Assembly (NCBI GenBank): GCA_964413015.1
Contig: CAYPQZ010000008.1
Span: 37,387 to 101,386, forward strand
Source: an uncultured Candidatus Saccharibacteria bacterium
GTDB taxonomy: Bacteria; Patescibacteriota; Minisyncoccia; Portnoybacterales; UBA2143
Length of the DNA stretch: 64,000 nucleotides
Direction: 5' to 3'
Made by a program: the position numbers and the translations under genes. The notes under the pieces were generated by a model. It did not search any database. It saw only the letters and a program-made list of their open reading frames with translations, and had not been told where the DNA came from. The first letter of the stretch is position 1. The number at the start of each line of letters is the position of its first letter. Positions 1 through 64,000 of the stretch are shown here, one piece after another.

Positions 1-266
1 TTCCAAATGCCGGCGCTCGTTTGGATATCTATTGATAACAGAGTTGACAGAGTAGCTCCTAGAAAAATTAACAAAATTGGATAAGAAATAGAAAATGTTA
101 GACCTTTAGCGTCTAACATTTTTTGTATCAGCCAAAGCAAAAATAATCCATAAATCATTAATTCTAAAAGAGTTACCGGAATCCAGCCAATTTTAAAACG
201 GATTAAATAAAGCGGGAGGGCAAGAATAATCAGGCAAGAAGTAAGATGGGTGATTTTTTGAAGCAT
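1..266 (-). CDS. Partial CDS (N-terminal ~88 codons; gene continues off the left edge): polytopic membrane protein, O-antigen ligase/polymerase-like paralog of the next gene
   Basis: Reverse-strand ATG at 266 opens a frame reading MLQKITHLTSCLIILALPLYLIRFKIGWIPV..., which is hydrophobic and resembles the N-terminus of the 350..1636 protein. It is not in the ORF track because it is truncated by the window edge. Confidence 0.35.
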   Translation of the reverse strand, partial: MLQKITHLTSCLIILALPLYLIRFKIGWIPVTLLELMIYGLFLLWLIQKMLDAKGLTFSISYPILLIFLGATLSTLLSIDIQTSAGIW

Positions 267-276
267 TCAACATGAC

Positions 277-338
277 GAGGACAGTCTTTTAAATGACGCC
301 CTTGTTCCAAGGGACATCATTTTAAGGACTGTCCTCTA
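277..338. repeat. Palindromic P element copy
   Basis: GAGGACAGTCTTTTAAATGACGCCCTTGTTCCAAGGGACATCATTTTAAGGACTGTCCTC. It lies between the stop of 350..1636 and the start of the truncated gene at 266. Confidence 0.7.
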
Positions 339-349
339 TTAGCTAATTT

Positions 350-1636
350 TTAAGAAATATCTTTTAGAGCACGTCCTTTTAAATGAGACATTCCCAGGAT
401 TACCATTATTAAAGCTAAGACACTAGGACTATAAATAGGTGTTTCAAAAAAACTATGAACTAAGAGATACGTTAAAGAACCAATTAGTCCAATTAGGATA
501 TATTTTTCTTTTTTATGGATTGTCTTTTTTAATTTTAAGAAGATTTGACCAATAGTTCCTAAAAACAACAATAGCCAGATAACTAGGGCGAAGATGCCCA
601 TCTCGGAAAGAATATCTAAATAGAGATTATGGGCGGTAACTGGATTGCGGTAATCAAATTGGGCGTCAACCGTTAAAGCATAATTGCCCAGACCAACGCC
701 CTGCCAGAAATTATCTAGGGCGATTTTGCCAGACTGGCTCCACATTTCCAGGCGTCCCATGTTTGACCCTTCGTTTAAATCAAAAGAAGAATAAAAACGG
801 TCGGCAATCGGAGTGACTGGGATGATGAAAATAAGCAAAACTGAAAGAATCAGTAGTGCCGTTTTTTTATTTCCCAAGTATTTGTAAATCAGAAAGGCCA
901 AAACTATAAAGCTGGTGACAATAGCAAAATAAGCTCCCCTGGCGAAAGTCAGTATTAATGCAAAAAACATCAGGCCAAAATTTAAAAATAGGACTTTTCT
1001 ACTCTTGATTAATAAGGCAAAAGTTATTCCCAGAGGAATGATTAGGCCTAAATAGAACGAGAAAATATGCGGGTCGGAAAAAAGAGAAAAAGTCCTCATT
1101 ACGGTTTGCCCATTAAGATTAACCAATAAACTGGGATAAGCTAAAATCATAGCTCCTAAATTAAATCCGGAGAAAATAGGAATTATATTAGTCGCCCAGA
1201 AAGAATAGAATTTTTCCAAACCAAAAATGAATTGGCATAGGAATTGCAATATGCCGATAAAGGAAAATAGCGCGGTGCTGTAAAACAAAACTGATATAAC
1301 CTTCTTTGTCCTTTCACAGTTATTGATTAAGCCAATGACTAGGAAATACAAGGGGAAAATAGAAGCAAAAAAAACTATTTTCCTTACCCCCCAGAAAATA
1401 TTTTCTGCGTTGATTAAGGAAACAATTGTTAAAGCCAGGAAAGTCAATAGGCAAATTGCGGGCAAATTCTTAAAGTGAAGTTTCGGCATCTTTTTATCAA
1501 TAATGTTTTTAGTCAGATAAAAAGCGAATAGCAAGAGGATAAAAATTCTTAATGAAGCCAAATCAAAACCGGGAACAAGGTTTAAAGCAATCTGGAAAGG
1601 AATATATGAAATTAATAAAAAAAGCCAAGCGTACAT
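350..1636 (-). CDS. Polytopic membrane protein, O-antigen ligase/Wzy-like polymerase family (about 10-12 TM)
   Basis: 428 aa, highly hydrophobic with multiple predicted TM helices and a large loop near the C-terminus, typical of the Wzy_C/O-antigen ligase family. It lies next to a Wzx-like flippase. Confidence 0.5.
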   Translation of the reverse strand: MYAWLFLLISYIPFQIALNLVPGFDLASLRIFILLLFAFYLTKNIIDKKMPKLHFKNLPAICLLTFLALTIVSLINAENIFWGVRKIVFFASIFPLYFLVIGLINNCERTKKVISVLFYSTALFSFIGILQFLCQFIFGLEKFYSFWATNIIPIFSGFNLGAMILAYPSLLVNLNGQTVMRTFSLFSDPHIFSFYLGLIIPLGITFALLIKSRKVLFLNFGLMFFALILTFARGAYFAIVTSFIVLAFLIYKYLGNKKTALLILSVLLIFIIPVTPIADRFYSSFDLNEGSNMGRLEMWSQSGKIALDNFWQGVGLGNYALTVDAQFDYRNPVTAHNLYLDILSEMGIFALVIWLLLFLGTIGQIFLKLKKTIHKKEKYILIGLIGSLTYLLVHSFFETPIYSPSVLALIMVILGMSHLKGRALKDIS

Positions 1637-1642
1637 AGGAGA

Positions 1643-3049
1643 TTATAGAAATTCTTGTCTGATTTTTTTAATTGAGAATTCGCCTAACATCCATAAGGCG
1701 GTGAAATAGGCTAAAGAAGTTAAGATGACTAAAACAAATACATTCCATTTAGGAATAAGACAAAATATAGCAATCATGAACAGACCGGCCAAAGAGCATT
1801 TTATTAAAGATTTGAAGCTCGGCAGTGTTTTGATAGACTTGTAAATGACCGCGGTCATTAGAACAGTAACGATTAATTCGGTTAAAATGGTCGTTCCGGC
1901 CGCTCCATAATATGAATATTTAGGAATGAGAATGAAGTTGGCCGTTAAATTAATCAAGGCGCCCAGACCGTAAATATAGGCTAGCCATTTTTGTTTTTTC
2001 AGAGAAATAATCATATTAGAAAAGAGAACTCCCAGGAAAATAATGCTGGCGGCAATTATTAAAACATTTAACACTCCGGCTGACAGGACAAAATCCTGGC
2101 CGGCAATTAAAACAACTATTTCATCAGAAAGGAAAAAGACGCCGATAATTAAGGGGACAGCAATGATTAATAAAAGATTTAAGGCTTCTTGGGTAACTTT
2201 TCTGAATTTTTCTCTGTTGGTAAAGGCGTATTTGGACATTAAAGGCATAATCAGACCGACAAACATTGCTGGAAAAAACAGCAGACTTTCCAAAAACTTG
2301 TAAGCTAAGTTGTAGATTCCAACATCAGCTAAAGGTTTCATTAAAGAGAGCATGATTGTGTCTAATTTGAAATAAATTACGGTGAAAATGATTGCCAAGG
2401 CCAGGGGAAGAGATTCTTTTAACAAGGAAAACCACAAAGGAAAATCAAATTTGAAGGAAATCCGAATATATTTTTGGCTAAATAAAAAAACCAAGAGGAA
2501 ATTAATTAAAGAACCGCCAACCAGGGCGCTGACAATGAATAGAAATCCGAGTTTCTGCCAAACAAAAAAGGCAACTATGCCTAATTGGACTGCTCGTCCC
2601 AAAAATTCCGCCAAAGCCACTTTATCCATCCGTAAATATTTTTGGAAGACACTCATTAAAACCTGGTGGTTGGACATTAGCCAGAAGCCGACTGCGCCGA
2701 TTAAAACGCCCAGTTTAATTTCCGTCTGATAAGGAAAAAAACAAACAATTATAGGCGCCAGACAGAAAATTAATAACCCGATAAAAAATCTTATGGTAAA
2801 AGCATTGCTGGCTATTTTGCTTTGGTTGGTTCCGTCTTTGGAAATCTCGCGCAGGCAGATTGAGTAAAGACCTAAATCGGCTAACACGGTGAAAAAATAT
2901 AGAAAAGCCAGAATAGTAGAATAATAGCCAAAGCCGGTTTGTCCCAAATAACGAGTTATAAAACCAACAATAATTAAAGAAAGGACTAGTCCAATGATTC
3001 TAGCCCCTATTGAGATAACTGTGTTATAAACTATTTTTCTTCCTAGCAT
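1643..3049 (-). CDS. Polysaccharide/oligosaccharide flippase (MOP superfamily, Wzx/MurJ-like)
   Basis: About 468 aa with 12-14 TM segments and an N-terminal motif (RKIVYNTVISIGARIIGLVLSLII) typical of the polysaccharide biosynthesis protein family. The ORF-track start at 3106 overlaps jag. The internal Met at 3049 abuts the jag stop and is the more likely start. Confidence 0.6.
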   Translation of the reverse strand: MLGRKIVYNTVISIGARIIGLVLSLIIVGFITRYLGQTGFGYYSTILAFLYFFTVLADLGLYSICLREISKDGTNQSKIASNAFTIRFFIGLLIFCLAPIIVCFFPYQTEIKLGVLIGAVGFWLMSNHQVLMSVFQKYLRMDKVALAEFLGRAVQLGIVAFFVWQKLGFLFIVSALVGGSLINFLLVFLFSQKYIRISFKFDFPLWFSLLKESLPLALAIIFTVIYFKLDTIMLSLMKPLADVGIYNLAYKFLESLLFFPAMFVGLIMPLMSKYAFTNREKFRKVTQEALNLLLIIAVPLIIGVFFLSDEIVVLIAGQDFVLSAGVLNVLIIAASIIFLGVLFSNMIISLKKQKWLAYIYGLGALINLTANFILIPKYSYYGAAGTTILTELIVTVLMTAVIYKSIKTLPSFKSLIKCSLAGLFMIAIFCLIPKWNVFVLVILTSLAYFTALWMLGEFSIKKIRQEFL

Positions 3050-3050
3050 G

Positions 3051-3509
3051 TCATTTTGCAGATAAGGATTTGATAATAACTTTTCGTTCCGTGCCATCGC
3101 CAACACTTTCGGTAGTTATTTGTGAATCGCCAGCCAAAGCTAAATGAATAACTCTTCTGTCATAGGCAGACATTGGACGAAGCGTTACAGCTACTTTTTC
3201 CGATAAAACCTGCTTGGCAACATCCTTAGCCAGTTCTCTCAAAAGTTCAATTCTGTATTTTTTGTAGTTGTTGACATCCAATACGAAATAGACAAGCTGG
3301 TTGCTTTTTCTGTTGATTATCATTCTGATTAAATGCTGCAAGGCCTCTAAATTAACGCCTGACTGGCCAATTAAAAATCCAGCCTGTTCTGTTCTAACAT
3401 TGGCCAAAATATTGTTTTTATCGGAGGCGTCAACTTCAACTTCGCCTTTGAAATTCATTTTATTCAATAAATCAATTATGGTTTCTTTAATAGTCTCTTC
3501 AAAATTCAT
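3051..3509 (-). CDS. jag: Jag/KhpB-like RNA-binding protein (KH + R3H domains)
   Basis: C-terminal R3H-like motif (RRVIHLALAGDSQITTESVGDGTERKVIIK). It sits in the conserved position downstream of yidC in the rpmH-rnpA-yidC-jag cluster. Confidence 0.7.
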   Translation of the reverse strand: MNFEETIKETIIDLLNKMNFKGEVEVDASDKNNILANVRTEQAGFLIGQSGVNLEALQHLIRMIINRKSNQLVYFVLDVNNYKKYRIELLRELAKDVAKQVLSEKVAVTLRPMSAYDRRVIHLALAGDSQITTESVGDGTERKVIIKSLSAK

Positions 3510-4234
3510 GATTTTTGTTCATCTATTCTAGTAAAGTATTGTTGGAAAATTCCAAATAAGGTTATCACTATCCAGTAAAGAGGCAGAGCGGCTGGCAGTC
3601 TCCAGGCAATAAAAACAGTTATCAGTGGCATAAAATAAGTCATTTGCTGGCTCATTAAAGAGGAAAAATCTAGACTGCCTATTTTCATTTTTTTCTGGCC
3701 GGCTATTTTTTTGGGCATAATCATTTTTGACTGGATAAATTGCAAGACGCCGGCTAAAATGGCTAACCCGATGCTTGCCTGGGAAAGGTTAATTATGTTC
3801 AGAAACATTGGGTCAAGGGATTCCGGCCGGCTGATAAAGCCGTAAAGACCGTTTAATTTTTGGGGGTCTAACCCGGTAAAGAAAACCCGGTAAAGGGCTA
3901 TCAAGATAGGCAATTGCATCAAAATGGGCAGGCAGCCGGACGCCGGATTTATTTTATGTTTTTTGTAAATTTCCATCATCATTTTAGCCTGCTCTTCTTT
4001 TTTATCCTTGTATTTCTTCTGAATTTTCTTTATTTCCGGTTGGATTTTAGCGATGGCTTTCTGTGATTGAATAGCTTTCTTAGAAAGGGGATAGAAAATA
4101 AGGCGAATTAGAAAAGTTAAAACAATGATTGAGACGCCTAAATCATGGCCCGGAATGACGTTATAGAACCAGACCAGAATATTAAATAAGGGGCGGTAAA
4201 GAACTTCATTGAAAATCGTAATTATTAGTTCCAT
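3506..4234 (-). CDS. yidC: Membrane protein insertase YidC (short Gram-positive/CPR type)
   Basis: 242 aa with 5 TM and conserved YidC/Oxa1 core motifs. It lies in the rnpA-yidC synteny and overlaps jag by 4 nt. Confidence 0.85.
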   Translation of the reverse strand: MELIITIFNEVLYRPLFNILVWFYNVIPGHDLGVSIIVLTFLIRLIFYPLSKKAIQSQKAIAKIQPEIKKIQKKYKDKKEEQAKMMMEIYKKHKINPASGCLPILMQLPILIALYRVFFTGLDPQKLNGLYGFISRPESLDPMFLNIINLSQASIGLAILAGVLQFIQSKMIMPKKIAGQKKMKIGSLDFSSLMSQQMTYFMPLITVFIAWRLPAALPLYWIVITLFGIFQQYFTRIDEQKS

Positions 4235-4238
4235 ATAT

Positions 4239-4580
4239 TTAAGGCAGCAGCTTGGCTTTTTTAAACAAACTGGCTAAATTTTCTTTTATTGCCTGATAAT
4301 CTTTTTCTTTTATTTCTGGATTAACCATAACAATTATATCAAACCCGGGCTTCATTTCTTCCAGTTTTAACCTAATTATTTCTTCCAAGCGTCGTTTAAT
4401 TTTATTTCTCTGCACAGCCCTTTTGGAAATTTTGAGACCGATTAAAAAGCCAAATCTGTTTATTGCTAAGTCGTTTTTTAATATTTTAATTTTAATAAAC
4501 TGTTGCTGAAAATATTTTCCCTGTTTGAACGTTTCCTTGAAATCGTTTTCTTCTTTCAGCTTGTATTTTCTGGGCAACAT
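4239..4580 (-). CDS. rnpA: Ribonuclease P protein component
   Basis: 113 aa, basic, with an RnpA-like core (FGFLIGLKISKRAVQRNKIKRRLEEI). It lies between rpmH and yidC. Confidence 0.8.
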   Translation of the reverse strand: MLPRKYKLKEENDFKETFKQGKYFQQQFIKIKILKNDLAINRFGFLIGLKISKRAVQRNKIKRRLEEIIRLKLEEMKPGFDIIVMVNPEIKEKDYQAIKENLASLFKKAKLLP

Positions 4581-4585
4581 AAAAA

Positions 4586-4720
4586 TTAAGCAGTTAGGGC
4601 TTTCCTTTTTTTTCTCCTTCGACTGGATAAAACACGACGGCCATATGAAGTGGCCATTCTTTTTCTAAAGCCGTGAGTTTTTTTTCTTTTTTTCTTTTTG
4701 GGTTTATAGGTGAAAGACAT
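4586..4720 (-). CDS. rpmH: 50S ribosomal protein L34
   Basis: Not in the ORF track (44 aa). Reverse-strand translation gives [44 protein letters not shown], matching the L34 consensus (KRTYQPS..KRK..HGFR.RM.T..GR.VL..RR.KGR). It is in the canonical position upstream of rnpA. Confidence 0.9.
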
Positions 4721-4857
4721 AGCTTTAGATTATCATTTTGAGCTGTAATAGTCAATTAAATAGGCTTTCCCCAAGTATTTCACAGTTTATTAACAAAACT
4801 CTATTTATTTATTTCATCATTGTGATACAATTAAAACATTAAAATTATTAAGGCATT

Positions 4858-6204
4858 ATGAACATCAAAGAGCTCTGGCGAACAGTTTTAGGGGAAATTG
4901 AATTGAATATTTCTAAGGCCAACTTTATTACTTGGTTTAAAAGCACCAAGATTCATTCAAAAAAAGATGGGCTGGTTACAGTCAGTACGCCGAATGGGTT
5001 TACCAAAGAATGGCTGGAGAATAAATACAATAAGCTCATTTTAAAAATTCTCCGTAATAACTCTTTGGATGTTAAAGATGTTAAGTTTATCATTGACGGG
5101 ACGTTCGTTCCAGAAGCTAAAAAAAAGCCAACCCCAGCTTTATCTGATAATCAACTTAACTTACGCGAATGCGCTCTTGATGGAGAAACGAACCTTAATC
5201 AGAAATATAATTTCAATAATTTTATCGTTGGCTCTTTTAATGAATTAGCCCAGGCAGCCAGCCGGGCAGTTGTTAAGCATTTAGGCACGCTTTACAATCC
5301 CTTATTTATTTACGGAGGGGTTGGCTTAGGCAAAACTCATCTTCTTCAGGCAATTGGCAATGAGTTAAACCAAAATCATCCATCTAAAAAGATTAAATAT
5401 CTCAGTTCTGAAAAATTCACCAGTGAATTGATTGATGCTATTTCCAAAAAGGGTATGGACGTCTTTAAAAAAAAATACCATAAAACAGATACGCTAATTA
5501 TTGACGATATTCAGTTTATTGCCGGGAAAGAAAAGACGCAGGAAGAATTTTTTAACGTTTTCAATGCGCTTTATCAGAAAAATAAGCAAATTATTATTAG
5601 CTCGGATCGTCAGCCTAAGGCGATTTCAACTTTGGAGGAGCGTCTGCGTTCCCGTTTCGAAGGAGGCATGATTGCTGATATCAGCTGTCCTGATTTGGAA
5701 AGCAGAATTGCCATTTTGCGGAATAAAGCTAAAGAGAAAAATATTAAGATTGGCGATGATGTCCTGAATTATATCGCCGCCAATATCCAGAAGAATATTC
5801 GAGAATTGGAAGGGGGCCTTAACAGGATAATTGCTTTTACTCAGATACATGGGGTTGATCCGGATATTAAAACAGTCTCTAAAATATTGTCTCAGATAAT
5901 TAATGCCCCTAAGAAAATGACCAATTTAAAAACGATTATTAAGGTCGTTTCCGATTTTTATGACGTTAATAGCAGTGATTTGATAAATCATTCTCGAAAA
6001 AAAGAATTGGTTAAACCGCGACAGGTGAGCATGTATTTAATTCGAAAAGAATTAAACGGCTCCTATCCTTTTATTGGTGAAAAATTGGGCGGCCGTGACC
6101 ATACCACGGTAATCTACGCTTTCCGTAAGATAGATAGAGAGGTCCAGAATAGCGAATCTTTCCAACATGAAATAAATTTGATAAAAGAACGGTTGTATAA
6201 TTAG
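4858..6204 (+). CDS. dnaA: Chromosomal replication initiator protein DnaA
   Basis: 448 aa with an AAA+ Walker A (GGVGLGKTHLLQAIGN), sensor motifs and a C-terminal DNA-binding helix (VKPRQVSMYLIRKEL). It is divergent from rpmH and followed by dnaN. Confidence 0.95.
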   Translation: MNIKELWRTVLGEIELNISKANFITWFKSTKIHSKKDGLVTVSTPNGFTKEWLENKYNKLILKILRNNSLDVKDVKFIIDGTFVPEAKKKPTPALSDNQLNLRECALDGETNLNQKYNFNNFIVGSFNELAQAASRAVVKHLGTLYNPLFIYGGVGLGKTHLLQAIGNELNQNHPSKKIKYLSSEKFTSELIDAISKKGMDVFKKKYHKTDTLIIDDIQFIAGKEKTQEEFFNVFNALYQKNKQIIISSDRQPKAISTLEERLRSRFEGGMIADISCPDLESRIAILRNKAKEKNIKIGDDVLNYIAANIQKNIRELEGGLNRIIAFTQIHGVDPDIKTVSKILSQIINAPKKMTNLKTIIKVVSDFYDVNSSDLINHSRKKELVKPRQVSMYLIRKELNGSYPFIGEKLGGRDHTTVIYAFRKIDREVQNSESFQHEINLIKERLYN

Positions 6205-6206
6205 TA

Positions 6207-6273
6207 TTTCGTATCTTGCCCGCCTACAACGCTTTAAGCGTAGCGATTATGGGCAGGTATCTCGTATATTAGT
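6207..6273. repeat. Structured element in the dnaA-dnaN spacer (repeat family R2 copy)
   Basis: GTATTTCGTATCTTGCCCGCC...ACGCTTTAAGCGT (perfect palindrome)...GGGCAGGTATCTCGTAT. It has flanking near-direct repeats TATTTCGTAT / TATCTCGTAT. Confidence 0.5.
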
Positions 6274-6293
6274 TATTATTTATTACAAAAAAT

Positions 6294-7430
6294 ATGCAAA
6301 TAATTTGCCTGCAGGAAAATTTAAAATACGCTTTAAACATTGTTGAGCGGATTATCGGCAGGAATTTAACTTTGCCAATACTTAATAACCTTCTTCTGTC
6401 AGCCGAAAAGAATAAATTGAAAATATCTTCAACCAATTTGGAAATAGGCATCAATTGCTGGGTGTCGAGTAAGGTTCAAGCTAAAGGAAGTATTACGGTG
6501 CCGGCCAGATTAATCAGCGAGTTTGTTAATAACTTGCCTAATAAAAAGATTGAGTTGAAAACTAAAGACGGGAACTTGGAGATAAAATGCGAAAAATTCA
6601 AAGCGGTCTTCAAGGGTCTGCCGGCTGATGATTTCCCACTTATCCCCAAAATTAAAAACGATCCTTTGATAAAAATCCAAGGCAATCATTTAAGAAACGC
6701 TTTCTCTCAAGTGGTAGAAATGTCTTCTATGTCCGAATCAAGGCCTGAAATTTCCGGTATTTTTATGAAATTTGAGGATGGCTCAATTAGGCTGGCGGCC
6801 ACCGACAGTTTCCGGCTGGCCGAGAAGACTCTTCGCCTCGACCCAAATTCATTGAGCAAAGTTTCTAAAGAGCAATCTTTAATTATCCCTCAAAGAACTA
6901 TCCAGGAATTAATCAGGATTCTTTCAGAAAAAGACGGCTTGGCTGACAAACAAGAAACAGAAGCGGAAATAGTTTTATCAGGTGGCCAGGCACTGTTTGA
7001 TTTAGGTCAGACTCAGGTTATTTCCAGATTAATTGACGGCCAATATCCGGACTATCAGCAGATTATCCCTGACAAAACTCAAATACAGGTAGTGGTTAAT
7101 CGTCAGGAAATTATTAATAATATTAAAATAGCCAGTTTATTCAGCGGAAAAATTAATGACGTCAAGATTTCTATAAACCCCGAGAAGTCATTAATAGAAA
7201 TTTCTTCAAAAGATATTGATATTGGGGAGCATAAATCCCAGATTAAAACGAAAATTGAAGGCAAGGCGAAAGTCGAAATTATCTTCAATTACCGATATCT
7301 TCTAGATGGGCTCAATAACATCTTAAGCGACAAGGTTGTTTTAGGATTAAACGACAGTGCCAGTCCGGTAACCGTCAGGCCGGTTGGCGATACCAGCTAT
7401 ATCTATCTCGTCATGCCAATTAAGGTTTAG
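6294..7430 (+). CDS. dnaN: DNA polymerase III beta sliding clamp
   Basis: 378 aa with three-domain clamp architecture, starting MQIICLQENLKYALNIVERII. It is immediately downstream of dnaA. Confidence 0.9.
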   Translation: MQIICLQENLKYALNIVERIIGRNLTLPILNNLLLSAEKNKLKISSTNLEIGINCWVSSKVQAKGSITVPARLISEFVNNLPNKKIELKTKDGNLEIKCEKFKAVFKGLPADDFPLIPKIKNDPLIKIQGNHLRNAFSQVVEMSSMSESRPEISGIFMKFEDGSIRLAATDSFRLAEKTLRLDPNSLSKVSKEQSLIIPQRTIQELIRILSEKDGLADKQETEAEIVLSGGQALFDLGQTQVISRLIDGQYPDYQQIIPDKTQIQVVVNRQEIINNIKIASLFSGKINDVKISINPEKSLIEISSKDIDIGEHKSQIKTKIEGKAKVEIIFNYRYLLDGLNNILSDKVVLGLNDSASPVTVRPVGDTSYIYLVMPIKV

Positions 7431-7450
7431 AACGGATATTCGATTGTTTT

Positions 7451-7487
7451 AAAAAGCGGAGTGTGATGCTCCGCTTTTTATTTTTTA
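7451..7487. terminator. Bidirectional rho-independent terminator between dnaN (+) and the 7478..8038 gene (-)
   Basis: AAAA + GC-containing hairpin AGCGGAGTGTGATGCTCCGCT + a T-run of 9 or more. The A-tract on the other side allows termination in both directions. Confidence 0.55.
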
Positions 7488-8038
7488 TCTCCTTGCTTCA
7501 AGAAATTTATTATTGATTGGTAAATTTTATCAGATTTTGGATGATAATGTTTTTGAGTTTCTAAACATTCAATTATTTGAGAATGGAACATTTTCAAATA
7601 ATTTTCTTGGTCTATTCCGTCTAAAGGATTGCTAGTCTTGCCTGCAAGAAAATTATTATAAGCTCTGCCCCATCTTGGCATATCATATTTAACTAAGACT
7701 CTAGGCATTTTGTTATAGTCAATAATTTGCCCTTTATCGTCGTGCTCTATGACCAAAGGCTCTTTAATAATCTTTTTTATTTTCTCTTTTTGTCTTTCAG
7801 GGTCTGATGTGTCAGTAATGTCAATCGCTAATCTTGAACCGTTTGATAAGTCCATAATTATGTCAAAGCGACCTTCTATCTGATCATCGTACTTTGAACT
7901 TTCTTGAATAGATTCGCATCCCGGGATATTTTCGAGAACGTTAGCGACCATTTTTTCTCCAGCATCGTTGCCGAATTCTTTAGGATATTCTTTGATTTGG
8001 GCATCTTTTTGAGGAAAATTTTCAAATGCGTTTAACAT
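7478..8038 (-). CDS. Hypothetical acidic protein, co-operonic with PBP1A
   Basis: 186 aa ORF, 1 nt downstream of the PBP1A stop on the same strand. I recognised no family. Confidence 0.4.
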   Translation of the reverse strand: MLNAFENFPQKDAQIKEYPKEFGNDAGEKMVANVLENIPGCESIQESSKYDDQIEGRFDIIMDLSNGSRLAIDITDTSDPERQKEKIKKIIKEPLVIEHDDKGQIIDYNKMPRVLVKYDMPRWGRAYNNFLAGKTSNPLDGIDQENYLKMFHSQIIECLETQKHYHPKSDKIYQSIINFLKQGDKK

Positions 8039-8039
8039 A

Positions 8040-10568
8040 TTATTGATAATGGATAGTTATTTCATCCTCTTGTCGATTAAGGACTTGGTCGTAGGCACGG
8101 ACTTTAATAGTTTGCCTATCCGAATCTATCAAATAAGGGGATGCGCTGATGGTAATTGAATACGGTTGGGTAGTATCGGTGCCAACCAAATTGTCATTAA
8201 AGAAGAAATCCACCTGTTTGATGCCTAATTTGGCCTGGGCCGAGGCCTGGATAAATAAGGTAGGTTCAGATATTGAGCTATTCTTCTTGGGAAGTTTAAT
8301 TTCTACCTCCGGTTGGTTCTCTAAAATATGGATGTCGTCGTATTGACTGATGATATTCCGGTTGTAACAAGTTTGTCCGTTACATGGCTGGGATCTTGCC
8401 CATTCTAAAACAGAGGTTTCCCAATTCTGGAATTGAGAATCTTCGGCCGGATTTTCAGGATAGTCGCCTAAAGGATCTGTTTTGTCTACATAATAGAGAA
8501 TAGAATGAGCTTCCTGGTAAATCTTTTCTTCAATTAAGTCAGGAGGAGTTAAATCGGTTGCTAATTTGCCGGAAATTTTGTCAATTTCAATTTTATTTTG
8601 GAAAGCAATTTGTCCATTAAGCATGGGTTTTTCAATTTTTTCGCTTATTTCGGGCGGAGTGAAGTATTCTGTCTTTCCCGGTAGTAAAAATGGGGATAGT
8701 TCTTCAAAATAAGTGGCTGTTCCCATTTCTGATTTTTTCGCTTCATAGGCCTTAAGCATAAAGTCGTTCCAGATGGGCGCTGCTACATAAAGGCCGGCTG
8801 CGCCCAGCCGCATTTTGTCTTTAAAATCATTGTTGCCGGCCCAAACTCCGGCTACCAAACTTGGCGTATATCCGATAGTCCAGCCGTCGCTGTAATCTTG
8901 AGTGGTCCCGGTTTTGGCAGCCGCCGGAATGCCCGGCAGGTAGAGTTTTGAATAAGAGCCCATCATGGGTGCCCGGGCCGATTCGTCGGAAAGGATATTA
9001 CTGATTTGACGAGCTACCTGTTGGCTGAGAACGCGTGTTTCTTTGTCTTTGCGCTCTTCCAGAATATTACCTTGGGCGTCTTCTATTTTAATGATTAAAT
9101 TTGTCGGATGCTTAATTCCCTCATTGGCGAAAATTCCGTAAGCGGCAGTTTCATCTAAAAGCTTGATCTCGCCGCCGCCTAAAACTAAAGATAGATTGTA
9201 TCGGCCGCGGTCCTTAAGAGTAGTAATCCCCATATCTTGAGCTAAGTCAATTGTTTCCTGAATACCGGCCAAATAAAGAGTTTTAACTGAAGTTAGGTTA
9301 ACTGATTGCGCCAAAGACTGCCTCATGGTGATCGGGCCGCGAAATTTTAAGTCATAGTTATTCGGCGAATAATCCTTGCCGTTTCCGGGGCCGAATTTAC
9401 CGAAGCTAGTTTGCAAGTCAAACAAAATAGTTTCAGGAGTGTATCCTTTTTCAAAAGCAACTGCGTAAGCAAACGGCTTGAAAGAAGAACCGGGCTGGCG
9501 ATAGGGGCTGGTAGCTACATTGAATTGGTCTTCTTCATATCTTTTTGAACCTACCAAAGCCAGCACTTGGCCAGTTTTAGGGTCAATAGCCACTAAGGCG
9601 GCATTAGTCGCCCGATAATTTTCTTTGTTTTTTTCAACTCCCTCGGCAACAGCCTGTTCGGCAATTTCCTGTAATTCCCAGTCTAAGGTGGTATATACTT
9701 TTAACCCGGCCATATTAATGTCGGTATAAGTTCGGCTGTACTTTTCTTCCAAATATTCCTTAATCATAGCGATAAAATGGTGCGCTTTGAGGTCGGATTG
9801 AGAGGCGTATTCTAATTTTTCCTCTTTAGCTTGTTCAAGCTGTTCTTGGTTGATGTAATTAAATTCAGCCATGCGTTCTAAAACGCGTTGCTGTCGTTCT
9901 TCGAGCTCTTTCGGATGAGATCCGTAAGGAGAATAGTAGCTGGGCGCCTGAGGAAGAGCGGCTAAAAGGGCTGATTCGGCCAGGGTTAATTCGGGAACTG
10001 ATTTTTCAAAAAAGGTCTGGCTGGCTGCCTCAATCCCATAGGCGTTTGAACCGTAAGGTACCTGATTAAGATAAAACTCGAGAATTTCGTCTTTGGAATA
10101 TTTTCTTTCCATTAAGAGAGCTAAAATAGCTTCCTTAATTTTTCGGGTAAAGGTTCTTTCTGAATTAGGGCCTCCTAAATAGGCATTTTTAATAAATTGT
10201 TGAGTTATAGTGGATCCGCCTTGGGAAATTTCTTTGCCGGTCAAGTTTGACCAAGCGGCTCTTAGAATACCTCGCCAGTCCAGACCGAGATGATGGTAAA
10301 AATTGTCGTCTTCAATAACTATGGTGGCATCTTTGACGAATTTGGGAATTTTTTCAAAATCAATCACGGTTCTTTTCTCTTCGTCGTGAATGTCATAAAG
10401 AATAATTTTTCCGGTCCGGTCGTAAATTTTGGTTGATTCAACTATTTGACGCTGGCTGATTTTGCTTGGGTCAGGCAAATCTTTGGCAAAATAGGCAACT
10501 AGACCAATTATTGAAATAATTGCGACGACAAAGATAAAAAGCGCAAATTTTAACAATTTCTTCAACAT
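8040..10568 (-). CDS. Class A penicillin-binding protein (PBP1A: glycosyltransferase GT51 + transpeptidase) with C-terminal Ig-like extension
   Basis: 842 aa with an N-terminal TM anchor, GT51 motifs (IEDDNFYHHLGLDW, GGSTITQQFIKN), a transpeptidase SxxK region (SSFKPFAYA) and KTGT (AAAKTGTT). Confidence 0.85.
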   Translation of the reverse strand: MLKKLLKFALFIFVVAIISIIGLVAYFAKDLPDPSKISQRQIVESTKIYDRTGKIILYDIHDEEKRTVIDFEKIPKFVKDATIVIEDDNFYHHLGLDWRGILRAAWSNLTGKEISQGGSTITQQFIKNAYLGGPNSERTFTRKIKEAILALLMERKYSKDEILEFYLNQVPYGSNAYGIEAASQTFFEKSVPELTLAESALLAALPQAPSYYSPYGSHPKELEERQQRVLERMAEFNYINQEQLEQAKEEKLEYASQSDLKAHHFIAMIKEYLEEKYSRTYTDINMAGLKVYTTLDWELQEIAEQAVAEGVEKNKENYRATNAALVAIDPKTGQVLALVGSKRYEEDQFNVATSPYRQPGSSFKPFAYAVAFEKGYTPETILFDLQTSFGKFGPGNGKDYSPNNYDLKFRGPITMRQSLAQSVNLTSVKTLYLAGIQETIDLAQDMGITTLKDRGRYNLSLVLGGGEIKLLDETAAYGIFANEGIKHPTNLIIKIEDAQGNILEERKDKETRVLSQQVARQISNILSDESARAPMMGSYSKLYLPGIPAAAKTGTTQDYSDGWTIGYTPSLVAGVWAGNNDFKDKMRLGAAGLYVAAPIWNDFMLKAYEAKKSEMGTATYFEELSPFLLPGKTEYFTPPEISEKIEKPMLNGQIAFQNKIEIDKISGKLATDLTPPDLIEEKIYQEAHSILYYVDKTDPLGDYPENPAEDSQFQNWETSVLEWARSQPCNGQTCYNRNIISQYDDIHILENQPEVEIKLPKKNSSISEPTLFIQASAQAKLGIKQVDFFFNDNLVGTDTTQPYSITISASPYLIDSDRQTIKVRAYDQVLNRQEDEITIHYQ

Positions 10569-10579
10569 TGTTTAACTTC

Positions 10580-10604
10580 TAAAGAATTTAGAAATTCTTT
10601 AGTA
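10580..10604. promoter_or_regulatory. Perfect 11-2-11 palindrome immediately upstream of the PBP1A start (candidate operator)
   Basis: CTAAAGAATTT-AG-AAATTCTTTAG, centred about 25 bp upstream of the ATG at 10568. Confidence 0.35.
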
Positions 10605-10865
10605 TTATTCTATTTTGCCAGAATTGACCTGCTTTGGCAAGCCTGTTAATCCGGGAACAGTTCCCAAAACTTTGGGGAATGCTCCATTATTACAAATAGC
10701 CGTCAAAGACGGCCTGATTATTCAAGTAGGTACACGTAAGTTTGTCCGGGATGCCCCTAACGACTGTTTCAACCCTTTTTTAAGCTTATCTCAGAATCAA
10801 ATATTGCTATCCATAATTCAGAAAATTTTTAGGGTTAAACTCTTGATTATTAAAATTTGGAATCA

Positions 10866-12380
10866 TTATCCCTTAGCCAAAAGGTGGGGGTTAAATACTT
10901 TTTTTAATTTTAGAAGTTTAACTGGTTTTAAATCGAGGGCTTGATGCATGGCTATGGCTATCTGTTTTGCCCAAGGATTTAATTCTCTGCCTGAATCGTC
11001 TAAAACCCTTTCTAGGGTTAAAACCCGTCCCAAACGACGATTGGGGCTAAAAGGCGAATTTTTAATTTGGATACCGTCGGTTAAAACAAATTCCTTTTTG
11101 TCTTTAAGATGTTTTAAATCATAGCCCGGCCTTAGATACTCAAGCCGGTCTTTTTTTAACTTGAAGACGCCGGCTTTAATTTGTTTATGGTTTCTTGTCC
11201 AGCGGTTGGTCAGATTATGAGGAATTATCTGGGCACCGATCTTGTTATTCTGACGCATTAGAGAATTAACTTGTCCTACATCAATTTGGCAATCAATGTT
11301 AAGGAATTCTAAAATATGGAAGCCGATAATTAATGGTTCGTTGTTTAAGGATTGGACCATATTGATTGTCGGAAAAGAGCCAAGCAGGCGGGAATTACAT
11401 TCAATCACGTAAAGCTTTTTACTTTTTTCATCCAGAACAAAATCAATGCCGAAAATTCCCCGATAACCCATTTTTTTGAAATACCGGCCGATTTTTTCAA
11501 CTGACTGATAGGCCTGCCGGTTAATTTCTTCAGTGAATCTTGAACTGGTCCAGTCGTGGCCGCAGAACAAGCCAGAACCCCTTTCGGAGTTATAGAGTTC
11601 GGGCGCGTCAATAACTTGGTATTGGAGATTGGTCGAAAGAACGCCGTGCTTAGTGACGCATCCGGTGATACTTGGCGAGGGACCCCGAATGTATTGTACA
11701 ACAATGGCTTCAGTAACCATTTCGTATTTTACCTCTTCTTCGTTTTCGGACTCTCCTTTTGGTTTCCATTTGCCTTCCAATTTCTTAACGGCTTTATCAA
11801 AGTCATCTCGGCTATTAATGAAAAAAGTTCCTTTACCTCCGCCTTTAGTCGGGTGTTGAACAACAAAAGGCAGGCCGTGTTTTTCTAACGAATGTTCGTA
11901 ATTGAGCTTATCAACCGGAACAATTCCTCCTGGAGGAACGGCTAATTTGATTTGTTCTGAAATTCTCCTGAAATTCACTTTGTTCTCAAACATTTTCTTG
12001 CCAAAGGAAGTTGAGTTGGCTATTAATCTCCAACCGTTTTCTTGGCAGATTTTTTCCATTTTGCTTGAGGCCTTAAGGACAATGATTGCCGGATTTTCAA
12101 ATTTATCCAGATATTTCTTTGTTAGAGGGAGTTTTAAAACAGTGGTTGCGTTGCGCGGCTCGCGAATGTGCTTGGTGCCCATGCCTTTTTCCAGTGAAAA
12201 GGTTTCAATTTCTTCCTCGATTATTTGACTGTCTAAGGTGTAGCGAAGGCAAAGGATTCTGTAGTTATCAATAATTTTTTCCGGTCCCAGCCGGTCAAAA
12301 GCGTAAACTCCGGCTCCAAAAATCGGAGTTTTAACTTGCTTGAAGAATTCCTTCTGGGTTTTAAGGTCTCTGATAATCAT
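10866..12380 (-). CDS. ATP-grasp family ligase (pre-ATP-grasp + ATP-grasp + about 100-aa C-terminal extension)
   Basis: 504 aa. The central-domain P-loop-like region (HPTKGGGKGTFFINSRDDF) and C-domain (GIFGIDFVLDEKSKKLYVIECNSRLLGSFP) are typical of ATP-grasp amidoligases. The start overlaps the upstream gene stop by 4 nt (ATGA coupling). Confidence 0.6.
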   Translation of the reverse strand: MIIRDLKTQKEFFKQVKTPIFGAGVYAFDRLGPEKIIDNYRILCLRYTLDSQIIEEEIETFSLEKGMGTKHIREPRNATTVLKLPLTKKYLDKFENPAIIVLKASSKMEKICQENGWRLIANSTSFGKKMFENKVNFRRISEQIKLAVPPGGIVPVDKLNYEHSLEKHGLPFVVQHPTKGGGKGTFFINSRDDFDKAVKKLEGKWKPKGESENEEEVKYEMVTEAIVVQYIRGPSPSITGCVTKHGVLSTNLQYQVIDAPELYNSERGSGLFCGHDWTSSRFTEEINRQAYQSVEKIGRYFKKMGYRGIFGIDFVLDEKSKKLYVIECNSRLLGSFPTINMVQSLNNEPLIIGFHILEFLNIDCQIDVGQVNSLMRQNNKIGAQIIPHNLTNRWTRNHKQIKAGVFKLKKDRLEYLRPGYDLKHLKDKKEFVLTDGIQIKNSPFSPNRRLGRVLTLERVLDDSGRELNPWAKQIAIAMHQALDLKPVKLLKLKKVFNPHLLAKG

Positions 12381-13702
12381 GGTTTGGGTTTGTTTCTCAT
12401 AAAGACATTTTTAGCTGGATCAACTAAAAACCTTTTTAAATCCTTGCGGCCGACAATAATGTCGTATTTCATCTCTGTCCGGTCGGCTATAAAGGCCTCG
12501 GTATTGACTAAACGTTTATCTAGAAAAAAGGAAAGATTAATAATTGGCCTTTCTTCTGCGCCTAAGACGCCCTTTACCTTTTTAAAGCCAATCGGATTAT
12601 CGATTTCTAATTCTTTAGCTAAGCTGGAACAAATGGTAGTTCGGTAGGCGCCGGTATCAATCTTGGCCATAGTTAAATTTTTGTTTTTCTCGCTGTCCAA
12701 AATTTCAATGGTTTCGTTTATTCCGATGACCTTACGTCCAGACATTCCCTCTAGCCCTTCTTCTATTTCACCGCCGAAAAGACTCTGGGCTATCTGGGTT
12801 CCTTTAGTAATGGTTTTTATCTTAAGACCCTTGATCCTTTGGAGTCGGTCGTTTAAGGAAGCCAGATTAGCAATTTGGATGGATAATCCTGGCCGGGAAT
12901 TAAGCTCTAAAATAACCGGACCTTTTTCTCTGTCAATGGCAATGTCTATTCCCATATATCCTATTTTGGTAACCTGTTGAGCATGAACTGATAGACGTAA
13001 AACTTCTTTCCAGTCAGGGATCTGAATCCCTTTTAGCAGCAATCTGGTCCCGGGGGCGTATTCAATCAATTGGTCTCTCTGAATGGCAGTAGTGGTTACC
13101 CCGGTGCCTAAATCAATCCCGACACCAATTCCGCCCATATGAAGATTAGCCTTGCCTCCGGATTCTTTTGTTGGCAAACGCAGCTCGGCCATTACCGGGA
13201 CCGAGTTGTAAACGATAATTCTAATATCGGGTATGCCGCGATAAGTATATGGCTTTAGAAGCTTTAGTAGTTTGATTCTTTCTTCAAAAAAGGCTATATC
13301 AGGCAAGTCAGTTGGAGAAAAAGTTCCTTCCAAAATATTTGAAACATGGCTTTTTAAATCTTTGATTTCAACTAATTTCTTATCAGCTTTAACCCAGGGA
13401 TAGGGAAATTTCTTTTTTTTGCCGTAAACAATAAGGATTCCTTCGCCGCCTAATCCTTGATTAGGCTTGAGTACAAAAGTTGGCGGTAAATTAGTCCAGT
13501 CAAAAGATTTTAAATCCTTATTATTCTCAATAACTGAATAAGTTTGAGCAACCGGAAGCCCGTTTTTGTTTAATATTCTTTTAGCCAGTAATTTATTGCC
13601 GGCAATTCGAATAGCCCTCTGTGAATTAGAGGGCCGTAAGTAGGTTAGGCTGCGAGCATTTATCCCTAAGATACACTCACCCTTTTTTAGGTATTTCAAC
13701 AT
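12377..13702 (-). CDS. RimK-like ATP-grasp ligase fused to C-terminal retropepsin-like (putative ATP-dependent zinc protease, PF05618-type) domain
   Basis: 441 aa. The N-terminal two-thirds is RimK-like (GLPVAQTY, VLKPNQGLGGEGI, GYMGIDIAIDREKGPVILELNSRPG). The C-terminal ~110 aa (MAKIDTGAYRTTICSSLAKELEID...ADRTEMKYDIIVGRKDLKRFLVDP) matches the retropepsin-like family usually encoded next to rimK. Confidence 0.65.
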   Translation of the reverse strand: MLKYLKKGECILGINARSLTYLRPSNSQRAIRIAGNKLLAKRILNKNGLPVAQTYSVIENNKDLKSFDWTNLPPTFVLKPNQGLGGEGILIVYGKKKKFPYPWVKADKKLVEIKDLKSHVSNILEGTFSPTDLPDIAFFEERIKLLKLLKPYTYRGIPDIRIIVYNSVPVMAELRLPTKESGGKANLHMGGIGVGIDLGTGVTTTAIQRDQLIEYAPGTRLLLKGIQIPDWKEVLRLSVHAQQVTKIGYMGIDIAIDREKGPVILELNSRPGLSIQIANLASLNDRLQRIKGLKIKTITKGTQIAQSLFGGEIEEGLEGMSGRKVIGINETIEILDSEKNKNLTMAKIDTGAYRTTICSSLAKELEIDNPIGFKKVKGVLGAEERPIINLSFFLDKRLVNTEAFIADRTEMKYDIIVGRKDLKRFLVDPAKNVFMRNKPKP

Positions 13703-14339
13703 GTTTTATAACTTTACGGAAACGGAAATACTCTGAAAGCCTCAGGCCGGTCCACTTTCCTAAAAGTATGTTTACGGCGATACTTCCCAAGATGATACAT
13801 AAAGGATAGCTCAGGACTGCATTTTGCAGCCAAACCCAGCTGGCTATCCAGTAGCAAATTATTGAGATAATTAAGGTTTCTGAAGTTATGATAATTGTCC
13901 TTTTAGCTCCCTGTTTAATTTGAGCGGCAATAAATTTCTCGACCAGAGTTATCATAATTAAAACAGCGAAGACCGAAGCGGTAATAAAGCCGTGGCGATT
14001 AAAATAGGCTCCTTCTAAAAAGACAAAGAAGGTTGTTAAAGCGACTATAATTAAGATAATTGCCATTCGGGGAAGATAAAGCAGGCGGAATTTTTTAACC
14101 GATAGGCGCGCTAAGGTGCCGACTACTAGAATAGCGATAAATATCGCCAGGCCGTATTTTAAACCGGTAGCTAAAAAAGCGAAGGCGATAATTAAAGGAG
14201 TATAAATACCGAATCCTTTGATACCGATTACTTGTCGGGCAAAAGCGATTACCGTAGCAACGATTGGCAACATTAAAAGCAGGACAACGGTTTCCTGGGG
14301 GACTCCCTGATTAATCATGTATTGAGTAATTTGGGACAT
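13677..14339 (-). CDS. Seven-transmembrane membrane protein (7TM family associated with RimK-like ATP-grasp/transglutaminase systems)
   Basis: 220 aa with seven clear hydrophobic helices and short loops. It overlaps the downstream ATP-grasp gene by 26 nt (operon). Confidence 0.5.
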   Translation of the reverse strand: MSQITQYMINQGVPQETVVLLLMLPIVATVIAFARQVIGIKGFGIYTPLIIAFAFLATGLKYGLAIFIAILVVGTLARLSVKKFRLLYLPRMAIILIIVALTTFFVFLEGAYFNRHGFITASVFAVLIMITLVEKFIAAQIKQGAKRTIIITSETLIISIICYWIASWVWLQNAVLSYPLCIILGSIAVNILLGKWTGLRLSEYFRFRKVIKHVEIPKKG

Positions 14340-14430
14340 AGAGTATTAATTTTTAATTTTCAATTACGATTAGATAAATTCTTATTTAAAAATTGAGTTA
14401 TTAAAATTTATTAAAAATTAAAATTAAAAA

Positions 14431-14901
14431 TTATTTTGTGCTGTGGGCGCAACAAATGGCGGTCGCTAAAGCGTCTGCTGCGTCATCTGGCTTGGGAATT
14501 TCTTTCAGATTAAGCAGCAACTTAACCATTTTTTGGACTTGTTTTTTTTCAGCCCGTCCATAACTAGTGACTGCCTGTTTAATCTGCAGGGGGGTATATT
14601 CGTCTATTAAAACCTTCATTTGTGACGCCCGGGAAAGGATGACTCCTCGTGCCTGGCTTACCTTAACAACTGTTTTAGCATTTTTAAAAAAGAAAATATC
14701 TTCAACAGCTACTTTATGCGGTTGGTACTCTTTAATTAAATCAGTTAGTTTTTGGTCTATCTGTTTAAGCCTTTCGGCGGTAGAAAATTTTGGCTCCGTT
14801 CTGATACAACCATAATCAATCATTGCCAAGTTGTCATTTTCTTTTTCAATGATCCCGTAGCCGGTTATAGCTGTGCCAGGGTCAATCCCCATAATTATCA
14901 T
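14431..14901 (-). CDS. ruvC: Crossover junction endodeoxyribonuclease RuvC
   Basis: 156 aa with an N-terminal IMGIDPGTAITGYGI and catalytic acidic residues (ADALATA near the C-terminus). It lies in the ruv/yebC neighbourhood. Confidence 0.9.
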   Translation of the reverse strand: MIIMGIDPGTAITGYGIIEKENDNLAMIDYGCIRTEPKFSTAERLKQIDQKLTDLIKEYQPHKVAVEDIFFFKNAKTVVKVSQARGVILSRASQMKVLIDEYTPLQIKQAVTSYGRAEKKQVQKMVKLLLNLKEIPKPDDAADALATAICCAHSTK

Positions 14902-14940
14902 AAATTTTCAATGAAATAAATTCTTCTTGTTGTTTAAAAA

Positions 14941-14987
14941 TTAGAAATTAAGATTTATTTACAAAATTAAAAATTAAAAATTAAAAA
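14941..14987. repeat. AT-rich repeat (TAATTTTTAATTTTTAATTT.TAATTTT.TAAATAAATCTTAATT family)
   Basis: The minus-strand reading of 14941-14987 matches the plus-strand reading of 28301-28352, including the exact 16-mer TAAATAAATCTTAATT. A related AAAATT-periodic tract lies at 14341-14430. Confidence 0.5.
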
Positions 14988-15527
14988 TTACTTCAGATTG
15001 CTGTATATTTCCTGGATATCTTCGTTATCTTCCAAAGCCTCAAAAAGCTTTTCTGTTTGAGCTTTAATTTTAGAGTCGGCTATTTCCATTGGATATTTTG
15101 ATTTCCAGGAATCGTTCTGTTTATCAAAGAGGTATTTAACGCTTCCAGCTTCGGCCAGCTTGCCGCCGAATCGGCTTAAAATATGTTTTATTTCAGCCAA
15201 AGTCCGATTTTTGTTGTCAGTAATTCCTTCAATAATTAAAGCTGTCCCGTTTGGGCCGTAGGCCTCGTAAACGACTTCTTCTATATTAACTCCCTGAGCT
15301 TGCCCAGACCCGCGCTTAATCGCCCGTTCAATGTTATCTTTGGGCATATTGGCCTCTTTGGCCTTTTCGACAGCTAATTTCAGTTTGGGGTTTGTTTCTA
15401 AATCCGGCCCCTTTTCTTTCACGGCAACGCTAATTAAGCGGGACAATTTGCTGAAAATTTTGCCCCGCTTAGCATCCGCAGTTCCCTTTTTATGTTTTAT
15501 CGACGACCAGTGGGAATGTCCACTCAT
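14988..15527 (-). CDS. yebC: YebC/PmpR family DNA-binding transcriptional regulator
   Basis: 179 aa starting MSGHSHWSSIKHKKG, the YebC hallmark. It is upstream of ruvC as in many bacteria. Confidence 0.9.
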   Translation of the reverse strand: MSGHSHWSSIKHKKGTADAKRGKIFSKLSRLISVAVKEKGPDLETNPKLKLAVEKAKEANMPKDNIERAIKRGSGQAQGVNIEEVVYEAYGPNGTALIIEGITDNKNRTLAEIKHILSRFGGKLAEAGSVKYLFDKQNDSWKSKYPMEIADSKIKAQTEKLFEALEDNEDIQEIYSNLK

Positions 15528-15635
15528 ATATTTATACCTTAATGATACTATTGATTAAAAAGGAGTGTCAATGGATAGATGGAATAAAGGACAGTTTAAA
15601 AATTTAAGGACTGTCTTTTAATTAATCGCTTATTT

Positions 15636-17000
15636 CTAAAGGGGCATCCGGCGTTTTTTTAATTGGATTAGCAGCCAGCTGGCCATTAAAGAGCCGGAAA
15701 TAATAATGGAAAGAATTAAAATTAAATTGGCTTTTCGGTCGCCCTGGATTGACTTGCTCAAATTAAGAGTTTGTTCGGGTAAAATCTCATTCAACTCTAT
15801 TTGATTGGTCGGCTGACTTGATTGAGGCGATTTTTGGATTTGAGAGTCAACTGGATTAGACGGGGGATTAAGCGTTGAAAAATTCTGAGCTTGGCTAAGA
15901 TTGGCTTCTGCCAAAACTTCGGGAATTTCATGGCTTTGCTCAATAATTGGTTGAGGATTATTGCTGGTTAAATTCACGCTTTCATTTTCTAATTTGGCCA
16001 AACTGATAATGTTGGCCGTTCCCGGGGTAGGAGTTTTAGTCCAAAAATATTTATAGCCGTCAAAAGCGACTGAAAACCCCTGTTTCTTTTCTGCTAAGTA
16101 GCTTACTTCCGTAGCCAAAGACCCATCTGGGTAAATCAACCGAACCTTGTCGTTATCATTGTTCAGAGCTATTTTAGTAATTGGCCGTCTCAAAACAAGA
16201 AACTGTTTGGGCGAAATTAAGCTGTTAGCCGGAAAAACAAAAGGCGAGCTGCCGCCATCCTGATTGTCTATTTGCCAATTAGTTAGGTTTGCTATTTGCT
16301 CGCTCTGATTATATAACTCAATCCATTCATTTTCAGTATCTGTCCCTTCGGGGTCAGGCAAGAATTCGCTGATAATAACTGATTGGTTGTAAATATTGAC
16401 GGTAATAATATCTAAATCAGAGAATTTGCCATCGCTGACCATTAGGGAAACAAGATATTGTCCGGGATAAAGATAAGCGTGCTGGCAGGTTTGTTTAGTG
16501 TCGGTGGCTCCGTTGCCGAAATTCCAAAAGAAAGTTAAAGAATCTCCGTCCGGGTCTGAGCATAAAGAGCCGTCAAAAATTATTTCCTGATTAACCAACG
16601 CGGTTATGTCCGGACCGGCGTCTGCTGACGGAGGCCGATTAGGTATAACTGGCAAGGGTGCTCCTTTATCGTCCGATTCTTCTGTTGATTCATTTTGAGT
16701 CGGCTCTTCTTCTTGAATAAACTCGCCTACTATAATTAAGTCTTTAATCTTATCAAACGTAGCCTGTCCAATTCCAGACACATCCATAATGTCTTCAATA
16801 ACTTGAAAAGGCGTTATAGCGCGATAATCAATAATTGCCTGAGCCTTAGATGGTCCAATGCCAGGCAATGTGTCTAATTCCTCTAAGCTAGCTGTATTTA
16901 TATTTATTAAATCTGAAGCTTGAACTGTGCCACAATAAAAAATCCCCCCTAGGATGAATATAAGAAATATAATTTCAAAATAACTTATTCTCTTCAGCAT
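15636..17000 (-). CDS. ComEA-like DNA-binding competence protein fused to PKD and lamin-tail (LTD) domains, with N-terminal signal/TM and C-terminal TM anchor
   Basis: 454 aa with a ComEA helix-hairpin-helix ([30 protein letters not shown] ... [13 protein letters not shown]), a PKD motif ([11 protein letters not shown]...[14 protein letters not shown]), an LTD-like region ([24 protein letters not shown]...LRRP) and a C-terminal hydrophobic helix + KKRR. Confidence 0.7.
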
Positions 17001-17988
17001 TATATTCCAAACCTAAATGCCGGTAAGCCGCTTCGGTAACCAGTCGTCCTTTAGGAGTGCGGGTCAGGAAACCTAGGCGGAGCAAATAAGGTTCGTAAAT
17101 TTCTTCGATAGTATCAGTTTCTTCATTAGTGGCGGCGGCCAAAGCCTGAATACCGACCGGTCCGCCGTTGAATTTATGAATAATTGTTTCTAAAATATGC
17201 CGGTCAGCTAATTCTAGCCCCAGTTTATCTATCTCAAGCATTTTTAGCGCTTCTTGAGACAATTTCCAGTTAATTAATCCGTCAGCTTTAACTTGAGCGT
17301 AATCGCGGCTTCTCTTTAACAGACGGTTGGCTACTCGGGGAGTATAACGCGAACATCTGGCTATTGTCTGGACAGCCGTCGGTTCAATATCGGTTTTGAG
17401 TATCCGAGCTGACCGGTCAATGATTTTTTCAATGTCTTTCTGGTTGTAGAAATCTAAGCGATAGGTTGCTCCGAACCGGCTGCGCAAAGGAGAAGAAAGC
17501 ATGCCGATACGAGTAGTGGCTCCAATCAAGGTGAAATTGGGCAGTTCCAGCTGAATAGTTCTGGCTGAAGGGCCTTTGCCAATAACAATATCCAAAACAA
17601 AATCTTCCATAGCTGGGTATAAGGTTTCTTCAATAGTTCTGTTAAGTCGATGAAATTCATCTATAAAAAGGATGTCGCCGTTTTGCAAATTTGTCAGAAT
17701 AGAAGCCAAATCACCGACTTTTTCAATTGCCGGACCTGAAGTTATTTTAATATTATTATTCATCTCTCTGGCGATAATATGGGCCAGAGTAGTTTTCCCA
17801 AGCCCGGCGCTTCCATATAGCAGGATATGGTCAATTGATTCCTTTCTTTTTTTCGCTGCTTGTATTAGAATTTGAAGATTATCCTTGATTTTCTCTTGCC
17901 CCATATATTCCTGAAAGGATTTGGGGCGAAGGGTTGAATCCAGATAATTATCTTCAGATTGTTTCTGTTCGTTAATTACTCTTGACAT
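16975..17988 (-). CDS. ruvB: Holliday junction branch migration ATPase RuvB
   Basis: 337 aa with an AAA+ Walker A ([18 protein letters not shown]) and RuvB C-terminal winged helix. It overlaps the ComEA-like gene by 26 nt. Confidence 0.95.
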
Positions 17989-18185
17989 TTTTTTAATAAT
18001 TTGCTATTATCTTGAAAGCAAGTTTAATCTTTTTTGACCTGCAGGCAATAAGAACTCATTTTTTAAACGAGTTCGATAGGGATTTATCTTAGTTTCGGGT
18101 ATCCTGGCTCCGGCTGGAATATTCCTCGGAGAATCTTTTCTCTCTGTTCTCAGGCAGGGAGTCATTGCCTGCAGATTAATGAATG

Positions 18186-21100
18186 TTAGCCGGCGACCCT
18201 TTCCACTTCTTCCAGGGTCGTTTTTCCTTCAAGGGCCTTAAGTAATCCGTCCTGATAAAGGGTTAACATACCGTTTTTCTTAGCGGTTTCTTCTATCTGG
18301 GTTGGGCTGGCTGAAGCCAGAATTTCTTTTTTTATCTCTTGATTGGTAATCAATATTTCAAAAATACCTATTTGTCCCTGATATCCTTTCTGGTTGCATT
18401 TCCGACATTTTCCTGGTTTATATATTTTAATTTTTTTAATCTGTTTTTGATAAGGAGCTGGCATTTGCTTAAGCTCTTTTTTAATTTTCTCTAAGGCCTC
18501 TGGCTCTATTTCAGCTTCTTTTTTACAGTAAGGGCAGAGTTTTTTGACTAACCGTTGAGCCACAATTGCTTTGATTGAAGAGCTGATATCGCCGCTTCTT
18601 ATCTTAAGATTAGTCAGTCTTTGAATCGCTTCGGCGGCACTGTTGGTGTGAAGCGTGGTTAATACCAGATGTCCGGTCAGAGACGCCTGAATAGCCGATT
18701 GGGCGGTTTCCGGATCCCTGATTTCTCCCAGCATAATAATATTGGGGTTTTGTCTAAGCAGGGCTCTTAGGGCTTCAAAAAAAGTATATCCTTCCTCTTT
18801 GTTAATCTGTGTTTGAATAACGCCCGGCAGGCGGTATTCAATTGGGTCTTCAATAGTGAATATCTTGGTTTCTGGCTGGTTAAGCTTGTTCAGGATTGAA
18901 TAAAGAGTGGTTGTTTTACCAGCGCTGGTCGGTCCGGTTACAAAGATGATTCCGTTGGGCGATTTGATCACTTTCTCTAAATCTTTCAGCAATTCCGGTC
19001 GGACGCCTAATTCTTTCAGCGAAATAATGGCTATGTCAGATCTGAGCAGACGGATAATTACCGATTCTCCATAGCCGCTTGGGATAACCGAAACTCGAGT
19101 GTCGTAAATCTGTTTGTCAGGACATTCTATCTTAAACCGTCCGTCCTGGGCTTTTTGATGAACGTCAACTTTCATACCAGCCAGTTCTTTGACATAAGAG
19201 ATAGTCGGCAAGAACAATTCCTTGGGAATTTCAGCTATTTTTTCCAGAGAACCGTCTATACGCAATCTTACGGTAAAACTTGTCTCGGCTGTTTCAAAGT
19301 GAATATCAGTAGCTTTTAATTTTATGGAGACAGCGACAATCCATTTTATTAGATTCTCCATTTTGGCAGCAATTAGCTTTTTCTGGATTTCGTCTTTGTT
19401 AAAAGTTAAGGACTGCGACCATTCAAAAATTTCCCGGTCAATAACTAAAGCTCGGCTGAGCATTGACATAATCGATTCTCCGTAAAGCTGTTCAATATAT
19501 TGAGGATAACCAATAACTCTTTGAACTTCTTCCAGCGAAGTTATTCCTTCAATAACTCTTAGCATAGAGTCCTGCATTAGTGTGAGCATGCCTTCTTCCA
19601 TGGCCTTAGCTCTAAGTTCATAAGAGGTGGCTTGCTTGAGAATTAGCTTTTCAATGGTATCATTAATCGTGAATAATTCAAAAATCCCAATTCTCCCTTT
19701 ATATCCTAACCCATTGCATTTTTCGCACCCTTTAGCTTTATAGAATTTAGATATCTTTTTAGGAATATCGACCCCTGATTTCGCAGAAATTAAAGAGAAA
19801 ATCTTTTTTGCGCTTTCAATCATTTCAGGCGAGGGTTCGTAAGGTTCTTTGCAATAAGGACATAATCTTCTGACTAAACGCTGGGCAATTACCAGATTAA
19901 GTGAAGCCGGAATTAAGAACGGTTTAATTCCCATTTCAGTAAGACGAGGAATAGCTCCGGCAGAATCATTAGTGTGAACTGTTGAGAAGACTAAGTGTCC
20001 GGTTAAAGCGGACTGGACGGCAATTTGAGCGCTTTCCGCGTCCCTAATTTCCCCAACCATCAAGGCGTCGGGATCTTGCCGGACGACTGTTTTTAAGGTT
20101 TTAGCGAATGTTTGGCCTTTGCGTTTACTGACTTGAGTCTGAGTAATCCCTTTAAGTTTGTATTCAATCGGGTCTTCGACGGTAATAATTTTGGTTTCCG
20201 ACTTGTTAATGTAATTAAGGCAGGCGTAAAGAGTGGTCGTTTTTCCTGAGCCGGTCGGTCCGGTAGTCAAAATCATCCCATTGGGCCTGATAATTTGGCT
20301 TTCAACTTTCTTGAAAGATTCGGGCCTAAAACCTAAATTAGGAAGATTTAATTGGACGGCTTCGGAATCTAATAACCGCATAACAATGCTTTCTCCAAAG
20401 CTGCTTGGCAGAATGGAAACTCTAATATCAATACTCTTAACAAGCTCTTCCTGGTCCATAATCTTAATTGTAAAGCGGCCATCCTGTGAGATGTCATGGA
20501 CGTTAAGCAGCATGCTGGATAAAGTCTTGACTCTGGAAAGGGAAAACCTGTAGGCCTTGGCAGGGAAAACAGCAATGTCCTGAAGTAATCCGTCAATCCG
20601 GTAACGGAGCCGGATGATATCTTTGCTTGGTTCAAAATGGACATCGGAGGCGCCCATTTTGATAGCTCCAGCCATAATAATCGTTAAAAGACGGGTGGTT
20701 GAAAAATTAATGATTGTTTTTTTAAGTTCTTGGATTGTCTTTAGCGATTGCTCAAACTCTTTCAGCTCTTTTTCTTGGATAACAAAATCGTCTTTCAAAG
20801 AGGCAACTTCAAGGTCTATCATTTCATAGTAAGATCGTTTTTTTATTAAGCTGCTTGAGGAGACAATTACTAACTTGCATTCAAATCCTTGCTTTTGAAG
20901 TTCTTCAATAATCTGTTTTGTATTGGGATCGCCGGGATTTTTAACAGCCACTTGAAGAGTTTTCCCGATTTTTCTGATAACTAAAATGTTTCCTTTTTCA
21001 GATTTTTCTTTTTCTAGGATGGCTAAATCCTTGGCATCAACTGGCAATAAATCCAGTTTGATGTAGGGAAGATTGAGTTTTTCCGCCAAACGCTTAGCCT

Positions 21101-21215
21101 CGTTTTCTTCTTCCTGGCGCTTTATTCGACTAATTTTCCTTTCAAAATTTTTCATCTCATCAAGACGTTTTCCTTTTTCAAAAGCGGCTGGATTTGTAAC
21201 ATTAGGTTGACTCAT
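18186..21215 (-). CDS. Tandem-duplicated type II/IV secretion system ATPase (two complete GspE/PilB modules fused in one 1009-aa polypeptide)
   Basis: Each half carries a GspE N-domain, Walker A (GPTGSGKTTTLY / GPTSAGKTTTLY), DPIEY, Asp box (GEIRD), His box (LTGHLVFSTVHTN / LTGHLVLTTLHTN) and a tetracysteine zinc motif (CPYCK...C.KCN). Confidence 0.8.
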   Translation of the reverse strand: MSQPNVTNPAAFEKGKRLDEMKNFERKISRIKRQEEENEAKRLAEKLNLPYIKLDLLPVDAKDLAILEKEKSEKGNILVIRKIGKTLQVAVKNPGDPNTKQIIEELQKQGFECKLVIVSSSSLIKKRSYYEMIDLEVASLKDDFVIQEKELKEFEQSLKTIQELKKTIINFSTTRLLTIIMAGAIKMGASDVHFEPSKDIIRLRYRIDGLLQDIAVFPAKAYRFSLSRVKTLSSMLLNVHDISQDGRFTIKIMDQEELVKSIDIRVSILPSSFGESIVMRLLDSEAVQLNLPNLGFRPESFKKVESQIIRPNGMILTTGPTGSGKTTTLYACLNYINKSETKIITVEDPIEYKLKGITQTQVSKRKGQTFAKTLKTVVRQDPDALMVGEIRDAESAQIAVQSALTGHLVFSTVHTNDSAGAIPRLTEMGIKPFLIPASLNLVIAQRLVRRLCPYCKEPYEPSPEMIESAKKIFSLISAKSGVDIPKKISKFYKAKGCEKCNGLGYKGRIGIFELFTINDTIEKLILKQATSYELRAKAMEEGMLTLMQDSMLRVIEGITSLEEVQRVIGYPQYIEQLYGESIMSMLSRALVIDREIFEWSQSLTFNKDEIQKKLIAAKMENLIKWIVAVSIKLKATDIHFETAETSFTVRLRIDGSLEKIAEIPKELFLPTISYVKELAGMKVDVHQKAQDGRFKIECPDKQIYDTRVSVIPSGYGESVIIRLLRSDIAIISLKELGVRPELLKDLEKVIKSPNGIIFVTGPTSAGKTTTLYSILNKLNQPETKIFTIEDPIEYRLPGVIQTQINKEEGYTFFEALRALLRQNPNIIMLGEIRDPETAQSAIQASLTGHLVLTTLHTNSAAEAIQRLTNLKIRSGDISSSIKAIVAQRLVKKLCPYCKKEAEIEPEALEKIKKELKQMPAPYQKQIKKIKIYKPGKCRKCNQKGYQGQIGIFEILITNQEIKKEILASASPTQIEETAKKNGMLTLYQDGLLKALEGKTTLEEVERVAG

Positions 21216-21602
21216 TTTTGTTTTTTATCCAATTACCTTAATTTTAACTTATTTAAATTCCCGGGTCAATTATTTGCAAGAGTGATAAAGAAGGGTTTTT
21301 TAATTGACCAAAACTGGCCGCAAAGGTATGATTGAAATAGATAAAAATCTAAAAAAAAGAACAAAAGAGAATTATCTTTAAAATGATGCTCATTACGCAG
21401 CAAGGATGTCATTTTAAGGATGATGCTTCTGGATTAATGCCCAAAAAAAACAAAATCAGCGATATTCCATTAGCAGACCGTCCCCGCGAAAAAATAAAAG
21501 AAAAATCTTTTGGGATAATTCAAATTTTAAGGGAAATTAACAAGTATTTATTTTTAATTTGGCTACAATTCGGCTAGGCGATAACCGAATGAGTTTTTAT
21601 AA

Positions 21603-23102
21603 ATGGACAATCAGTTTTTGGAAAAATTAAAGGGGTGGAGGTTGATAAAAGCGCGGGAAGAGAATCTGCCGGTTTTTCGTGTTTTTGCGAACAAGACGCT
21701 TGAAAGCATTACGGCGATGAAACCAAAAAATAAGGAAGAACTTTTGACTATTAAGGGAATTAAGGAAAGGAAATTTGAGAAATATGGTCAGGATATTCTC
21801 GCTTTGGTTAATGGAAGCGAAACGAAAGGCTCTTTATCTCCAGTTTCTTGTGATGACAGCGATAAGAAACCCTATACGGTTAGCCGGTATTTAAATTTGC
21901 TGAATAGCAAATTGCAAGAACAGAAAGCGAGGATTAAAGGAGAAATAAGCAGTTTAGATATCAAGGAAAGATATTTATTCTTTTCTATTAAGGATAAAGA
22001 TGATGAAAGCTTACTTGGCTGTTTTATGTGGCAAAGGGATTATCAACTATCCGGAGTTGAATTTAAAGAGGGTGTGGAAATTATTATTGAGGGGTTCCCC
22101 GAAGTTTATAAGCCAATCGGCCGGATGACTTTTAGGACTTCTATGGCCGAATTGGTCGGAGAAGGCGCTCTCAAAAAAGCTTATGAAAGGCTAAAAAAGA
22201 AGCTAAAAGACAAAGGCTTGTTTTCTCCGGAGCGCAAAAAAATGATTCCTGACTTTCCCCAAGATATTGGCCTGGTGACTTCCGAGACCGGGGCGGTAAT
22301 TCACGATTTTTTGAATAATTTAGGCAAATATGGCTATCGGATTAAGTTTTTCAATTCAAGGGTAGAAGGCCAAGCGGCGGCGCGAGATTTGCTTTCGGCA
22401 GTTAACTATTTTGACGATAAGGACATAGATGTTTTAGTTATTATCAGAGGCGGCGGCAGTTTGGAAAGTTTACAGGCTTTTAACAACGAAGTTTTGGTCA
22501 GGAAAATAGCTGATTTTAAAAAGCCGGTAATATGCGGAATCGGCCATGATAAAGATATTCCTTTGGCTTCAATGACGGCCGATTTAATGGTTTCAACGCC
22601 TACGGTCGCGGCAGTTAAATTAAATAAATCTTGGGATAGCGCTCTGGACAGCATTCGTGTTTTTGAAAAAGATATTATCTATAAGTATCAAAAGGTATTG
22701 GCCGATAAAAATTATGAGCTTGAAATAATAGGGCAGAAGCTATGGCAAAAGGCCGATTTTATTTTTAAAAAAGTCAAGGACGTCGGGTATCAATTAATGG
22801 ATAAATTGAACGAATTAGGACACAAATTAAACGAGATAGATAAAATTTTGAAGGAATTCCTGAAATCGATTTTAGTTAATTTCCAAAGACGTTTAGGTGA
22901 AATAAACAAGTATTTAGATACATCGGGAAGGCGATTAAAAACAGTTGACCCAAAACGACAATTAAGACTGGGTTATAGCATTGTTTTAAAAGGAGCCAAA
23001 GTAATAAAAAGCGTCAAACAAGTTAATAAAAACGACGGAGTTAATATTAAAATTTATGATGGTGAAATAAAATCTCGGGTCGAGGAGGTTATTAATAAAT
23101 AA
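21603..23102 (+). CDS. xseA: Exodeoxyribonuclease VII large subunit with N-terminal HRDC-like domain
   Basis: 499 aa. Residues ~1-70 resemble an HRDC domain (LKGWRLIKAREENLPVFRVFANKTLESITAMKPKNKEELLTIKGIKERKFEKYGQDILALV). The rest is XseA (OB-fold + catalytic region: GLVTSETGAVIHDFLN, IIRGGGSLESL). It is followed by xseB. Confidence 0.8.
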   Translation: MDNQFLEKLKGWRLIKAREENLPVFRVFANKTLESITAMKPKNKEELLTIKGIKERKFEKYGQDILALVNGSETKGSLSPVSCDDSDKKPYTVSRYLNLLNSKLQEQKARIKGEISSLDIKERYLFFSIKDKDDESLLGCFMWQRDYQLSGVEFKEGVEIIIEGFPEVYKPIGRMTFRTSMAELVGEGALKKAYERLKKKLKDKGLFSPERKKMIPDFPQDIGLVTSETGAVIHDFLNNLGKYGYRIKFFNSRVEGQAAARDLLSAVNYFDDKDIDVLVIIRGGGSLESLQAFNNEVLVRKIADFKKPVICGIGHDKDIPLASMTADLMVSTPTVAAVKLNKSWDSALDSIRVFEKDIIYKYQKVLADKNYELEIIGQKLWQKADFIFKKVKDVGYQLMDKLNELGHKLNEIDKILKEFLKSILVNFQRRLGEINKYLDTSGRRLKTVDPKRQLRLGYSIVLKGAKVIKSVKQVNKNDGVNIKIYDGEIKSRVEEVINK

Positions 23103-23112
23103 AGTTAAGATT

Positions 23113-23319
23113 ATGGAGAAAAATAAATTAAAAGATTCATTAAAAAAGATAGAGTCCATTATCGATTGGTTTGACAAGCAGGAAGAAATAGATGTTGAAG
23201 CCGGATTGGAAAAAGTGAAAGAGGGCGTGGTTTTAATAAGAGACAGCAAAGGAAGATTAAAAGAATTGGAGAATGAATTTAAAAAAGTAAAAGCGGGGCT
23301 GGAAAAAGAAATTGATTAA
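23113..23319 (+). CDS. xseB: Exodeoxyribonuclease VII small subunit
   Basis: 68 aa coiled-coil protein (SLKKIESIIDWFDKQEEIDVEAGLEKVKEG) immediately downstream of xseA. Confidence 0.75.
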   Translation: MEKNKLKDSLKKIESIIDWFDKQEEIDVEAGLEKVKEGVVLIRDSKGRLKELENEFKKVKAGLEKEID

Positions 23320-23358
23320 TTCGGCTAAATTCGGCTATGCGATAGCCGACCAAAAAAT

Positions 23359-23805
23359 ATGAAGATTGTTACTGAGAATACTGAAGAAACTCAGAAGGTG
23401 GGAGAGTTTTTAGCTAAGGAAATAAGGGTTTCAAAAAACAATCAAAAAGGCGCTTTAGTTATTGGACTGGAAGGCGATTTGGGCGGCGGCAAAACCACTT
23501 TTGTCCAGGGCCTGGCCAAGGGACTGGGGATTAAAGATAAAATTACCAGTCCCACATTTGTTATTCTGAAGAAATACGACATTAAGCGCCGGACCCAAGA
23601 CATTAAATGCCTGTATCATCTTGATTGTTATCGGATTGGGCCAAAAGATTTGTCTGACTTGGATTTTAAGGAGATTATTAAAAATCCTCAAAATGTAATT
23701 GTTATTGAATGGGTTGAAAGGATTAAAAAAAATTTGCCCGCAAATGCTTTTTGGATAAAATTTAAATATCTTGATAAAAATAAAAGGGAGCTTTTAATCA
23801 AATGA
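23359..23805 (+). CDS. tsaE: tRNA threonylcarbamoyladenosine biosynthesis protein TsaE (YjeE ATPase)
   Basis: 148 aa with a P-loop (GLEGDLGGGKTTFVQGLAKGLGI) and ITSPTFVILKKY, the TsaE signature. Confidence 0.75.
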   Translation: MKIVTENTEETQKVGEFLAKEIRVSKNNQKGALVIGLEGDLGGGKTTFVQGLAKGLGIKDKITSPTFVILKKYDIKRRTQDIKCLYHLDCYRIGPKDLSDLDFKEIIKNPQNVIVIEWVERIKKNLPANAFWIKFKYLDKNKRELLIK

Positions 23806-24677
23806 AAAAGTTAGTTATTCTTGACGGCAATGCTTTGATTCATCGAGCTTTCCACGCTTTGCCCGAGCTAAAAACCAAACAGGGTGAATTAGTTAATGCG
23901 GTTTACGGTTTTACCAGCATTCTTTTTAACGTTATTCAGGAATTAAAACCTGATTATTTGGCGGCAACCTTTGATTTAGCCGGACCGACTTTCCGGGATT
24001 TGGAATACAAGGATTACAAGGCCAAAAGAGTTAAGCATCCCCAAGAACTTTACGACCAGATTCCTCAAATAAAAGAAATTGTCAAAGCGCTAAAAATTTC
24101 CATTTACGAAAAAAAGGGATTTGAAGCCGATGATGTCATCGGCACCATCGTATCAAAAGTTTCAAGTTCCAAACACCAAGTTTTAAGCGTGATTATTACC
24201 GGCGACTTGGATTTACTTCAATTAGTCGATAAAAATACGGAAGTCCATACGCCTAAAAAAGGAATTAAGAATATTGTCGTTTATGACCTTTTGGCAGTCA
24301 AAGAACGCTACAATCTAAAGCCCAAACAGATTATTGATTTAAAAGGATTAAGAGGCGACGCTTCCGACAATATTCCCGGGGTGCCTGGCATTGGTGAGAA
24401 AACCGCTCTTAAGCTGATTGGAGAATTTGGCAGTCTGGAAAAACTTTATCAGGATATTGAGTCAAGCAATTTGGAGCCGAAATTAAAAGCACGGCTGTTG
24501 GAATATAAGAAAGATGCTTTTTTCAGCAAACGTTTGGTTACTATTAAAAAAGACGTTCCTTTTGATTTTGATTTAAAAAAATGCCAATGGGGGAATTGCA
24601 ACAAGAGAAAGGCGCTTGATTTATTAAAAAAGTTTGAGTTTAAAAGTTTAATTAAAAGACTTGAGATGCTGAAATAG
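23802..24677 (+). CDS. 5'-3' exonuclease / flap endonuclease (Pol I N-terminal domain-like)
   Basis: 291 aa with LVILDGNALIHRAFHALP and acidic metal-binding clusters plus an H3TH region (GVPGIGEKTALKLI). Confidence 0.8.
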   Translation: MKKLVILDGNALIHRAFHALPELKTKQGELVNAVYGFTSILFNVIQELKPDYLAATFDLAGPTFRDLEYKDYKAKRVKHPQELYDQIPQIKEIVKALKISIYEKKGFEADDVIGTIVSKVSSSKHQVLSVIITGDLDLLQLVDKNTEVHTPKKGIKNIVVYDLLAVKERYNLKPKQIIDLKGLRGDASDNIPGVPGIGEKTALKLIGEFGSLEKLYQDIESSNLEPKLKARLLEYKKDAFFSKRLVTIKKDVPFDFDLKKCQWGNCNKRKALDLLKKFEFKSLIKRLEMLK

Positions 24678-24684
24678 TTGGAAC

Positions 24685-25719
24685 ATGTTTAGTTTAAGAA
24701 ATAAATGGATTAGTTTTTTGATATTGGCTCTTTTGGCTCTGGGGCTAATTTTTGTTTTTCAGAGAAACAGCTGGAAAATTAATCCGGAAGAGAATCCGGA
24801 TAATTCGGATAATCAATTACAGGGAGAAATCAGTCCCTTAAGCGGACTGGCCTGTTTGAATTATCAGAGAAGACCCATCGCTATAGTTCTGGCCAATGAT
24901 CCGGTAGCCCGTCCTTTATCCGGACTTTCTCAGGCGGATTTGGTTATTGAAATGCCCGTTATAACCAGCAGCATCACTCGAATGCTGGCTTTCTATGTCT
25001 GCGAGCTTCCGGAAGAAGTCGGCTCAATGCGTAGTGCCCGCCATGATTTCATTCCTTTGGCTGAAGGATTTGACGCTATTTTAGTCCACTGGGGAGGCTC
25101 TCATTTTGCCTTGGATAAATTAAATGCCGGGACTATAGACAATGTTGACGCTCTGAAAAATCCTTATAATGCCTTTTACCAAAAAGCCAGCACTCCTCAG
25201 CCGCATAACGGTTTTTCTTCCGCGAACCGTTTGTTAAATAGCATTCGTAAACTGGGCTACCGTTTGGAAAACCAATTTGAAGGATACGAATTCCAAGCGC
25301 AAAGCAAAAAGCACAAAGTGCAAAATGACAACTCAAAACTAAAAATTCAATACAGTTATCCGTATAATGTTGAGTACCAATATGATCCGGAAACTAATTC
25401 TTATTTACGTTGGAGGACGGGGACGCCGGAGATAGATGCTAATAATGGTCAGCAAATAAGGGCTAAGAATATAGTGGTAATGGAGGTTTTCTCAAAACAG
25501 ATTGAAGGGCCGTATTACAATGATTTAGAGTTGGAAGGGGATGGGCAATGCCGGGTTTATCAAAACGGAGAAGTTATTCCCTGTATTTGGCAGAAAAGCG
25601 AGCAAGCTCCAGCCAGCAAACTGGAATTTTTAGATGAAAATGGAGAAGAAATATCTTTTATCCCCGGTCAAATTTGGATAGAAATAGTCGAGCCGGGCCA
25701 AGAAGTTATTTGGGAATGA
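24685..25719 (+). CDS. DUF3048 (YerB-like) secreted/lipoprotein
   Basis: 344 aa with an N-terminal signal/TM. The conserved DUF3048 core (RRPIAIVLANDPVARPLSGLSQADLVIEMPV...SARHDFIPLAEGFDAILVHWGGS) was recognised from memory. Confidence 0.5.
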   Translation: MFSLRNKWISFLILALLALGLIFVFQRNSWKINPEENPDNSDNQLQGEISPLSGLACLNYQRRPIAIVLANDPVARPLSGLSQADLVIEMPVITSSITRMLAFYVCELPEEVGSMRSARHDFIPLAEGFDAILVHWGGSHFALDKLNAGTIDNVDALKNPYNAFYQKASTPQPHNGFSSANRLLNSIRKLGYRLENQFEGYEFQAQSKKHKVQNDNSKLKIQYSYPYNVEYQYDPETNSYLRWRTGTPEIDANNGQQIRAKNIVVMEVFSKQIEGPYYNDLELEGDGQCRVYQNGEVIPCIWQKSEQAPASKLEFLDENGEEISFIPGQIWIEIVEPGQEVIWE

Positions 25720-25773
25720 CGTTATTAATCTCCGATCGCTCGGACGCACGTCCACGCTTGCAATTTAAAAAAT

Positions 25774-26727
25774 TTGTCTTCTGCGATTAATATTATGGTA
25801 ATACTTCTTCACGGCGAGGATACGTTTCGCTCGCGGCAAAAATTGAATGAGATTATTAAAGAATACCAAGCCAAGCATAAAACCGGCCTGAATTTGGTTC
25901 GGCTTTCAGAAAAGGATTTGAGCTTTGACAAAATTAAAGAGATTCTAGAAGCGGTTTCCATGTTTAACGAAAAGAAACTAGTTATTCTGGAAAACGCTTT
26001 AAAGAACAAAGGTTTTTTAGAAGATTTTTCTAAATATGTTAAGAATAACAAGTTGAAAGGTAATCAGGAAATTATTTTAGTTATTTACCAGGAAGGGAAA
26101 CTGGCAATCAGCCCTTTTAAATCATGGCTGACTATGTCTGAAGAGTTCAAAACTCTGGCAGGGCCAAGTTTGAATAGTTGGGTTAAGAAAAAAGCGGCTG
26201 AAAACCAAGTAGTCATTGATTCACGGGCAATTGATAAATTAGTTGCTTTTGTCGGTAGCGATTTATGGCAAATGAGCAATGAAATTGGCAAGCTGGCTAG
26301 TTACAAAAAGGGTCAAACCATTAATTCTGAAGATATTGATTTGATGGTCAAATCAAAAATTGATTTGAATATTTTTAAAACGCTTGACGCTTTGGCTCAA
26401 AAAGACAAGAAAACCGCCCTTAAGCTTTTGCACGAACATTTAAATCAGGGAGAAAACGAAATTTTCCTGTTTTCAAGGTTTGTTTATCAACTAAGGGTTT
26501 TACTGAAACTTAAGGATTTGATGGATAAAGGCGTGCCGTATTATAATTTGGCCAAGCAAAGCGGTCTGCATCCTTTTGTGGTTAAAAAAAGCTCGGAACA
26601 ATTAAGGAATTTTACCCTGGAGCAATTAAAAGAAATCTATCGGTATTTACTTAAGATTGATTTGGCCATTAAAACAGGCCGTCTGGATGGCCAGACCGCC
26701 CTTGATTTATTAGTTAATGAGATGTAG
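25774..26727 (+). CDS. holA: DNA polymerase III delta subunit
   Basis: 317 aa with an N-terminal clamp-loader delta signature (LLHGEDTFRSRQKLNEII) and C-terminal helical domain. Confidence 0.7.
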   Translation: MSSAINIMVILLHGEDTFRSRQKLNEIIKEYQAKHKTGLNLVRLSEKDLSFDKIKEILEAVSMFNEKKLVILENALKNKGFLEDFSKYVKNNKLKGNQEIILVIYQEGKLAISPFKSWLTMSEEFKTLAGPSLNSWVKKKAAENQVVIDSRAIDKLVAFVGSDLWQMSNEIGKLASYKKGQTINSEDIDLMVKSKIDLNIFKTLDALAQKDKKTALKLLHEHLNQGENEIFLFSRFVYQLRVLLKLKDLMDKGVPYYNLAKQSGLHPFVVKKSSEQLRNFTLEQLKEIYRYLLKIDLAIKTGRLDGQTALDLLVNEM

Positions 26728-26734
26728 TTTAGCC

Positions 26735-27079
26735 CTATTTAATTTTCTCAACTATCTTTTTGAAAACTTTTGGTTGGTTTTCGGCTAAATAAGCCAAAAT
26801 TTTCCGGTCAAGCTCAATCTTGGCTTTTTTTAATTTATCAATAAATTGGCTATAAGTCAGTCCTTCCTGCCGGCAGGCCGCATTTATTTTAATCTGCCAC
26901 AATTGGCGGAAGTCCCGCTTTTTCCTTCGGCGGTCTCGGTAGGCGTGAGCCCAGGCATGCTTAAGCGCGTCCTTGGCTAATTTGTATTTGGACTTACGTC
27001 CCCATTTAAAGCCTTTGGCCTGTTGAATAACCTTTTTTCTTCTTTTGTGGGCGATAGTTCCTCTTTTGACTCTAGTCAT
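26735..27079 (-). CDS. rplT: 50S ribosomal protein L20
   Basis: 114 aa starting MTRVKRGTIAHKRRKKVI...YRDRRRKKRDFRQLWQIKINAA, a canonical L20. Confidence 0.95.
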   Translation of the reverse strand: MTRVKRGTIAHKRRKKVIQQAKGFKWGRKSKYKLAKDALKHAWAHAYRDRRRKKRDFRQLWQIKINAACRQEGLTYSQFIDKLKKAKIELDRKILAYLAENQPKVFKKIVEKIK

Positions 27080-27084
27080 AAAAT

Positions 27085-27178
27085 AGTGTCTTGTAACTTG
27101 TATTTCGTATCTTGTCCGCCTGCAAATCTATCCCCGCCGCCATAACTGCCGTTAGTAGCATTGCGGGCAGGTATTTCG
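27085..27178. repeat. Structured intergenic element between rpmI and rplT, homologous to the dnaA-dnaN spacer element (repeat family R2)
   Basis: It shares GTATTTCGTATCTTG(C/T)CCGCC ... G(C)GGGCAGGTAT(T/C)TCGT with 6207..6273. The stem CUUG(Y)CC(GC)/(GC)GGGCAGG is preserved by wobble changes. Confidence 0.5.
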
Positions 27179-27382
27179 TTATCTATTGGGCAATATTTTC
27201 TTAATTTTCTTATTATCAACCTGTGCGACATTTTTCATTTTTCTTTTAGCTCTGGTTTTATTGCCTGATTCTTTGGCATTGAAATGGCCTTGATGAATCG
27301 GGCGATGCATTATTTTCCCCTTGTCAGTTATCCGGATTCTTTTTAACAGAGCTTTTCTGGCTTTGGTTTTAACTTTAGTCAT
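27179..27382 (-). CDS. rpmI: 50S ribosomal protein L35
   Basis: 67 aa starting MTKVKTKARKALLKRIRITDKGKIMHR, the L35 signature. Confidence 0.9.
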   Translation of the reverse strand: MTKVKTKARKALLKRIRITDKGKIMHRPIHQGHFNAKESGNKTRAKRKMKNVAQVDNKKIKKILPNR

Positions 27383-27924
27383 TTTTGCGATTTGCTTATT
27401 ATCATCAACAACCCGCGCGGCTGTTTTTTTATTTCCTGTTCTATTTTGATTTCTAAATTAATCGATTCGATAAATTGGTTGAATTTTTCTTTGGCCAATT
27501 CGGCTAAAGAAAAGCTTTTTTCCCGGCCGCGCAGAATCATTTCTATTTTAACTTTATGTCCCTGCTCAAGGAATTTTTCGGCCCGTTTGGCTTTTATCTC
27601 TAAATCATGCTGGCCAGTTCGGAAACTGATTCTAATTCCTTTCAACTCGTCATTCTTCTGTTTAATTCTTTGGGTCTTTTCTTTTTTGGATTTCTGGTAT
27701 TTATATTTCCCGTAATCCATTATCCGGCAGACAGGAGGTTTGGCGTTAGGGGCAATTTCAATTAAATCAAGCCCTCTTTCCCGGGCCATTTTAAGCGCTT
27801 TTGACGTCTCAGTAGTCCCTAAATTATTGCCTTGTTCATCAATCAAATGTATCGGACTGATTTTAATCCAGTGGTTGACCCTGGTTCGCGCTTGATATTT
27901 TTTATTGGAGTATCTCTTGTAAAT
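27379..27924 (-). CDS. infC: Translation initiation factor IF-3 (probable non-AUG, AUU-type start)
   Basis: The ORF track starts at a TTG in the middle of the IF3 N-domain. The reading frame stays open upstream to 27933 and encodes ...KKYQARTRVNHWIKISPIHLIDEQG, which aligns with the E. coli IF3 N-terminus ([22 protein letters not shown]). No in-frame ATG is present. The ATT at 27922-27924 is the best candidate start. Confidence 0.8.
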   Translation of the reverse strand: MYKRYSNKKYQARTRVNHWIKISPIHLIDEQGNNLGTTETSKALKMARERGLDLIEIAPNAKPPVCRIMDYGKYKYQKSKKEKTQRIKQKNDELKGIRISFRTGQHDLEIKAKRAEKFLEQGHKVKIEMILRGREKSFSLAELAKEKFNQFIESINLEIKIEQEIKKQPRGLLMIISKSQK

Positions 27925-27949
27925 AGTTTTTGATTATTGTGTAATTCCT

Positions 27950-28283
27950 TGGAGATGGCGGGAATCGAACCCGCGTCTAAAAGGCATTTCTTAATAATTC
28001 TACAAGCTTAGCTTGATTTGGATAAAATTAAAAACTTAAAACCAAGCAAAAAATTTTTAATTTTTGTTTCTAAGATTCAACAATCAGCTGAAACCTTCCG
28101 ATTGTTTATCCTGATAGGATAACACCCAAAGCTTTTCATCAGGAGTCAAAAGTTCGGATGGCTACTTATTTAAGCAGTAGCAAAAGCTAAATTTTCGTTA
28201 GCAATTATTAGTTTGCGAGATTAACGAGTTCGCGCTCGGCTTGCTTATTAAAAAAAGAACTTTTATCGATGCCTGGCATCCCC
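27950..28283 (-). ncRNA. ssrA: tmRNA (ssrA)
   Basis: Reverse strand: the 5' GGGGAUGCCAGGCAUCGA pairs with the 3' ...GACGCGGGUUCGAUUCCCGCCAUCUCCA (tRNA-like T-arm + acceptor). The internal tag frame GCU AAC GAA AAU UUA GCU UUU GCU ACU GCU UAA (ANENLAFATA*) parallels ANDENYALAA. It lies immediately downstream of smpB. Confidence 0.75.
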
Positions 28284-28300
28284 ACATTTTCGCTCCGCGA

Positions 28301-28352
28301 AAGAATTTTTAATTTTTAATTTCTAATTTTTAAATAAATCTTAATTCTTGAA
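28301..28352. repeat. AT-rich repeat copy between ssrA 5' end and smpB stop (opposite orientation to the 14941 copy)
   Basis: TAATTTTTAATTTTTAATTTCTAATTTTTAAATAAATCTTAATTC. Confidence 0.5.
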
Positions 28353-28802
28353 TTACTCCTTTTGCCGCAAGGCTCTGCCAATGTTTCTTTTAGCTTCACG
28401 TTCCTTAATTTTTTCTCGCTTGTCTGCTTTTCTTTTGCCCTGTCCCAGGCCGAATTCCAGTTTTATCAGGTTGTGTTTAGTATAAACGTGCAGAGGCACT
28501 AAAGTCAAGCCTTTCTGTTTTGTTTTGCCGATTAAACTCTTAATTTCTTTTTTATTCAGAAGCAGTTTTCTGGATCGGTCTGGCTGATAATTGTCAGGCG
28601 CGTTTTTTGGCTGATAAGGAGGCAGGAAAGCGTTAATCAGCCAGGCCTCTTGGTCTTTAATCGTTACGTAAGCGCCTTTTAAACTCATCCGGCTTTTTTT
28701 AATTGATTTAACTTCCTGGCCAGTCAAAACCAGCCCTGCTTCAAAGGTGTCTAAAATATGGTAATCAAATTTGGCCCGCGGGTTGGTCGCTAAAGTAGGC
28801 AT
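28353..28802 (-). CDS. smpB: SsrA-binding protein SmpB
   Basis: 149 aa starting NPRAKFDYHILDTFEAGLVLTGQEVKSIK, a canonical SmpB. Confidence 0.9.
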   Translation of the reverse strand: MPTLATNPRAKFDYHILDTFEAGLVLTGQEVKSIKKSRMSLKGAYVTIKDQEAWLINAFLPPYQPKNAPDNYQPDRSRKLLLNKKEIKSLIGKTKQKGLTLVPLHVYTKHNLIKLEFGLGQGKRKADKREKIKEREAKRNIGRALRQKE

Positions 28803-28955
28803 GGATATATTTTAACATTAAAGTAAATATTGAGAAAATCAAGAAAATAAGCTATGATAGAATTGTATTACTTTTCTGTCGTCTTGAGGGCGAAGCCCGA
28901 AGGATCCTTTGAAATTCAAAAGATTCTTCGCTTACATTCAGAATGACAATTTTTT

Positions 28956-30443
28956 GTGATTAAAAAAAGAATAGAGCAATTAGTTAAAGAAATCGTCAAA
29001 AAGGAAGTTAAGTTGGAGCATCCAGCCAGGCCCGAATTTGGCGACTATTCAACTAATGTTGCTTTAGAAAATAAAATTAACCCGGCTAAAATAATTGAAT
29101 CGTTAAAAGCTCATCCTCTTTTTGATAAGGTGGAAAAAGCCGGACCCGGCTTTATTAACTTTTTTTTATCTCCCAAAACTCTTCAGGAAGAATTATCTGA
29201 AATTATTAAAGAGGGAGATGATTACGGCAAATTGGATATTGGCCAGAATAAGAGAATCCAAGTGGAGTTTATTTCAGCTAATCCAACCGGACCCTTAACC
29301 GTTGGCAATGCCCGGGGCGGGCCCTTCGGTGATGTGCTGGCGAATATTCTTAATAAAGCTGGTTTTAAAACTGAAAAGGCCTATTATGTCAACGACGCCG
29401 GCCAGCAGATTTTGGAATTAGGTAAAGGCAAGTATCAAAGCGATTATGTTGATAAAGCAAGAAAAGAAATAAAAGAGCAAGATGCTTATCGGGCCGGTCA
29501 AATTTTAGCCAAGCATATTGTTAAAGATTTAATTCAAAAGACAACCGATAAACTTGGAATTAAATATGATGAGTGGATTTTTGAATCAGATTTACATAAG
29601 TCAGGCAAGACTGATAAGATTTTAAATCTTTTGCAAGAGAAGCATTTAATTTATGAACAGGACGGTGCCCAATGGTTCAAATCAAAGCGGTTTGGCGATG
29701 AGCGGGACCGGGTAATGATTAAACAAAACGGCCGCAAAACCTATTTAGCCGGCGATCTTGCCTTGCATCAATACAAATTTGATGATAAAAAATTTGATAA
29801 GGTAATTAATGTTTGGGGAGCCGACCATCATGGCGATATTCCCGGACTGACGGCCGGCTTGGAAGCTCTCGGGTATAAAGATAAACTGGAAATTATTCTC
29901 TTGCAGTTTGTTACTATTATAGATAAAGGCAAAAAGCAGAAAATGTCTAAGAGAGCCGGCGCTTATGTCCTTATGGATGAATTGTTAGACAAAGTCGGAG
30001 TTGACGCGGTTCGTTTTTTCTTCTTACAGAAATCAGCCGATACTCATTTGAATTTTGATTTAGATTTGGCCGAGGAACAATCAAACAAGAATCCCGTCTT
30101 TTATGTCCAGTATGCCCACGCCCGAATTTGCAGTATTTTAAAAAGGATAAAGTCGGGGGCTGCTTCCGACTTACAGGGACAGTCCCCAATAAGCCATTCG
30201 GCCGAACTGGATCTTACGCGCCAGTTAGTTAAATTTCCGGAAATTATTGAAGATACCGCTCAAGATTACCAAATTCAGCGGCTATCCCATTATTCTTTGG
30301 AATTAGCCAACAGTTTCCATAAATTTTACGAGCAGTGCCAGGTTTTGGGAAATCATAGTCGCATTAATTTAGTCAAAGCAACTCAAATTGTTTTGAAAAA
30401 CACTTTGGTGCTGATGGGCGTTTCAACTCCGGAGAAGATGTAA
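28956..30443 (+). CDS. argS: Arginyl-tRNA synthetase (short N-terminus)
   Basis: 495 aa class I aaRS with a HIGH-like motif (SANPTGPLTVGNARGG), a KMSK variant (QKMSKR) and a DALR anticodon-binding C-terminus. Confidence 0.9.
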   Translation: MIKKRIEQLVKEIVKKEVKLEHPARPEFGDYSTNVALENKINPAKIIESLKAHPLFDKVEKAGPGFINFFLSPKTLQEELSEIIKEGDDYGKLDIGQNKRIQVEFISANPTGPLTVGNARGGPFGDVLANILNKAGFKTEKAYYVNDAGQQILELGKGKYQSDYVDKARKEIKEQDAYRAGQILAKHIVKDLIQKTTDKLGIKYDEWIFESDLHKSGKTDKILNLLQEKHLIYEQDGAQWFKSKRFGDERDRVMIKQNGRKTYLAGDLALHQYKFDDKKFDKVINVWGADHHGDIPGLTAGLEALGYKDKLEIILLQFVTIIDKGKKQKMSKRAGAYVLMDELLDKVGVDAVRFFFLQKSADTHLNFDLDLAEEQSNKNPVFYVQYAHARICSILKRIKSGAASDLQGQSPISHSAELDLTRQLVKFPEIIEDTAQDYQIQRLSHYSLELANSFHKFYEQCQVLGNHSRINLVKATQIVLKNTLVLMGVSTPEKM

Positions 30444-30587
30444 GGGCTTTGTCTGATTCGCTGAAAGCGGATCAGGCACAAAATCTTACCTGCCCAAATT
30501 TTTGCGAAGCAAAAAAATGTGGCGGGTACTCAATTTAATTACTAAATTTTCTTCGCTTGACAGTTTAAAAATTTAGATAAAATTAGT

Positions 30588-33500
30588 ATGGAACCACTTC
30601 CTAAAATAGAAAAAAGAATATTGAAATTTTGGCAGAAAGAGAATATTTTTGCCAAATCAGTTAAGCTTCGTCAAAAGAAGCCATTTTTTAGTTTTTACGA
30701 CGGCCCGCCTTTTGCGTCCGGCTTGCCTCATTACGGCCATATTTTAGCCAGTACAATTAAAGATACTGTTTTGCGCTATTGGTCTATGAAAGGCCGACAT
30801 ATTTTTTGGCGAGTCGGCTGGGATTGTCACGGACTACCGGTGGAAAATATGATTGAACAGGAATTAGGTCTGAAAAATAAAAAGGATATTGAAAAATTCG
30901 GGATTAAGAAATTCAATCAAGCCTGCCGTCAATCGGTTTTTCGCTGTATTAATGATTGGTATAAGTTTTTTAATCGGATTGGCCGCTGGTCTAATTTTTC
31001 CCAGGCCTACGCCACTCTGGACAATGAATATATTGAATCGGCTTGGTGGGTTCTTAAGCAATTATGGGAAAAAGATTTGGTCTATCAGGATTTTAGGGTT
31101 ACCCCTTATTGCCCGCGCTGCGGAACTCCTTTGTCTAATTTTGAATTAAATCAACCCGGCGCTTATCGGCAGGTTGAAGACGAATCTGTTTATCTTAAAT
31201 TTAAACTTAAAAAATCGACCAATACTTATTTATTAGTTTGGACGACTACTCCTTGGACTTTAGCCGCTAACACGGCTGTCGCTGTTAGCCCGGATTCCCA
31301 ATATGTCAAAGCCAAACGAGGCAATGAATATTTAATTTTAGCTAAGGAGAGGTTGTTGGTTTTAGAGGATTATAAAATCGTTGATCAATTTCCCGGTCAG
31401 GAATTAATCGGCCGGGAATATCAGCCTCTCTATCCGATGAAATTGGATAAAGCGGGTTACCGGGTTGTTCCGGCTGACTTTGTTTCAATAGAAGACGGGA
31501 CCGGTTTGGTCCATATTGCGCCAACTTTCGGTGAGGAAGATATGGAATTAGGCCAGAAAGAAAATCTGCCCGGACTGATTACCGTTGACCAAGAAGGCAA
31601 GGTAGTCAAGGGTTTGGGTATCCCCGGTCAGGGCAAGTTTATCAAAGAGGCCGATGCTGATATTAAAGCCGATTTAAGGAAAAGAAATTTATTATTCCGA
31701 GCGGAAAAAATTACTCACGCTTATCCTTTCTGCTGGCGTTGCGAAAGCCCCTTGCTGTATTATCCGATTAACAGTTGGTATGTGAAAGTAACTAAATTTA
31801 AGAAAGAATTAGTGAAGAATAATAAAGAAATCAAATGGGTTCCTGGCCATTTGAAAAAAGGCCGTTTTGGCAAATGGTTAGAAGGGGCGCGCGATTGGTC
31901 TATTTCCCGAAATCGTTATTGGGGAGCGCCGATTCCTATCTGGCAGTGTCAGAAATGCGGCCGAGTTGAAGTCATAGGCAACTTGCAGGAAATGGCTCTT
32001 CGGACCAAACGCAACTGTTACTATATTCTGCGTCATGGCCAGACAGTTAATAACCTGAAAAAAATAATTTATACCGACCAAGAAAACAAACAGAGGCCGT
32101 TAACTCAAGCAGGTCGGCGCAAGATTAAATGGCTAATTCCTAAGCTCAAAAAAACCAAAATAGATTTAATTTTTACTTCTGATTTTTTTAGAACTTCCCA
32201 AACTGCTTCTATAATTAGTCAGGCCTTGGATATCAAAGTAATTTATGACAAACGCTTGCGTGATGTGGATGTGGGTTTATTTAAAGGCAAATCTATAAAA
32301 GAATATCATACTTATTTTCAGGATAATAATTTGAAAAGATTCCAAGAGAAAGCTCCCGGTGGCGAGAATCTCAAACAGGTCAAAAAAAGAGTGATGAATT
32401 TTCTCTTGGCGGTTGATAAAAAATACCGGCACAAAAACATTCTGATTATCAGTCACGGTGATCCACTTTGGATTCTCAAGGGAGCCAGCCAGGGATTTAA
32501 CAATGAGCGGTTGGCCAAGAACAGAAATAAAGAACTTGTTCAACCCGGCCAATTAGAAACGCTTAAGTTTAAAAAACTTCCTTTTGACCAGGAAGGCAAC
32601 TTGAATTTGCATCGGCCTTATGTTGATCAGTTAGAGATTCCCTGCCCTTGCGGCGGAATCATGACTAGGACTTCCGAGGTTTTTGACTGTTGGTTTGAGT
32701 CAGGCTCAATGCCTTACGGTCAGTGGCATTATCCTTTTCATAATAAAAAGTTGGTGGAAAAGGCCTTCCCGGCTGATTTTATTGCTGAAGGTATGGACCA
32801 GACGCGAGGCTGGTTTTACACTTTGCATGTTTTGGCAACCGCTCTGACCTTGAAAAATATTGGCTTAGGCAAAAACAAGCCGGCTTTTAAAAATGTTATT
32901 GTAAACGGTTTAGTTTTAGGCGAAGACGGCAAGAAGCTTTCCAAGCGTTTAAAAAATTATCCTGACCCGGAAATTGTTTTTGACAAATATGGAGCAGATG
33001 CTCTGCGCTATTATTTATTAACTAGTACACCGATGGGCGAGGACTATATTGCTTCAGAAAAAAGAATTGCCGAAACTTTTCGCCGGACTATTTTAACTTT
33101 TTGGAATTCCTTTACTTTTTTGGAAACTTATACGGATAAAGAATGTTTAGCGCCCAAATCAGTCCAGCCAAAAAATATTTTGGATAAATGGATTATTTCC
33201 CGGCTCAATTCTCTCAATCAGGAGCTAGTCAATTGGCTGGATAAATACGAACTGACTAAGGCTGCTCGTTTACTTGACGAATTTTTGGACGATTTTTCCA
33301 ATTGGTATGTTCGGCGTTCCCGCCGCCGTTTTCAAAGGCCTAATAATCCGATTGAAAAAAAAGAGGCCGAACAAATTTACTCTTTTGCCCTTTTGCGCTT
33401 AGCTAAATTGTCGGCTCCTTTTATTCCCTTCTTAACCGAAGAAATTTATCAACATTTAGAAAAGGGAACTTCGGTCCACTTATGTGATTATCCAAAGCCG

Positions 33501-34013
33501 GATAAAAAATTAATTGACAAACGGTTGGAAGAAAAAATGTCGCAGTTACGTCAATTAGCCGCTGAAGGATTGGCCCAAAGAGCTAAAGACGGAATTAAAG
33601 TTAGACAGCCGTTGAAAAAAATGACAATTAATAACAAGTTGATAGCGGCTGGCAAAGAATTGGCCGGTTTGTTGGCTGAAGAAGTCAATGTCAAAAAAAT
33701 TGTTTTGGGTAAAAGCATTAGTCTGGATACTAAAATTAGCCCGGCTCTTAAAGCTGAGGGGACTATTCGCGATTTAGTCCGTTCAATTCAGGAAATGCGC
33801 AAAGACGGCGGGTTAAAGCCGCAGGACAAAATTTATCTGCGCTATTCAACAGATTATTCTTTAAAAAAATTGATTCAGAAAAACGAATTGATTATTAAAG
33901 CGGAAGTTTCAGCCAGACAAATAGAAGAAGCCACTAAAAGAAAAGAAGTTTTTCTGGTCGAAAGAGAAGTTAAGTTAGATGGGCAGAAAATCTGGCTGGG
34001 GATTAAGAAATAA
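30588..34013 (+). CDS. ileS: Isoleucyl-tRNA synthetase (type 2) with embedded histidine phosphatase (PGAM-like) domain
   Basis: 1141 aa with HIGH (PPFASGLPHYGHIL) and KMSKS (KLSKRLKNY). An insert of about 170 aa (approx aa 470-640) carries LRHGQT...SDFFRTSQTA...ISHGD, the RHG/His-phosphatase signature. Confidence 0.9.
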   Translation: MEPLPKIEKRILKFWQKENIFAKSVKLRQKKPFFSFYDGPPFASGLPHYGHILASTIKDTVLRYWSMKGRHIFWRVGWDCHGLPVENMIEQELGLKNKKDIEKFGIKKFNQACRQSVFRCINDWYKFFNRIGRWSNFSQAYATLDNEYIESAWWVLKQLWEKDLVYQDFRVTPYCPRCGTPLSNFELNQPGAYRQVEDESVYLKFKLKKSTNTYLLVWTTTPWTLAANTAVAVSPDSQYVKAKRGNEYLILAKERLLVLEDYKIVDQFPGQELIGREYQPLYPMKLDKAGYRVVPADFVSIEDGTGLVHIAPTFGEEDMELGQKENLPGLITVDQEGKVVKGLGIPGQGKFIKEADADIKADLRKRNLLFRAEKITHAYPFCWRCESPLLYYPINSWYVKVTKFKKELVKNNKEIKWVPGHLKKGRFGKWLEGARDWSISRNRYWGAPIPIWQCQKCGRVEVIGNLQEMALRTKRNCYYILRHGQTVNNLKKIIYTDQENKQRPLTQAGRRKIKWLIPKLKKTKIDLIFTSDFFRTSQTASIISQALDIKVIYDKRLRDVDVGLFKGKSIKEYHTYFQDNNLKRFQEKAPGGENLKQVKKRVMNFLLAVDKKYRHKNILIISHGDPLWILKGASQGFNNERLAKNRNKELVQPGQLETLKFKKLPFDQEGNLNLHRPYVDQLEIPCPCGGIMTRTSEVFDCWFESGSMPYGQWHYPFHNKKLVEKAFPADFIAEGMDQTRGWFYTLHVLATALTLKNIGLGKNKPAFKNVIVNGLVLGEDGKKLSKRLKNYPDPEIVFDKYGADALRYYLLTSTPMGEDYIASEKRIAETFRRTILTFWNSFTFLETYTDKECLAPKSVQPKNILDKWIISRLNSLNQELVNWLDKYELTKAARLLDEFLDDFSNWYVRRSRRRFQRPNNPIEKKEAEQIYSFALLRLAKLSAPFIPFLTEEIYQHLEKGTSVHLCDYPKPDKKLIDKRLEEKMSQLRQLAAEGLAQRAKDGIKVRQPLKKMTINNKLIAAGKELAGLLAEEVNVKKIVLGKSISLDTKISPALKAEGTIRDLVRSIQEMRKDGGLKPQDKIYLRYSTDYSLKKLIQKNELIIKAEVSARQIEEATKRKEVFLVEREVKLDGQKIWLGIKK

Positions 34014-34020
34014 GGTAATT

Positions 34021-34139
34021 AAAGGACGTTAAAAAATTTAAGGATTGTCATTAAGGATCACGTCCCTTTGCTGCAGGCGAAGGGCGTGTCCGCCTATCCG
34101 CCCCTGGAGGGAAAGGACGACTCCTTAAATTTTGACAAG
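34021..34139. repeat. Composite palindromic repeat module A (left copy), in inverted orientation relative to 42461..42575
   Basis: About 115 bp nearly identical to the reverse complement of 42461..42575. It contains the internal hairpin CCCTTTGCTGCAGGCGAAGGG. Confidence 0.7.
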
Positions 34140-34149
34140 AACAAGCAGA

Positions 34150-34211
34150 TAAGGGCAGTCTTTAAAATTACGCCCTTGTGCTCAAGGGACATAATTTTAA
34201 GGACTGTCCTT
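34150..34211. repeat. Palindromic P element copy (AAGGRCAGTCTTTAAAATTACGCCCTTG...CAAGGGACATAATTTTAAGGACTGTCCTT)
   Basis: About 60-bp imperfect hairpin. The same family occurs at 277..338, 55744..55803 and 57931..57990, with short relatives at 15587..15620 and 56803..56832. Confidence 0.7.
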
Positions 34212-34252
34212 ATGCTGCGGTAATTCTTAAATTTTTTAAAGGGACATTATTT

Positions 34253-34825
34253 GTGCTTTATAAAACCCAAGGGATTATTATTAAAAGGAACAATTTGGGC
34301 GATTTTGACCGTCTGCTGACTGTCTATACCGGACATTTTGGCAAGATCCTATTGAAAGGTAAGTCAATTAGGAAGAATCAATCAAAACTAAAAGGGCATT
34401 TGGAGCTTTTTTCTTATGTTGATTTATTAATCGCTCCCGCCCGCAATGCTTTACGTAGCGATACGGGCGGGCCTGTCCGGAGATTGGATGTTATAACCGG
34501 AGCGGAGACGATTGAAAGCTTTCATCGGCTCCGCAAAAACTTGCCTTCTTTGTCAGCCACATATTATCTTTCAGAATTGACTGATAAAATGGTCATTGGT
34601 TCAGAGAGAGATGAAAATGTCTGGCCGACGCTTTTATCCAGTTTCCGGGAACTTAATCGACCAAGCCAGAATATTAAAGCTGTTGTTAGTAATTTTGAAA
34701 ACAAATTATTGGAATTTTTGGGATATGGCCATCAAAAAAATCCACTTAATTTTATTGAGTCATTTTTAAGGGAGAGCTTAAATTCAAAGCATTTTTTACA
34801 AGAAGCTTTTTATCTGTTAGAATAA
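34253..34825 (+). CDS. recO: DNA repair protein RecO (short form)
   Basis: The N-terminal OB-fold region (GIIIKRNNLGDFDRLLTVYTGHFGKILLKGKSIRK) is RecO-like. The ORF-track start at 34178 lies inside the P repeat. The GTG at 34253 gives a canonical RecO N-terminus. Confidence 0.55.
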   Translation: MLYKTQGIIIKRNNLGDFDRLLTVYTGHFGKILLKGKSIRKNQSKLKGHLELFSYVDLLIAPARNALRSDTGGPVRRLDVITGAETIESFHRLRKNLPSLSATYYLSELTDKMVIGSERDENVWPTLLSSFRELNRPSQNIKAVVSNFENKLLEFLGYGHQKNPLNFIESFLRESLNSKHFLQEAFYLLE

Positions 34826-34829
34826 AAAT

Positions 34830-36722
34830 ATGCCTAAAAAGCTTAAGAAACTTAAGGAACTTGAGGAATTAAGAAAAAAGCTTTATAAGCCAGAATCCAA
34901 ATTTAGAGAGCGTTTGGAAACACCGGAAATGTTTCGGGCCGGCGAAGAGACGGAAAAAATTTCTTCAGAAAAATTTTCCCAAGAAGTTCCCCGAAAAAAA
35001 TTATCAGAAAAGCAGAAAGAATATCTGCGCTGGGTTTTAGTTTCTTCAGGCGCGGTTTTTTTAATCGTTGTCGGATTTATGATTTGGCATGGCCTGACTT
35101 CATTTGACAAAGACAAAGTCATTTTGAGGATTCAAGGGTCGGATGGGATAGCCAGCGGCGACGAAGTAACTTATATTGTAAAATATAAAAACGAGACCAG
35201 ACTGACTTTAGAGGATGTCAAATTAGTTTTCCATTATCCGGAGGGGTCAATCCCGACAGATACGGAAAATCTTACAGAAACTTGTGAACTGCCTAATTTG
35301 AAACCTGGCCAGGAAAATCAAGTTGAGTTTCCGGCAATAGTCATTGGCTTGAAAAAAGAGAACAGAAACGTTCGGGCAGAATTAAGTTATCGACCGGGGA
35401 AAATTAGTTCCCGATTTGCTAATCAAGCTGAATTTTCCACAGAAATAATTTCAGTGCCTCTGACAGTTGATCTTGAAATGCCTGAAAAATTAGTTAGCGG
35501 ACAATCTTTCAATTTTATTATAAGATATTCAAATGAATCAAGAACCATTTTTGACAATTTACAAATTAGGATTGATTACCCTGACGGATTTAATTTAACA
35601 TCGTCTGACCCTGATCCTCTGGAGGAAGGCAGAATTTGGCAAATCGGCGAATTAAGAGCTAAAGATGATGGGGAAATTTTTATTAAAGGTTCTGTCCAAG
35701 GAGAGCAAAACGAAATGAAATCTTTTAAGGCGCAAATCGGGATTCTTGAAAATGACCAATTTATTGGTTATTCTGAAATAGTCGATTCTTTTAAAATCTC
35801 CGCTTCTCCTTTATTTATTAGTCAGACTGTCAATGGGTCAAAAGAATATATTGCTAAAGCTGGCGAGATTTTGAAATATCAGATTGATTATCAGAATACT
35901 ACTAACGTCGGCATTAAGAATGTAGTTATTACTGCGAAATTAGAAGGCGATGCTTTAGATTTAACCAAATTAAAATTAGAAGGAGCATCTTTTGACGGAA
36001 CAAGCCAAACAATAGTTTGGAATGCCGGCAATGTTCCGCAACTGGCTTTTCTAGACCATTATCAAAAGGGTAAACTTTATTTTTTAGTTAATGTTAAGGA
36101 ACCTCTGCCTATTCAAGAATACGCTGATAAAAATTTCTCTATAATTAATGAAGTCAAAATAGATTCTTCAGAAACGCCCGATGTTCTAAAAGATATTCAG
36201 ATTTCCGGGCAAAGCAAAATGACCACTAAAGTTGCCAGCCAGTTAAGCATTCAGGCTGAAGGATATTTTAATGATGATTTAATAAGCAACAGCGGGCCGA
36301 TTCCTCCCAAGGTCGGACAAACAACCACTTATACAATTAAATGGCGGATGACAAATACGGCTAATGATTTAAACGATGTAGAAGTTAAGGCATTTTTACC
36401 TCCTCACGTTCATTGGAACAACAAAATTGTTCCGGCAGATTCTGATTTGAAGTATAATTCACAAACCGGTCAGGTTGTCTGGAAAGTTGGGGATTTACCG
36501 TCTGCTACCGGTATTCTTTTGCCAGCTAGACAGACGGCTTTCCAGATATCGGTGACTCCCGGAACAGCTCATCTTGGCAAGTCAATGGAATTAATTGGCC
36601 AATCTACAGCGACCGGTTATGACAGTTTTGTTGATTTAGAATTAAGCAGTTCAGACATAATTATTGATACAAAATTACCTGATGATTTAACTCTTAAACA
36701 AGACGGCAGAGTAGAAGAGTAA
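34830..36722 (+). CDS. Membrane-anchored surface protein with DUF11-type repeat (beta-sandwich) domains
   Basis: 630 aa with a charged N-terminal cytoplasmic tail, one TM (VLVSSGAVFLIVVGFMIW), then repeated modules resembling DUF11/conserved repeat domain (GEILKYQIDYQNTTNVGIKNVVITAKL). Confidence 0.5.
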   Translation: MPKKLKKLKELEELRKKLYKPESKFRERLETPEMFRAGEETEKISSEKFSQEVPRKKLSEKQKEYLRWVLVSSGAVFLIVVGFMIWHGLTSFDKDKVILRIQGSDGIASGDEVTYIVKYKNETRLTLEDVKLVFHYPEGSIPTDTENLTETCELPNLKPGQENQVEFPAIVIGLKKENRNVRAELSYRPGKISSRFANQAEFSTEIISVPLTVDLEMPEKLVSGQSFNFIIRYSNESRTIFDNLQIRIDYPDGFNLTSSDPDPLEEGRIWQIGELRAKDDGEIFIKGSVQGEQNEMKSFKAQIGILENDQFIGYSEIVDSFKISASPLFISQTVNGSKEYIAKAGEILKYQIDYQNTTNVGIKNVVITAKLEGDALDLTKLKLEGASFDGTSQTIVWNAGNVPQLAFLDHYQKGKLYFLVNVKEPLPIQEYADKNFSIINEVKIDSSETPDVLKDIQISGQSKMTTKVASQLSIQAEGYFNDDLISNSGPIPPKVGQTTTYTIKWRMTNTANDLNDVEVKAFLPPHVHWNNKIVPADSDLKYNSQTGQVVWKVGDLPSATGILLPARQTAFQISVTPGTAHLGKSMELIGQSTATGYDSFVDLELSSSDIIIDTKLPDDLTLKQDGRVEE

Positions 36723-36737
36723 TCTAAATTAAGAATT

Positions 36738-38069
36738 ATGGCGACTATGGAAAAAATTATATCACTTTGCAAAAGACGAGGATTGATTGCCCCCTCCAGT
36801 GAAATCTATGGCGGTTTTGAAAGCTGTTATGATTATGGCTTTCTGGGAACCTTGTTAAAAAATAATATTAAACAGAATTGGTGGAAGTCAATGACTCAAT
36901 ATCGTTCCGATATTGTCGGTTTAGACGCCAGTATTTTAATGTCGCCGAAGGTCTGGCAGGCCTCGGGCCATTTAACGGCCGGTTTTTCTGACCCGCTGGT
37001 TGAGTGTAAAAATTGTCATCATCGTTTTCGCAAAGATTATCTCAAAAGTGACAAATGCCCGGATTGCGGTGGAGAACTGACCCAGGAAAAGAAATTTAAT
37101 TTAATGATGAAAACTTTTGTCGGACCCCTGGAAGACGAGGCGGCCGTTGCCTATTTGAGAGGAGAAACCTGCCAGGGGATTTATATGAATTATCAATTTA
37201 TGAAAGAAACAATGCGCCTGAAAGTTCCTTTCGGCATTGCCCAAATCGGTAAGGCCTTTCGCAATGAGATTACCTGCCGCTATTTTATTTTTAAAATGAG
37301 AGAATTTGAGCAAATGGAGATGCAGTATTTTGTTAAACCAGACGAGAAAGAAAAAGAGAAAATATTTAATTATTGGCAGAAAGAGAGAATGAATTGGTAT
37401 TCAAGCTTAGGAATTAAAAAAGAAAATTTGCGTTTTCGCGAGCATCAAAAAAATGAACTAGCTCATTATGCCAAAAGGGCGGTGGATATAGAATATAAAT
37501 TTCCTTGGGGATTTGATGAAATAGAGGGGATTCACGACCGAGGAGATTGGGATTTATCTAATCACAGTCAGCACAGCGGACAGGACTTAAGCTATTATGA
37601 CGATTCAACTAAAAAGAAATTTATCCCTCACATTATTGAAACATCGGCTGGAGCGGACCGTAATTTTTTAGCTTTTCTAATTGACGCTTACGATGAAGTG
37701 GCCGGTGGCCGGACCAAGACAACCGAAGCCAATAAAGCCACTGAAATTGTTTTGCGTTTGGATAAAAAAATAGCTCCGATAAAATTAGCTGTTTTGCCCT
37801 TAGTTAAAAATAAAAAAGAAATTATTGAAAAAGCGAAACAAGTTTATGATTCGCTTAAATTTAAATGGACGGTTCAATATGATGAGGGAGGTTCAATCGG
37901 CCGGCGCTATCGCCGTCAGGATGAAATCGGGACGCCTGTTTGTTTGACGATTGATTTTGATAGCTTAAAAAACGATGATTTAACAGTCCGTGACCGTGAT
38001 ACTATGGAACAAAAAAGAGTCAAAATCAAAGAATTAAAAGATTATTTAAAGGAGAAGATTGATGTATAA
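36738..38069 (+). CDS. glyQS: Glycyl-tRNA synthetase (class II, alpha2 type)
   Basis: 443 aa with an N-terminus IISLCKRRGLIAPSSEIYGGFESCYDYGFLG typical of dimeric GlyRS, class II motifs and a C-terminal anticodon-binding domain. Confidence 0.9.
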   Translation: MATMEKIISLCKRRGLIAPSSEIYGGFESCYDYGFLGTLLKNNIKQNWWKSMTQYRSDIVGLDASILMSPKVWQASGHLTAGFSDPLVECKNCHHRFRKDYLKSDKCPDCGGELTQEKKFNLMMKTFVGPLEDEAAVAYLRGETCQGIYMNYQFMKETMRLKVPFGIAQIGKAFRNEITCRYFIFKMREFEQMEMQYFVKPDEKEKEKIFNYWQKERMNWYSSLGIKKENLRFREHQKNELAHYAKRAVDIEYKFPWGFDEIEGIHDRGDWDLSNHSQHSGQDLSYYDDSTKKKFIPHIIETSAGADRNFLAFLIDAYDEVAGGRTKTTEANKATEIVLRLDKKIAPIKLAVLPLVKNKKEIIEKAKQVYDSLKFKWTVQYDEGGSIGRRYRRQDEIGTPVCLTIDFDSLKNDDLTVRDRDTMEQKRVKIKELKDYLKEKIDV

Positions 38070-39327
38070 AAAAACGGAACTAGGCAATGGCCTTAGAATT
38101 ATTACCGTGCCGGTCAAGAATACCAAAACTGCGGCGGTTCTGTTATTAGTTGGCGCCGGCTCTAAGTATGAAACCAAGGAAATTAATGGATTGTCCCATT
38201 TCTTGGAGCATATGTTTTTCAAAGGGACTCAGAAACGTCCGAATACCTTAAAGCTAATTGAGCCCTTGGATAAGATTGGCGGCGTTTATAATGCCTTTAC
38301 CAGCCAGGAATATACTGGTTATTGGGCCAAGGTTGGCGCAAAACATTTGGATTTGGCTTTAGATTGGGTGTCTGATATTTATTTAAATTCAAAAATAGCC
38401 CAGGGAGAAATAAACAGGGAAAAAGGAACAATTCTTCAGGAACTCAATATGTGTTTAGATAATCCGTCACGTTATGTCCAGGATATTTGGCTTGAGCTTT
38501 TATACGGAGACCAGCCAGCCGGCTGGCAAATAATCGGCACTAAAAAATTGATTCAAAACGCTAAACGGGCTCAATTCATTAAATATTTAAAAGAGCATTA
38601 TTCTTCAAGAAATACAATTATTGCGGTGGCCGGGCAGATTAATCCCTCTTCAGTAGTAAAAAAGATAGAAAAATATTTCAGACCGATTAATACTCGGGAA
38701 AATCTGGACAAACTGCCGGTAGTAGAAAAACAGAATCGTCCGCGGTCCTTAATTTATTACAAAAAAACAGACCAAACCCATCTTAATTTGGGAGTCCGCG
38801 CCTATAATATTTTTAATTCAGACAAATATGCTCTGGGTTTGTTGGGAATAATCTTAGGCGGCAATATGAGTTCCCGCTTGTTTATTTCCGTCCGAGAAAG
38901 GCAAGGCTTAGCTTACCATATCAGCACCGGCGTTGATACGGATACTGATGTTGGATTCTTATCCACCTATGCCGGAGTAGATAATCAAAAAGTGGAAAAG
39001 GCAATTCGGACGATTCTTCAGGAATATAGTAAAATAGCTCAAATAAAAATTAGCCCGGCCGAATTAAAAAAAGCCAAGGACTTTATCAAAGGAACGTCTC
39101 TTATCAGCATGGAATCATCAGACCAGCAGGCCTCTTTTTACTGCATGCAAGAGCTTTTGACTAACCAAATTTTGACTTTAGAGCAGAAATTCGCTAAAAT
39201 TGATGAAGTTACAGTCGAGGACATCCAAAGGGTCTCTCGAGATATTTTCCAGCCAGCCAAGCTTAATTTGGCTCTAATCGGCCCATTTAAAGACAAAAAA
39301 AAGTTTGAGAAATTATTAAAAATATGA
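38059..39327 (+). CDS. M16 family zinc metallopeptidase (pitrilysin/insulinase-like)
   Basis: 422 aa with the inverted zincin motif HFLEHMFFKGT and a downstream Glu region, i.e. the M16 architecture. Confidence 0.8.
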   Translation: MMYKKTELGNGLRIITVPVKNTKTAAVLLLVGAGSKYETKEINGLSHFLEHMFFKGTQKRPNTLKLIEPLDKIGGVYNAFTSQEYTGYWAKVGAKHLDLALDWVSDIYLNSKIAQGEINREKGTILQELNMCLDNPSRYVQDIWLELLYGDQPAGWQIIGTKKLIQNAKRAQFIKYLKEHYSSRNTIIAVAGQINPSSVVKKIEKYFRPINTRENLDKLPVVEKQNRPRSLIYYKKTDQTHLNLGVRAYNIFNSDKYALGLLGIILGGNMSSRLFISVRERQGLAYHISTGVDTDTDVGFLSTYAGVDNQKVEKAIRTILQEYSKIAQIKISPAELKKAKDFIKGTSLISMESSDQQASFYCMQELLTNQILTLEQKFAKIDEVTVEDIQRVSRDIFQPAKLNLALIGPFKDKKKFEKLLKI

Positions 39328-40337
39328 ACCAGTCCCAAACAATCAATATTTCCGTTTCAACTATTTTCCGGACCATTTTAATTTTATTGGCGCTGGTTTT
39401 TTTGTATCTGATTAGGGATATTCTGATGGTTGTTTTTATCTCGATAGTTATTGCTGCGGCTATTAACGCGCCGGTTAGTTGGTTGCAAAGACATAAAACG
39501 CCCCGTCTTTTAGGAGTTATCTTTATTTATTTAATCCTTTTCCTTATGATTGGCTTGATTATCACGCTAATTTTCCCTCCGCTATCTGAGCAAATCAGGC
39601 AATTGGCTGTTGTTTTTCCCGAACTTACAGGGAAAATAGGATTAAGCATCCAGCAATGGTGGGGCGAATATAATGCTCAAGGGAGTCTGCAGGAATTATT
39701 CAGCAATATCAGCGATAAACTGGCCCAGGCCGCTTCAAGTGCTTTCCAGACAACCGTCAGCTTTTTCGGAGGATTATTCTCGGCCATTATTATTTTAGTA
39801 ATATCTTTTTATCTATCGGTTCAGGAAAAAGGAGCTAAGAAGTTTTTAATTTCCTTAACTCCTGATGAACATAGAACCTATGTTTCGGGCCTGATTGAAC
39901 GGATTGAGGGCAAAATCGGAGGATGGTTTAGAGGACAGCTTCTCTTGATGTTGATTATCGGTTGTTTAGTTTTTATCGGCCTTTATTTCTTAGGTATAAA
40001 ATATGCTTTGATGCTGGCCTTAGTGGCTGCTGTTTTAGAAATTGTCCCCTATATCGGCCCTATTTTAGCCGCTATCCCAGCCGTTATTTTAGGCTTTTCC
40101 CAGTCGCCTCTGATGGCTCTATTAGTCATCATCCTTTACATAGTAATCCAGCAACTGGAAAATTACGCCATTGTTCCGCAGGTTATGAAAAAAACAGTCG
40201 GTTTGAATCCGGTGGTGATCATTGTTGTTATGCTGATTGGCGCCAAATTAGCCGGGATTTTAGGGATAATTTTAGCGGTTCCTTTGGCAGCCGCCATCGC
40301 CGAGTTTTTAAAAGATTTTAGAGAGAAAGAGGCCTAA
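39324..40337 (+). CDS. AI-2E family transporter (PerM/YdiK/TqsA-like)
   Basis: 337 aa with about 8 TM and the conserved C-terminal region of the AI-2E family (IVPYIGPILAAIPAVILGF). Confidence 0.7.
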   Translation: MNQSQTINISVSTIFRTILILLALVFLYLIRDILMVVFISIVIAAAINAPVSWLQRHKTPRLLGVIFIYLILFLMIGLIITLIFPPLSEQIRQLAVVFPELTGKIGLSIQQWWGEYNAQGSLQELFSNISDKLAQAASSAFQTTVSFFGGLFSAIIILVISFYLSVQEKGAKKFLISLTPDEHRTYVSGLIERIEGKIGGWFRGQLLLMLIIGCLVFIGLYFLGIKYALMLALVAAVLEIVPYIGPILAAIPAVILGFSQSPLMALLVIILYIVIQQLENYAIVPQVMKKTVGLNPVVIIVVMLIGAKLAGILGIILAVPLAAAIAEFLKDFREKEA

Positions 40338-40341
40338 AATT

Positions 40342-41007
40342 ATGTCTGTTTTGTATATTATAGCTACCCCCATTGGCAACCTTGGGGATTTTTCTTTAAG
40401 AGGGCTGGAGATTTTAAGACAGATTGATTTGATTCTTTGCGAAGATACCCGAATAACCAAAAAACTGTTGAACCATTACAAAATTTCCAAGCCAACCATT
40501 AGCTACCATCAGCACAGTAAATTAAGCAAAGTTGAATATATTTTAGAACAGCTAAAAAAGGGCAAAAATTTAGCCTTGGTTTCGGATGCTGGCACGCCCT
40601 GTATTAGCGATCCCGGGGCAAAATTAATTAGTTATTTATCCAAAAAATTGCCTGATTTGAAAATTGTTCCGATACCCGGCCCGTCGGCCTTAATCACGGC
40701 TTTGAGTATTTCCGGCTTGCCGGCTGATAAATTTGTTTTTTTGGGCTTTCCGCCAATTAAGAAAAAAAGAAAGCAGTTTTTTAAAGAAATTGCTGATTCA
40801 AAATATACGGTTGTCTTTTATGAATCCTGCCATCGGATTATCAAAACCTTGAAGGAATTAAATCCGCAATTAGAAATTGTCGTTTGCCGTGAATTGACCA
40901 AGAAATTTGAAACTATTTACCGCGGCCGAGCTGAAGACGTTATTGAACAAATTAAAACTCCCAAAGGCGAATTTGTAGTAGTCGTTGGTAAAAAAGAACA
41001 TGTCTAA
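40342..41007 (+). CDS. rsmI: 16S rRNA (cytidine1402-2'-O)-methyltransferase RsmI
   Basis: 221 aa with the tetrapyrrole-methylase fold motif LYIIATPIGNLGDFSLRGLEILRQIDLILCEDTR. Confidence 0.85.
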   Translation: MSVLYIIATPIGNLGDFSLRGLEILRQIDLILCEDTRITKKLLNHYKISKPTISYHQHSKLSKVEYILEQLKKGKNLALVSDAGTPCISDPGAKLISYLSKKLPDLKIVPIPGPSALITALSISGLPADKFVFLGFPPIKKKRKQFFKEIADSKYTVVFYESCHRIIKTLKELNPQLEIVVCRELTKKFETIYRGRAEDVIEQIKTPKGEFVVVVGKKEHV

Positions 41008-42427
41008 GAAATTTTATTTAACTACTCCTATTTATTATACCAACCAGCCGCCGCACATCGGCACGGCTTATACTACGGTGGCGGCTGATGTCTTGGCGCG
41101 CTATCATCGCCAGCAAGGCGACAAAGTTTTCTTTTTGACCGGGACTGATGAACACGGAGAAAAAATTGCCCAAGCCGCCGATAAAACCGGCCAAACGCCA
41201 CGGGAATTTGTTGATGGAATAACTGAAAAATTCAAATTAGCCTGGGAAAAGCTGAATATCCAATACGATGATTTTATCAGGACAACTGACGAGCGGCATA
41301 AAAAAGGGGTGGCCAAGTTTTTAACTAAACTTAAAGATAACGGGAAGGTCTATCAAGATGAATACAAGGCCTTATACTGCACCGGCTGTGAAGATTTCAT
41401 TTTCAAAAAAGATTTAGTTGACGGTAAATGCCCTTATCATAAAACGAAACCCGAATTAATTTCAGAGACCAACTATTTTTTCAAATTAAAGGATTTTCTT
41501 CCTCGAGTAAAAGAGTTGATTGAGAAAAATGAGATTGTAATTGAACCGGCAGAGCGAAAAAAAGAAGTTTTGTCTTTACTAAAACAAGATTTGGGCAATC
41601 TTTCCATTTCGCGGCAAAAAGTATCCTGGGGAATTGACCTTCCCTTTGACCAGAAACAAAAAATTTATGTTTGGGTGGAAGCTCTCCAAAACTACATCAC
41701 TGCTATTGGCTATGAAAACAATCCCAAACAGTTTAAAGAATTCTGGCCGGCTGATTTGCATTTAATCGCTAAAGACATTGTTAAATTCCATGCTATTTTC
41801 TGGCCGGCTTTGCTCTTAGCGACAGGATTGGAACTGCCGAAGAAAATATTTGTCCACGGCTTTTTTACGATTGAAGGGCAAAAAATGAGCAAAACTCTGG
41901 GAAATATTATTGATCCGATTTATTTAGTTGATAAATACGGAGCCGATCCGGTCAGATATTTTCTTTTACGGGAAATTTCTTTTGGCCAGGACGGGGATTT
42001 TTCCATTAAGCGGCTGGAAGAAAGATATAACGCGGATTTGGCTAATGGTTTGGGCAATTTAGTTAGCCGGGTCCTGGCTCTGTCAGAGAAGAATAAACCG
42101 GTTCAATCAGGAAATAATCAGTTGGCTGAACAAATTAAACTTACTCAAAAAAAATACCAGCAAGCCATGGCGGAAATTAAGCTGAATGAATGCCTGGAAG
42201 CGGTTTGGCAATTAATTAGCGCCAGTGACGAGCTTGTTGACCGGAATAAAATTTGGGAATTAGTTAAAACTAATGCTCAAAAAGCCAATCAGTTATTAGG
42301 AGCGCTTTTAGAAACACTAAAAGAGATTGCTAATTTATTAGAACCCTTTATGCCGGATACGGCGGAGAAAATAGAGATTCAAGTTGAACAAAACAAAAAA
42401 ACCGAGGGCTTATTCCCAAGGTTGTAG
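41000..42427 (+). CDS. metG: Methionyl-tRNA synthetase (minimal form)
   Basis: HIGH (PPHIGTAYTTV), a zinc knuckle region (CTGCEDF...CPYH) and KMSKS (QKMSKTLGN). The ATG at 41000 overlaps the rsmI stop. The ORF-track start 40985 is an upstream non-ATG. Confidence 0.9.
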   Translation: MSKKFYLTTPIYYTNQPPHIGTAYTTVAADVLARYHRQQGDKVFFLTGTDEHGEKIAQAADKTGQTPREFVDGITEKFKLAWEKLNIQYDDFIRTTDERHKKGVAKFLTKLKDNGKVYQDEYKALYCTGCEDFIFKKDLVDGKCPYHKTKPELISETNYFFKLKDFLPRVKELIEKNEIVIEPAERKKEVLSLLKQDLGNLSISRQKVSWGIDLPFDQKQKIYVWVEALQNYITAIGYENNPKQFKEFWPADLHLIAKDIVKFHAIFWPALLLATGLELPKKIFVHGFFTIEGQKMSKTLGNIIDPIYLVDKYGADPVRYFLLREISFGQDGDFSIKRLEERYNADLANGLGNLVSRVLALSEKNKPVQSGNNQLAEQIKLTQKKYQQAMAEIKLNECLEAVWQLISASDELVDRNKIWELVKTNAQKANQLLGALLETLKEIANLLEPFMPDTAEKIEIQVEQNKKTEGLFPRL

Positions 42428-42435
42428 ACAATAAT

Positions 42436-42575
42436 CAAAAGACAGTCCTTATTTGTTTGCCCCTTGTCAAAATTTAAGGAGTCGTCCTTTTCCTCCAGAG
42501 GCGGACAGGCGGACACGCCCTTCGCCTTCGGCGAAGGGACGTGATCCTCAATGACAATCCTTAAATTTTTTAAAG
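42436..42575. repeat. Composite palindromic repeat (partial P' + module A', right copy, inverted relative to 34021..34211)
   Basis: The reverse complement of 42461..42575 matches 34021..34139 with a handful of substitutions, including a change that converts a U-G wobble into a perfect 9-bp stem (CCCTTCGCCGAAGGCGAAGGG). Confidence 0.7.
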
Positions 42576-42631
42576 AATGGTGATTAGAACAACTTGAAAA
42601 TAGGTTTGGGATAAGGTATCATAATTTAAGC

Positions 42632-43495
42632 ATGTCTAAGCCTTTTTTAATTGACAGTCACTCCCATGTTAATTTTAACGTTTATAAAGACGACGGCCAT
42701 GAAGTAATCAAGCGGACTTTAGAAGAGAACATCTGGATAGTTAATGTTGGCGTTCAATACAGTACCAGCCAACGAGCGGTTGAATATGCGAAAAAATATT
42801 CCGAGGGAGTTTACGCGGCTGTAGGTATCCATCCCAGCCATATTTGCCTGGATAATTTAGAACAGGACAAAGGCGCTCGAGAAGAAAGTCGGGAGCTGGA
42901 AGAATTCGACTCGGAAAAGTACAGAGAATTATTGGCTAATCCGAAAACCGTGGCGATGGGAGAAATCGGTTTGGAATACGGCGATGGAATCAGCCAAGAA
43001 GCTAGAGATAAGCAAAAGCAGGTTTTGCTGGAACAATTGGAATTAGTCCAGCAAATGGATAAGCCAGTTATTTTCCACTGCCGCAAGGCCTACGAGGATT
43101 TAATTGAAATTTTAGAATGTCTATCAAACAAATGCGCCGGTTGTCCGTTTAATTGTCCCGACGCCGAAGGCAAGAAAATTAGGGGAGTGCTTCACTGTTT
43201 TATGGGACGCTGGTCGCAGGCCAAAAGATTAATGGCCATGGGTTTTTATTTCGGTTTTAACGGTCTAATCACTTACGCCCGTGATTATGATAAAGTGATT
43301 AAGAATTTGCCTCTGGACAGAATCTTATTGGAAACTGACTGTCCTTACTTGACCCCGGTTCCTCATCGAGGCGAACGGAACGAACCCTTAAACATCAAAT
43401 ACGTGGCTGAAAAAATTGCTGAGCTTAAAAGAACAAAATTAGAAGAAGTCGCTGAACAAACGACTAAGAATGCAAAAAAGTTGTTTAGAGTTTAA
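42632..43495 (+). CDS. tatD: TatD family metal-dependent DNase/hydrolase
   Basis: 287 aa with an N-terminal LIDSHSHVNF (HxH), downstream His/Glu/Asp ligands and a cysteine-rich insertion. Confidence 0.85.
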   Translation: MSKPFLIDSHSHVNFNVYKDDGHEVIKRTLEENIWIVNVGVQYSTSQRAVEYAKKYSEGVYAAVGIHPSHICLDNLEQDKGAREESRELEEFDSEKYRELLANPKTVAMGEIGLEYGDGISQEARDKQKQVLLEQLELVQQMDKPVIFHCRKAYEDLIEILECLSNKCAGCPFNCPDAEGKKIRGVLHCFMGRWSQAKRLMAMGFYFGFNGLITYARDYDKVIKNLPLDRILLETDCPYLTPVPHRGERNEPLNIKYVAEKIAELKRTKLEEVAEQTTKNAKKLFRV

Positions 43496-43526
43496 TTATG
43501 TAGTTATTTTTATGCGTAAATGCAAT

Positions 43527-43559
43527 AAATCCGATGATAGTTCATCGGATTTATTTTTC
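43527..43559 (+). terminator. Rho-independent terminator downstream of tatD
   Basis: AAATCCGATGA-TAG-TTCATCGGATTT hairpin followed by TATTTTTCT. Confidence 0.6.
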
Positions 43560-43777
43560 TGATAACATTGCGATTAAGAGAAATTCCGAGCTTAGTGAGG
43601 AATTTAAGCGAAACTAGGCGCAATGTTCTTCAGTTAGGGGTTGATTTTTAGCGCAACGTTTGGCGAAGCCAGGAAAATCAAAATCTTCGCATCTGTGTTT
43701 TATTTAGGGATTATTATTACCTTTTACTTCTTTTCTCTAAAAGAAGAGAATTAAATAATATTTTCTTGGGTGGGAAT

Positions 43778-45082
43778 TTATTGCTGGGTTGGATTAATAA
43801 CTTTTCCCATAAACAGAATATTCCCTGTTTCTATTTCCTGAATTATAAAAATAAATGGGTGATCTGCTCTAAAGACATTTCTTGGCATAACGCTTCCAAC
43901 CATTCCAACGCCAGTAGCTGCTGCGGCTTCTGTCCCTTTTTCATCAACTTTAACATAAGCTTGATGGATTACAAAATCAATCCACATTTTTTCCGCTGTG
44001 GCCATTCCAGAAAAATCAGCGTTATTTGGATCAAACGCCATTGACATTCCTAAGGCTTTTAAATTTTCATTTAAAGTATATTTTGTTTCAAATTCAAATT
44101 TTGGAAGCGAGATTGAACCTAGCTTTGTTTCTTCCATTTGTAATTTATATTCGTCAAGTTTCTCGGCAGACAATTCTATATCTTCAAGCGTATAATCAGA
44201 AATAATTTGTTCTCCGGTTTCAGAATCATAATCTTCTCCTTGCTTTGGCAATAATATTAACATAGAAATATCTTCACCTTTATAAGGAAGTTCCAAAATT
44301 TGCAATTTTCCTATATCGGCATAATTAAATTTTGCTTTATCAGGAGCCATATACATCATGGGGGTTTTTATAATATTGGTTGGCGTTATTTTAAAGTCTT
44401 GGTCGCAAGTGTCGGCTTTATCAAATTCCCATTCCCAAGTTCCTTTAAAATAAATAGCATTAGTAAGAATCAATCTTACCATTTCATTGATAAATCCTTT
44501 CGGAATGAAGTCTTTGATTTTATTATTAGTTTGCTCTTCTATAAAGCTATTAATTGTTTGCCTTGATTTTTCTGTCTCTCCAGCAAAATCCAAATTTGCT
44601 ACTTTGCCGCCATAATATTTTTCAACTTTGCTTATATAATCTTCAAGGAAAGGGTAATCCTGCTGAGCCCACAAAGCATTACCCGTCCTTAATTCATAGT
44701 CTTTTTCGCTTTCATTGATATCATTATAGATTGAGGCAAAATTAGGTCTTAATGTACTAATTTCTGGGAAGCGAAAAACAGACTTCATTTCATCAGCTGT
44801 TTGTCCTTTGGCGCCCTCATAAGTCATTGCTAAAGCAGCAGAAATGCTATAAGGTGAATAAAATATATTTTCATCTTGCGCTTTGTTTAATTCTGAATAG
44901 AGTTCAAAAGCAAATTGATTATTAGCATTTGCTATCTCTTGGATGCCTTGTTGCGTTGAATCAGTATCATCTGCATATGGCGGTTGCTTTGGTTCATAAG
45001 GAGAAGGGAACAATACTGCGGCAACTGTTGCTACAGCGACTGTAAGGAGCGCTATCACGATTATTAAAATTTTTTTGTTCAT
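43778..45082 (-). CDS. Secreted serpin (serine protease inhibitor)
   Basis: The signal peptide MNKKILIIVIALLTVAVATVAAV fits the start at 45082 (the ORF-track start is 18 nt upstream). It has serpin motifs NAIYFKGTWEWEF and C-terminal FRADHPFIFIIQE..GNILFMGKV (hinge/RCL region). Confidence 0.8.
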   Translation of the reverse strand: MNKKILIIVIALLTVAVATVAAVLFPSPYEPKQPPYADDTDSTQQGIQEIANANNQFAFELYSELNKAQDENIFYSPYSISAALAMTYEGAKGQTADEMKSVFRFPEISTLRPNFASIYNDINESEKDYELRTGNALWAQQDYPFLEDYISKVEKYYGGKVANLDFAGETEKSRQTINSFIEEQTNNKIKDFIPKGFINEMVRLILTNAIYFKGTWEWEFDKADTCDQDFKITPTNIIKTPMMYMAPDKAKFNYADIGKLQILELPYKGEDISMLILLPKQGEDYDSETGEQIISDYTLEDIELSAEKLDEYKLQMEETKLGSISLPKFEFETKYTLNENLKALGMSMAFDPNNADFSGMATAEKMWIDFVIHQAYVKVDEKGTEAAAATGVGMVGSVMPRNVFRADHPFIFIIQEIETGNILFMGKVINPTQQ

Positions 45083-45453
45083 ATAATTCAATAGATTCAT
45101 TAAAGCTTATATACATTATAACAGAGAATTATTAAATTTTGCAAGGAGGATTCCCAATCGAGTTCTTTCTCTAATAGGAAGCATTAGTATTGGCTTTAAT
45201 GCATGTATCCGGGTTAAATGTGAGTGAAATGGTTTAGAATAAAAATTTAGATGATTATTTTTTTGAAAGTAATCGCGGCAACGGAATAGTTAAAAAAGCT
45301 GTTCAGAAGATTTTCCCAAATGTCTTAAAAAATGCTAAAATTAGAAAGTCGGTTGAATTGTTAGTCTATAAAGGTTAGAGACAACTTAAATCTATACTAA
45401 AGTAGCTAACTTAAAATTAAAGGATATTTCTAATCCTTTAGATAATTTATAAT

Positions 45454-45537
45454 ATGTCTAAATACAATCCGCAGAAAATTGAGAAAAAGTGGCCCGCCTT
45501 CGCCAAGGCTTCGGCAGGGCAGGCAAAAGAACTATGA
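45454..45537 (+). CDS. Upstream ORF (27 codons) duplicating the LeuRS N-terminus; stop overlaps leuS ATG (ATGA)
   Basis: It encodes MSKYNPQKIEKKWPAFAKASAGQAKEL. Its first 13 residues match the canonical LeuRS N-terminus (YNP.EIE.KWQ..W) and the true leuS start MKYNFNKIEPKWQKKW. The DNA also matches (GAGAAAAAGTGGCCCGCC vs CAGAAAAAGTGGGCCGAG). Confidence 0.3.
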   Translation: MSKYNPQKIEKKWPAFAKASAGQAKEL

Positions 45538-47933
45538 AATATAACTTTAATAAAATAGAACCTAAATGGCAGAAAAAGTGGGCCGAGCAGGAGCTTTATC
45601 AAGCCAAAGATTTTGATAAGCGGCCCAAGAAATATATTATGGTGGAGTTCCCCTATCCTTCGGGCGACGGTCTGCATATGGGGCACTTGCGCAGTTATTG
45701 CTCTTTAGACGCTTTGGCGCGCAAAAAAAGAATGGAAGGGTTTAACGTCCTTTATCCCATGGGTTGGGATGCTTTTGGCCTGCCGACCGAGAATTACGCT
45801 ATTAAGACCGGAATCCATCCGGCCAAAGTGACTGCTGAAAATATTAAAGTTTTTAAAAAGCAGATGAATTCATTGGGTCTTTCTTTTGACTGGTCGCGGG
45901 AAATTAACACGACCGACCCCGAATACTATAAATGGTCTCAGTGGATATTCCTTCAGTTTTTCAAAAAAGGTCTGGCTTATCAATCGGAAATGCCAATCAA
46001 CTGGTGTCCTAGCTGTAAAATCGGTCTGGCTAATGAAGAAGTTATTTCCGGCAAGTGCGAACGCTGTGGCGTCCAGACCGAGAAAAAAACAATCAAACAG
46101 TGGATGCTTAAAATTACCGAGTACGCCGACCGGTTAATTGGGGATTTAGACAAGGTTAATTATTTAGACAAAATTAAGACCCAGCAAATTAACTGGATTG
46201 GCCGAAGTTACGGCAGCCAGTTTGATTTGCCGGTAGTTGACTCTTCGGAAAAGATTACTGTTTTTACTACTCGTATAGACACTATTTTCGGCATTACAGC
46301 CATGATTGTAGCTCCAGAACATCCTTTATTGGACAAATTGACTATTTCGAAAAACAAAGAAAAAGTTAAAGAGTATGTTTTAGAATCTAAAAAGAAAAGC
46401 GAATTTGAAAGAACCCAATTAGAAAAAGAAAAAACTGGTGTTTTCACCGGCTCTTATTGCCTTAATCCGATTAATCAAGAAAAAGTGCCGATTTGGGTGA
46501 GTGATTATGTAATTGCCACTTACGGCGGCGGAGCGGTTATGATTGTTCCGGCTCACGATAAAAGAGATTATCAATTTGCCAAAAAATATGGTTTGGAAAT
46601 TAGAGAAGTTATTAGCGGAGGCAATATTGAAGATGAACCTTATACGGAATATGGCAAATTGGTGAATTCAGGCGAATTTAACGGTTTGACTTCACGGGAA
46701 GCCATTAAAAAAATTACTGAATGGTTGATTAAGAATCGATGTGGCCAGCGGACAGTTCAATACAAACTGCGCGATTGGATTTTTTCCCGTCAGCATTACT
46801 GGGGCGAGCCAATTCCGATTATTCATTGTCCGAAATGCGGAGCGGTGGCTGTACCGGATAAAGATTTGCCAGTAAAACTGCCGGAAGTTGAAAGATATCA
46901 ACCCAGTAATACTGGAGAGTCGCCTTTAGCTAAAATTAAAGAATGGGTTGAGACAAAATGTCCGGAATGCGGCGGACCGGCCCAGCGGGAGACCGACACT
47001 ATGCCTAATTGGGCCGGTTCCTCCTGGTATTTTTTAAGATACATTGACCCGCATAATGATAAAGAATTAGCTGATTCAAAAAAGTTAAAATACTGGCTGC
47101 CGGTTGATTTATACAACGGCGGCATGGAGCATACTACTCTACATCTGCTTTACTCCCGTTTTTGGCATAAATTTTTGTATGATTTGAAGATTGTTCCGAC
47201 CGAAGAGCCTTATCAGCGTCGTTATTCCCACGGAGTGGTTCTGGCTGAAGACAATCGCAAAATGAGTAAGAGTTTTGATAATGTAATTCGGCCAGATGAT
47301 GTTATTAAGAAATATGGGGCTGATACTCTAAGAATTTACGAAATGTTTATGGGGCCTTTTGACCAAATGATTAGCTGGAGCGACAAAGGAGTCCAGGGCT
47401 GTTTTCGTTTCCTGAACCGTGTCTGGCAGGTGTTTAATAATCAGCAGAAAATCAGTTCTCAAACCAGTAAAGAATTGTTGCCCAGGCTCCATCAACTAAT
47501 TAAGAAAGTTGACAAGGATTTGGAAGCGATGAAATTCAATACAGCCGTGGCTGCCTTTATGGAATTTGTGAATGACTGGGCTGAAGACAAACAGGTTTTA
47601 AGTAAAGAAGATACAGAAATTTTCCTGCGGCTATTGTCTCCTCTAACTCCCCATTTAGCCGAAGAATTATGGGAAAAATCAGGCCATCGGAAAAGCATTT
47701 TACTGGAGCCATGGCCGGAGCATGATAAAAAATTAATTAAACAAGAAACTTGGCAATTAATTATTCAAGTCAATGGCAAGGTTAGGGGGAAAATAGAAAT
47801 CAAGCAGGGGATTTCTGAAAAAGAAGCTGGAGAAGTCGCTTTATCGCAGGATAAGATAAAAAAGTGGTTAAATGGGCAAAAACCCAAGAAGATTATCTAT
47901 ATCCCCAATCGTTTGGTTAATATAGTCGTTTAG
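45534..47933 (+). CDS. leuS: Leucyl-tRNA synthetase
   Basis: HIGH (PYPSGDGLHMGHL), a CP1 editing domain and KMSKS (RKMSKSFDN). The ATG at 45534 is preferred over the ORF-track GTG at 45489. Confidence 0.9.
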   Translation: MKYNFNKIEPKWQKKWAEQELYQAKDFDKRPKKYIMVEFPYPSGDGLHMGHLRSYCSLDALARKKRMEGFNVLYPMGWDAFGLPTENYAIKTGIHPAKVTAENIKVFKKQMNSLGLSFDWSREINTTDPEYYKWSQWIFLQFFKKGLAYQSEMPINWCPSCKIGLANEEVISGKCERCGVQTEKKTIKQWMLKITEYADRLIGDLDKVNYLDKIKTQQINWIGRSYGSQFDLPVVDSSEKITVFTTRIDTIFGITAMIVAPEHPLLDKLTISKNKEKVKEYVLESKKKSEFERTQLEKEKTGVFTGSYCLNPINQEKVPIWVSDYVIATYGGGAVMIVPAHDKRDYQFAKKYGLEIREVISGGNIEDEPYTEYGKLVNSGEFNGLTSREAIKKITEWLIKNRCGQRTVQYKLRDWIFSRQHYWGEPIPIIHCPKCGAVAVPDKDLPVKLPEVERYQPSNTGESPLAKIKEWVETKCPECGGPAQRETDTMPNWAGSSWYFLRYIDPHNDKELADSKKLKYWLPVDLYNGGMEHTTLHLLYSRFWHKFLYDLKIVPTEEPYQRRYSHGVVLAEDNRKMSKSFDNVIRPDDVIKKYGADTLRIYEMFMGPFDQMISWSDKGVQGCFRFLNRVWQVFNNQQKISSQTSKELLPRLHQLIKKVDKDLEAMKFNTAVAAFMEFVNDWAEDKQVLSKEDTEIFLRLLSPLTPHLAEELWEKSGHRKSILLEPWPEHDKKLIKQETWQLIIQVNGKVRGKIEIKQGISEKEAGEVALSQDKIKKWLNGQKPKKIIYIPNRLVNIVV

Positions 47934-47937
47934 CCTT

Positions 47938-48576
47938 ATGGAAATTATTAAATTCAATTTATCCGGCGAGTTGGATAATCGAATTGTTGAAGTGGCGGCC
48001 GGGGTAATCCAAAGAAATGGAAGTATTATTTACCCGACTGATACGGTTTACGGGATTGGGGTTAAGGCATTGGATAGGCATAATATCGAGCGTCTTTTTA
48101 AAATAAAAAAAAGACCGGAAACAAAGCCGGTTCCAATAATGGTCCGCGATATTGCCATGGCCAAGAAACTGGCTTTTATTAATCGGGAACGGGAAAAAGT
48201 CTTGGAAGAAGTTTGGCCTGGACAGGTAACTGTTGTTTTAGAAAAGAGAGCCTTTGTGCCGGATATCTTAACCGCTAACCGGAGGACTGTTGGGTTGAGA
48301 ATCCCAAATTTTCCATTCACCCAGGCCCTAATGGCTCAGCTGGAAGAGCCAATCACTGTTACTTCGGCCAATTTTTCTGGCCAGCCGCCGTTAAATTCGG
48401 CTAAGGAAGTTATTAAGATTTTTTCTAAGGCCTACCCTCGGCCGGATTTAATTCTGGACGCCGGCAATCTGCCGCCCAGTCCGCCTTCAACCGTTCTGGA
48501 TTTAACCGGTTTAAATCCTAAAATTACCCGAGTCGGCCCGATTAGCAAAAAACAGCTTGATAAGCTGTTTAAGTAG
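47938..48576 (+). CDS. tsaC: L-threonylcarbamoyladenylate synthase (YrdC/TsaC)
   Basis: 212 aa with the YrdC fold motif IIYPTDTVYGIGVKA. Confidence 0.8.
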   Translation: MEIIKFNLSGELDNRIVEVAAGVIQRNGSIIYPTDTVYGIGVKALDRHNIERLFKIKKRPETKPVPIMVRDIAMAKKLAFINREREKVLEEVWPGQVTVVLEKRAFVPDILTANRRTVGLRIPNFPFTQALMAQLEEPITVTSANFSGQPPLNSAKEVIKIFSKAYPRPDLILDAGNLPPSPPSTVLDLTGLNPKITRVGPISKKQLDKLFK

Positions 48577-48620
48577 CTAGTCGGCTATCGCATAGCCGAC
48601 TGGAGTAGCCGACTGGATTG

Positions 48621-48704
48621 TGCCGGAGGCGGGAGTCGAACCCGCAAGGACCGAAGTCCACAGCATTTTGAGTGCTGCGTGTCTGCCAGTTCCACCACTC
48701 CGGC
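48621..48704 (-). tRNA. tRNA-Leu (anticodon CAA), type II with long variable arm; CCA not encoded
   Basis: Reverse strand GCCGGAGUGGUGGAACUGGCAGACACGCAGCACUCAAAAUGCUGUGGACUUCGGUCCUUGCGGGUUCGACUCCCGCCUCCGGCA. It has a 7-bp acceptor, a CAGCA/UGCUG anticodon stem with loop CUCAAAA, and a GCGGG/CCCGC T-stem. Confidence 0.85.
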
Positions 48705-48768
48705 TTGTTTACATTTTCTCCTAAAAAGCTCTTGTTGTCAATTGGAAAATGAGGTATAATAAAACTGT

Positions 48769-49533
48769 ATGGCTCAAATCGTGAGTTTAGTCAATCAAAA
48801 AGGAGGGGTGTCAAAAACAACTACCGGAATTAATCTTTGCGCATATTTGGCGGCTATGGGTAAGTATGTTTTACTAGTTGATATTGACCCGCAATCGAAC
48901 GCCACTTCCGGAATTGGCATTGACCCTCAAAAAGCCCCTTTGAGCCTGTATCACTCTTTAATAGGCGGCATCCTTCCCGAAGAGATTATCCGTAAGACTA
49001 ATCTCTTTGGTTATGACGTAATGCCTTCCAGCTCCGATTTGGCCGGAGCGACCGTAGAATTAGTTTCCCAGCCCAATCGCGAGTTCAAGCTTCAGGAGCT
49101 GCTGCGCCGAATCAGAACTAACTATGACTATATCTTGATTGATTGTCCGCCCAGTTTAGGTCTTTTAACAATTAATGGGCTGGTGGCGGCTGACGAAATT
49201 ATTATCCCGGTGCAGTGCGAATATTACGCTTTGGAAGGATTAGGCCAATTACTGAAAACGGTTGAATTAATTGAGGAGAATTTAAAGAGCCCGACAAAGA
49301 TAAAAGGAGCTTTGCTAACTATGTATGACCGTCGGAATCGGCTTTCCCGCCAGGTGAGAAAAGAAATAGAAAGGAATTTTGCCGGTTATGTTTTTGAAAC
49401 CATTATTCCCAGATGCGTAAAATTGGCTGAAGCGCCCAGTTTTGGACAGTCAATTTTGCAGTATAATTCTCATTCTAAAGGCGCTAAGGCTTATAGCCAA
49501 TTAGCTAAAGAAATTATTCAAATAGATAAGTAG
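48769..49533 (+). CDS. parA: Chromosome partitioning ATPase ParA/Soj
   Basis: 254 aa with a deviant Walker A (NQKGGVSKTTT). Confidence 0.9.
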   Translation: MAQIVSLVNQKGGVSKTTTGINLCAYLAAMGKYVLLVDIDPQSNATSGIGIDPQKAPLSLYHSLIGGILPEEIIRKTNLFGYDVMPSSSDLAGATVELVSQPNREFKLQELLRRIRTNYDYILIDCPPSLGLLTINGLVAADEIIIPVQCEYYALEGLGQLLKTVELIEENLKSPTKIKGALLTMYDRRNRLSRQVRKEIERNFAGYVFETIIPRCVKLAEAPSFGQSILQYNSHSKGAKAYSQLAKEIIQIDK

Positions 49534-49542
49534 TATAAATAT

Positions 49543-50430
49543 ATGAGACAATCGCTTGGCAGAGGATTAGGCTCTTTAATCCCTAAAAAAAGAACTGAAA
49601 AATATTTTCCTCCGGCAACGGACAAATCAAAAAAGGAAAGCGTTTTTAGCGTTGAAATCGATAAGATTAAACCCAATTCCAATCAACCGCGCAGCGAGTT
49701 TCCCCAAGACGCTTTGAAAGAGCTGGCTGAATCAATTAAGGAACACGGGATTCTTCAACCCTTAATTGTTGCTAAAAGCGAGAAATCAACCAGTCGAGGC
49801 AGACAGGTTGAATACGAACTGGTGGCCGGAGAAAGAAGATGGCGGGCGGCCCAAATAGCCAAACTGCCTCAAGTGCCGGTAATCATTAGGGATAGTTCTG
49901 CCAAGGAAAAATTAGAAATAGCCCTGGTAGAAAATCTTCAGCGCGAAGACCTTAACCCGATAGAAGAGGCGGGTGCTTTTAGGCAGCTCCAAAAGGAGTT
50001 TAAATTAAGGCATATTGACATTGCCCAAAAAGTAGGTAAGTCCCGGGTGGTGATTACTAATACTCTACGTTTGCTGGATTTGCCTAAAGAAGCCCAAAGG
50101 GCTTTATCGAACGGCCGCATTAGCGAAGGCCATGGCCGTGCTATTTTAATCGCCAGCCCATCTTCGCAATCGGCACTTTTCCGAGAAATTGTTAGAAGGG
50201 GCTTGAGTGTTCGCCGTGCAGAAGAAAGAGCGAGGGAATTGTCTTTGCCTAAAAAACCAAGAACAGTTGGTCCTAGAAATCCTGTTTTTATAAAAATAGA
50301 AAAAGACCTGGGCAAGGCCTTGGGTAGTCGGGTGAGCATTATCAAAAGAGGTGGCAATAACTATTTAAATATTGAATTTGTCAGTCAAAAGGATTTGGAC
50401 AAAATAGTTGGCTATCTGATGAAAATTTGA
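49543..50430 (+). CDS. parB: Chromosome partitioning protein ParB/Spo0J
   Basis: 295 aa with the ParB box (GERRWRAAQIA) and an HTH. Confidence 0.9.
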   Translation: MRQSLGRGLGSLIPKKRTEKYFPPATDKSKKESVFSVEIDKIKPNSNQPRSEFPQDALKELAESIKEHGILQPLIVAKSEKSTSRGRQVEYELVAGERRWRAAQIAKLPQVPVIIRDSSAKEKLEIALVENLQREDLNPIEEAGAFRQLQKEFKLRHIDIAQKVGKSRVVITNTLRLLDLPKEAQRALSNGRISEGHGRAILIASPSSQSALFREIVRRGLSVRRAEERARELSLPKKPRTVGPRNPVFIKIEKDLGKALGSRVSIIKRGGNNYLNIEFVSQKDLDKIVGYLMKI

Positions 50431-50489
50431 TTTCTCTACGAATTACGAATCTTATACGGATATACGGATAATTAGTAATTTGCAGTCTT

Positions 50490-51959
50490 CTAATTTTTTC
50501 TGAACCAGGCGCTGATTCTGTTTTTTGCCTGGGTGGTTTTAGTAAATTTAAGCCAATCTCGATTTGGCTTTTTGTTTTTTTGAATGACAATTTCCACTAT
50601 CTGTCCATTTTTCAAAGGTTCGGACAAGGAACTTAACTTACCGTCAATTTTGACGCCGGCGCATTGGTTGCCAATGTCAGTATGGATTTGATAAGCAAAA
50701 TCTATGGCAGTGCTTCCTTCAGGCAAATCAATTACGTCGCCCTTGGGAGTAAAAACGAAAATCCGGTCTTTTAAAAAATCAATTTTTAGAGAATTAATAA
50801 AATCCTGATACGAGGAAGATTTTTCTTTTTGCCATTCTTGAAGCTGTTTAACCCAGATTAATTCTTTCTTCAATTCTTTTTCCGGTTTTCTTCCAAGAAT
50901 TTTCTTTTCAATGTAGTTCCTGATCCCTTTCCCCTCGCTGTAATACCAGTGGGCCGCAATTCCGTATTCGGCTTCCTGATGCATTTCGGGAGTCCTAATT
51001 TGGAATTCAGTTATTTTGCCCTTTTCGCAGAAAACAGTTGTGTGAAGCGATTGATATCCATTGGGCTTGGGAATAGCGATATAATCCTTAACTCGGCCGA
51101 TTAACGGCTTCCATTTTTTATGGATAAATCCCAAAGCGGCATAGCAGGTTTCAATATCCGGGACAATTATTCTTATAGCCACCAAATCATATATCCTGTG
51201 CCAGTCCATGTCATAACGTTGAAGTTTTTTATATAAGCTATAATAATGTTTAGTTCGGGCATGTATTTCTACGACTTTAATTCCTTCTTTGGTTAATTTC
51301 TTTTTGATTAGAGGAATGATTTTTTTTAAGTAATCTTTGTTTTGACTATATCTATCCTTAACCTGTTTGATTAGCCCCTGATATTCTTTGGGATAGGTGT
51401 AAGAAAAGGATAAATCTTCTAATTCTCCTTTAAGCTCACCAATTCCAAGCCGATTAGCTAGTGGAGCATAAATATCCAAAGTTTCCAAAGCAATTCTTTT
51501 CTGCTTTTCGGGCGGGAAGACGTAAAGAGTTTTTAATCCATGCAATCGGTTGAAAAGCTTAATTATTACAACTCTAATATCTTGAGCCATGGCCAGGAAC
51601 AATCTCCGGAGATTTTCCAAACTGCGTTCGGCTTTATGATGCTCTATTTTCCCGACATTAGTGACTCCTTTAACCAAGAAAGCAATTTCTTCACCAAATT
51701 CTTTTTTGAGCTGTTCTTCTGGAATATTAGCCCTCTCTAATGATTCATGGAGAATGGTTGTGGCAATGGTAGTAGAATCCAGCTTTATATTAGCCAAGCT
51801 CAAAGCAATTTCTAGGCAATGGTCGAAATACGTCTGACCGGAAAGCCTGACTAACCCTTGATAATGTTCTTTAGCAAAAAAGCAGGCCTTGCTAATTAAG
51901 TTTAAATTAAGGTCCGGATTAATTTTTTCTAATTCTTTTAAAAATTGCTTTATCTCCAT
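50490..51959 (-). CDS. rel: RelA/SpoT homolog (HD + synthetase + TGS; no ACT/RIS tail)
   Basis: 489 aa with an HD-like region (FDHCLEIAL...TILHESLE), a synthetase motif (DYIAIPKPNGYQSLHTTV) and TGS (IFVFTPKGDVIDLPEGSTAIDFAYQIHTDIG). Confidence 0.85.
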   Translation of the reverse strand: MEIKQFLKELEKINPDLNLNLISKACFFAKEHYQGLVRLSGQTYFDHCLEIALSLANIKLDSTTIATTILHESLERANIPEEQLKKEFGEEIAFLVKGVTNVGKIEHHKAERSLENLRRLFLAMAQDIRVVIIKLFNRLHGLKTLYVFPPEKQKRIALETLDIYAPLANRLGIGELKGELEDLSFSYTYPKEYQGLIKQVKDRYSQNKDYLKKIIPLIKKKLTKEGIKVVEIHARTKHYYSLYKKLQRYDMDWHRIYDLVAIRIIVPDIETCYAALGFIHKKWKPLIGRVKDYIAIPKPNGYQSLHTTVFCEKGKITEFQIRTPEMHQEAEYGIAAHWYYSEGKGIRNYIEKKILGRKPEKELKKELIWVKQLQEWQKEKSSSYQDFINSLKIDFLKDRIFVFTPKGDVIDLPEGSTAIDFAYQIHTDIGNQCAGVKIDGKLSSLSEPLKNGQIVEIVIQKNKKPNRDWLKFTKTTQAKNRISAWFRKN

Positions 51960-51978
51960 TAGGTTTATTGTAATACCT

Positions 51979-52006
51979 TGACAATTGATATGTAAAGACT
52001 AGAATT
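51979..52006 (+). promoter_or_regulatory. Sigma70-like promoter for the NUDIX gene
   Basis: TTGACA (51979-51984), a 16-nt spacer, TAGAAT (52001-52006). The RBS AGGAGG lies 10 nt upstream of the ATG at 52079. Confidence 0.45.
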
Positions 52007-52078
52007 TAGATAGATTAAGTTCTTTTTAATTTGACTGAGCAACAAACCTTCTAAAAGGACTGAAAGGAGGTTTTTATA

Positions 52079-52585
52079 ATGAAAGAGAAAAGAGTGAAGG
52101 CCGATTTGGTGGTAGCTGGTTTTCTGAAAAATCAAAGAGGCGAAGTTTTATTAGTAGAAAGGAATGACGATTGGACCTTGCCTACCGGGCATATGGACAT
52201 TAGCAGAGACAGTAATTTGAAGGAAACTGTTAATAGAGAAATGAAAGAGGAATTGTCGGGACTGAAAAGGTTGATTATCGTTGAATCGCTGGATACTTTT
52301 GTAAGACATTCTGAGTTGGTGAGAAACAAGGGCAGTTCTTTAAAGTCCAAATCTATAGCAATCTATTCATGCAACGTGTATGACAGCGAAATTGAGTATT
52401 TTAATGAGGGAGGCACAAGAAAGAAAAAAATTTGGATAAGGCCGTCTCAAGCGCTAGGATTAGATAACTTAGATGATTTAGCAAAGTTTGCTATAAATAT
52501 GTTCTTAAAAAGGTATTCCGGCAAGAAAGAAAATGGAGGTAATGGAAATGTCAAAGTCAATCCCAACAAAGACTCTATCAAGTAA
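52079..52585 (+). CDS. NUDIX hydrolase
   Basis: 168 aa with a Nudix box (GHMDISRDSNLKETVNREMKEELSG). Confidence 0.75.
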   Translation: MKEKRVKADLVVAGFLKNQRGEVLLVERNDDWTLPTGHMDISRDSNLKETVNREMKEELSGLKRLIIVESLDTFVRHSELVRNKGSSLKSKSIAIYSCNVYDSEIEYFNEGGTRKKKIWIRPSQALGLDNLDDLAKFAINMFLKRYSGKKENGGNGNVKVNPNKDSIK

Positions 52586-52661
52586 GCTTCTCTATCGTAG
52601 AAGGGGAAGTAGGTCTGTTCCAGCCATATTTAGCCCTGTTTTGTTTGAAAACGAAACAGGG

Positions 52662-54845
52662 CTATTTTTTATCAGATAATTTTTCCTGATAATCACATTC
52701 TTTGTTGCTGCATTTAATCTGCTTGTTTTTTGTTTCAACCAGCAGAGAGCCGCATTTGGGACATTTTTTGTTAATTGGTTTTTCCCACAGAGCAAAGTCG
52801 CATCTCGGGTATTCAGAGCAGGAATAGAAAATTCTTCCTTTTTTTGTTTTCCTTTCAACCAATTCGCCTTTTTTGCATTTAGGGCATTTAACTTCGGTAG
52901 ATTTTTTAATTGGTTTAACGTTTTTGCATTTCGGATAATTACTGCAAGCCAGGAACGGGCCGAATTTTCCATGCTTGACTATCATCGGGGCCCCGCATTT
53001 ATCACAGACTTCGCTTCTGTATTTTTCTCGGAGTTGCTTCTCTTCACCCAATGGTTCAGTGTATTTGCATTTTGGGAAATTAGAGCAGGCCAAAAATTTT
53101 CCAAAACGTCCCAGCTTTATAACCAAAGGGCTTTTGCATAAAGGACATTTCTTGTCGGTCGGTTGTTCCAGTTTTTTCTTTTTTACCGCCTCATATTTTT
53201 CCAAAAGATTTTCGTTAAAGGGTTCGTAAAAATCTTTTAATACTTTTAACCAATTCTGCTTGTTTTCGGCGATTTTATCAAGGTCTTCTTCTAAATAGGC
53301 GGTAAATTTGACATCAACAATTTTAGGAAAATTCTCTTTGAGCATTTCAGTTACAATAGACCCTATTTCAGTCGGAACAAATCTTTTCTGTTCGTCTTTT
53401 CCAGCGTAACCCCGTTCCTGGATAGTGCTGATAATTGGGGCATAGGTTGAAGGTCGGCCAATTCCGTAATCCTCTAGAACCTTTATTAAAGACGCTTCAG
53501 TATAGCGGGCCGGCGGTTGGGTAAAATGTTGTTCCGGAATAAGCTTGACTAGTTTCAAGATTTCTTCTTTATCCAATGGGGGCAGTTCCGATTCTTTGTA
53601 TTTGACAGGGTACGCTTTCAAGAACCCGTCAAATTTCAGGATTGAGCCGGTAGCTCGGAAAAGATATTTTCTTGCCTGGATGTCGGCGATTACGGAATCA
53701 AAACGAGCGGGGGTCATTTGGCAGGCAATAAATTTACTCCAGATCAGGCTGTAGAGCTTGCTTTGCCTTGGATTTAATTTTGATTTAATTTGTTGTGGCT
53801 GACGGCTGGGCTGGGTTGGCCGAATAGCTTCATGGGCTTCCTGGGCGCCTTTGGATTTGTTCTTGTAAACTCGGGGCGCCTCCAAAGAATATTTTTTACC
53901 ATATTCTTTTTCAATAAATTTCTTGACTGCTTTCAACGCTTCGCTGGAAAGATTTAAAGAGTCGGTTCGGTGATAAGTGATGTAGCCCTGTTCATAAAGC
54001 CGCTGGGCCAGAAACATGGTTTGCTTGGCGGAAAATCCTAATTTGCGGGCCGCTTCTTGTTGAAGTATACTGGTAGTAAAAGGCGGTCCGGGATGTTTCT
54101 GAACTTCTTTTTTCTTAATCTCAATTACTTTGTATTCAGCGTCTTTTAAATCTTTTAAGATTTTATCTTTTTCTTCTTTGGTTTTGACTCCCGGTTTAGG
54201 CAAGTTCTTGTCGTCTATTTTTATTAATTTAGCTTCAAATTTTTTATCTTTGTTTTTAAGCAGCAGGGCGGCGATTGTCCAATATTCTTCCGGCTTAAAA
54301 TCCTTAATCTCTTCTTCCCGATCAACAATCAGACGAACCGCCACAGATTGAACTCGGCCGGCGGATAGTCCTTTCATTACTTTTCTCCATAAAAAAGGCG
54401 ATAGTTTGTATCCAACCAGTCGGTCCAAAATCCTCCTGGCCTGTTGGGCATCAACCAAATGCATATCTATCTTTTTCGGATTGGCTAAGGCCTGTTCAAT
54501 GGCCGTCTTAGTTATTTCATGAAAGGCAATCCTTTGGTAATCATCTTTGTTAAGTTTTAGAATTTGGGCTATATGCCAAGCGATAGCTTCTCCTTCGCGA
54601 TCTTGGTCAGTTGCCAGAATTACCAAAGTTGCCTTTTGACTGGCCTGCTCCAATTCCTTAACAATTTTTTTGGCTTTTTCCGGAATTACGTATTCCGGAT
54701 TGAAATCATTTTTGATATCAATACCAATATTTTTTTCCGGCAGGTCGCGGATATGTCCGTAAGAAGATAAAATTTTGTAATTTTTGCCAATAAATCGGCT
54801 GATTGTTTTTGCTTTGGTCGGGCTTTCTACAATAATTAGGTTCAT
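52662..54845 (-). CDS. topA: DNA topoisomerase I with multiple C-terminal zinc ribbons
   Basis: 727 aa with Toprim (MNLIIVESPTKAKTI), the catalytic Tyr region and three or more C4 zinc ribbons (CPLCKS...CDKCGA...CPKCKKG...CPKCGS). Confidence 0.9.
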   Translation of the reverse strand: MNLIIVESPTKAKTISRFIGKNYKILSSYGHIRDLPEKNIGIDIKNDFNPEYVIPEKAKKIVKELEQASQKATLVILATDQDREGEAIAWHIAQILKLNKDDYQRIAFHEITKTAIEQALANPKKIDMHLVDAQQARRILDRLVGYKLSPFLWRKVMKGLSAGRVQSVAVRLIVDREEEIKDFKPEEYWTIAALLLKNKDKKFEAKLIKIDDKNLPKPGVKTKEEKDKILKDLKDAEYKVIEIKKKEVQKHPGPPFTTSILQQEAARKLGFSAKQTMFLAQRLYEQGYITYHRTDSLNLSSEALKAVKKFIEKEYGKKYSLEAPRVYKNKSKGAQEAHEAIRPTQPSRQPQQIKSKLNPRQSKLYSLIWSKFIACQMTPARFDSVIADIQARKYLFRATGSILKFDGFLKAYPVKYKESELPPLDKEEILKLVKLIPEQHFTQPPARYTEASLIKVLEDYGIGRPSTYAPIISTIQERGYAGKDEQKRFVPTEIGSIVTEMLKENFPKIVDVKFTAYLEEDLDKIAENKQNWLKVLKDFYEPFNENLLEKYEAVKKKKLEQPTDKKCPLCKSPLVIKLGRFGKFLACSNFPKCKYTEPLGEEKQLREKYRSEVCDKCGAPMIVKHGKFGPFLACSNYPKCKNVKPIKKSTEVKCPKCKKGELVERKTKKGRIFYSCSEYPRCDFALWEKPINKKCPKCGSLLVETKNKQIKCSNKECDYQEKLSDKK

Positions 54846-55726
54846 GATTTAAAATTTAAATTAAGTTCTTCTAAAATGTCTTCGGTTTGGGAAACTAATT
54901 TAGCTCCCATTTTAATAAGCTGGTTGGGGCCGAGAGAATTTGGGGAAAGGATAGAACCGGGAATTGCAAACACCTCTCGGTTCTGTTCTAAGGCGTTCCG
55001 GGCGGTAATTAAAGCGCCGCTTTTTTCCGGAGCTTCAATAACTAAGATACCTAAGCTTAAGCCGGAAATAATCCGGTTGCGCTGGGGGAAATTCTGGGCC
55101 AGCGGCTTGGCGCCGATTGGAAATTCACTGATAACGGCTCCGTTTTGAATAATCTCTTCAGCTAATCCTTGGTTGACAAAGGGATAAATACTGGCTTGGT
55201 CTATCCCGGACCCTAAAATGGCGACAGTCCGTTGATTTGTCTCAAGGGCGGTCCGATGGGCAATCGTATCAATACCTTTAGCCAGGCCGCTCACAATAGT
55301 TAAGCCGGACTTGGATATTTCTTTGGTGATTAATTTAGTAATTCTACTGCCGTATTCGGATGATTTTCTGGTGCCGACAATACCCAAATACCTGTCAGCT
55401 GGTTTTAATTCACCGCGGACATAAAGCGTGGCCGGCGGAGCGTATATTTCCTTGAGCAGTTTAGGGTAATTCTTGTCCTGAATGGTAATCAAGCTGATTC
55501 CATGTTTATCCAACTTTTCCATTTCCCAATCAGGATTAATTTTATAGCGTTTTTTTCTAATTTGTTCAAGGGCTGATTCGGTTAAGCCGGCCTTTTTAAG
55601 TTCTTTAACATCTGCTGACCAGGCTTTGCCCAGAGATTTAAAGTAGGCGAGCAGTTTTTTAAACCCGACGGGACCGATTCCGCCGATTAAGTTAAAGGCG
55701 TTGAAATATTTGGCTTCTTGAGGCAT
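54842..55726 (-). CDS. dprA: DNA processing protein DprA (Smf)
   Basis: 294 aa with a Rossmann-like motif (GIVGTRKSSEYGSRITKLITKEISKSGLTIVSGLAKGIDTIAH). Confidence 0.85.
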   Translation of the reverse strand: MPQEAKYFNAFNLIGGIGPVGFKKLLAYFKSLGKAWSADVKELKKAGLTESALEQIRKKRYKINPDWEMEKLDKHGISLITIQDKNYPKLLKEIYAPPATLYVRGELKPADRYLGIVGTRKSSEYGSRITKLITKEISKSGLTIVSGLAKGIDTIAHRTALETNQRTVAILGSGIDQASIYPFVNQGLAEEIIQNGAVISEFPIGAKPLAQNFPQRNRIISGLSLGILVIEAPEKSGALITARNALEQNREVFAIPGSILSPNSLGPNQLIKMGAKLVSQTEDILEELNLNFKS

Positions 55727-55743
55727 AATCTAGGAAGTTTGAC

Positions 55744-55803
55744 AAGGACAGTCTTTAAAATTACGTCCTTGTTCCAAGGAGCATAATTTTAAGGACTGTC
55801 CTT
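55744..55803. repeat. Palindromic P element copy (about 20 bp upstream of the dprA start, abutting a consensus promoter)
   Basis: AAGGACAGTCTTTAAAATTACGTCCTTGTTCCAAGGAGCATAATTTTAAGGACTGTCCTT. Confidence 0.7.
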
Positions 55804-55813
55804 TAATTAGGGG

Positions 55814-55841
55814 TTGACAAATTCTGTCATTTTGATATAAT
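55814..55841 (+). promoter_or_regulatory. Near-consensus sigma70 promoter (TTGACA-16-TATAAT)
   Basis: TTGACA 55814-55819, a 16-nt spacer, TATAAT 55836-55841. It drives a ~165-nt structured leader and the small ORF at 56016. Confidence 0.55.
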
Positions 55842-55852
55842 ATGGATAGTTT

Positions 55853-55984
55853 TTAGCCCTTATCAGCCTGCCTAGTGAGTCGCTGATGTCGAACAACCCC
55901 TCCTAATGTTTGATTAAGCATAAATTTGGGGATGGCTGCTTTTGTAGCTTCTTTCCAAAACTCCTAGGCGGGCTGACAAGGGCT
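55853..55984 (+). ncRNA. Candidate structured 5' leader/cis-regulatory RNA closed by a 23-bp long-range helix
   Basis: UUAGCCCUUAUCAGCCUGCCUAG (55853-55875) is the near-exact reverse complement of CUAGGCGGGCUGACAAGGGCUAA (55962-55984), with 1 G-U wobble and 1 mismatch. It encloses about 86 nt and lies between a consensus promoter and the RBS-bearing ORF at 56016. Confidence 0.35.
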
Positions 55985-56015
55985 AAATTATAGTTTCTTT
56001 AACAAGGAGGAAATT

Positions 56016-56267
56016 ATGAAAAGAAAAATCTTTAGTTGGATTTTAGGATTTTTTGGATTACTGGGTTTTGCTATGATTCTTGCGTCAGCAATTGTCTCTT
56101 GGCTGGTAAATTCGTTTTTCTCAGAAGCTAAGGTGATGACTATCAGTGGTTTTCTATTACTAGTTGTCGTTTTAATCATTGGATTGCTTTTTCGTGAAAA
56201 AGAATCTATGCCATGGGATGAAAACTGGCAAAAAATTGTAAAAGGGAAAAGGGGAGTACATAGATAA
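56016..56267 (+). CDS. Small two-TM membrane protein (hypothetical)
   Basis: 83 aa with a strong RBS (AAGGAGG 8 nt upstream) and two hydrophobic helices. Confidence 0.4.
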   Translation: MKRKIFSWILGFFGLLGFAMILASAIVSWLVNSFFSEAKVMTISGFLLLVVVLIIGLLFREKESMPWDENWQKIVKGKRGVHR

Positions 56268-56278
56268 TAGCAAAATTT

Positions 56279-56791
56279 TTATAAGGTCGCTAATATTAAA
56301 TTAGCGGCCTGTTTTATTACCTGTTCAGCAATTACTTCTTCTTCCGTCGTGAATTTTTGGAGAACAAACTTCTCAACATTAAGCTGTTTGGCTTGGGCCG
56401 GCCGGACGCCTATTCTTATTCGGATAAAATCTTTACTGTTCAGCGAATCAATTATTGATTGAACGCCTTTGTGTCCGGCCGCTCCTCGTCCCTGCTGAAC
56501 TTTAATTTCTCCCAAAGGTAAATCAATATCGTCGTGAATAACTAAAATGTCCTCAACAGGAATTTTGTAATAATCAGCGATTGATTTTACGGCGGCTCCT
56601 GAATTGTTCATAAAGGTTTGCGGCTTAGCCAGAATAACTTTTTGATTTTTGATTTTCTTTTCGGAAATCTTCGCGTTAAAGGCCGATTGGAATTTTTCAG
56701 CTAGTTCGTCTATTGCTCTAAATCCGAGATTATGACGGGTTTTTTTGTATTTGATTCCTGGATTCCCCAGGCCGACAATTAATTTCATCAT
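56279..56791 (-). CDS. pth: Peptidyl-tRNA hydrolase
   Basis: 170 aa starting MKLIVGLGNPGIKYKKTRHNLGF, the canonical Pth motif. Confidence 0.9.
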   Translation of the reverse strand: MMKLIVGLGNPGIKYKKTRHNLGFRAIDELAEKFQSAFNAKISEKKIKNQKVILAKPQTFMNNSGAAVKSIADYYKIPVEDILVIHDDIDLPLGEIKVQQGRGAAGHKGVQSIIDSLNSKDFIRIRIGVRPAQAKQLNVEKFVLQKFTTEEEVIAEQVIKQAANLILATL

Positions 56792-56818
56792 ATGTTTATA
56801 AGGAAGGTCTTTAGAAAT

Positions 56819-57868
56819 TTAAGGACTATCCTTGATTGCTTCTTTAATATACTCTTTGATTTCTCCATAGTTTCCTTGTCCTTCTTTTGGATAAACAACC
56901 GAAGCTCTTTGTTCTCCGAACATTAATTGTCCACCGACTAACAGATTAGTTTCTTTTTTATCAATTACCAAGCTAACTATTTTATCTGCTCCGATATCTT
57001 TAGCTGTTTGCCAAAGCGACTTTATCTTTAACAAGCTCAAGTCGGTTTCAATATGGTCGTTTAGAGAATTAAAAATTTTCAGGTAAGTCGGAAAATCCCA
57101 GAGTGGATTTAAGGACAGAACTTTTTGCTTGATAAGCTGGATAATCTGCTGCTGTCTGGCCATTCTGTCAAAATCTCCGTTAGGAGAGGTATATCGTGTG
57201 CGGACATATTTAAGAGTTGTTTCGCCGTCTAAGTAACGCCAACCGGCCGAAAGGTTGAAAGCCTGATAGGAATAATTAGGGCCGGGGAAATAGGGGTCTT
57301 GGATATCCTGCGGCACATAAACATTCAGGCCGTCAATTACTTCAATAACTTCTTTAACCACAGCTAGGTCAACAATTACGTGATGGTCAATAAACAATCC
57401 AGTAATCTCTTGTATTTTTTCCTTAAGGCATTCAATCCCACATCTGGCATAAAGCGAATTTATTTTCGTCAAAGCTTCCTGACCGGGAATTCTAACCAGC
57501 AAGTCGCGAGGCAGAGAAATTAAAACGGCTCTTTCCTGATTCGGTATTAAGTGTGCCAGAATGATAGTATCAGTTAATTTTTGTCCGGAATATCCGGCAC
57601 CCGGACGGCCGAGAACTAAAACATTGGTAGCCAATACATCTTTTTTATCAGCTAGCGAAATTGGGATTAAATTGATAGCTATTTTGTTTTTGTCTGTATC
57701 TTGATTGGCGGAAATTTCAATTGAAGAAGATGGGATTAATTGAAAAATTAAGATTATGGAAGAAGCCACAAGCAAAACAAAAACAACTAAACAGGCAATT
57801 TTCATTTTTCTTTTGTTCTCTTCGCGGCGTTTTTTTTCTAAGAAATTAATTTGTTTAGCTTGAGACAT
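56819..57868 (-). CDS. LytR-CpsA-Psr (LCP) family cell-envelope phosphotransferase
   Basis: 349 aa with an N-terminal TM and an LCP core (NVLVLGRPGAGYSGQKLTDTIILAHL ... YVRTRY). Confidence 0.8.
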   Translation of the reverse strand: MSQAKQINFLEKKRREENKRKMKIACLVVFVLLVASSIILIFQLIPSSSIEISANQDTDKNKIAINLIPISLADKKDVLATNVLVLGRPGAGYSGQKLTDTIILAHLIPNQERAVLISLPRDLLVRIPGQEALTKINSLYARCGIECLKEKIQEITGLFIDHHVIVDLAVVKEVIEVIDGLNVYVPQDIQDPYFPGPNYSYQAFNLSAGWRYLDGETTLKYVRTRYTSPNGDFDRMARQQQIIQLIKQKVLSLNPLWDFPTYLKIFNSLNDHIETDLSLLKIKSLWQTAKDIGADKIVSLVIDKKETNLLVGGQLMFGEQRASVVYPKEGQGNYGEIKEYIKEAIKDSP

Positions 57869-57930
57869 TTTTTTATTGTAGCATTTAAAATAATTAAAGG
57901 ACAGTTTAAAAATTTAAGGAAGGGGAAACT

Positions 57931-57990
57931 GATAAGAACAGTCCTTATCGTCAGCGTATTCCAAGTGACATCATTTTAAGAATTGTCCTT
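57931..57990. repeat. Palindromic P element copy (diverged) in the divergent LCP/lepB promoter region; preceded by AAGGACAGTTTAAAAATTTAAGGA submotif at 57891-57920
   Basis: GATAAGAACAGTCCTTATCGTCAGCGTATTCCAAGTGACATCATTTTAAGAATTGTCCTTTAATTAG. Confidence 0.55.
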
Positions 57991-58038
57991 TAATTAGCAA
58001 ATGCTTTACTTTAAACGAAAATTTGATAGAATATATCT

Positions 58039-58560
58039 ATGTTCAAAAAAGCTTTTGTTTTTCTTTGGGAGGCTCTCAAAATAGTCGTAGTCTCCTTGGC
58101 CATTATTATTCCAATCCGATATTTTCTAATTCAGCCTTTTTTTGTTCGTGGCGCTTCCATGCTTCCGAATTTTGACAATGGAGAATACCTAGTTATTAAT
58201 GAAATCGGTTATCGCTTTGAAACTCCGCAAAGAGGACAGGTTATTATCTTTAAATATCCCTTAAATCCTTCGCAGTATTATATTAAAAGGATAATCGGTC
58301 TACCCGGCGAAACCGTTGAAATTAAAAATGGCCGGGTTTTTATTCAGGGTGCTGTCTTAGACGAATCTGATTATCTGCCTGAAGGCAGAGCCACTTCAGG
58401 GAATCTTAAGGTTGAGCTGGGACAAAAAGAGTATTTTGTCTTGGGAGACAACCGTTCGGCTAGCTCTGATTCACGGCAATGGGGAATTTTGCCAAGAGAA
58501 AACATTATTGGTTTTGTCTGGATAAGGGCTTGGCCGTTTGATACGTTTGAAGTATTTTAA
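58039..58560 (+). CDS. lepB: Signal peptidase I
   Basis: 173 aa with a TM, the catalytic Ser box (VRGASMLPNF), the Lys box (YIKRIIGLPGE) and GDNRSASSDSR. Confidence 0.85.
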   Translation: MFKKAFVFLWEALKIVVVSLAIIIPIRYFLIQPFFVRGASMLPNFDNGEYLVINEIGYRFETPQRGQVIIFKYPLNPSQYYIKRIIGLPGETVEIKNGRVFIQGAVLDESDYLPEGRATSGNLKVELGQKEYFVLGDNRSASSDSRQWGILPRENIIGFVWIRAWPFDTFEVF

Positions 58561-58568
58561 GCAACGAG

Positions 58569-59873
58569 ATGCCATCTAAACCAAAAGTAAAAACAAGGAC
58601 TAAAAGAAATTTTCAGGCCCCCAAAGGAATGAGGGATATTTTACCTGGAGAACAAATTTATTGGGGCAAAGTTGAACAGACAATTAAAAATTTAGCGGAT
58701 ACTTATGGATTTAACCTTATCACAACACCTATTCTTGAAGATTCAGAACTCTTCATCAAAGGCACTGGCATCTATACTGATGTTATTGAAAAAGAGATGT
58801 ATTTCCTTAAAACTAAAGGAGGCGATAAATTGAGCCTGCGTCCGGAATTCACTCCGGCTATCATCAGGGCTTATTTAGAAAATGGATTATCCAGCTTGCC
58901 TCACCCGGTAAAATTATATAGCCTAGGTCCCATTTTCCGTTATGAAAAGCCTCAAAAAGGACGCTACCGACAGTCATTTCAGGCTAATTTTGAGATCATT
59001 GGAGAAAAAGACCCAATTCTTGATGCTCAATTGATTCAATTATGTTTTTCTATTAACAATAGCTTGGGTCTTAAAAATTTAATTACTCAAATTAACAGTA
59101 TCGGCTGTTCTAAATGTCGACCAGCTTACCGAAAGGCCTTAATGAACTTTTATAGGAGCAGGAAGAAAGATCTTTGTCTTAATTGCCAGAAACGTTATCG
59201 ACAGAATCCTTTAAGGTTGCTGGATTGCAAAGAAAAAAAATGTCTTCAAATATCCGGACAAGCGCCACAGACCGTTGATTATCTGTGTGAAGAATGTCGT
59301 GACCATTTTAAGAGCGTTTTGGAATATTTGGACGAGTTGGAAATCCCGTACATTTTAAATTCACGTTTAGTCAGAGGATTGGATTACTACAGTAAGACGG
59401 TCTTTGAAATTTGGCCGGAAGATGAAGAAGGTCGGCAAATTGCTTTGGCTGGCGGCGGGCGCTATGATAAACTAGTAAAGCTTTTAGGAGGGCAGGACAC
59501 TCCGGCGACCGGCTTTGCTATAGGATTAGACAGGGTGGTCAATCGAATGAAAGAAAAAAATGTTAAAGTTTCTCAAAAAAATCGTCCGTTGATTTTCCTA
59601 GTCCAATTGGGAGATTTGGGCAAAAAAAGGTCCCTGAAACTTTTTGAAGATTTACGGAAGAGCGGTTTAAGAACATCTGCTTCATTTAGCCAGAATACTA
59701 TCACTTCTCAATTAAAAACAGCCAATTGGCTTCAGGCAAGTTTTTCTTTAATTTTGGGACAAAAAGAAGCCTTAGATGGGACAGTCATTATTAAAGATAT
59801 GGCTTCCGGAAGCCAGGAAATTGTTCCTTTGGAGAAAGTGATTGATAAATTGAAGAAAAAAATAAAAAAGTAA
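58569..59873 (+). CDS. hisS: Histidyl-tRNA synthetase
   Basis: 434 aa class IIa aaRS with motif 1/2 (FRYEKPQKGRYRQSFQANFEIIG) and motif 3 (GGGRYDKLV) plus a C-terminal anticodon-binding domain. Confidence 0.9.
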   Translation: MPSKPKVKTRTKRNFQAPKGMRDILPGEQIYWGKVEQTIKNLADTYGFNLITTPILEDSELFIKGTGIYTDVIEKEMYFLKTKGGDKLSLRPEFTPAIIRAYLENGLSSLPHPVKLYSLGPIFRYEKPQKGRYRQSFQANFEIIGEKDPILDAQLIQLCFSINNSLGLKNLITQINSIGCSKCRPAYRKALMNFYRSRKKDLCLNCQKRYRQNPLRLLDCKEKKCLQISGQAPQTVDYLCEECRDHFKSVLEYLDELEIPYILNSRLVRGLDYYSKTVFEIWPEDEEGRQIALAGGGRYDKLVKLLGGQDTPATGFAIGLDRVVNRMKEKNVKVSQKNRPLIFLVQLGDLGKKRSLKLFEDLRKSGLRTSASFSQNTITSQLKTANWLQASFSLILGQKEALDGTVIIKDMASGSQEIVPLEKVIDKLKKKIKK

Positions 59874-59881
59874 GCATTTTT

Positions 59882-60322
59882 ATGAAAGAGTGTATTTTTT
59901 GTAAAATTGTTTCCGGGGAAGTGCCTAGCTATAAAGTGTACGAAGACATCAATTATCTAGCCTTTCTGGCCATTCCTTCACTTAATCCGGGGCATACCTT
60001 GGTAATTCCCAAAAAACATATTCGCTGGGTCTGGGACTTGCCGATTGGCAGGAAATCATCGCCCAATTTAGGGGAATATTATGAGATTGTCGGCAGGATA
60101 GCCAAGGCAATCAGAAAATCGTTGAAAACTGACTGGTTGGTTTCCTTGGTTATTGGCGAGGAGGTCTCTCATGCTCACGTTTGGCTGGTTCCGAGGCTTA
60201 ACAATGATGGGCACGACGGCTCTCTTGATTTAAAAAATGTTAAAAAGTTAACTAACCAGGAGATGAAACATCAAGCGGAAAGTATAAAAAAAGAGTTATC
60301 AAATTATGGAAAACAACAATAA
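59882..60322 (+). CDS. HIT family (histidine triad) hydrolase
   Basis: 146 aa with CIFCKIVSGEVPSYKVYED and the triad region SHAHVWLVP. Confidence 0.8.
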   Translation: MKECIFCKIVSGEVPSYKVYEDINYLAFLAIPSLNPGHTLVIPKKHIRWVWDLPIGRKSSPNLGEYYEIVGRIAKAIRKSLKTDWLVSLVIGEEVSHAHVWLVPRLNNDGHDGSLDLKNVKKLTNQEMKHQAESIKKELSNYGKQQ

Positions 60323-60560
60323 ATTTCCAAACAAAGAAGAATTAACTTTAAGTTCAAAGAAAAAATGGCTTTGGCTGGGCGTGATCATTGCTTTAGTAAA
60401 CCCTATTTTTTCAGGATTGATTATCGGTTTGGCTTTTTGGACTGAGCCAAGGCTGAAAAAGGAAGCCAAAACCATTTTGGCAATTTCTATTGTTTGGGGA
60501 TTAATTATCATTTATCTGTCGCGTTGGCTTATTGAACAAGGATTTCTGCCTGTTTACTAA
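60306..60560 (+). CDS. Small two-TM membrane protein (hypothetical)
   Basis: 84 aa with two hydrophobic helices. It overlaps the HIT stop by 17 nt. Confidence 0.3.
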   Translation: MENNNKFPNKEELTLSSKKKWLWLGVIIALVNPIFSGLIIGLAFWTEPRLKKEAKTILAISIVWGLIIIYLSRWLIEQGFLPVY

Positions 60561-60561
60561 A

Positions 60562-61686
60562 ATGATTAACAGAAGATTTTTTGGCGCTACGGCTACTTTA
60601 ATCGGGACTATCGTTGGGGTAGGTATTTTTGGCGTTCCTTATGTAGTCGCTAAATCAGGCTTTTTAATCGGCCTGATTCTTTTGTTTGTTCTAAGCGCAA
60701 CTGCCCTTTTGCTTCATTTAATCTACGGAGAAATTGTCTTACGCACTCCGGGCAAGCATCGTTACGTTGGTTACGCCGATATATATTTGGGACAGTGGGG
60801 CAAGCGACTGACTACTTTTACTAGCATCTTTATTTTTTATGGAGCCCTGCTTTCTTATCTAATCGTTGGAGGAAAATTTCTTCAGACAATTTTCGGCGGT
60901 TCAGAGCTATTTTGGGGTCTAATCTTTTTCGCCATTTGCTCGTCGGCTATATTTTTCGGCTTGCGGGTAATTTCGCAAATGGAAATTATGATGAGCTTAT
61001 TTTTAATGATTGTAATTATCCTTATATTTTTTAAGGGATGGCCGGCCCTTGAATGGACTAATTTAACTACTCTGGATTGGCGATATTTTCTTCTGCCTTA
61101 TGGAGCCATTCTTTGGGCGGCTACCGGATGGACAGCTATTCCGGAGATGAAAGAAATTTTCAAGCAAAAATGCGGGCTTTTTAAGAAAGCCATTATTTGG
61201 GGGACTCTTTTACCCGCTTTCCTCCATTTCCTTTTTGTTATGACAGTTGTTGGAGTAACCGGTGGCCGAACTTCACCTGAGGCCATCAATGGATTGGTTG
61301 AGTTTTTAGAAAACCACACGGTTATTTGGGGAGCTGTTTTCGGTATTTTGGCAGTCGCCACCTCTTTTTTAATTATTGGATTAGCCTTGAAGAAAGTCTA
61401 CTGGTATGATTACAAAATTAACAAGCATTTATCTTGGGTTTTAACCTGTTTCATCCCCTTAGCTATTTATTTATTCTATATACGTGATTTTGTTTTAGTA
61501 ATAAGTTTTTTAGGCGCTACCTTATGCGGATTTAACGGTATTCTTTTGGTTTTGATTCACCATAAGGCCCGTAAAAAAGGCCAGCGCCAGCCGGAATATT
61601 CGCTTAAGCTTCATCCGGCTTTTTATTACGGTCTGATTACGATTTTGACTACAGGCATTATTTATCAAATCATTTGTGTTTTTTAA
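60562..61686 (+). CDS. Amino acid permease (HAAAP/aromatic amino acid permease-like, about 11 TM)
   Basis: The N-terminal RRFFGATATLIGTIVGVGIFGVPY resembles the TyrP/Mtr family. The start at Met 60562 avoids overlap with the preceding ORF. Confidence 0.5.
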   Translation: MINRRFFGATATLIGTIVGVGIFGVPYVVAKSGFLIGLILLFVLSATALLLHLIYGEIVLRTPGKHRYVGYADIYLGQWGKRLTTFTSIFIFYGALLSYLIVGGKFLQTIFGGSELFWGLIFFAICSSAIFFGLRVISQMEIMMSLFLMIVIILIFFKGWPALEWTNLTTLDWRYFLLPYGAILWAATGWTAIPEMKEIFKQKCGLFKKAIIWGTLLPAFLHFLFVMTVVGVTGGRTSPEAINGLVEFLENHTVIWGAVFGILAVATSFLIIGLALKKVYWYDYKINKHLSWVLTCFIPLAIYLFYIRDFVLVISFLGATLCGFNGILLVLIHHKARKKGQRQPEYSLKLHPAFYYGLITILTTGIIYQIICVF

Positions 61687-61782
61687 GATGAACCAATTGA
61701 GAGTAACCAGTGGTCAATTGGGGACTGTCCCCAATGTTAATAAAGCTTGTCAAATAGATAAAAAAAGAGTATAATAAAGTTA

Positions 61783-62283
61783 ATGGAAAAAGGTAAAAGA
61801 GAAACTTACAAAAGCCCGACTAAAGGAAGAATGGGAATAAAAAAAGTGGCTAATGAAATAGCCGGGTATATTGAAGAGGATGACGAATCAAAGTACTATC
61901 TGATTGTAGGGACTGATTCAGCCGGCATTAAACGGGCTGATTTTGTTACTGCGATAATTGTTCAGCGGGTAGGCAAAGGAGGCCGTTATTTTTGGAAAAA
62001 GACAAATGGCGGCAAAATCTACCATACTTTGCGTGACAGGATTTACCAGGAAGTTAATCTTTCTTTGCAGGTCGCTCAAGATATTCTCGGGCAACTACAG
62101 TCAATTAAAAATCCCGGGCCAAGGCCCCATTATGATTTTCAAATTCATATCGACGTCGGACAAAATGGTCCGACTCGGGAGATGATAAAAGAAGTGGTTG
62201 GCATGGTTAGGGGCAATGGTTTTATGGCGAAAATAAAACCGGAATCCTACGCCGCTTCTAGTATTGCTGATAAGTATGTTTAA
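61783..62283 (+). CDS. Hypothetical protein, possibly RNase H-like fold (DUF458/YkuK-like); weak call
   Basis: 166 aa. The LIVGTDSAG motif is reminiscent of RNase H-like nucleases. It sits in a housekeeping context. Confidence 0.3.
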   Translation: MEKGKRETYKSPTKGRMGIKKVANEIAGYIEEDDESKYYLIVGTDSAGIKRADFVTAIIVQRVGKGGRYFWKKTNGGKIYHTLRDRIYQEVNLSLQVAQDILGQLQSIKNPGPRPHYDFQIHIDVGQNGPTREMIKEVVGMVRGNGFMAKIKPESYAASSIADKYV

Positions 62284-62444
62284 AAATTGAAGTTTTGTTT
62301 ATTCAAAGCCGCTGTTAAGCGGCTTTTCTTTTAGAGAAAATTTTGGTATTATATATCTACGAATTACGGATTTTTTACGAATATACGAAATAATTTAATC
62401 AATTTATTCGTATATTTATATTTTTCGTATTTCGTAGCTTTTTA

Positions 62445-63794
62445 ATGAAATTACATTTTTACGGAGGCGCTAAATGGGTGACTGGCGCTAATTATTTATT
62501 AGAAACCAACCAGACCAAAATTCTAGTCGATTGCGGTTTGTTTCAGGGCGGCCGGGACGCCCGCAAAATGAACCAGCAGGATTTTCCTTATAAACCCTCC
62601 GAGATTAAGGCGGTTTTAATAACTCATGCCCATATTGACCATATCGGCCGCCTGCCCTACCTGATTAAAAAGGGATTTAAAGGCAAGATTTTTGCCACTC
62701 GGCCAACTAAGGATTTTGCTCGGGCGATGCTTTTTGATGCTGAGGAAATTAATTATGAAATAAGCAAAACAACCGGTCAGGAGTATTTCTATAATAAGTC
62801 AGACGTGGAGAAAACTTTGGCGCTTTTTCAGGGAATTGACTATGGCGAAAAAGTTGAATTAGGCAAAGATATTTCCTTTTGTCTCCGAGACGCCGGTCAT
62901 GTTTTAGGCTCGGCGATAATTGAAGTCTGGGCCGAAAATAAAAAAGTGGTTTTCTCTGGAGATTTAGGCAATCCCCCGGTTCCGGTGTTAAGGCCAACCG
63001 AGTTTATTAAAAAAGCGGACTATGTGTTGGTTGAATCAACTTATGGCGATCGTCTTCATGAAGACAAGGAACAGCGCAAGGATTTATTGGAAGACGCTAT
63101 TGAAAGCACAATTACTCGAGGCGGGACTTTACTAATTCCCAGTTTTGCCTTAGAAAGAACCCAGGAAATTCTTTACGAGCTTAACGAACTGATTGAGAAT
63201 CATCGTATTCCAAAAGTGCCTGTTTTCCTTGATAGTCCTTTAGCAATTAAGTTAACCGAGATTTACAAAAAATATCCGGAGTATTTCAATCAAGAGGCCG
63301 TTTCCTTGATTAAATCCGGTGACCAGCTTTTTGAATTTCCCGGATTTAAAATGACCCGAACGACCGTTGAATCCAAGGCGATTAATTTAGTCAATCCGCC
63401 TAAAATAATTATTGCTGGTTCGGGAATGTCCACCGGCGGCCGGATTATGCACCACGAGATTAGGTACTTGTCTGATCCCAAAAACACATTTTTAATTATT
63501 TGCTATCAGGCCCCGGGAACTTTAGGCAGGAAAATTTTAGACGGGACTAAACAAGTAGAAATATTTGGACAACAGATTCCTAATAAGATACAAATTAAGG
63601 CTATTGGAGGTTATTCAGCTCATGCTGACCAAGAGTCTCTTTGTTATTGGGTTAGACAGATGAAGGATACTTTGAAAAAAGTTTTCATTGTTCAGGGAGA
63701 GGAAAAAGCGGCCTTAGCTTTATCGTGCCATATAAGAGATCATTTAGGCCTTTCGACTGAAGTCCCGGAACACGGTCAGGTTTTTGAGCTTTGA
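62445..63794 (+). CDS. MBL-fold beta-CASP ribonuclease (RNase J/CPSF-like RNA-metabolising metallo-beta-lactamase)
   Basis: 449 aa with HAHIDHIG (HxHxDH), a downstream His/Asp and a beta-CASP region. Confidence 0.75.
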   Translation: MKLHFYGGAKWVTGANYLLETNQTKILVDCGLFQGGRDARKMNQQDFPYKPSEIKAVLITHAHIDHIGRLPYLIKKGFKGKIFATRPTKDFARAMLFDAEEINYEISKTTGQEYFYNKSDVEKTLALFQGIDYGEKVELGKDISFCLRDAGHVLGSAIIEVWAENKKVVFSGDLGNPPVPVLRPTEFIKKADYVLVESTYGDRLHEDKEQRKDLLEDAIESTITRGGTLLIPSFALERTQEILYELNELIENHRIPKVPVFLDSPLAIKLTEIYKKYPEYFNQEAVSLIKSGDQLFEFPGFKMTRTTVESKAINLVNPPKIIIAGSGMSTGGRIMHHEIRYLSDPKNTFLIICYQAPGTLGRKILDGTKQVEIFGQQIPNKIQIKAIGGYSAHADQESLCYWVRQMKDTLKKVFIVQGEEKAALALSCHIRDHLGLSTEVPEHGQVFEL

Positions 63795-63873
63795 CTCCGT
63801 AGAGAAATTTTGAATATTTTTAATTTAAATTTTAACTTTGTTAAAATTTGTTTCAAAATTCTTCTACGGTGCT

Positions 63874-63902
63874 TTGACAAAAATTATAAAAGACAGTAAT
63901 AT
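63874..63902 (+). promoter_or_regulatory. Sigma70-like promoter at the window edge
   Basis: TTGACA (63874-63879), a 17-nt spacer, TAATAT (63897-63902). It follows a long inverted repeat (63801-63881) downstream of the RNase gene. Confidence 0.35.
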
Positions 63903-64000
63903 TAACAAATGGAACGGAAAACCTATTTGAAATACAAAATTTGCGTTTCCGGGGCGGCCGAAACCAAGCATTGCAGTAAGGGGGCTTTGGAACTATCCAA

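Follow-up and report, generated by a model that had tools for sequence, protein, structure and literature searches.

Nested palindromic repeats at gene boundaries of a Patescibacteria genome: a probable family of non-autonomous mobile elements

The hallmark of REP elements and their RAYT partners is a 5' GT[AG]G tetranucleotide next to an imperfect hairpin of 20 to 40 nt, the RAYT being a Y1 transposase. The small, streamlined genomes of episymbionts are usually assumed to be nearly repeat-free. Three described groups of small palindromic repeats are relevant here: REP/BIME elements, which are extragenic palindromes found after stop codons and make no target duplication; Rickettsia palindromic elements (RPEs), which are inserted in frame in genes and have no known transposase; and the Correia, SPRITE and ERIC elements, which are MITEs and among the closest analogues of the repeats described below (PMC10969869). 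In the literature open to searching, we found no description of the present motif or of palindromic repeats in bacteria of the candidate phyla radiation (CPR).

Here we analyzed a stretch of 64 kb (the window), part of a 284-kb metagenome contig, from a genome close to Candidatus Portnoybacteria; according to the Pfam and JGI gene tables it is compact, with 91% coding sequence and 38.7% GC. Its hairpins are, in our assessment, very probably copies of a non-autonomous mobile family of nested palindromic repeats of Patescibacteria, and we classify this family as a new one of a known kind of selfish repeat, the MITE-, REP- or RPE-like mobile palindromes. The copies and the blocks to which they belong are as follows.

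277..336: intact long copy of 60 nt, between two minus-strand Wzy-like genes; -36.4 kcal/mol, z -8.4; 73.9 bits
15587..15618: short form (half box, AT spacer, box); 22.2 bits with the covariance model
21367..21428: decayed full-length copy in a divergent spacer; 41.6 bits with the covariance model
34014..34252, plus strand: composite insertion block of 239 nt, between the ileS stop and the recO GTG
34029..34139, plus strand: GC-rich second module of 111 nt, 94% identical to the inverted copy 42463-42573
34151..34211: intact long copy of 61 nt; -35.6 kcal/mol; 73.2 bits
42432..42573, minus strand: block of a single box (42438-42450) and the inverted 111-nt module (42463-42573)
55718..55809, minus strand: insertion block of 92 nt in the ancestral dprA 5' end, delimited by alignment with the related loci L072 and L073
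55744..55803: intact long copy, 17 nt before the dprA ATG
56800..56833: short form with two boxes that overlaps the stop codon of LCP and precedes the pth start by 8 nt; 27.9 bits
57893..57990: short form (57893-57928) and decayed long copy (57934-57990), between the divergent LCP and lepB promoters

An earlier note on this DNA had reported four long copies, and all four are present where it put them, now delimited as 277-336, 34151-34211, 55744-55803 and 57934-57990. The short relatives that it saw near 15587 and 56803 are real as well (22 and 28 bits); the one it placed at about 21400-21425 exists, but is a decayed full-length copy rather than a short one. It had missed the short forms 34017-34052 and 57893-57928, the box 42438-42450, the 111-nt module and the self-palindromic nature of the termini.

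That these sequences form a repeat family with shared termini, as had been claimed, is borne out by box counts against shuffled sequence and by covariance-model E-values. The 13-bp box AAGGACnGTCCTT has 8 matches with at most one mismatch in the 64-kb window versus 0.15 expected, and the 10-mer AAGGACAGTC, also with at most one mismatch, has 20 versus 2.0 +/- 1.4 in shuffles. A covariance model made from 27 family members and run over the window gave the three intact copies E-values of 1e-16 to 1e-19 (67-79 bits); it also matched 57897-57990, where a short form and a decayed copy lie, and gave marginal matches at 42438-42489 and 42550-42585. All of its matches in the window lie outside genes or at gene edges. 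Could ordinary, unrelated terminators simply look alike by chance? The AT-rich genome context is the one point in favor of this explanation, which is refuted by the shuffling controls, by the E-values just given and by identical 60-mers in different MAGs, and to which we assign almost no probability. A scan of the whole window at Rfam gathering thresholds returned only a tmRNA (146 bits) and one tRNA, at 27949-28283 (minus strand) and 48621-48704 (minus strand), and left the element unmatched. An Rfam E-value scan of 33950-34300 gave only spurious miRNA and snoRNA matches far under the gathering thresholds, and such scans of two regions returned nothing relevant to the element.

The elements are palindromes built of palindromes. 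Each terminus is by itself a 6-1-6 palindrome, and a long copy has the layout (C)AAGGACnGTCCTT(G), AAAAT, a variable GC-richer stem-loop of 6-10 bp, ATTTT and the inverted box. Terminal inverted repeats are present in the sense that the entire element is palindromic, the terminal 13-18 nt being inverted copies of each other, and the flanks, mostly C...G, lengthen the palindrome. The invariant portion consists of the 23-nt palindrome ATTTTAAGGACnGTCCTTAAAAT; substitutions in the variable inner stem-loop are fully compensatory (e.g., GACGTCCTTTTGCAAAAGGACGTC, TACATCCTTGGGACAAGGATGTA and GATTTCCTTAAGGAAGTC). Family members are about 60 bp long, with variants of 36-103 bp, and the short forms, the single-box forms and the linked 111-nt module are variants or remnants of the long copy. 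The canonical long form has 60 nt, a multiple of three, and two of its three frames are open through the box. On the plus strand the loop orientation is the same in all long copies of the window (n = 4), which we considered as a possible replication-strand bias; however, many related copies are perfect palindromes with no orientation, and GC skew does not switch at dnaA.

Three copies form a hairpin of about 28 bp on both strands (-33 to -36 kcal/mol, z about -8 to -9). The claim that every copy forms a long hairpin is true of these three but not of 57934-57990, which folds poorly (-6.3 kcal/mol, z -0.75, no long hairpin). In the 27 family sequences, pairing extends to 93.7% of cells, and double changes are seen at 10 of 27 pairs, so the compensatory changes that had been noted earlier are real; of the RNA-level or protein-binding function that was read into them, the former is not borne out by the folding energies, which show no asymmetry between sense and antisense (sense favored in 12, antisense in 8, neither in 10). 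Because of this symmetry, the data point to a DNA palindrome, rather than a strand-specific RNA, as the conserved feature.

The individual copies differ in their state and composition. The decayed copy 21367-21428 belongs to a subfamily with a GCGTAGC-type loop and a GATGCTTCTGGATTAA tail that is also found in L015, L057 and L070 (we number the element-bearing and syntenic loci from other contigs with an L). The block 34014-34252 is made up of the short form 34017-34052, the 111-nt module (34029-34139), the long copy (34151-34211) and, at about 34219-34250, an inverted short form that has degenerated. The 111-nt module recurs beside long elements in L028, L035 and L026, and both of its window copies are attached to boxes. 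TAATTA is present on both sides of the composite 57893-57990. A common end sequence had been reported for most copies; TAATTAG does follow the copies ending at 55803 and 57990 and no others, and TATTAG follows the one ending at 336. Pairwise identity among the window copies is only 63-90%, so that a sign of very recent activity is absent.

With regard to neighboring genes, the copy 277-336 begins 13 nt after the stop of 350..1636 and is followed 10 nt later by the ATG at 266. The short form 15587-15618 is located between a ComEA-like gene, whose stop is 17 nt away, and yebC, which starts 59 nt further on, and the block 42432-42573 begins at most 10 nt from the metG stop. Every window copy is extragenic or overlaps gene ends, and none is intragenic and in frame. 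The earlier note had every copy 0-50 bp upstream of a start codon. Numerically this is about right (10, 41, 17, 48 and 59 nt), but at 91% coding it is uninformative, and the co-directional window copies are likewise 3-17 nt past a stop codon.

Comparison with syntenic relatives revealed how the copies came to be there. We located syntenic loci through DprA and RecO homologues: L072, L073, L074 and L075, whose DprA is 87%, 80%, 73% and 66% identical to that of the window, and L077, found through RecO (75% identity) and located on the contig of L072. These loci keep the gene order and lack the elements at the orthologous sites compared, five of which are empty among L072-L075 and L077; L073, L074 and L077 contain no boxes over about 20 kb each. 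The corresponding intervals are as follows.

ileS stop to recO start: 1 nt in L077, 239 nt in the window
metG to tatD: 6 nt in L073, 204 nt in the window
LCP to pth: 2-5 nt in the relatives, 27 nt in the window
lepB to LCP: 58 nt in L073 and 81 nt in L074, 170 nt in the window

Because the orthologous sites of the relatives are empty, the elements are lineage-specific insertions and not conserved operators. At the level of sequence, these alignments demonstrate that the copies were inserted in this lineage only, at gene boundaries and mostly just past stop codons. L072 retains a degenerate short form at the lepB-LCP site, and the insertion there is therefore older than those at dprA and between ileS and recO.

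The dprA insertion can be dissected to the nucleotide. After ancestral codon 7, a block of 92 nt was inserted that consists of TAATTA, the 60-mer and 26 nt, and the start codon of dprA in the window, the ATG at 55726-55724, is inside this block. As a result, the DprA N-terminus reads MPQEAKYFNAF in the window and MTEFVNP(K/E/Q)AKYFNAF in the relatives. The 26 nt at 55718-55743 (GTCAAACTTCCTAGATTATGCCTCAA, minus strand) provide the new start codon, and only their initial GTCAAA fits the usual extension of the element. We considered that the element brings its own start of the type ATG-YYT-CAA (dprA ATGCCTCAA, Wzy-like ATGCTTCAA, LCP ATGTCTCAA), which other copies do not support. The orphaned ancestral dprA codons survive because they double as the -35 region and spacer of a divergent sigma-70 promoter at 55814-55841, TTGACA-16-TATAAT, a perfect match (12/12).

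The ileS-recO insertion has also affected gene annotation. The public JGI call for RecO, P0121 (34178-34825, 215 aa), takes as its start a GTG within the palindrome and reads through the element, which illustrates an annotation hazard. Orthologues of 178 aa and the position of the RecO_N domain indicate that the true recO start is the GTG at 34253, and the misannotation is caused by the open frames of the element.

The family extends well beyond the window. Scans of sequence collections recovered the element from two further MAGs and from 64 stretches of metagenome DNA. In these Patescibacteria contigs, the elements are 83-100% identical while their flanks are unalignable, and different MAGs share identical 60-mers. 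The metagenome loci were picked by an 18-mer from the element, so the family-wide statistics are biased to intact boxes. Other architectures include a single box that centers a longer palindrome, two-box forms of 36 and 43 nt and forms of about 100 nt whose loop carries an insertion. In the box dialects AAGGCCCGGCCTT, AAGGAGTCTCCTT and AAGGCACGCCCTT the layout is unchanged, and AAGG-N5-CCTT boxes with CCCGG, AGTCT and CACGC occur with the same architecture in L046, L040 and L075. One GC-rich dialect copy lies after topA in L075 (13316-13372, 54.7 bits). Copies span the range from intact to decayed, with clusters and nested composites. The earlier suggestion of a REP- or MITE-like nature is supported by this scatter over other Patescibacteria contigs, together with the orthologous spacers that lack elements. 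Presence/absence polymorphism within the species was not seen; the L002 and L003 copies are identical.

Where do the copies sit? Among the 69 unique classifiable sites, 43 are in tandem, 6 in divergent and 4 in convergent spacers, and 16 are inside ORFs. The spacer ratio of 43:6:4 matches the background of 422:68:75; the family has no preference for spacers that carry promoters or terminators. Of 42 elements in tandem spacers, 34 are nearer to the stop of the preceding gene than to the next start; the median distances are 5 nt to the stop and 36.5 nt to the start, and in 17 cases the ORF terminates within the element. Together with the 16 intragenic sites, this contradicts the preferential placement before starts that the earlier note had seen. 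The strong tendency to sit 0-10 nt past stops could reflect selection for a function at 3' ends.

The intragenic copies are all from contigs other than the window. In-frame copies are present in RecG (L016), a MiaB-like protein (L017), MiaA (L062), a Wzy-like protein (L011) and GT2 (L040/L046), several of them within conserved enzyme domains. The inserts add 12-20 residues inside conserved enzymes of relatives, and the MiaB-like radical-SAM enzyme has 10 extra residues relative to PDB 7mjz. The boxes in the L040 epimerase were rejected as a clean insertion, as the alignment with PDB homologues shows no extra length.

These positions bear on the possibility that the elements are retained because they were co-opted in cis, as inter-cistronic, bidirectional intrinsic terminators, stabilizers of mRNA 3' ends or RNase III sites. 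A role of this kind has been suggested for REP, SPRITE and Correia elements. In its favor, the inner stem with its trailing ATAATTTT scores as terminator-like on either strand, the hairpins have high stability, the copies lie close to stops in the tandem spacers, and dnaK is bracketed by two elements in L039. However, the T-run, just 4 nt long, is itself paired with the A-run upstream of it, there is no enrichment in convergent spacers, folding energy has no strand bias, and the same junctions work without elements in relatives, with spacers of 1-6 nt. The in-frame copies tolerated in RecG, MiaB and MiaA are also hard to square with efficient termination or cleavage. We consider co-option in cis unlikely, and the earlier reading of the start-proximal position as that of a co-opted terminator, processing site or operator is unsupported, given the short spacers of the relatives and the background-like spacer classes.

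A second functional explanation holds that the 13-bp box binds a dimeric host protein, such as a global regulator, a nucleoid or partition protein or a DNA uptake receptor, so that the copies mark a regulon or reflect biased uptake. In its favor, the AT-flanked box forms a perfect 6-1-6 palindrome and is conserved across divergent genomes much more strongly than the flanks; sigma-70-like promoters (55814-55841 and 58005-58032) lie just downstream of several copies, the neighbors include dprA, recO and a ComEA-like gene, and the window has no canonical parS. However, syntenic relatives have the same genes, parAB, dprA and recO included, and no boxes; the copies come as insertions of 60-240 nt and not as point-mutational motifs; and the neighboring genes are functionally mixed, with copies equally common past stops and within genes. 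In addition, the box varies yet remains palindromic, and its density, about 0.2 per kb in the window and zero in the relatives, is unlike that of DUS or USS. We regard a protein-binding signal as very improbable. A parS-like centromere was rejected specifically, because canonical parS is absent from both the window and the loci and the relatives with parAB have no boxes. An internal promoter was rejected as well: TTGACA often adjoins the box, but no -10 hexamer follows at 16-18 nt.

The reading as a mobile family raises the question of how the elements move. No direct repeat flanks the 32 unique elements, and target duplication is absent in both exact comparisons of filled and empty sites (ileS-recO and dprA). 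TTAA, TA and TAATTA were rejected as target duplications; TAATTA brackets only 57893-57990 and follows 55803, and the metagenome flanks are C...G. According to the Pfam tables, the 64-kb window encodes no transposase, integrase, RAYT or recombinase and contains only housekeeping genes. None of the intervals between paired elements contains a transposase (the L007 interval has ksgA and hypothetical genes, the L039 interval dnaK), and no transposase or recombinase recurs among 516 ORFs from about 0.5 Mb of element-bearing loci. A parent IS with matching ends was not seen in the window, between element pairs or in the 516 ORFs, nor was a RAYT gene in the 64 kb plus flanks of about 20 kb. Two other vehicles were dismissed, phages because the 18-mer has 0 matches in viral contigs and integron attC or cassette arrays because the neighbors are housekeeping genes in conserved synteny.

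We hypothesize that the family is mobilized in trans by an enzyme encoded elsewhere, which would recognize the palindromic boxes or the hairpin or cruciform that they form, and that it spreads without making a target-site duplication. Palindromy would be preserved for propagation, or be restored by template switching within the palindrome. The inner hairpin with its T-run resembles a weak bidirectional terminator, and the stem of about 28 bp would be a substrate of the RNase III type in read-through transcripts; some effect on neighboring genes is thus plausible. Such effects would be a by-product and not the reason for the presence of the element, since empty sites exist in relatives and intragenic copies are tolerated. 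A regulatory role of the elements is unproven.

Which of the described systems does the family resemble most? Like RPEs, the elements are small palindromes in a reduced genome with no linked transposase, found between genes and in frame in unrelated housekeeping genes, to which they add a short peptide; palindromes in frame within unrelated protein genes were found in related contigs and not in the window. Unlike the present family, with its self-palindromic AAGG-N5-CCTT boxes, length of about 60 bp and host phylum Patescibacteria, RPEs are about 100-150 bp long and alphaproteobacterial. With REP/BIME the family has in common imperfect extragenic palindromes that are often clustered, mostly lie just past stops, have compensatory stems and make no target duplication. 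It differs in that its elements are about twice as long, nearly perfect and of low copy density, begin with (C)AAGGAC and lack the conserved 5' GTAG/GTGG head (GT[AG]G); furthermore, they are not strictly extragenic, about a quarter of the unique sites being in ORFs.

The Correia/NEMIS, ERIC and BOX/RUP/SPRITE elements are likewise non-autonomous, with terminal inverted repeats, lineage-specific presence or absence, promoter-adjacent insertion and nesting; they also give long transcript hairpins that RNase III can cut and, in the case of SPRITE, terminator-like cores. Of the features that define MITEs, terminal inverted repeats and presence/absence between related genomes were found, and target-site duplication was not. 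Unlike bacterial MITEs, the family makes no duplication of TA or another target and has no visible parent IS with matching ends, and its elements are one whole palindrome, with no internal promoter detected, and not terminal repeats around a unique core. The inverted pairs of Neisseria DUS and Pasteurellaceae USS resemble it in being short conserved motifs that different species have in common and that, often as inverted pairs, form hairpins after genes, including DNA repair genes. The density is, however, 5-50 times lower here; the boxes are absent from close relatives, arrive as block insertions and, in the window, rarely occur as an isolated motif in coding sequence.

It is possible, but on balance doubtful, that all these copies belong to a Patescibacteria-wide superfamily of nested palindromes with covarying AAGG-N5-CCTT boxes, without target duplication or linked transposase and in frame in essential genes, which is moved by a hairpin- or cruciform-specific enzyme or by DNA uptake and recombination. 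If so, RPE-like selfish DNA would be present in protein-coding genes within the CPR and could be among the sources of the unusual insertions seen in proteins of these organisms. The family is of moderate interest for its host phylum and its RPE-like behavior. It has reshaped gene boundaries, with a new dprA start codon, ileS and recO split apart and the divergent lepB and LCP promoters pushed away from each other, and it would represent a second, independent case of the Rickettsia phenomenon of palindromes inside genes. The copies are also a useful marker of strain and lineage history.

The loci contain a number of other features. Downstream of the promoter 55814-55841, a structured RNA of about 140 nt is predicted at about 55852-55989 on the plus strand (-75.7 kcal/mol, z -8.1). 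In this region (55814-56015, plus strand), it precedes a small ORF (56016-56267) that has a strong Shine-Dalgarno sequence; the RNA is also present in L072, L073 and L075 as a conserved feature, has no Rfam match and, as modeled, may be an unclassified leader or small RNA. L075, from a Portnoybacteria relative, has a CCCCGCACCTATTAAGGAC...GTCCTTAATAGGTGCGGGG palindrome within this RNA (9742-10000) and another palindromic insertion, GTCATTCTAAGCGAAACGAAG...CTTCGCTTCGCTCAGGATGAC, between lepB and LCP (7927-8107). The lepB promoter of the window, TTTACT-16-TAGAAT (58005-58032), reaches to within 6 nt of the ATG at 58039, a spacing that points to a possibly leaderless lepB mRNA; LCP has TACAAT a few nucleotides before its ATG at 57868.

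At the edge of L073 (1-1226), a bAvd-like gene and a split reverse transcriptase ORF, absent from the window, look like a diversity-generating retroelement. A histidine-phosphatase (His_Phos_1) domain, residues 479-642, lies within the catalytic domain of the isoleucyl-tRNA synthetase encoded upstream of recO (30588-34013, plus strand, 1141 aa); the orthologue of this synthetase in the closest relative, L077 (943 aa), has no Pfam match to His_Phos_1, which makes this a lineage-specific domain insertion. The window encodes parAB (48769-50430) yet contains no canonical parS, even when up to 3 mismatches are allowed. At 4239-7430, rnpA/yidC on the minus strand and dnaA/dnaN on the plus strand form a cluster typical of a replication origin region; GC skew is positive throughout the window, with no switch at dnaA. 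Two spacers, 14395-14993 and 28299-28346, carry AT-only repeat tracts of the type TTAAAAATTAAAAATTAAAA, which also match each other in inverted orientation.

Follow-up and report, generated by a model that had tools for sequence, protein, structure and literature searches.

Two described systems combine an ATP-grasp ligase with a retropepsin-like protease. The rloABC operon is described from Pseudomonas aeruginosa/fluorescens; for the P. aeruginosa genes, genetics, crystal structures and protease biochemistry, including the cleavage of poly-Glu, have been published, and roles in poly-Glu binding were assigned to individual RloA residues (Lormand 2025, PMC12239564). When all three rloA protease genes are missing, the resulting defects are suppressed by deleting rloB or rloC; according to this epistasis, RloB and RloC make something that needs processing by periplasmic RloA, with cell-shape and β-lactam phenotypes (PMC12239564). 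In Pseudomonas, Rlo influences biofilm formation, cell shape, the response to antibiotics and the tolerance of osmotic, including hypo-osmotic, conditions, and 96% of the RloB hits in the accompanying mBio survey were in Proteobacteria (PMC12239564). For the RimB/RimK system, both the biochemistry and an active RimBK hybrid have been described (Little et al. 2025, JBC, PMC11957791). RimB stimulates poly-Glu synthesis by RimK fourfold and the two proteins interact physically; RimBK occurs mainly in Flavobacteriales and Rhodobacterales, with a further occurrence in Desulfotalea (PMC11957791). Both RimB and RloA cleave runs of at least 6–8 Glu (PMC11957791, PMC12239564).

We analysed a Patescibacterial locus of this kind, located in a DNA stretch of 64 kb (hereafter the window). 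The initial annotation had regarded the association of ligase, retropepsin and 7TM protein as only predicted. Given the rloABC experiments (PMC12239564) and the RimB/RimK biochemistry (PMC11957791), this was too cautious for the association as such. As a reference for the comparisons below, we used a canonical rloABC copy on the Legionella adelaidensis plasmid NZ_LR134414 (L028).

Layout of the locus and its flanks

The cassette consists of three minus-strand genes (Table 1) that overlap by 26 nt (genes 1 and 2) and 4 nt (genes 2 and 3) in the open reading frame list, exactly as described initially. The flanking ruvC/yebC and class A PBP genes were likewise confirmed. Lying on the same strand, yebC and ruvC are possibly co-transcribed with the cassette; an AT-rich gap of 91 nt separates ruvC from gene 1. 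In our locus comparison, the order yebC-ruvC-7TM-ligase was kept in L001–L004, L006–L019 and L024–L026 and was absent from the Peregrinibacteria, Magasanikbacteria and archaeal loci, making it a feature of this Patescibacterial group. Neither promoter-like sites nor terminator-like hairpins were more numerous in the region than in shuffled sequence, and the promoter-like site upstream of yebC is a suggestion only, a positional hint.

Table 1. Features of the locus and its surroundings, in window coordinates
Feature	Position	Strand	Remarks
Class A PBP gene	8040–10568		
tyrS C-terminus remnant, 19 aa	10693–10749	plus	tblastn
Terminator-like GC hairpin, then T-rich tail	10698–10714	minus	~150 nt downstream of gene 3
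Gene 3, second ATP-grasp, 504 aa	10866–12380	minus	accessory, interchangeable cassette module
Gene 2, ATP-grasp::retropepsin, 441 aa	12377–13702	minus	
Gene 2 residues 327–441, predicted RimB/RloA-type retropepsin-like aspartic endopeptidase	12380–12724	minus	PF05618
Gene 2 residues 309–326, conserved Glu-rich linker FGGEIEEGLEGMSGRKVI	12725–12778	minus	translation verified
Gene 2 residues 1–308, predicted RloC-type ATP-grasp amino-acid ligase domain	12779–13702	minus	PF14397, TIGR02291
Gene 1, 7TM protein, 220 aa	13677–14339	minus	
ruvC	14431–14901	minus	upstream neighbour
yebC	14988–15527	minus	upstream neighbour
Promoter-like site, TTGACA, 18-nt spacer, TATCAT, 11/12 matches	15542–15571	minus	upstream of yebC

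Between the cassette and the PBP gene, a tblastn search with the TyrRS of L001 retrieved a short remnant of tyrS (79% identity over residues 379–397, E = 4e-4). A full convergent tyrS is kept at the equivalent position in nine related loci, and the remnant is what a deletion between cassette and PBP gene has left behind. The adjacency of the PBP gene had been taken as a hint of an envelope link. This evidence proved weak: in relatives the convergent tyrS, sometimes with further genes, intervenes, and the PBP gene is not a conserved operon partner.

Domain homology of the three proteins

Gene 1 matched PF14402 (7TM_transglut) in the profile search with 105 bits (cutoff 25; E = 4.3e-30), and the hydropathy scan gave ~7 TM peaks, in agreement with the seven helices annotated before, with an N-out/C-in topology by the positive-inside rule. 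Its match to the RloB model NF052267 was confined to model positions 311–507 of 508, and it was 29% identical (E = 8e-24) to residues 309–505 of the Legionella 'inactive transglutaminase family protein'. No inactive-transglutaminase domain was found in gene 1, in which only ~15 extracytoplasmic residues precede TM1 and which has ruvC as its immediate upstream neighbour. From these alignments, gene 1 appears to be the C-terminal 7TM module of RloB without the inactive-transglutaminase domain. Its cytoplasmic tail, LGKWTGLRxSEYxRF, is invariant in the homologue alignment. The 7TM proteins of Peregrinibacteria, Magasanikbacteria and some other Patescibacterial loci have a 300-aa extracytoplasmic N-terminal region, which contains PKD domains in L021.

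The N-terminal part of gene 2 matched PF14397 over residues 17–291 (223 bits, cutoff 31; E = 4.5e-66). Its best NCBIfam match was TIGR02291 (268 bits, below the trusted cutoff of 314), whereas the RimK family model TIGR00768 reached only 53 of the 143 bits of its cutoff, and the domain shares 40% identity (E = 1e-65) with the Legionella RloC-like ligase. We therefore assign it, on profile scores, to the putative RloC-type (TIGR02291/PF14397) ligases, outside the RimK family. The AF2 model of gene 2 is of medium confidence (pLDDT 72.8). The best Foldseek matches of the ligase domain were ArgX, LysX, RimK and cyanophycin synthetase; the first three add residues to the C-termini of peptides or proteins. 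The catalytic motifs do not vary across 47–49 homologues, and in the alignment of 47 sequences K79, E140, D253, E266 and N268 are invariant.

The C-terminal part of gene 2 matched PF05618 over residues 373–433 (29.7 bits, cutoff 27), so that the fusion of a RimK-related ATP-grasp to a PF05618 retropepsin in the initial annotation is borne out, with both domains above their cutoffs. The catalytic K-I-D-T-G is intact at 12650–12664, as verified in the sequence. A profile of the domain retrieved the RloA crystal structures 9G58 (4.8e-9) and 9G59 (8e-8) as well as Ddi1 retropepsins (1e-6), and hhalign matched the domain to the Legionella RloA-like protein with a probability of 91.8%. Across the 47 sequences, K347, D349, G351, R408, I416, G418 and R419 are invariant and T350 and R385 are kept in at least 90%. 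K46 of RloA, two residues before D48, corresponds to K347-x-D349 of gene 2; R114 and R137 of RloA have R385 and R408 as their counterparts, with the same spacing of 23 residues in both pairs and 'RP(I/V)' and 'DR(S/T)' as common motifs. Thus, the poly-Glu-binding positions of RloA appear to be conserved in gene 2. The linker between the two domains (AF2 pLDDT < 50) has F309, G310, G311, E314, E318 and G322 invariant in the 47 sequences and could conceivably act as a pseudo-substrate or processing site. In the hydropathy scan, genes 2 and 3 lacked both a signal peptide and any TM segment, so that the ligase and the protease of gene 2 are predicted to be cytoplasmic.

Generic ATP-grasp Pfam matches and an AF2 model (pLDDT 90.9) with a pre-ATP-grasp domain, an ATP-grasp core and a β-rich C-terminal subdomain support the earlier description of gene 3 as a second ATP-grasp with an N-terminal pre-ATP-grasp region. 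It aligned at full length, including the C-terminal subdomain, with the 'biotin carboxylase-like' family NF005096/PRK06524, albeit below threshold (142 bits versus 684) and with only ~25% identity. Since model positions 21–472 were matched, the previously noted C-terminal extension is present, but it is common to the PRK06524 family and not idiosyncratic. Gene 3 would accordingly represent an orphan family distantly related to PRK06524. Distant homologues are labelled 'biotin carboxylase' by NCBI annotation pipelines; one of them, on a Rhizobium symbiosis plasmid, adjoins a C45 peptidase and a peptide ABC transporter.

Conservation, fusions and exchange of modules

Genes 1–3 are real and conserved, as they have many homologues in Patescibacteria with 53–91% identity; the best 120 clusters are 63–91% identical. 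The 7TM and ligase genes were adjacent in all 24 genome loci compared, and they are fused into a single 579-aa protein in a Methanomassiliicoccales archaeon. In a census of the architectures of the 150 nearest 50%-identity clusters, four had this 7TM-ligase fusion. The ligase-retropepsin fusion constitutes a large family (89 of the 150), comprising 50 grasp-retropepsin and 39 grasp-retropepsin-MATCAP clusters, and another 11 were grasp-MATCAP. MATCAP is the eukaryotic tubulin-tail carboxypeptidase family, known from the TTL/MATCAP tail cycle. Related cassettes add this carboxypeptidase, and that of L024 adds an M17 aminopeptidase.

Gene 3, by comparison, followed the 7TM-ligase pair in only 9 of the 24 loci. 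Its position is taken by translationally coupled accessory ligases of the g3, RimK-like (one or two genes) or LAL-like kind, and the closest relative has two RimK-like ligases instead of gene 3. The earlier proposal of several ligases acting stepwise is therefore supported insofar as one to three additional ATP-grasp genes occupy this position in relatives, but gene 3 itself is an accessory, interchangeable module and not a fixed third component.

Taken together, the sequence comparisons identify genes 1 and 2 as a putative Patescibacterial variant of rloABC: in both, one operon links a PF14402 7TM protein and a TIGR02291/PF14397 ATP-grasp to a PF05618 retropepsin in which DTG and basic channel residues are conserved. 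RloB, however, has a ~300-aa periplasmic inactive-transglutaminase domain that the window 7TM protein lacks, and RloA is a separate protein secreted with a signal peptide, whereas the protease in the window is fused C-terminally to a cytoplasmic ligase. The gene order differs as well (protease-7TM-ligase in Rlo, 7TM then ligase::protease here), the window cassette has the extra interchangeable ATP-grasp, and it comes from a monoderm-type Patescibacterium instead of a proteobacterium. With RimK-RimB and RimBK, the locus shares a cytoplasmic ATP-grasp ligase paired with or fused to a poly-Glu-type retropepsin. We rejected gene 2 as a RimBK hybrid on account of its reversed domain order (the protease is N-terminal in RimBK) and its TIGR00768 score below cutoff; RimBK also lacks a 7TM partner. 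Cyanophycin synthetase and cyanophycinase resemble the locus in that ATP-grasp chemistry drives ribosome-independent poly-amino-acid synthesis, with multiple ligase activities and a peptidase of its own. However, the window ligases lack the Mur-ligase-type domain and have negligible similarity to cyanophycin synthetase (TIGR02068, 25 bits versus 850), which we rejected as an identity for the ligase; cyanophycinase has another peptidase fold, and cyanophycin synthesis involves no 7TM partner.

A proposed mechanism and its alternatives

We lean towards reading the locus as a cytoplasm-facing Patescibacterial variant of Rlo, in which a membrane-docked ligase/protease builds and trims an acidic α-peptide and accessory ligases vary the product. 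The bare 7TM module encoded by gene 1 would probably dock the ligase through its basic, amphipathic C-terminal tail in the cytoplasm. The RloC-type ligase of gene 2 would extend the C-terminus of a peptide by the acyl-phosphate mechanism of the RimK/LysX/ArgX group, most likely with glutamate or another acidic residue, a specificity that we extrapolate from RimK and from the protease. The retropepsin domain would have to dimerise with its counterpart in a second subunit to complete a single active site, and would then cut the acidic peptide endoproteolytically. Because ligase and retropepsin are fused, one membrane-tethered complex would couple synthesis with trimming or release, as in RimK-RimB. 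Gene 3 presumably contributes a residue of another kind (primer, cap or branch), and a heteropeptide may result instead of pure poly-Glu. From the Pseudomonas system we infer a role in envelope or osmotic homeostasis, although the cytoplasmic CPR arrangement may do something other than Pseudomonas Rlo with its periplasmic protease and 7TM periplasmic domain. A ligase fused to the protease for its own product also risks a futile cycle unless it is regulated. More speculatively, and in our estimation rather doubtful, the locus could be an assembly line for heteropeptides that is coupled to the membrane, works without ribosomes and is widespread in Patescibacteria. At the 7TM protein, the RloC-type ligase would assemble a defined acidic peptide together with up to three further, swappable ligases; the fused retropepsin, checked or self-released via the Glu-rich linker like a retroviral polyprotein, would set its length; and g3, RimK-like, LAL-like, MATCAP and M17 modules would diversify the product for envelope or osmotic homeostasis.

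The cytoplasmic location of both ligase and protease would also suit a storage polymer, for which the 7TM protein would import or channel an amino acid, the ligases would make a cyanophycin-like reserve and the endopeptidase with MATCAP/M17 would remobilise it, as might befit an auxotrophic symbiont. The MATCAP carboxypeptidase and M17 aminopeptidase (L024) of relatives would complete the degradative set, and Foldseek places cyanophycin synthetase close to the ligase domain in structure. We nevertheless consider storage unlikely: nothing shows the 7TM protein to be a transporter, the cyanophycin synthetase profile score is negligible, and the Pseudomonas phenotypes point to the envelope, not to nitrogen storage (PMC12239564). 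Those cell-shape and β-lactam phenotypes and the epistasis (PMC12239564) would fit an envelope polymer, as has been suggested for Pseudomonas RloB/RloC; the 7TM protein would move it to the cell surface or wall, and the protease would act before export, setting its length or releasing it. The 300-aa extracytoplasmic regions of other 7TM proteins, including the PKD domains of L021, could be read in the same way. However, so little of the window 7TM protein lies outside the membrane, no translocase-like motif is known in it and the link to the PBP gene is so weak that we regard export as quite improbable.

Alternatively, the ligase might extend the C-terminus of a specific protein (e.g. ribosomal protein S6 or a membrane protein) and the retropepsin remove the extension, a reversible switch with the 7TM protein as sensor or regulator. 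ArgX, LysX and RimK are the closest structures, and the fusion of MATCAP in many relatives echoes the TTL/MATCAP tail cycle. RimK/RimB, including the active RimBK hybrid, is a direct precedent (PMC11957791). Yet the ligase belongs to TIGR02291 and not to the RimK family, the 64-kb window encodes no acidic-tailed protein that could serve as acceptor, and the 7TM C-terminus cannot be a general acceptor because it is fused to the ligase in archaea. Moreover, the presence of several accessory ligases is easier to reconcile with peptide assembly than with a simple tail, and we assign tail modification a low probability. Housekeeping functions for the ligases (Ddl, a Mur-type step or biotin carboxylase) beside an unrelated 7TM transporter are essentially refuted, and we deem them extremely improbable. 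The Ddl matches were partial and weak (E about 1e-5; 14–24 bits against cutoffs near 245, the closest being 24 versus 243), and no Mur-ligase domain was detected in Pfam/NCBIfam searches. A biotin carboxylase, as suggested by weak model matches and by the labels of distant g3 homologues, was rejected for gene 3 (accC 29 bits versus 626, with PRK06524 also below its cutoff), and no BCCP or carboxyltransferase gene lies near gene 3 or beside the Rhizobium homologue. Finally, PF14397, PF05618 and PF14402 all scored above cutoff; the membership of the 7TM protein in PF14402 is specific, and its gene accompanies that of the ligase in each of the 24 loci.

On the favoured reading, that of a cytoplasm-facing Rlo variant, the window version strips Rlo down to a bare 7TM module and a single soluble ligase-protease polypeptide, in a cassette that is strongly conserved in very small genomes. 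It is therefore a simpler object for the in vitro reconstitution of the product and of the coupling between synthesis and cleavage. Natural fusions (7TM-ligase in archaea, ligase-retropepsin-MATCAP in many clusters) provide direct hypotheses about which parts interact, and Rlo-type systems extend well beyond Proteobacteria.

The three cassette genes and their products

The cassette ORFs, their lengths and the overlaps of 26 and 4 nt between successive ORFs were exactly those of the three-gene minus-strand operon described in the initial annotation (Table). Its placement in a reduced CPR genome was also correct, as every close homologue of the cassette proteins came from Patescibacteria (Parcubacteria, Portnoybacteria and similar); the GC content of the window was about 38–40%. 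PDB sequence searches with the full-length cassette proteins as queries returned no close structure, and promoter and terminator scans gave counts not above shuffled expectation. Gathering-level Rfam matches in the window were restricted to a tmRNA (146 bits) and a tRNA.

Table. Coordinates of features in the window and in comparison loci
Feature	Sequence	Coordinates	Strand	Product or note
Gene 1	window	13677-14339	minus	7TM protein, 220 aa
Gene 2	window	12377-13702	minus	ligase–retropepsin fusion, 441 aa
Gene 2 linker	window	12725-12778	minus	FGGEIEEGLEGMSG
Gene 3	window	10866-12380	minus	ATP-grasp ligase, 504 aa
tyrS remnant	window	10693-10749	plus	19 aa of TyrRS C-terminus
Suggested dnaA	window	4858-6204	plus
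Suggested dnaN	window	6294-7430	plus
ORF downstream of PBP gene	window	7478-8038	minus	186 aa
ComEA-like gene	window	15636-17000	minus	454 aa
tmRNA	window	27949-28283	minus
tRNA	window	48621-48704	minus
Paired RimK-like genes	L001	5618-7275
7TM–ligase fusion	L023	5266-7005		579 aa
MATCAP example	L016	6001-8835
MATCAP example	L021	5992-8388
MATCAP example	L026	3404-4528
'Biotin carboxylase'	L029 (NZ_CP071402)	17004-19481

The assignment of gene 1 as a seven-TM protein was borne out by a Pfam profile match to PF14402 (7TM_transglut; E 4.3e-30) and by ∼7 TM segments in its hydropathy profile. Basic loops (residues 82–91 and 138–147) and a basic tail (194–220, with 8 K/R) put the N-terminus outside and the C-terminus inside. 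Gene 1 covers only the last 197 positions of the NCBIfam RloB model (311–507 of 508), and since ruvC ends only 91 nt upstream, there is no room for the inactive-transglutaminase domain. Among 15 orthologues, the most distant of which were 29% identical, the cytoplasmic tail motif LGKWTGLRxSEYxRF was the most conserved element, and the R/KQxxGxxxFGxYxP, EKF and ET motifs were likewise kept.

Gene 2 matched both proposed families, ATP-grasp and PF05618. Its residues 17–291 matched PF14397 (E 4.5e-66), and the top NCBIfam match was TIGR02291, 'alpha-L-glutamate ligase-like protein' (268 bits); the RimK family model reached only 53 bits. The ATP-grasp motifs K79, E140/E141, D253 and E266-x-N268 were invariant in 47 homologues, and L12, G13, N15 and R17 mark a conserved stretch at the N-terminus of the ligase. 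Structure prediction, proposed earlier as a check, pointed to an ArgX/LysX/RimK-like ligase part, albeit from an AF2 model of only medium confidence (pLDDT 72.8; linker 311–326 disordered): these three enzymes were its closest structural neighbours, followed by cyanophycin synthetase and Ddl. Pfam/NCBIfam profile searches excluded Ddl and Mur identities for the cassette ligases, and with them the alternative of ordinary cell-wall ligases that the initial annotation had itself raised; a cyanophycin synthetase identity was considered and dropped on the same searches.

Gene 3 carries invariant ATP-grasp motifs (GGGKGTF at 180–186, D313, E327-x-N329-x-R331) and an equally invariant, family-specific CGHDW motif (273–277). 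It matched NF005096/PRK06524 over its full length with 142 bits, far under the cutoff of 684, and its distant homologues on Rhizobium symbiosis plasmids (∼25% identity), annotated as 'biotin carboxylase', adjoin genes for a PLP aminotransferase, a C45 peptidase and a peptide ABC transporter, not BCCP or carboxyltransferase genes. For both reasons we rejected a biotin carboxylase identity and regard gene 3 as an orphan ATP-grasp ligase. On the Rhizobium leguminosarum plasmid NZ_CP071402 (L029), a PRK06524-type 'biotin carboxylase' adjoins nifHD; this annotation is probably wrong and the protein a peptide or amino-acid ligase.

Likeness to Rlo and RimK/RimB systems

In P. aeruginosa, an operon encodes a secreted retropepsin (rloA), an inactive transglutaminase fused to a 7TM domain (rloB) and an ATP-grasp enzyme (rloC). 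RloA cuts runs of at least 8 Glu, and a strain without any of the three rloA protease genes is relieved of its defects when rloB or rloC is deleted (Lormand et al. 2025, PMC12239564). The endopeptidase RimB, also of the retropepsin type, requires at least six contiguous Glu and stimulates poly-alpha-Glu synthesis by RimK fourfold, and an active RimB-RimK hybrid is known in which the protease is N-terminal (Little et al. 2025, PMC11957791).

The retropepsin-like nature of the gene 2 C-terminus was confirmed: its last ∼115 residues matched PF05618 just above threshold, and the domain profile matched the RloA crystal structures 9G58 (4.8e-9) and 9G59 (8e-8), which were deposited with PMC12239564, as well as Ddi1 retropepsin domains (1e-6). 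Invariant or nearly so in this domain are K347-I-D349-T-G, R385, R408 and I416-x-G418-R419. The catalytic residue of P. aeruginosa RloA is D48, and its poly-Glu-binding channel is lined by K46, R114 and R137 (PMC12239564). Judged by motifs and spacing, gene 2 keeps the lysine two positions ahead of the catalytic aspartate, like K46/D48, and two arginines 23 residues apart, as in RloA, that lie within the shared motifs RP(I/V) and DR(S/T). The linker between the two domains is predicted to be disordered, yet six of its positions were invariant in 47 homologues. This conserved, Glu-rich segment could serve as a pseudo-substrate or as a site of processing; autocleavage there has a low probability, since the known RimB and RloA enzymes need at least 6–8 contiguous Glu and the linker has no such run.

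A Legionella adelaidensis plasmid carries a canonical rlo-type operon, with which we compared the cassette directly. Gene 1 was 29% identical to the RloB-like protein (E 8e-24), in the 7TM region only; the gene 2 ligase was 40% identical to the RloC-like protein (E 1e-65); and the gene 2 protease profile aligned with the RloA-like protein at an hhalign probability of 91.8%. The window therefore carries an Rlo-type system, with three differences: its 7TM protein lacks the extracytoplasmic domain, its protease forms the C-terminal part of the ligase protein and is cytoplasmic, and there is an additional ligase. Literature searches found nothing relevant on Patescibacteria with RimK or on DUF1704 with ATP-grasp. 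This is a known and recently characterised type of system, in a variant that is widespread in Patescibacteria and apparently undescribed there.

Distribution, synteny and the accessory slot

The gene 2 fusion protein had 4046 matches at E ≤1e-10, the best 120 clusters of which were all ∼440–450 aa long and 63–91% identical. At E ≤1e-30, 412 clusters were recovered from 1.84 billion cluster representatives, and the best 150 of these were classified with HMMs built for this analysis as ligase-retropepsin (50), ligase alone (46), ligase-retropepsin-MATCAP (39), ligase-MATCAP (11) or 7TM-ligase (4). Many relatives have MATCAP, the PF08014 family of tubulin-tail tyrosine carboxypeptidases, either as part of the RloC-type ligase protein or encoded beside it. 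Eukaryotes pair TTL with MATCAP, a pair that the bacterial ligase/carboxypeptidase pairing echoes. The 7TM module is joined to an RloC-type ATP-grasp in one 579-aa protein of a Methanomassiliicoccales MAG (L023); this archaeal fusion is evidence that the two are physically coupled and that they have spread beyond bacteria.

The 7TM and ligase genes were adjacent in all 24 species-level genome loci. yebC and ruvC were both found upstream of the pair, in the same orientation, in 19 of these 24 and in metagenome loci L025 and L026; this neighbourhood was absent from the Peregrinibacteria, Magasanikbacteria and archaeal loci. Between ruvB and yebC, in a position kept in relatives, lies a gene for a ComEA-like protein with helix-hairpin-helix, PKD and lamin-tail domains and a C-terminal TM anchor.

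The second ligase, present in the window, is not fixed: gene 3 followed gene 2 in only 9/24 genome loci, besides L025 and L026. A translationally coupled pair of RimK-like ATP-grasp genes (264–316 aa and 286–291 aa) occupies the slot in L001, the closest locus of the genome collection (87% identity in gene 2), and in L005, L008, L009 and L012. Elsewhere the slot holds one RimK-like gene (L011), gene 3 with a RimK-like gene (L002, L007), gene 3 with an M17 aminopeptidase (L024), or LAL-like ATP-grasps (L016, L017; GNAT also in L016). In the neighbour-joining tree built from the ligase domain, these cassette types interleave and the window is sister to L001; the accessory ligases are therefore a swappable or differentially lost module, which argues that the product would be assembled by several ligases and differ between lineages.

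The adjacent class A PBP gene had been taken as a hint of an envelope role. In relatives, a convergent tyrS, at times with further genes, separates the cassette from the PBP gene (a full convergent tyrS in nine related loci), and the window retains only a 19-aa tyrS remnant 79% identical to L001 TyrRS; the adjacency thus seems to have arisen by deletion and does not speak for a functional link. With no other tyrS within the window, either the essential tyrS lies elsewhere, the deletion is recent or the junction is an assembly artefact. On this point the earlier interpretation did not hold, whereas its domain content and the distinction from Ddl/Mur did. Just past the PBP gene, start sequences suggest dnaA and dnaN, which would place the cassette near the chromosomal origin; L026 has dnaN and DciA at the same position. 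The ORF downstream of the PBP gene had no Pfam match.

Possible products of the cassette

The cassette could make a cytoplasmic storage polymer, reversibly modify protein tails or produce an exported envelope peptide. A search across the window for candidate acceptors, as ORFs with acidic C-termini or D/E runs, yielded nothing meaningful. The best-supported reading is that of a putative membrane-docked ligase/protease complex, in which the RloC-type ligase would extend an acidic, probably Glu-rich alpha-peptide, the fused retropepsin, which would have to dimerise, would cut it, and accessory ligases would add other residues. The window cassette represents a minimal, naturally fused version for resolving what Rlo-type ligases make.

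What the first reader, a model, noticed from the sequence alone, without database searches (positions are those of the whole stretch)
31980..32520. Isoleucyl-tRNA synthetase carries an embedded histidine-phosphatase (PGAM-like) domain
The 1141-aa IleRS has a ~170-aa insertion between the PIPIWQCQKCG zinc-knuckle region and the resumption of the catalytic core (DCWFESGSMPYGQWHYPF). The insertion reads like a branch-1 histidine phosphatase: LRHGQT (catalytic RHG), SDFFRTSQTA, ISHGDPLWIL. I am not aware of phosphoglycerate-mutase-type domains inside aaRS catalytic cores. It could act on a phosphorylated nucleotide such as Ap4A or (p)ppGpp-like alarmones, or on a phospho-intermediate.
Basis: seen in the sequence. 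Interest (0 to 1): 0.6.

Follow-up and report, generated by a model that had tools for sequence, protein, structure and literature searches.

The report
Phosphatase domain nested inside isoleucyl-tRNA synthetase
An essential translation enzyme (isoleucyl-tRNA synthetase) of a tiny candidate-phyla-radiation bacterium carries a complete, apparently active phosphatase folded into one of its surface loops; the same partnership recurs across hundreds of related genomes and in the sister enzyme for valine, and I found no paper describing it.

Summary
ORF 30588-34013 (+) is a full isoleucyl-tRNA synthetase (IleRS). Residues 474-672 are a complete branch-1 histidine phosphatase (Pfam His_Phos_1, E 2e-32), and all catalytic residues are present.

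- **Insertion site:** the domain replaces 8 residues in the loop of the zinc knuckle of the CP3 subdomain (Thermus thermophilus IleRS numbering 481-488).
- **Not a one-off:** 59 of the 120 closest IleRS carry it at the same site.
- **Linkage to ileS:** in 78 of 78 informative species-representative genomes, the phosphatase is either embedded in ileS (57) or is a separate gene directly upstream (21, often overlapping by 4 nt). Close relatives of the window have lost it entirely.
- **Other arrangements:** some IleRS carry it at two further sites or as tandem copies. Valyl-tRNA synthetases (ValRS) of Gracilibacteria and Peregrinibacteria carry 1-4 copies at the homologous CP3 loop.
- **Conservation:** the catalytic residues are invariant in every form.

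I read it as an active accessory phosphomonoesterase that is functionally tied to class Ia synthetases. The substrate is unknown. My leading guess, at about 25%, is a blocking phosphate on the tRNA 3' end or a nucleotide at the active site. I found no publication. I rate it a new variant of a known kind, interest 0.7.

The parts
30588..34013 (+). ileS: complete isoleucyl-tRNA synthetase ORF (1141 aa plus stop) carrying the nested phosphatase
   Evidence: ORF. TIGR00392 879 bits against cutoff 621. Best solved match is 1ILE, E 2e-236. Full-length AlphaFold model has pLDDT 89.7 and pTM 0.81.
30588..32006 (+). IleRS residues 1-473: first half of the Rossmann fold (HYGH 48-51), CP core, CP1 editing domain (WTTTPWT 217-223), CP2, and the first half of CP3 with Cys454/Cys457
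   Evidence: Aligns to 1ILE residues 10-480. Motif positions. Domain names from PMC7191050.
31947..31958 (+). First Cys pair of the CP3 zinc knuckle (C454-Q-K-C457)
   Evidence: Aligns with T. thermophilus CQAC. C454 and C457 are nearly invariant in alignment A2.
32007..32603 (+). The insert: residues 474-672, a complete histidine-phosphatase domain plus linkers, nested in the CP3 loop
   Evidence: This segment is absent from 1ILE, where 8 residues take its place, and from 61 of the 120 closest IleRS. The domain model has pLDDT 90.7.
32022..32513 (+). Pfam His_Phos_1 match, residues 479-642
   Evidence: E 2.1e-32, profile positions 2-166 of 194.
32031..32039 (+). Catalytic R482-H483-G484 (phospho-accepting histidine)
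   Evidence: R and H are invariant in 59 embedded and 120 free-standing domains and in nearly all copies of the multi-copy proteins.
32190..32192 (+). R535, second phosphate-binding arginine (FFRTSQTA motif)
   Evidence: Invariant in all 179 domains.
32364..32366 (+). E593, putative proton donor (PGGEN motif)
   Evidence: Invariant in all 179 domains. Aligns with the GE motif of PhoE.
32454..32456 (+). H623, second catalytic histidine (ISHGD motif)
   Evidence: Invariant in all 179 domains.
32577..32600 (+). C-terminal linker specific to the embedded form, L664-P-F-D-Q-E-G-N671 (consensus LP[YF][ND]xxG)
   Evidence: Conserved in embedded domains (P665 in 52 of 59, G670 in 53 of 59) and absent (gapped) in 115 of 120 free-standing proteins.
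32643..32651 (+). Second Cys pair of the CP3 zinc knuckle (C686-P-C688)
   Evidence: Aligns with T. thermophilus CAC. Nearly invariant in A2.
32604..34010 (+). IleRS residues 673-1141: end of CP3, second half of the Rossmann fold (DCWFESG 700-706, KLSKR 783-787), anticodon-binding domain and C-terminal domains
   Evidence: Aligns to 1ILE residues 489-821. Pfam Anticodon_1 at 866-1011 and DUF5915 at 1042-1141.
28956..30443 (+). argS (arginyl-tRNA synthetase), the conserved upstream neighbour. In relatives the free-standing phosphatase gene sits between argS and ileS; in the window there is only a 144-nt gap.
   Evidence: Pfam Arg_tRNA_synt_N, tRNA-synt_1d and DALR_1. Synteny. No second phosphatase copy anywhere in the window.

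Best explanation
**Shown.** The gene encodes a complete type-2 (Thermus-like) isoleucyl-tRNA synthetase. A whole PhoE-like histidine phosphatase of about 190 aa is nested in the tip loop of its CP3 zinc knuckle. The phosphatase keeps every residue needed for the phospho-histidine mechanism (R482, H483, R535, E593, H623). The IleRS keeps its HIGH and KMSKS motifs and its editing motif. The full-length model folds confidently around the insert.

The same phosphatase lineage is tied to ileS across Parcubacteria/Paceibacteria in three arrangements. It is either embedded in CP3, or encoded directly upstream and apparently translationally coupled, or (in some close relatives) absent from the locus. 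It has also been captured at two other IleRS sites, in tandem arrays, and at the homologous CP3 loop of ValRS in other Patescibacteria.

**Inferred.** It is an active accessory phosphomonoesterase. Its benefit depends on being held next to a class Ia synthetase, and covalent tethering has been selected repeatedly. CP3 leaves and re-enters the rim of the synthetic active site, so the tethered enzyme probably works on something that passes through that site.

**My committed guess for the substrate (about 25%).** It removes a blocking 2'/3'-phosphate or pyrophosphate from the tRNA acceptor end, or acts on a nucleotide bound there, so that charging can proceed. That would make it a cis-acting 'end-healing' step. 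A small-molecule nucleotide substrate such as AMP, 3'-phosphonucleotides or an alarmone is about equally likely.

The confidence of 0.6 refers to the statement 'active phosphatase functionally coupled to the synthetase', not to the substrate.
For: - **Identity and boundaries:**
- **Fold:** domain pLDDT 90.7. Full length pLDDT 89.7 and pTM 0.81, with no segment below 50. Foldseek probability 1.0 and TM about 0.75 to GpgP, PspA, PhoE and CobC. Profile search against solved structures gives PhoE E 4e-24.
- **Catalytic residues:** invariant in 59 embedded and 120 free-standing domains and in nearly every copy of the multi-copy proteins.
- **Recurrence:** 59 of 120 closest IleRS carry the insert at the same site.
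- **Linkage:** of the 80 best species-representative loci, 57 are embedded, 21 are directly upstream of ileS (19 within -11 to +60 nt, five with a 4-nt overlap), 2 are cut by contig ends and none is elsewhere. L002 shows argS-phosphatase-ileS-recO in the window's gene order.
- **Independent captures:** sites 2 and 3 and tandem copies in IleRS. 70 of 120 ValRS relatives carry 1-4 copies, and in 59 of the 66 with both landmark motifs all copies lie in the CP3-equivalent loop.
- **One lineage:** embedded and free-standing forms show equal identity at matched IleRS divergence.
[quoted passage not shown] Its base residues flank the active site (PMC12077802).
- **Charge:** the window's insert and the free-standing form are very basic, at +11.6 and +12.7 net charge per 100 aa, against a window median of +3.4.
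Against: - Nothing here identifies a substrate. The closest solved relatives are generic small-molecule phosphatases.
- The tools returned no model coordinates, so I could not check whether the phosphatase active site faces the synthetic site or the tRNA.
- The insert is dispensable. Close relatives L083 and L084 have neither the insert nor an upstream gene, and presence is patchy on the IleRS tree, needing at least 12 changes.
- The charge argument is weak. ValRS-embedded copies are not basic (-1.7 per 100 aa), and IleRS-embedded copies range from -4.4 to +12.
- A tRNA-end phosphatase would be expected to help all synthetases, not only IleRS and ValRS.
- The trees are neighbour-joining on divergent sequences, so the counts of switches are rough.
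Confidence: 0.6

Rival explanations
1. Neighbour capture without mechanistic coupling. A housekeeping metabolic phosphatase (for example a PspA-like phosphoserine phosphatase or a broad PhoE-like enzyme) happened to be encoded next to ileS. It was repeatedly inserted into permissive surface loops by local rearrangement and persists because it does no harm and is co-expressed with an essential gene. Its substrate has nothing to do with aminoacylation.
For: The closest solved relatives are small-molecule metabolic phosphatases. The insert is easily lost. CP3 is a structurally variable, tolerant subdomain. The free-standing gene lies in a tightly packed housekeeping operon.
Against: Among the 78 informative species-level loci, none has the phosphatase away from ileS. 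The domain was captured independently at three or more IleRS sites, and at the homologous loop of ValRS in other lineages where two sampled insert-free relatives show no neighbouring phosphatase gene. Arrays of up to 4 intact copies exist. The domain fails the curated cutoffs for dPGM, CobC and PspA.
Confidence: 0.22
2. A cis-acting protein phosphatase that removes an inhibitory phosphate from the synthetase itself, for example the serine of the KMSKS-type loop (KLSKR 783-787). HipA-family toxin kinases target this serine in other synthetases.
For: The histidine phosphatase superfamily includes protein phosphatases (SixA, PGAM5, Sts-1), and HipA/HipT kinases phosphorylate GltX and TrpS; both points rest on my own knowledge. 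[quoted passage not shown]
Against: No kinase that targets IleRS or ValRS is known, and none was seen near the gene. The domain is closer to PhoE/PspA than to SixA: no SixA match appears among the window protein's 25 best NCBIfam matches, the only ones listed. No geometric evidence is available.
Confidence: 0.08
3. A non-catalytic appendage. The domain would serve as a structural or tRNA-binding module (a pseudo-enzyme), as many appended domains of synthetases do.
For: The window's insert and the free-standing form are strongly basic. Synthetases commonly acquire RNA-binding add-ons (my own knowledge).
Against: All five catalytic residues are invariant over 179 domains and in nearly all tandem copies, which is not expected of a pseudo-enzyme. 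ValRS-embedded copies are not basic.
Confidence: 0.05
4. An artefact or a selfish element: an assembly chimera, an intein, or a mobile insertion that is spliced out.
For: GC drops to 0.32 inside the insert. A 9-nt direct repeat flanks it in the window.
Against: The reading frame is continuous and the IleRS halves resume exactly. The same architecture occurs in more than 100 independent assemblies from several sources. Pfam finds no Hint or endonuclease domain. Junction repeats are no more frequent than in control windows. Embedded domains co-diverge with their host IleRS.
Confidence: 0.02

Closest known systems
Thermus thermophilus-type (type 2) IleRS with a zinc-binding CP3 subdomain (PDB 1ILE, 1JZQ)
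   Same: Collinear over residues 4-473 and 673-1003, E 2e-236. Both Cys pairs of the CP3 zinc knuckle are present, as are the HIGH and KMSKS motifs and the CP1 editing domain.
   Different: The 8-residue tip loop of the knuckle (481-488) is replaced by a 199-aa enzyme domain.
PhoE broad-specificity phosphatase of Geobacillus stearothermophilus (1EBB, 1H2E) and PspA phosphoserine phosphatase (4IJ5)
   Same: Best sequence-profile and fold matches (E 4e-24; TM about 0.75). Similar size of about 200 aa, with the same R-H-G...R...E...H catalytic set.
   Different: Only 23-26% identity. Those are free-standing metabolic enzymes. This lineage is always embedded in, or adjacent to, a class Ia synthetase gene, and it fails the curated PspA, CobC and dPGM cutoffs.
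CP1 editing domain of class Ia synthetases
   Same: A hydrolytic domain nested in a connective-peptide loop of the Rossmann fold of IleRS, ValRS and LeuRS, acting on a substrate delivered from the synthetic site (my own knowledge; domain map).
   Different: CP1 is universal, ancient and an ester hydrolase. This insert is lineage-restricted, gained and lost repeatedly, and is a phosphomonoesterase of an unrelated fold.
IleRS containing an N-acetyltransferase domain (NCBIfam NF040702, ileS_w_GNAT)
   Same: A curated example of an IleRS that carries an extra enzyme domain (named).
   Different: A different enzyme family. The window protein scores 260 bits against a cutoff of 1999, so it is not a member. 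I could not determine where the GNAT domain sits, and I found no paper on it.
Bifunctional RNase H / acid phosphatase (Rv2228c type, NCBIfam NF005567)
   Same: A branch-1 histidine phosphatase fused to an enzyme that acts on nucleic acid. The insert matches its phosphatase half (71 bits).
   Different: That is an end-to-end fusion, not a nested insertion, with an unrelated partner enzyme. The score is below the cutoff of 326.
ValRS with nested His_Phos_1 in Gracilibacteria/Peregrinibacteria
   Same: The same superfamily domain in the homologous CP3 loop, between WWGHxIP and DTWFSS, with 1-4 copies and intact catalytic residues where checked (the four P0247 copies).
   Different: A different synthetase and different lineages. 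The domains are more divergent (median 56 bits to the IleRS-family profile) and not basic. No adjacent free-standing gene was seen in two insert-free relatives.

Membership tests
Isoleucyl-tRNA synthetase (class Ia) | Scores above the curated cutoff of the ileS equivalog model | tested here: met
   TIGR00392 879.4 bits against cutoff 621.4. The valS model scores below its own cutoff.
Isoleucyl-tRNA synthetase (class Ia) | HIGH and KMSKS signature motifs and the CP1 editing domain with its threonine-rich motif | tested here: met
   HYGH 48-51 and KLSKR 783-787. WTTTPWT 217-223 and GTGLVH 304-309 are visible in the translation and invariant in A2.
Isoleucyl-tRNA synthetase (class Ia) | Charges tRNA(Ile) with isoleucine | not testable with these tools
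   Needs biochemistry.
Histidine phosphatase superfamily, branch 1 (PF00300) | Pfam match above the gathering score | tested here: met
   112.8 bits against 21.7, residues 479-642.
Histidine phosphatase superfamily, branch 1 (PF00300) | Catalytic core: RHG histidine, two arginines, second histidine, acidic proton donor | tested here: met
   R482, H483, R535, E593 and H623 are present and invariant across 179 family members.
Histidine phosphatase superfamily, branch 1 (PF00300) | Alpha/beta/alpha fold of the superfamily | tested here: met
   Model pLDDT 90.7. Foldseek probability 1.0 and TM 0.72-0.78 to solved members.
Histidine phosphatase superfamily, branch 1 (PF00300) | Phosphatase or mutase activity through a phospho-histidine intermediate | not testable with these tools
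   Needs an enzyme assay.
Cofactor-dependent phosphoglycerate mutase (dPGM, 'PGAM' in the strict sense) | Reaches the curated cutoff of a dPGM equivalog model | tested here: not met
   dPGM_arch 86 bits against cutoff 225. GpmB 64.4 against 261. PRK01295 36 against 316.
Alpha-ribazole phosphatase CobC and phosphoserine phosphatase PspA | Reaches the curated cutoff of the equivalog model | tested here: not met
   TIGR03162 77.8 against 162.9. PspA 66.2 against 350.
IleRS with GNAT domain (NF040702) | Reaches the curated cutoff and contains an acetyltransferase domain | tested here: not met
   260 bits against 1999. No GNAT family in the Pfam scan.
Intein or other self-splicing or mobile insertion | Hint/intein splicing domain or homing endonuclease; target-site repeats | tested here: not met
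   No such Pfam family was found. Junction repeats are no more frequent than in the control.

The most novel reading that the evidence does not exclude
Class Ia synthetases of candidate-phyla-radiation bacteria have repeatedly built in a phosphatase that repairs or licenses their own substrate. It would remove a blocking 2'/3'-phosphate or pyrophosphate from the tRNA acceptor end (such as those left by RNases or added by toxic alarmone-synthetase homologues), or an inhibitory phosphate from the synthetase. This would be a second, previously unknown kind of built-in quality-control or repair activity in aminoacyl-tRNA synthetases, alongside CP1 editing.
Probability: 0.2. Interest if true: 0.85.

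Novelty: new variant of a known kind. Interest (0 to 1): 0.7.

Why it matters
Aminoacyl-tRNA synthetases are among the best-studied enzymes. Their known nested catalytic module is the CP1 editing domain. Here a second, unrelated catalytic domain sits in the catalytic core of IleRS and ValRS. It recurs in hundreds of genomes, was gained independently at several sites, and also exists as a translationally coupled partner gene. That pattern is a strong sign of an unrecognised activity coupled to tRNA charging in a large and poorly understood part of bacterial diversity.

The hypothesis is directly testable with a recombinant protein: phosphatase assays, an H483A mutant, an insert deletion, and tRNA with a blocked 3' end. 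The family also offers natural controls, because embedded, free-standing and absent forms occur in close relatives. At the least, the automated label 'class I tRNA ligase family protein' hides a well-defined bifunctional architecture that deserves its own family model.

Tried and rejected
1. **Chance motifs in a normal connective peptide.** Rejected by HMM and fold evidence.
2. **Assembly chimera, intein or mobile element.** Rejected. The frame is continuous, there are more than 100 independent occurrences, and no splicing domain is present.
3. **The 9-nt direct repeat GGCAACTTG at both junctions (31977-31985 and 32595-32603) as a deletion or insertion scar.** Rejected as chance. Across 57 embedded loci, junction repeats are no longer than in control windows.
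4. **Embedded and free-standing forms as two ancient paralogues.** A first tree suggested this, with 3 changes over 179 sequences. It was rejected on genome-matched data: 7 changes on both trees, and equal identity for same-state and mixed pairs at matched IleRS divergence.
5. **A degraded phosphatase remnant between argS and ileS, or a second copy in the window.** Nothing found.
6. **Strong positive charge as a general sign of RNA binding.** Only partly upheld. It is true for the window's clade and the free-standing form but not for the ValRS-embedded copies.
7. **Literature.** Nine full-text searches found no description of a histidine phosphatase in or next to a synthetase, or of the GNAT-containing IleRS. 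A 2026 preprint on IleRS domain evolution does not mention it.
8. **Promoter and terminator scan around the gene.** Only AT-rich noise.
9. **Geometry of the phosphatase relative to the synthetic site.** Not obtainable, because the structure tool returns no coordinates.
Full report
**1. The observation**

The window holds a 1141-aa ORF at 30588-34013 on the + strand. It is an isoleucyl-tRNA synthetase (IleRS):
- NCBIfam ileS equivalog TIGR00392 scores 879 bits, against a cutoff of 621.
- The best solved relative is Thermus thermophilus IleRS 1ILE, E 2e-236.

Pfam finds His_Phos_1 (PF00300) at residues 479-642 (E 2.1e-32, 112.8 bits against a gathering score of 21.7). This match splits the class I synthetase match in two.

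**2. Exact anatomy**

HMMER aligns residues 4-473 to 1ILE 10-480 and residues 673-1003 to 1ILE 489-821. The insert is therefore residues 474-672 (nt 32007-32603) and replaces eight residues of the Thermus enzyme.

It lies between C454-x2-C457 and C686-x-C688. These align with the Thermus CQAC and CAC Cys pairs. By my recollection of the 1ILE description these are Cys461/464 and Cys502/504, the second zinc site. According to the Candida albicans IleRS structure paper, this region is the CP3 subdomain. [quoted passage not shown]

An alignment of the 120 closest IleRS shows clean junctions (`...IGSLKEL` | insert | `DLHRPxID...CxC`). The spacing between the Cys pairs is 217-238 residues in 59 proteins and 26-39 residues in 61.

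The embedded form has a conserved C-terminal linker, LP[YF][ND]xxG (664-670), that free-standing homologues lack.

Structure predictions:
- The domain alone is predicted with pLDDT 90.7.
- The whole protein has pLDDT 89.7 and pTM 0.81, with no segment below 50.

Both partners are therefore predicted to be folded and intact.

**3. What the domain is**

A profile of the family finds PhoE of Geobacillus stearothermophilus (E 4e-24) and the PspA phosphoserine phosphatase as the closest solved sequences. Foldseek gives probability 1.0 and TM about 0.75 to GpgP, PspA, PhoE, CobC and phosphoglycerate mutases.

The domain stays below the curated cutoffs of every specific NCBIfam model:

| Model | Score (bits) | Cutoff (bits) |
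|---|---|---|
| dPGM_arch | 86 | 225 |
| CobC (TIGR03162) | 78 | 163 |
| PspA | 66 | 350 |

It is therefore a branch-1 histidine phosphatase of its own subfamily. It is not a phosphoglycerate mutase in the strict sense.

R482, H483, R535, E593, H623 and R601 are invariant in all 59 embedded and all 120 free-standing domains examined. That argues for an active enzyme.

**4. Distribution and linkage to ileS**

The identical protein is already in NCBI, JGI and Logan assemblies, labelled only 'isoleucyl-tRNA synthetase'. Relatives with the insert are often labelled 'class I tRNA ligase family protein'.

A scan of one genome per species with the domain alignment confirmed 435 matches. The 80 best fall as follows:

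| Arrangement | Loci |
|---|---|
| Embedded in ileS | 57 |
| Separate gene directly upstream of ileS | 21 |
| Cut off by a contig end | 2 |
| Elsewhere in the genome | 0 |

Of the 21 upstream genes, 19 lie within -11 to +60 nt of ileS and five overlap it by 4 nt. No locus has both forms.

Named hosts are Parcubacteria/Paceibacteria groups: Nealson-, Jorgensen-, Colwell-, Staskawicz- and Wildermuthbacteria, and Spechtbacterales.

L002 shows argS, phosphatase, ileS, recO and a 622-aa protein in exactly the window's gene order.

A third state exists. The window's closest insert-free relatives (L083, L084) have argS followed directly by ileS, with no phosphatase at the locus. The window has no second copy.

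**5. Evolution**

- On a neighbour-joining tree of the IleRS core, presence of the insert needs at least 12 changes. Near-identical sister sequences differ in state.
- Embedded domains co-diverge with their host. The window's domain is 66-72% identical to those of its six nearest relatives, and at most 49% identical to any free-standing one.
- On 70 genomes where both proteins come from the same locus, 'embedded' against 'upstream' needs 7 changes on both trees, compared with 17.5 for random labels.
- At matched IleRS divergence, phosphatase identity is the same for embedded-embedded, upstream-upstream and mixed pairs, at 0.46-0.47.

The two forms are therefore one orthologous lineage that has changed configuration several times. 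I could not resolve the direction of change or the mechanism. A 9-nt repeat at the window's junctions is not above the control level across loci.

**6. Independent captures**

An exhaustive profile search found 265 cluster representatives at E <= 1e-30. They are a mix of proteins of about 190 aa and IleRS of about 1150 aa. Unusual members show several other arrangements:
- Two tandem domains in the CP3 loop (P0343, P0350, P0366, P0335).
- A second copy at the junction between the catalytic core and the anticodon-binding domain (P0287).
- A second copy just after the DCWFESG...HYPF segment (P0303).
- One IleRS with copies at both of those sites and none in CP3 (P0379).

P0247 is a valyl-tRNA synthetase (ValRS) with four tandem copies. 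Following it up gave these results:
- 70 of its 120 closest ValRS relatives, from Gracilibacteria and Peregrinibacteria, carry one to four copies.
- In P0396 the insert lies between Thermus ValRS residues 432 and 445.
- In 59 of the 66 proteins with both landmark motifs, all copies lie between WWGHxIP and DTWFSS, which is the loop homologous to the IleRS CP3 site.
- Nearly all copies keep the catalytic set.

**7. Mechanism**

*Shown:* a folded, catalytically equipped phosphomonoesterase is held on, or made together with, a class Ia synthetase, and this has arisen repeatedly.

*Inferred:* proximity to the synthetase is what is selected. CP3 leaves and re-enters the rim of the synthetic site: it begins after the WGxPIPxW segment and ends at DxWFxSG. 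The likeliest substrates are therefore things that pass through that site.

I commit, at about 25%, to removal of a blocking phosphate from the tRNA acceptor end or from a nucleotide bound there. A small-molecule nucleotide substrate is about as likely.

The strong positive charge of the window's insert (+11.6 per 100 aa) and of the free-standing proteins (+12.7), against a window median of +3.4, fits a polyanionic partner. The ValRS-embedded copies are not basic, so this is weak support.

*Against any essential role:* the insert is lost in close relatives.

The main rival, at about 22%, is neutral capture of a neighbouring housekeeping phosphatase. Protein dephosphorylation of the synthetase, a non-catalytic appendage and an artefact are less likely.

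**8. Novelty**

Nine full-text searches and a look into a 2026 preprint on IleRS domain evolution found no description of this architecture. The corpus covers open-access papers only.

The sequences themselves are public and automatically annotated. Nested domains in synthetases are a known theme: the CP1 editing domain is one, and NCBIfam lists a GNAT-containing IleRS. I therefore rate this a new variant of a known kind. It has high specialist interest because a second catalytic activity inside the core of two synthetases is unexpected and readily testable.

Noticed in passing
window 27950-28283 (-) and 27379-27846 (-): A tmRNA gene with tag peptide ANENLAFATA lies just upstream of the argS-ileS block. 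The adjacent ORF is translation initiation factor IF3.
   Followed up: partly
window 28956-38069 (+): Three synthetase genes are clustered: argS, ileS, and a class II enzyme (tRNA-synt_2b plus HGTP_anticodon, 36738-38069). recO and a 630-aa DUF11/DUF7619 protein lie between them. The same order is kept in L002, L083 and L084.
   Followed up: partly
window 34178-34825 (+): The RecO-like ORF, listed from a GTG start, is 215 aa, whereas relatives are 156-178 aa. The true start is probably further downstream. A hairpin with a T-run sits at 34173-34188, on both strands.
   Followed up: no
window 32050-32349: GC content drops to 0.317 inside the phosphatase insert, against 0.40-0.44 in the flanking ileS sequence. 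This could reflect the lysine-rich composition or a different history of the insert.
   Followed up: no
window 31977-31985 and 32595-32603: A 9-nt direct repeat, GGCAACTTG (coding G-N-L both times), flanks the insert. Across 57 related loci such junction repeats are no more common than in control windows, so it is probably chance.
   Followed up: yes
L087 656-2608 (-): On a contig carrying a ValRS with a nested phosphatase, a 650-aa class II synthetase (tRNA_anti-codon plus tRNA-synt_2) has an extra DUF2000 domain. This is another synthetase with an appended domain in these bacteria.
   Followed up: no
proteins P0283 and P0377 (free-standing, about 410 aa): Some free-standing phosphatases are tandem two-domain proteins, and both copies are catalytically intact.
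   Followed up: partly
L084 4783-4953 (+): In an insert-free relative, a 56-aa ORF with a weak DUF7129 hit lies between argS and ileS, where other genomes have the phosphatase gene. The window's class II synthetase (36738-38069) also has a weak DUF7129 hit at its N-terminus.
   Followed up: no
(tool behaviour): Searching with the insert alone returned only free-standing proteins and missed every IleRS-embedded copy, including the identical protein P0121. This is a limit of the word index. It would have wrongly suggested that the fusion is unique.
   Followed up: yes
L003-L082 record titles: Many metagenome-assembled genomes are titled 'uncultured Candidatus Saccharibacteria', although the named relatives of these loci are Parcubacteria/Paceibacteria groups. 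The titles look generic and should not be used for taxonomy.
   Followed up: no
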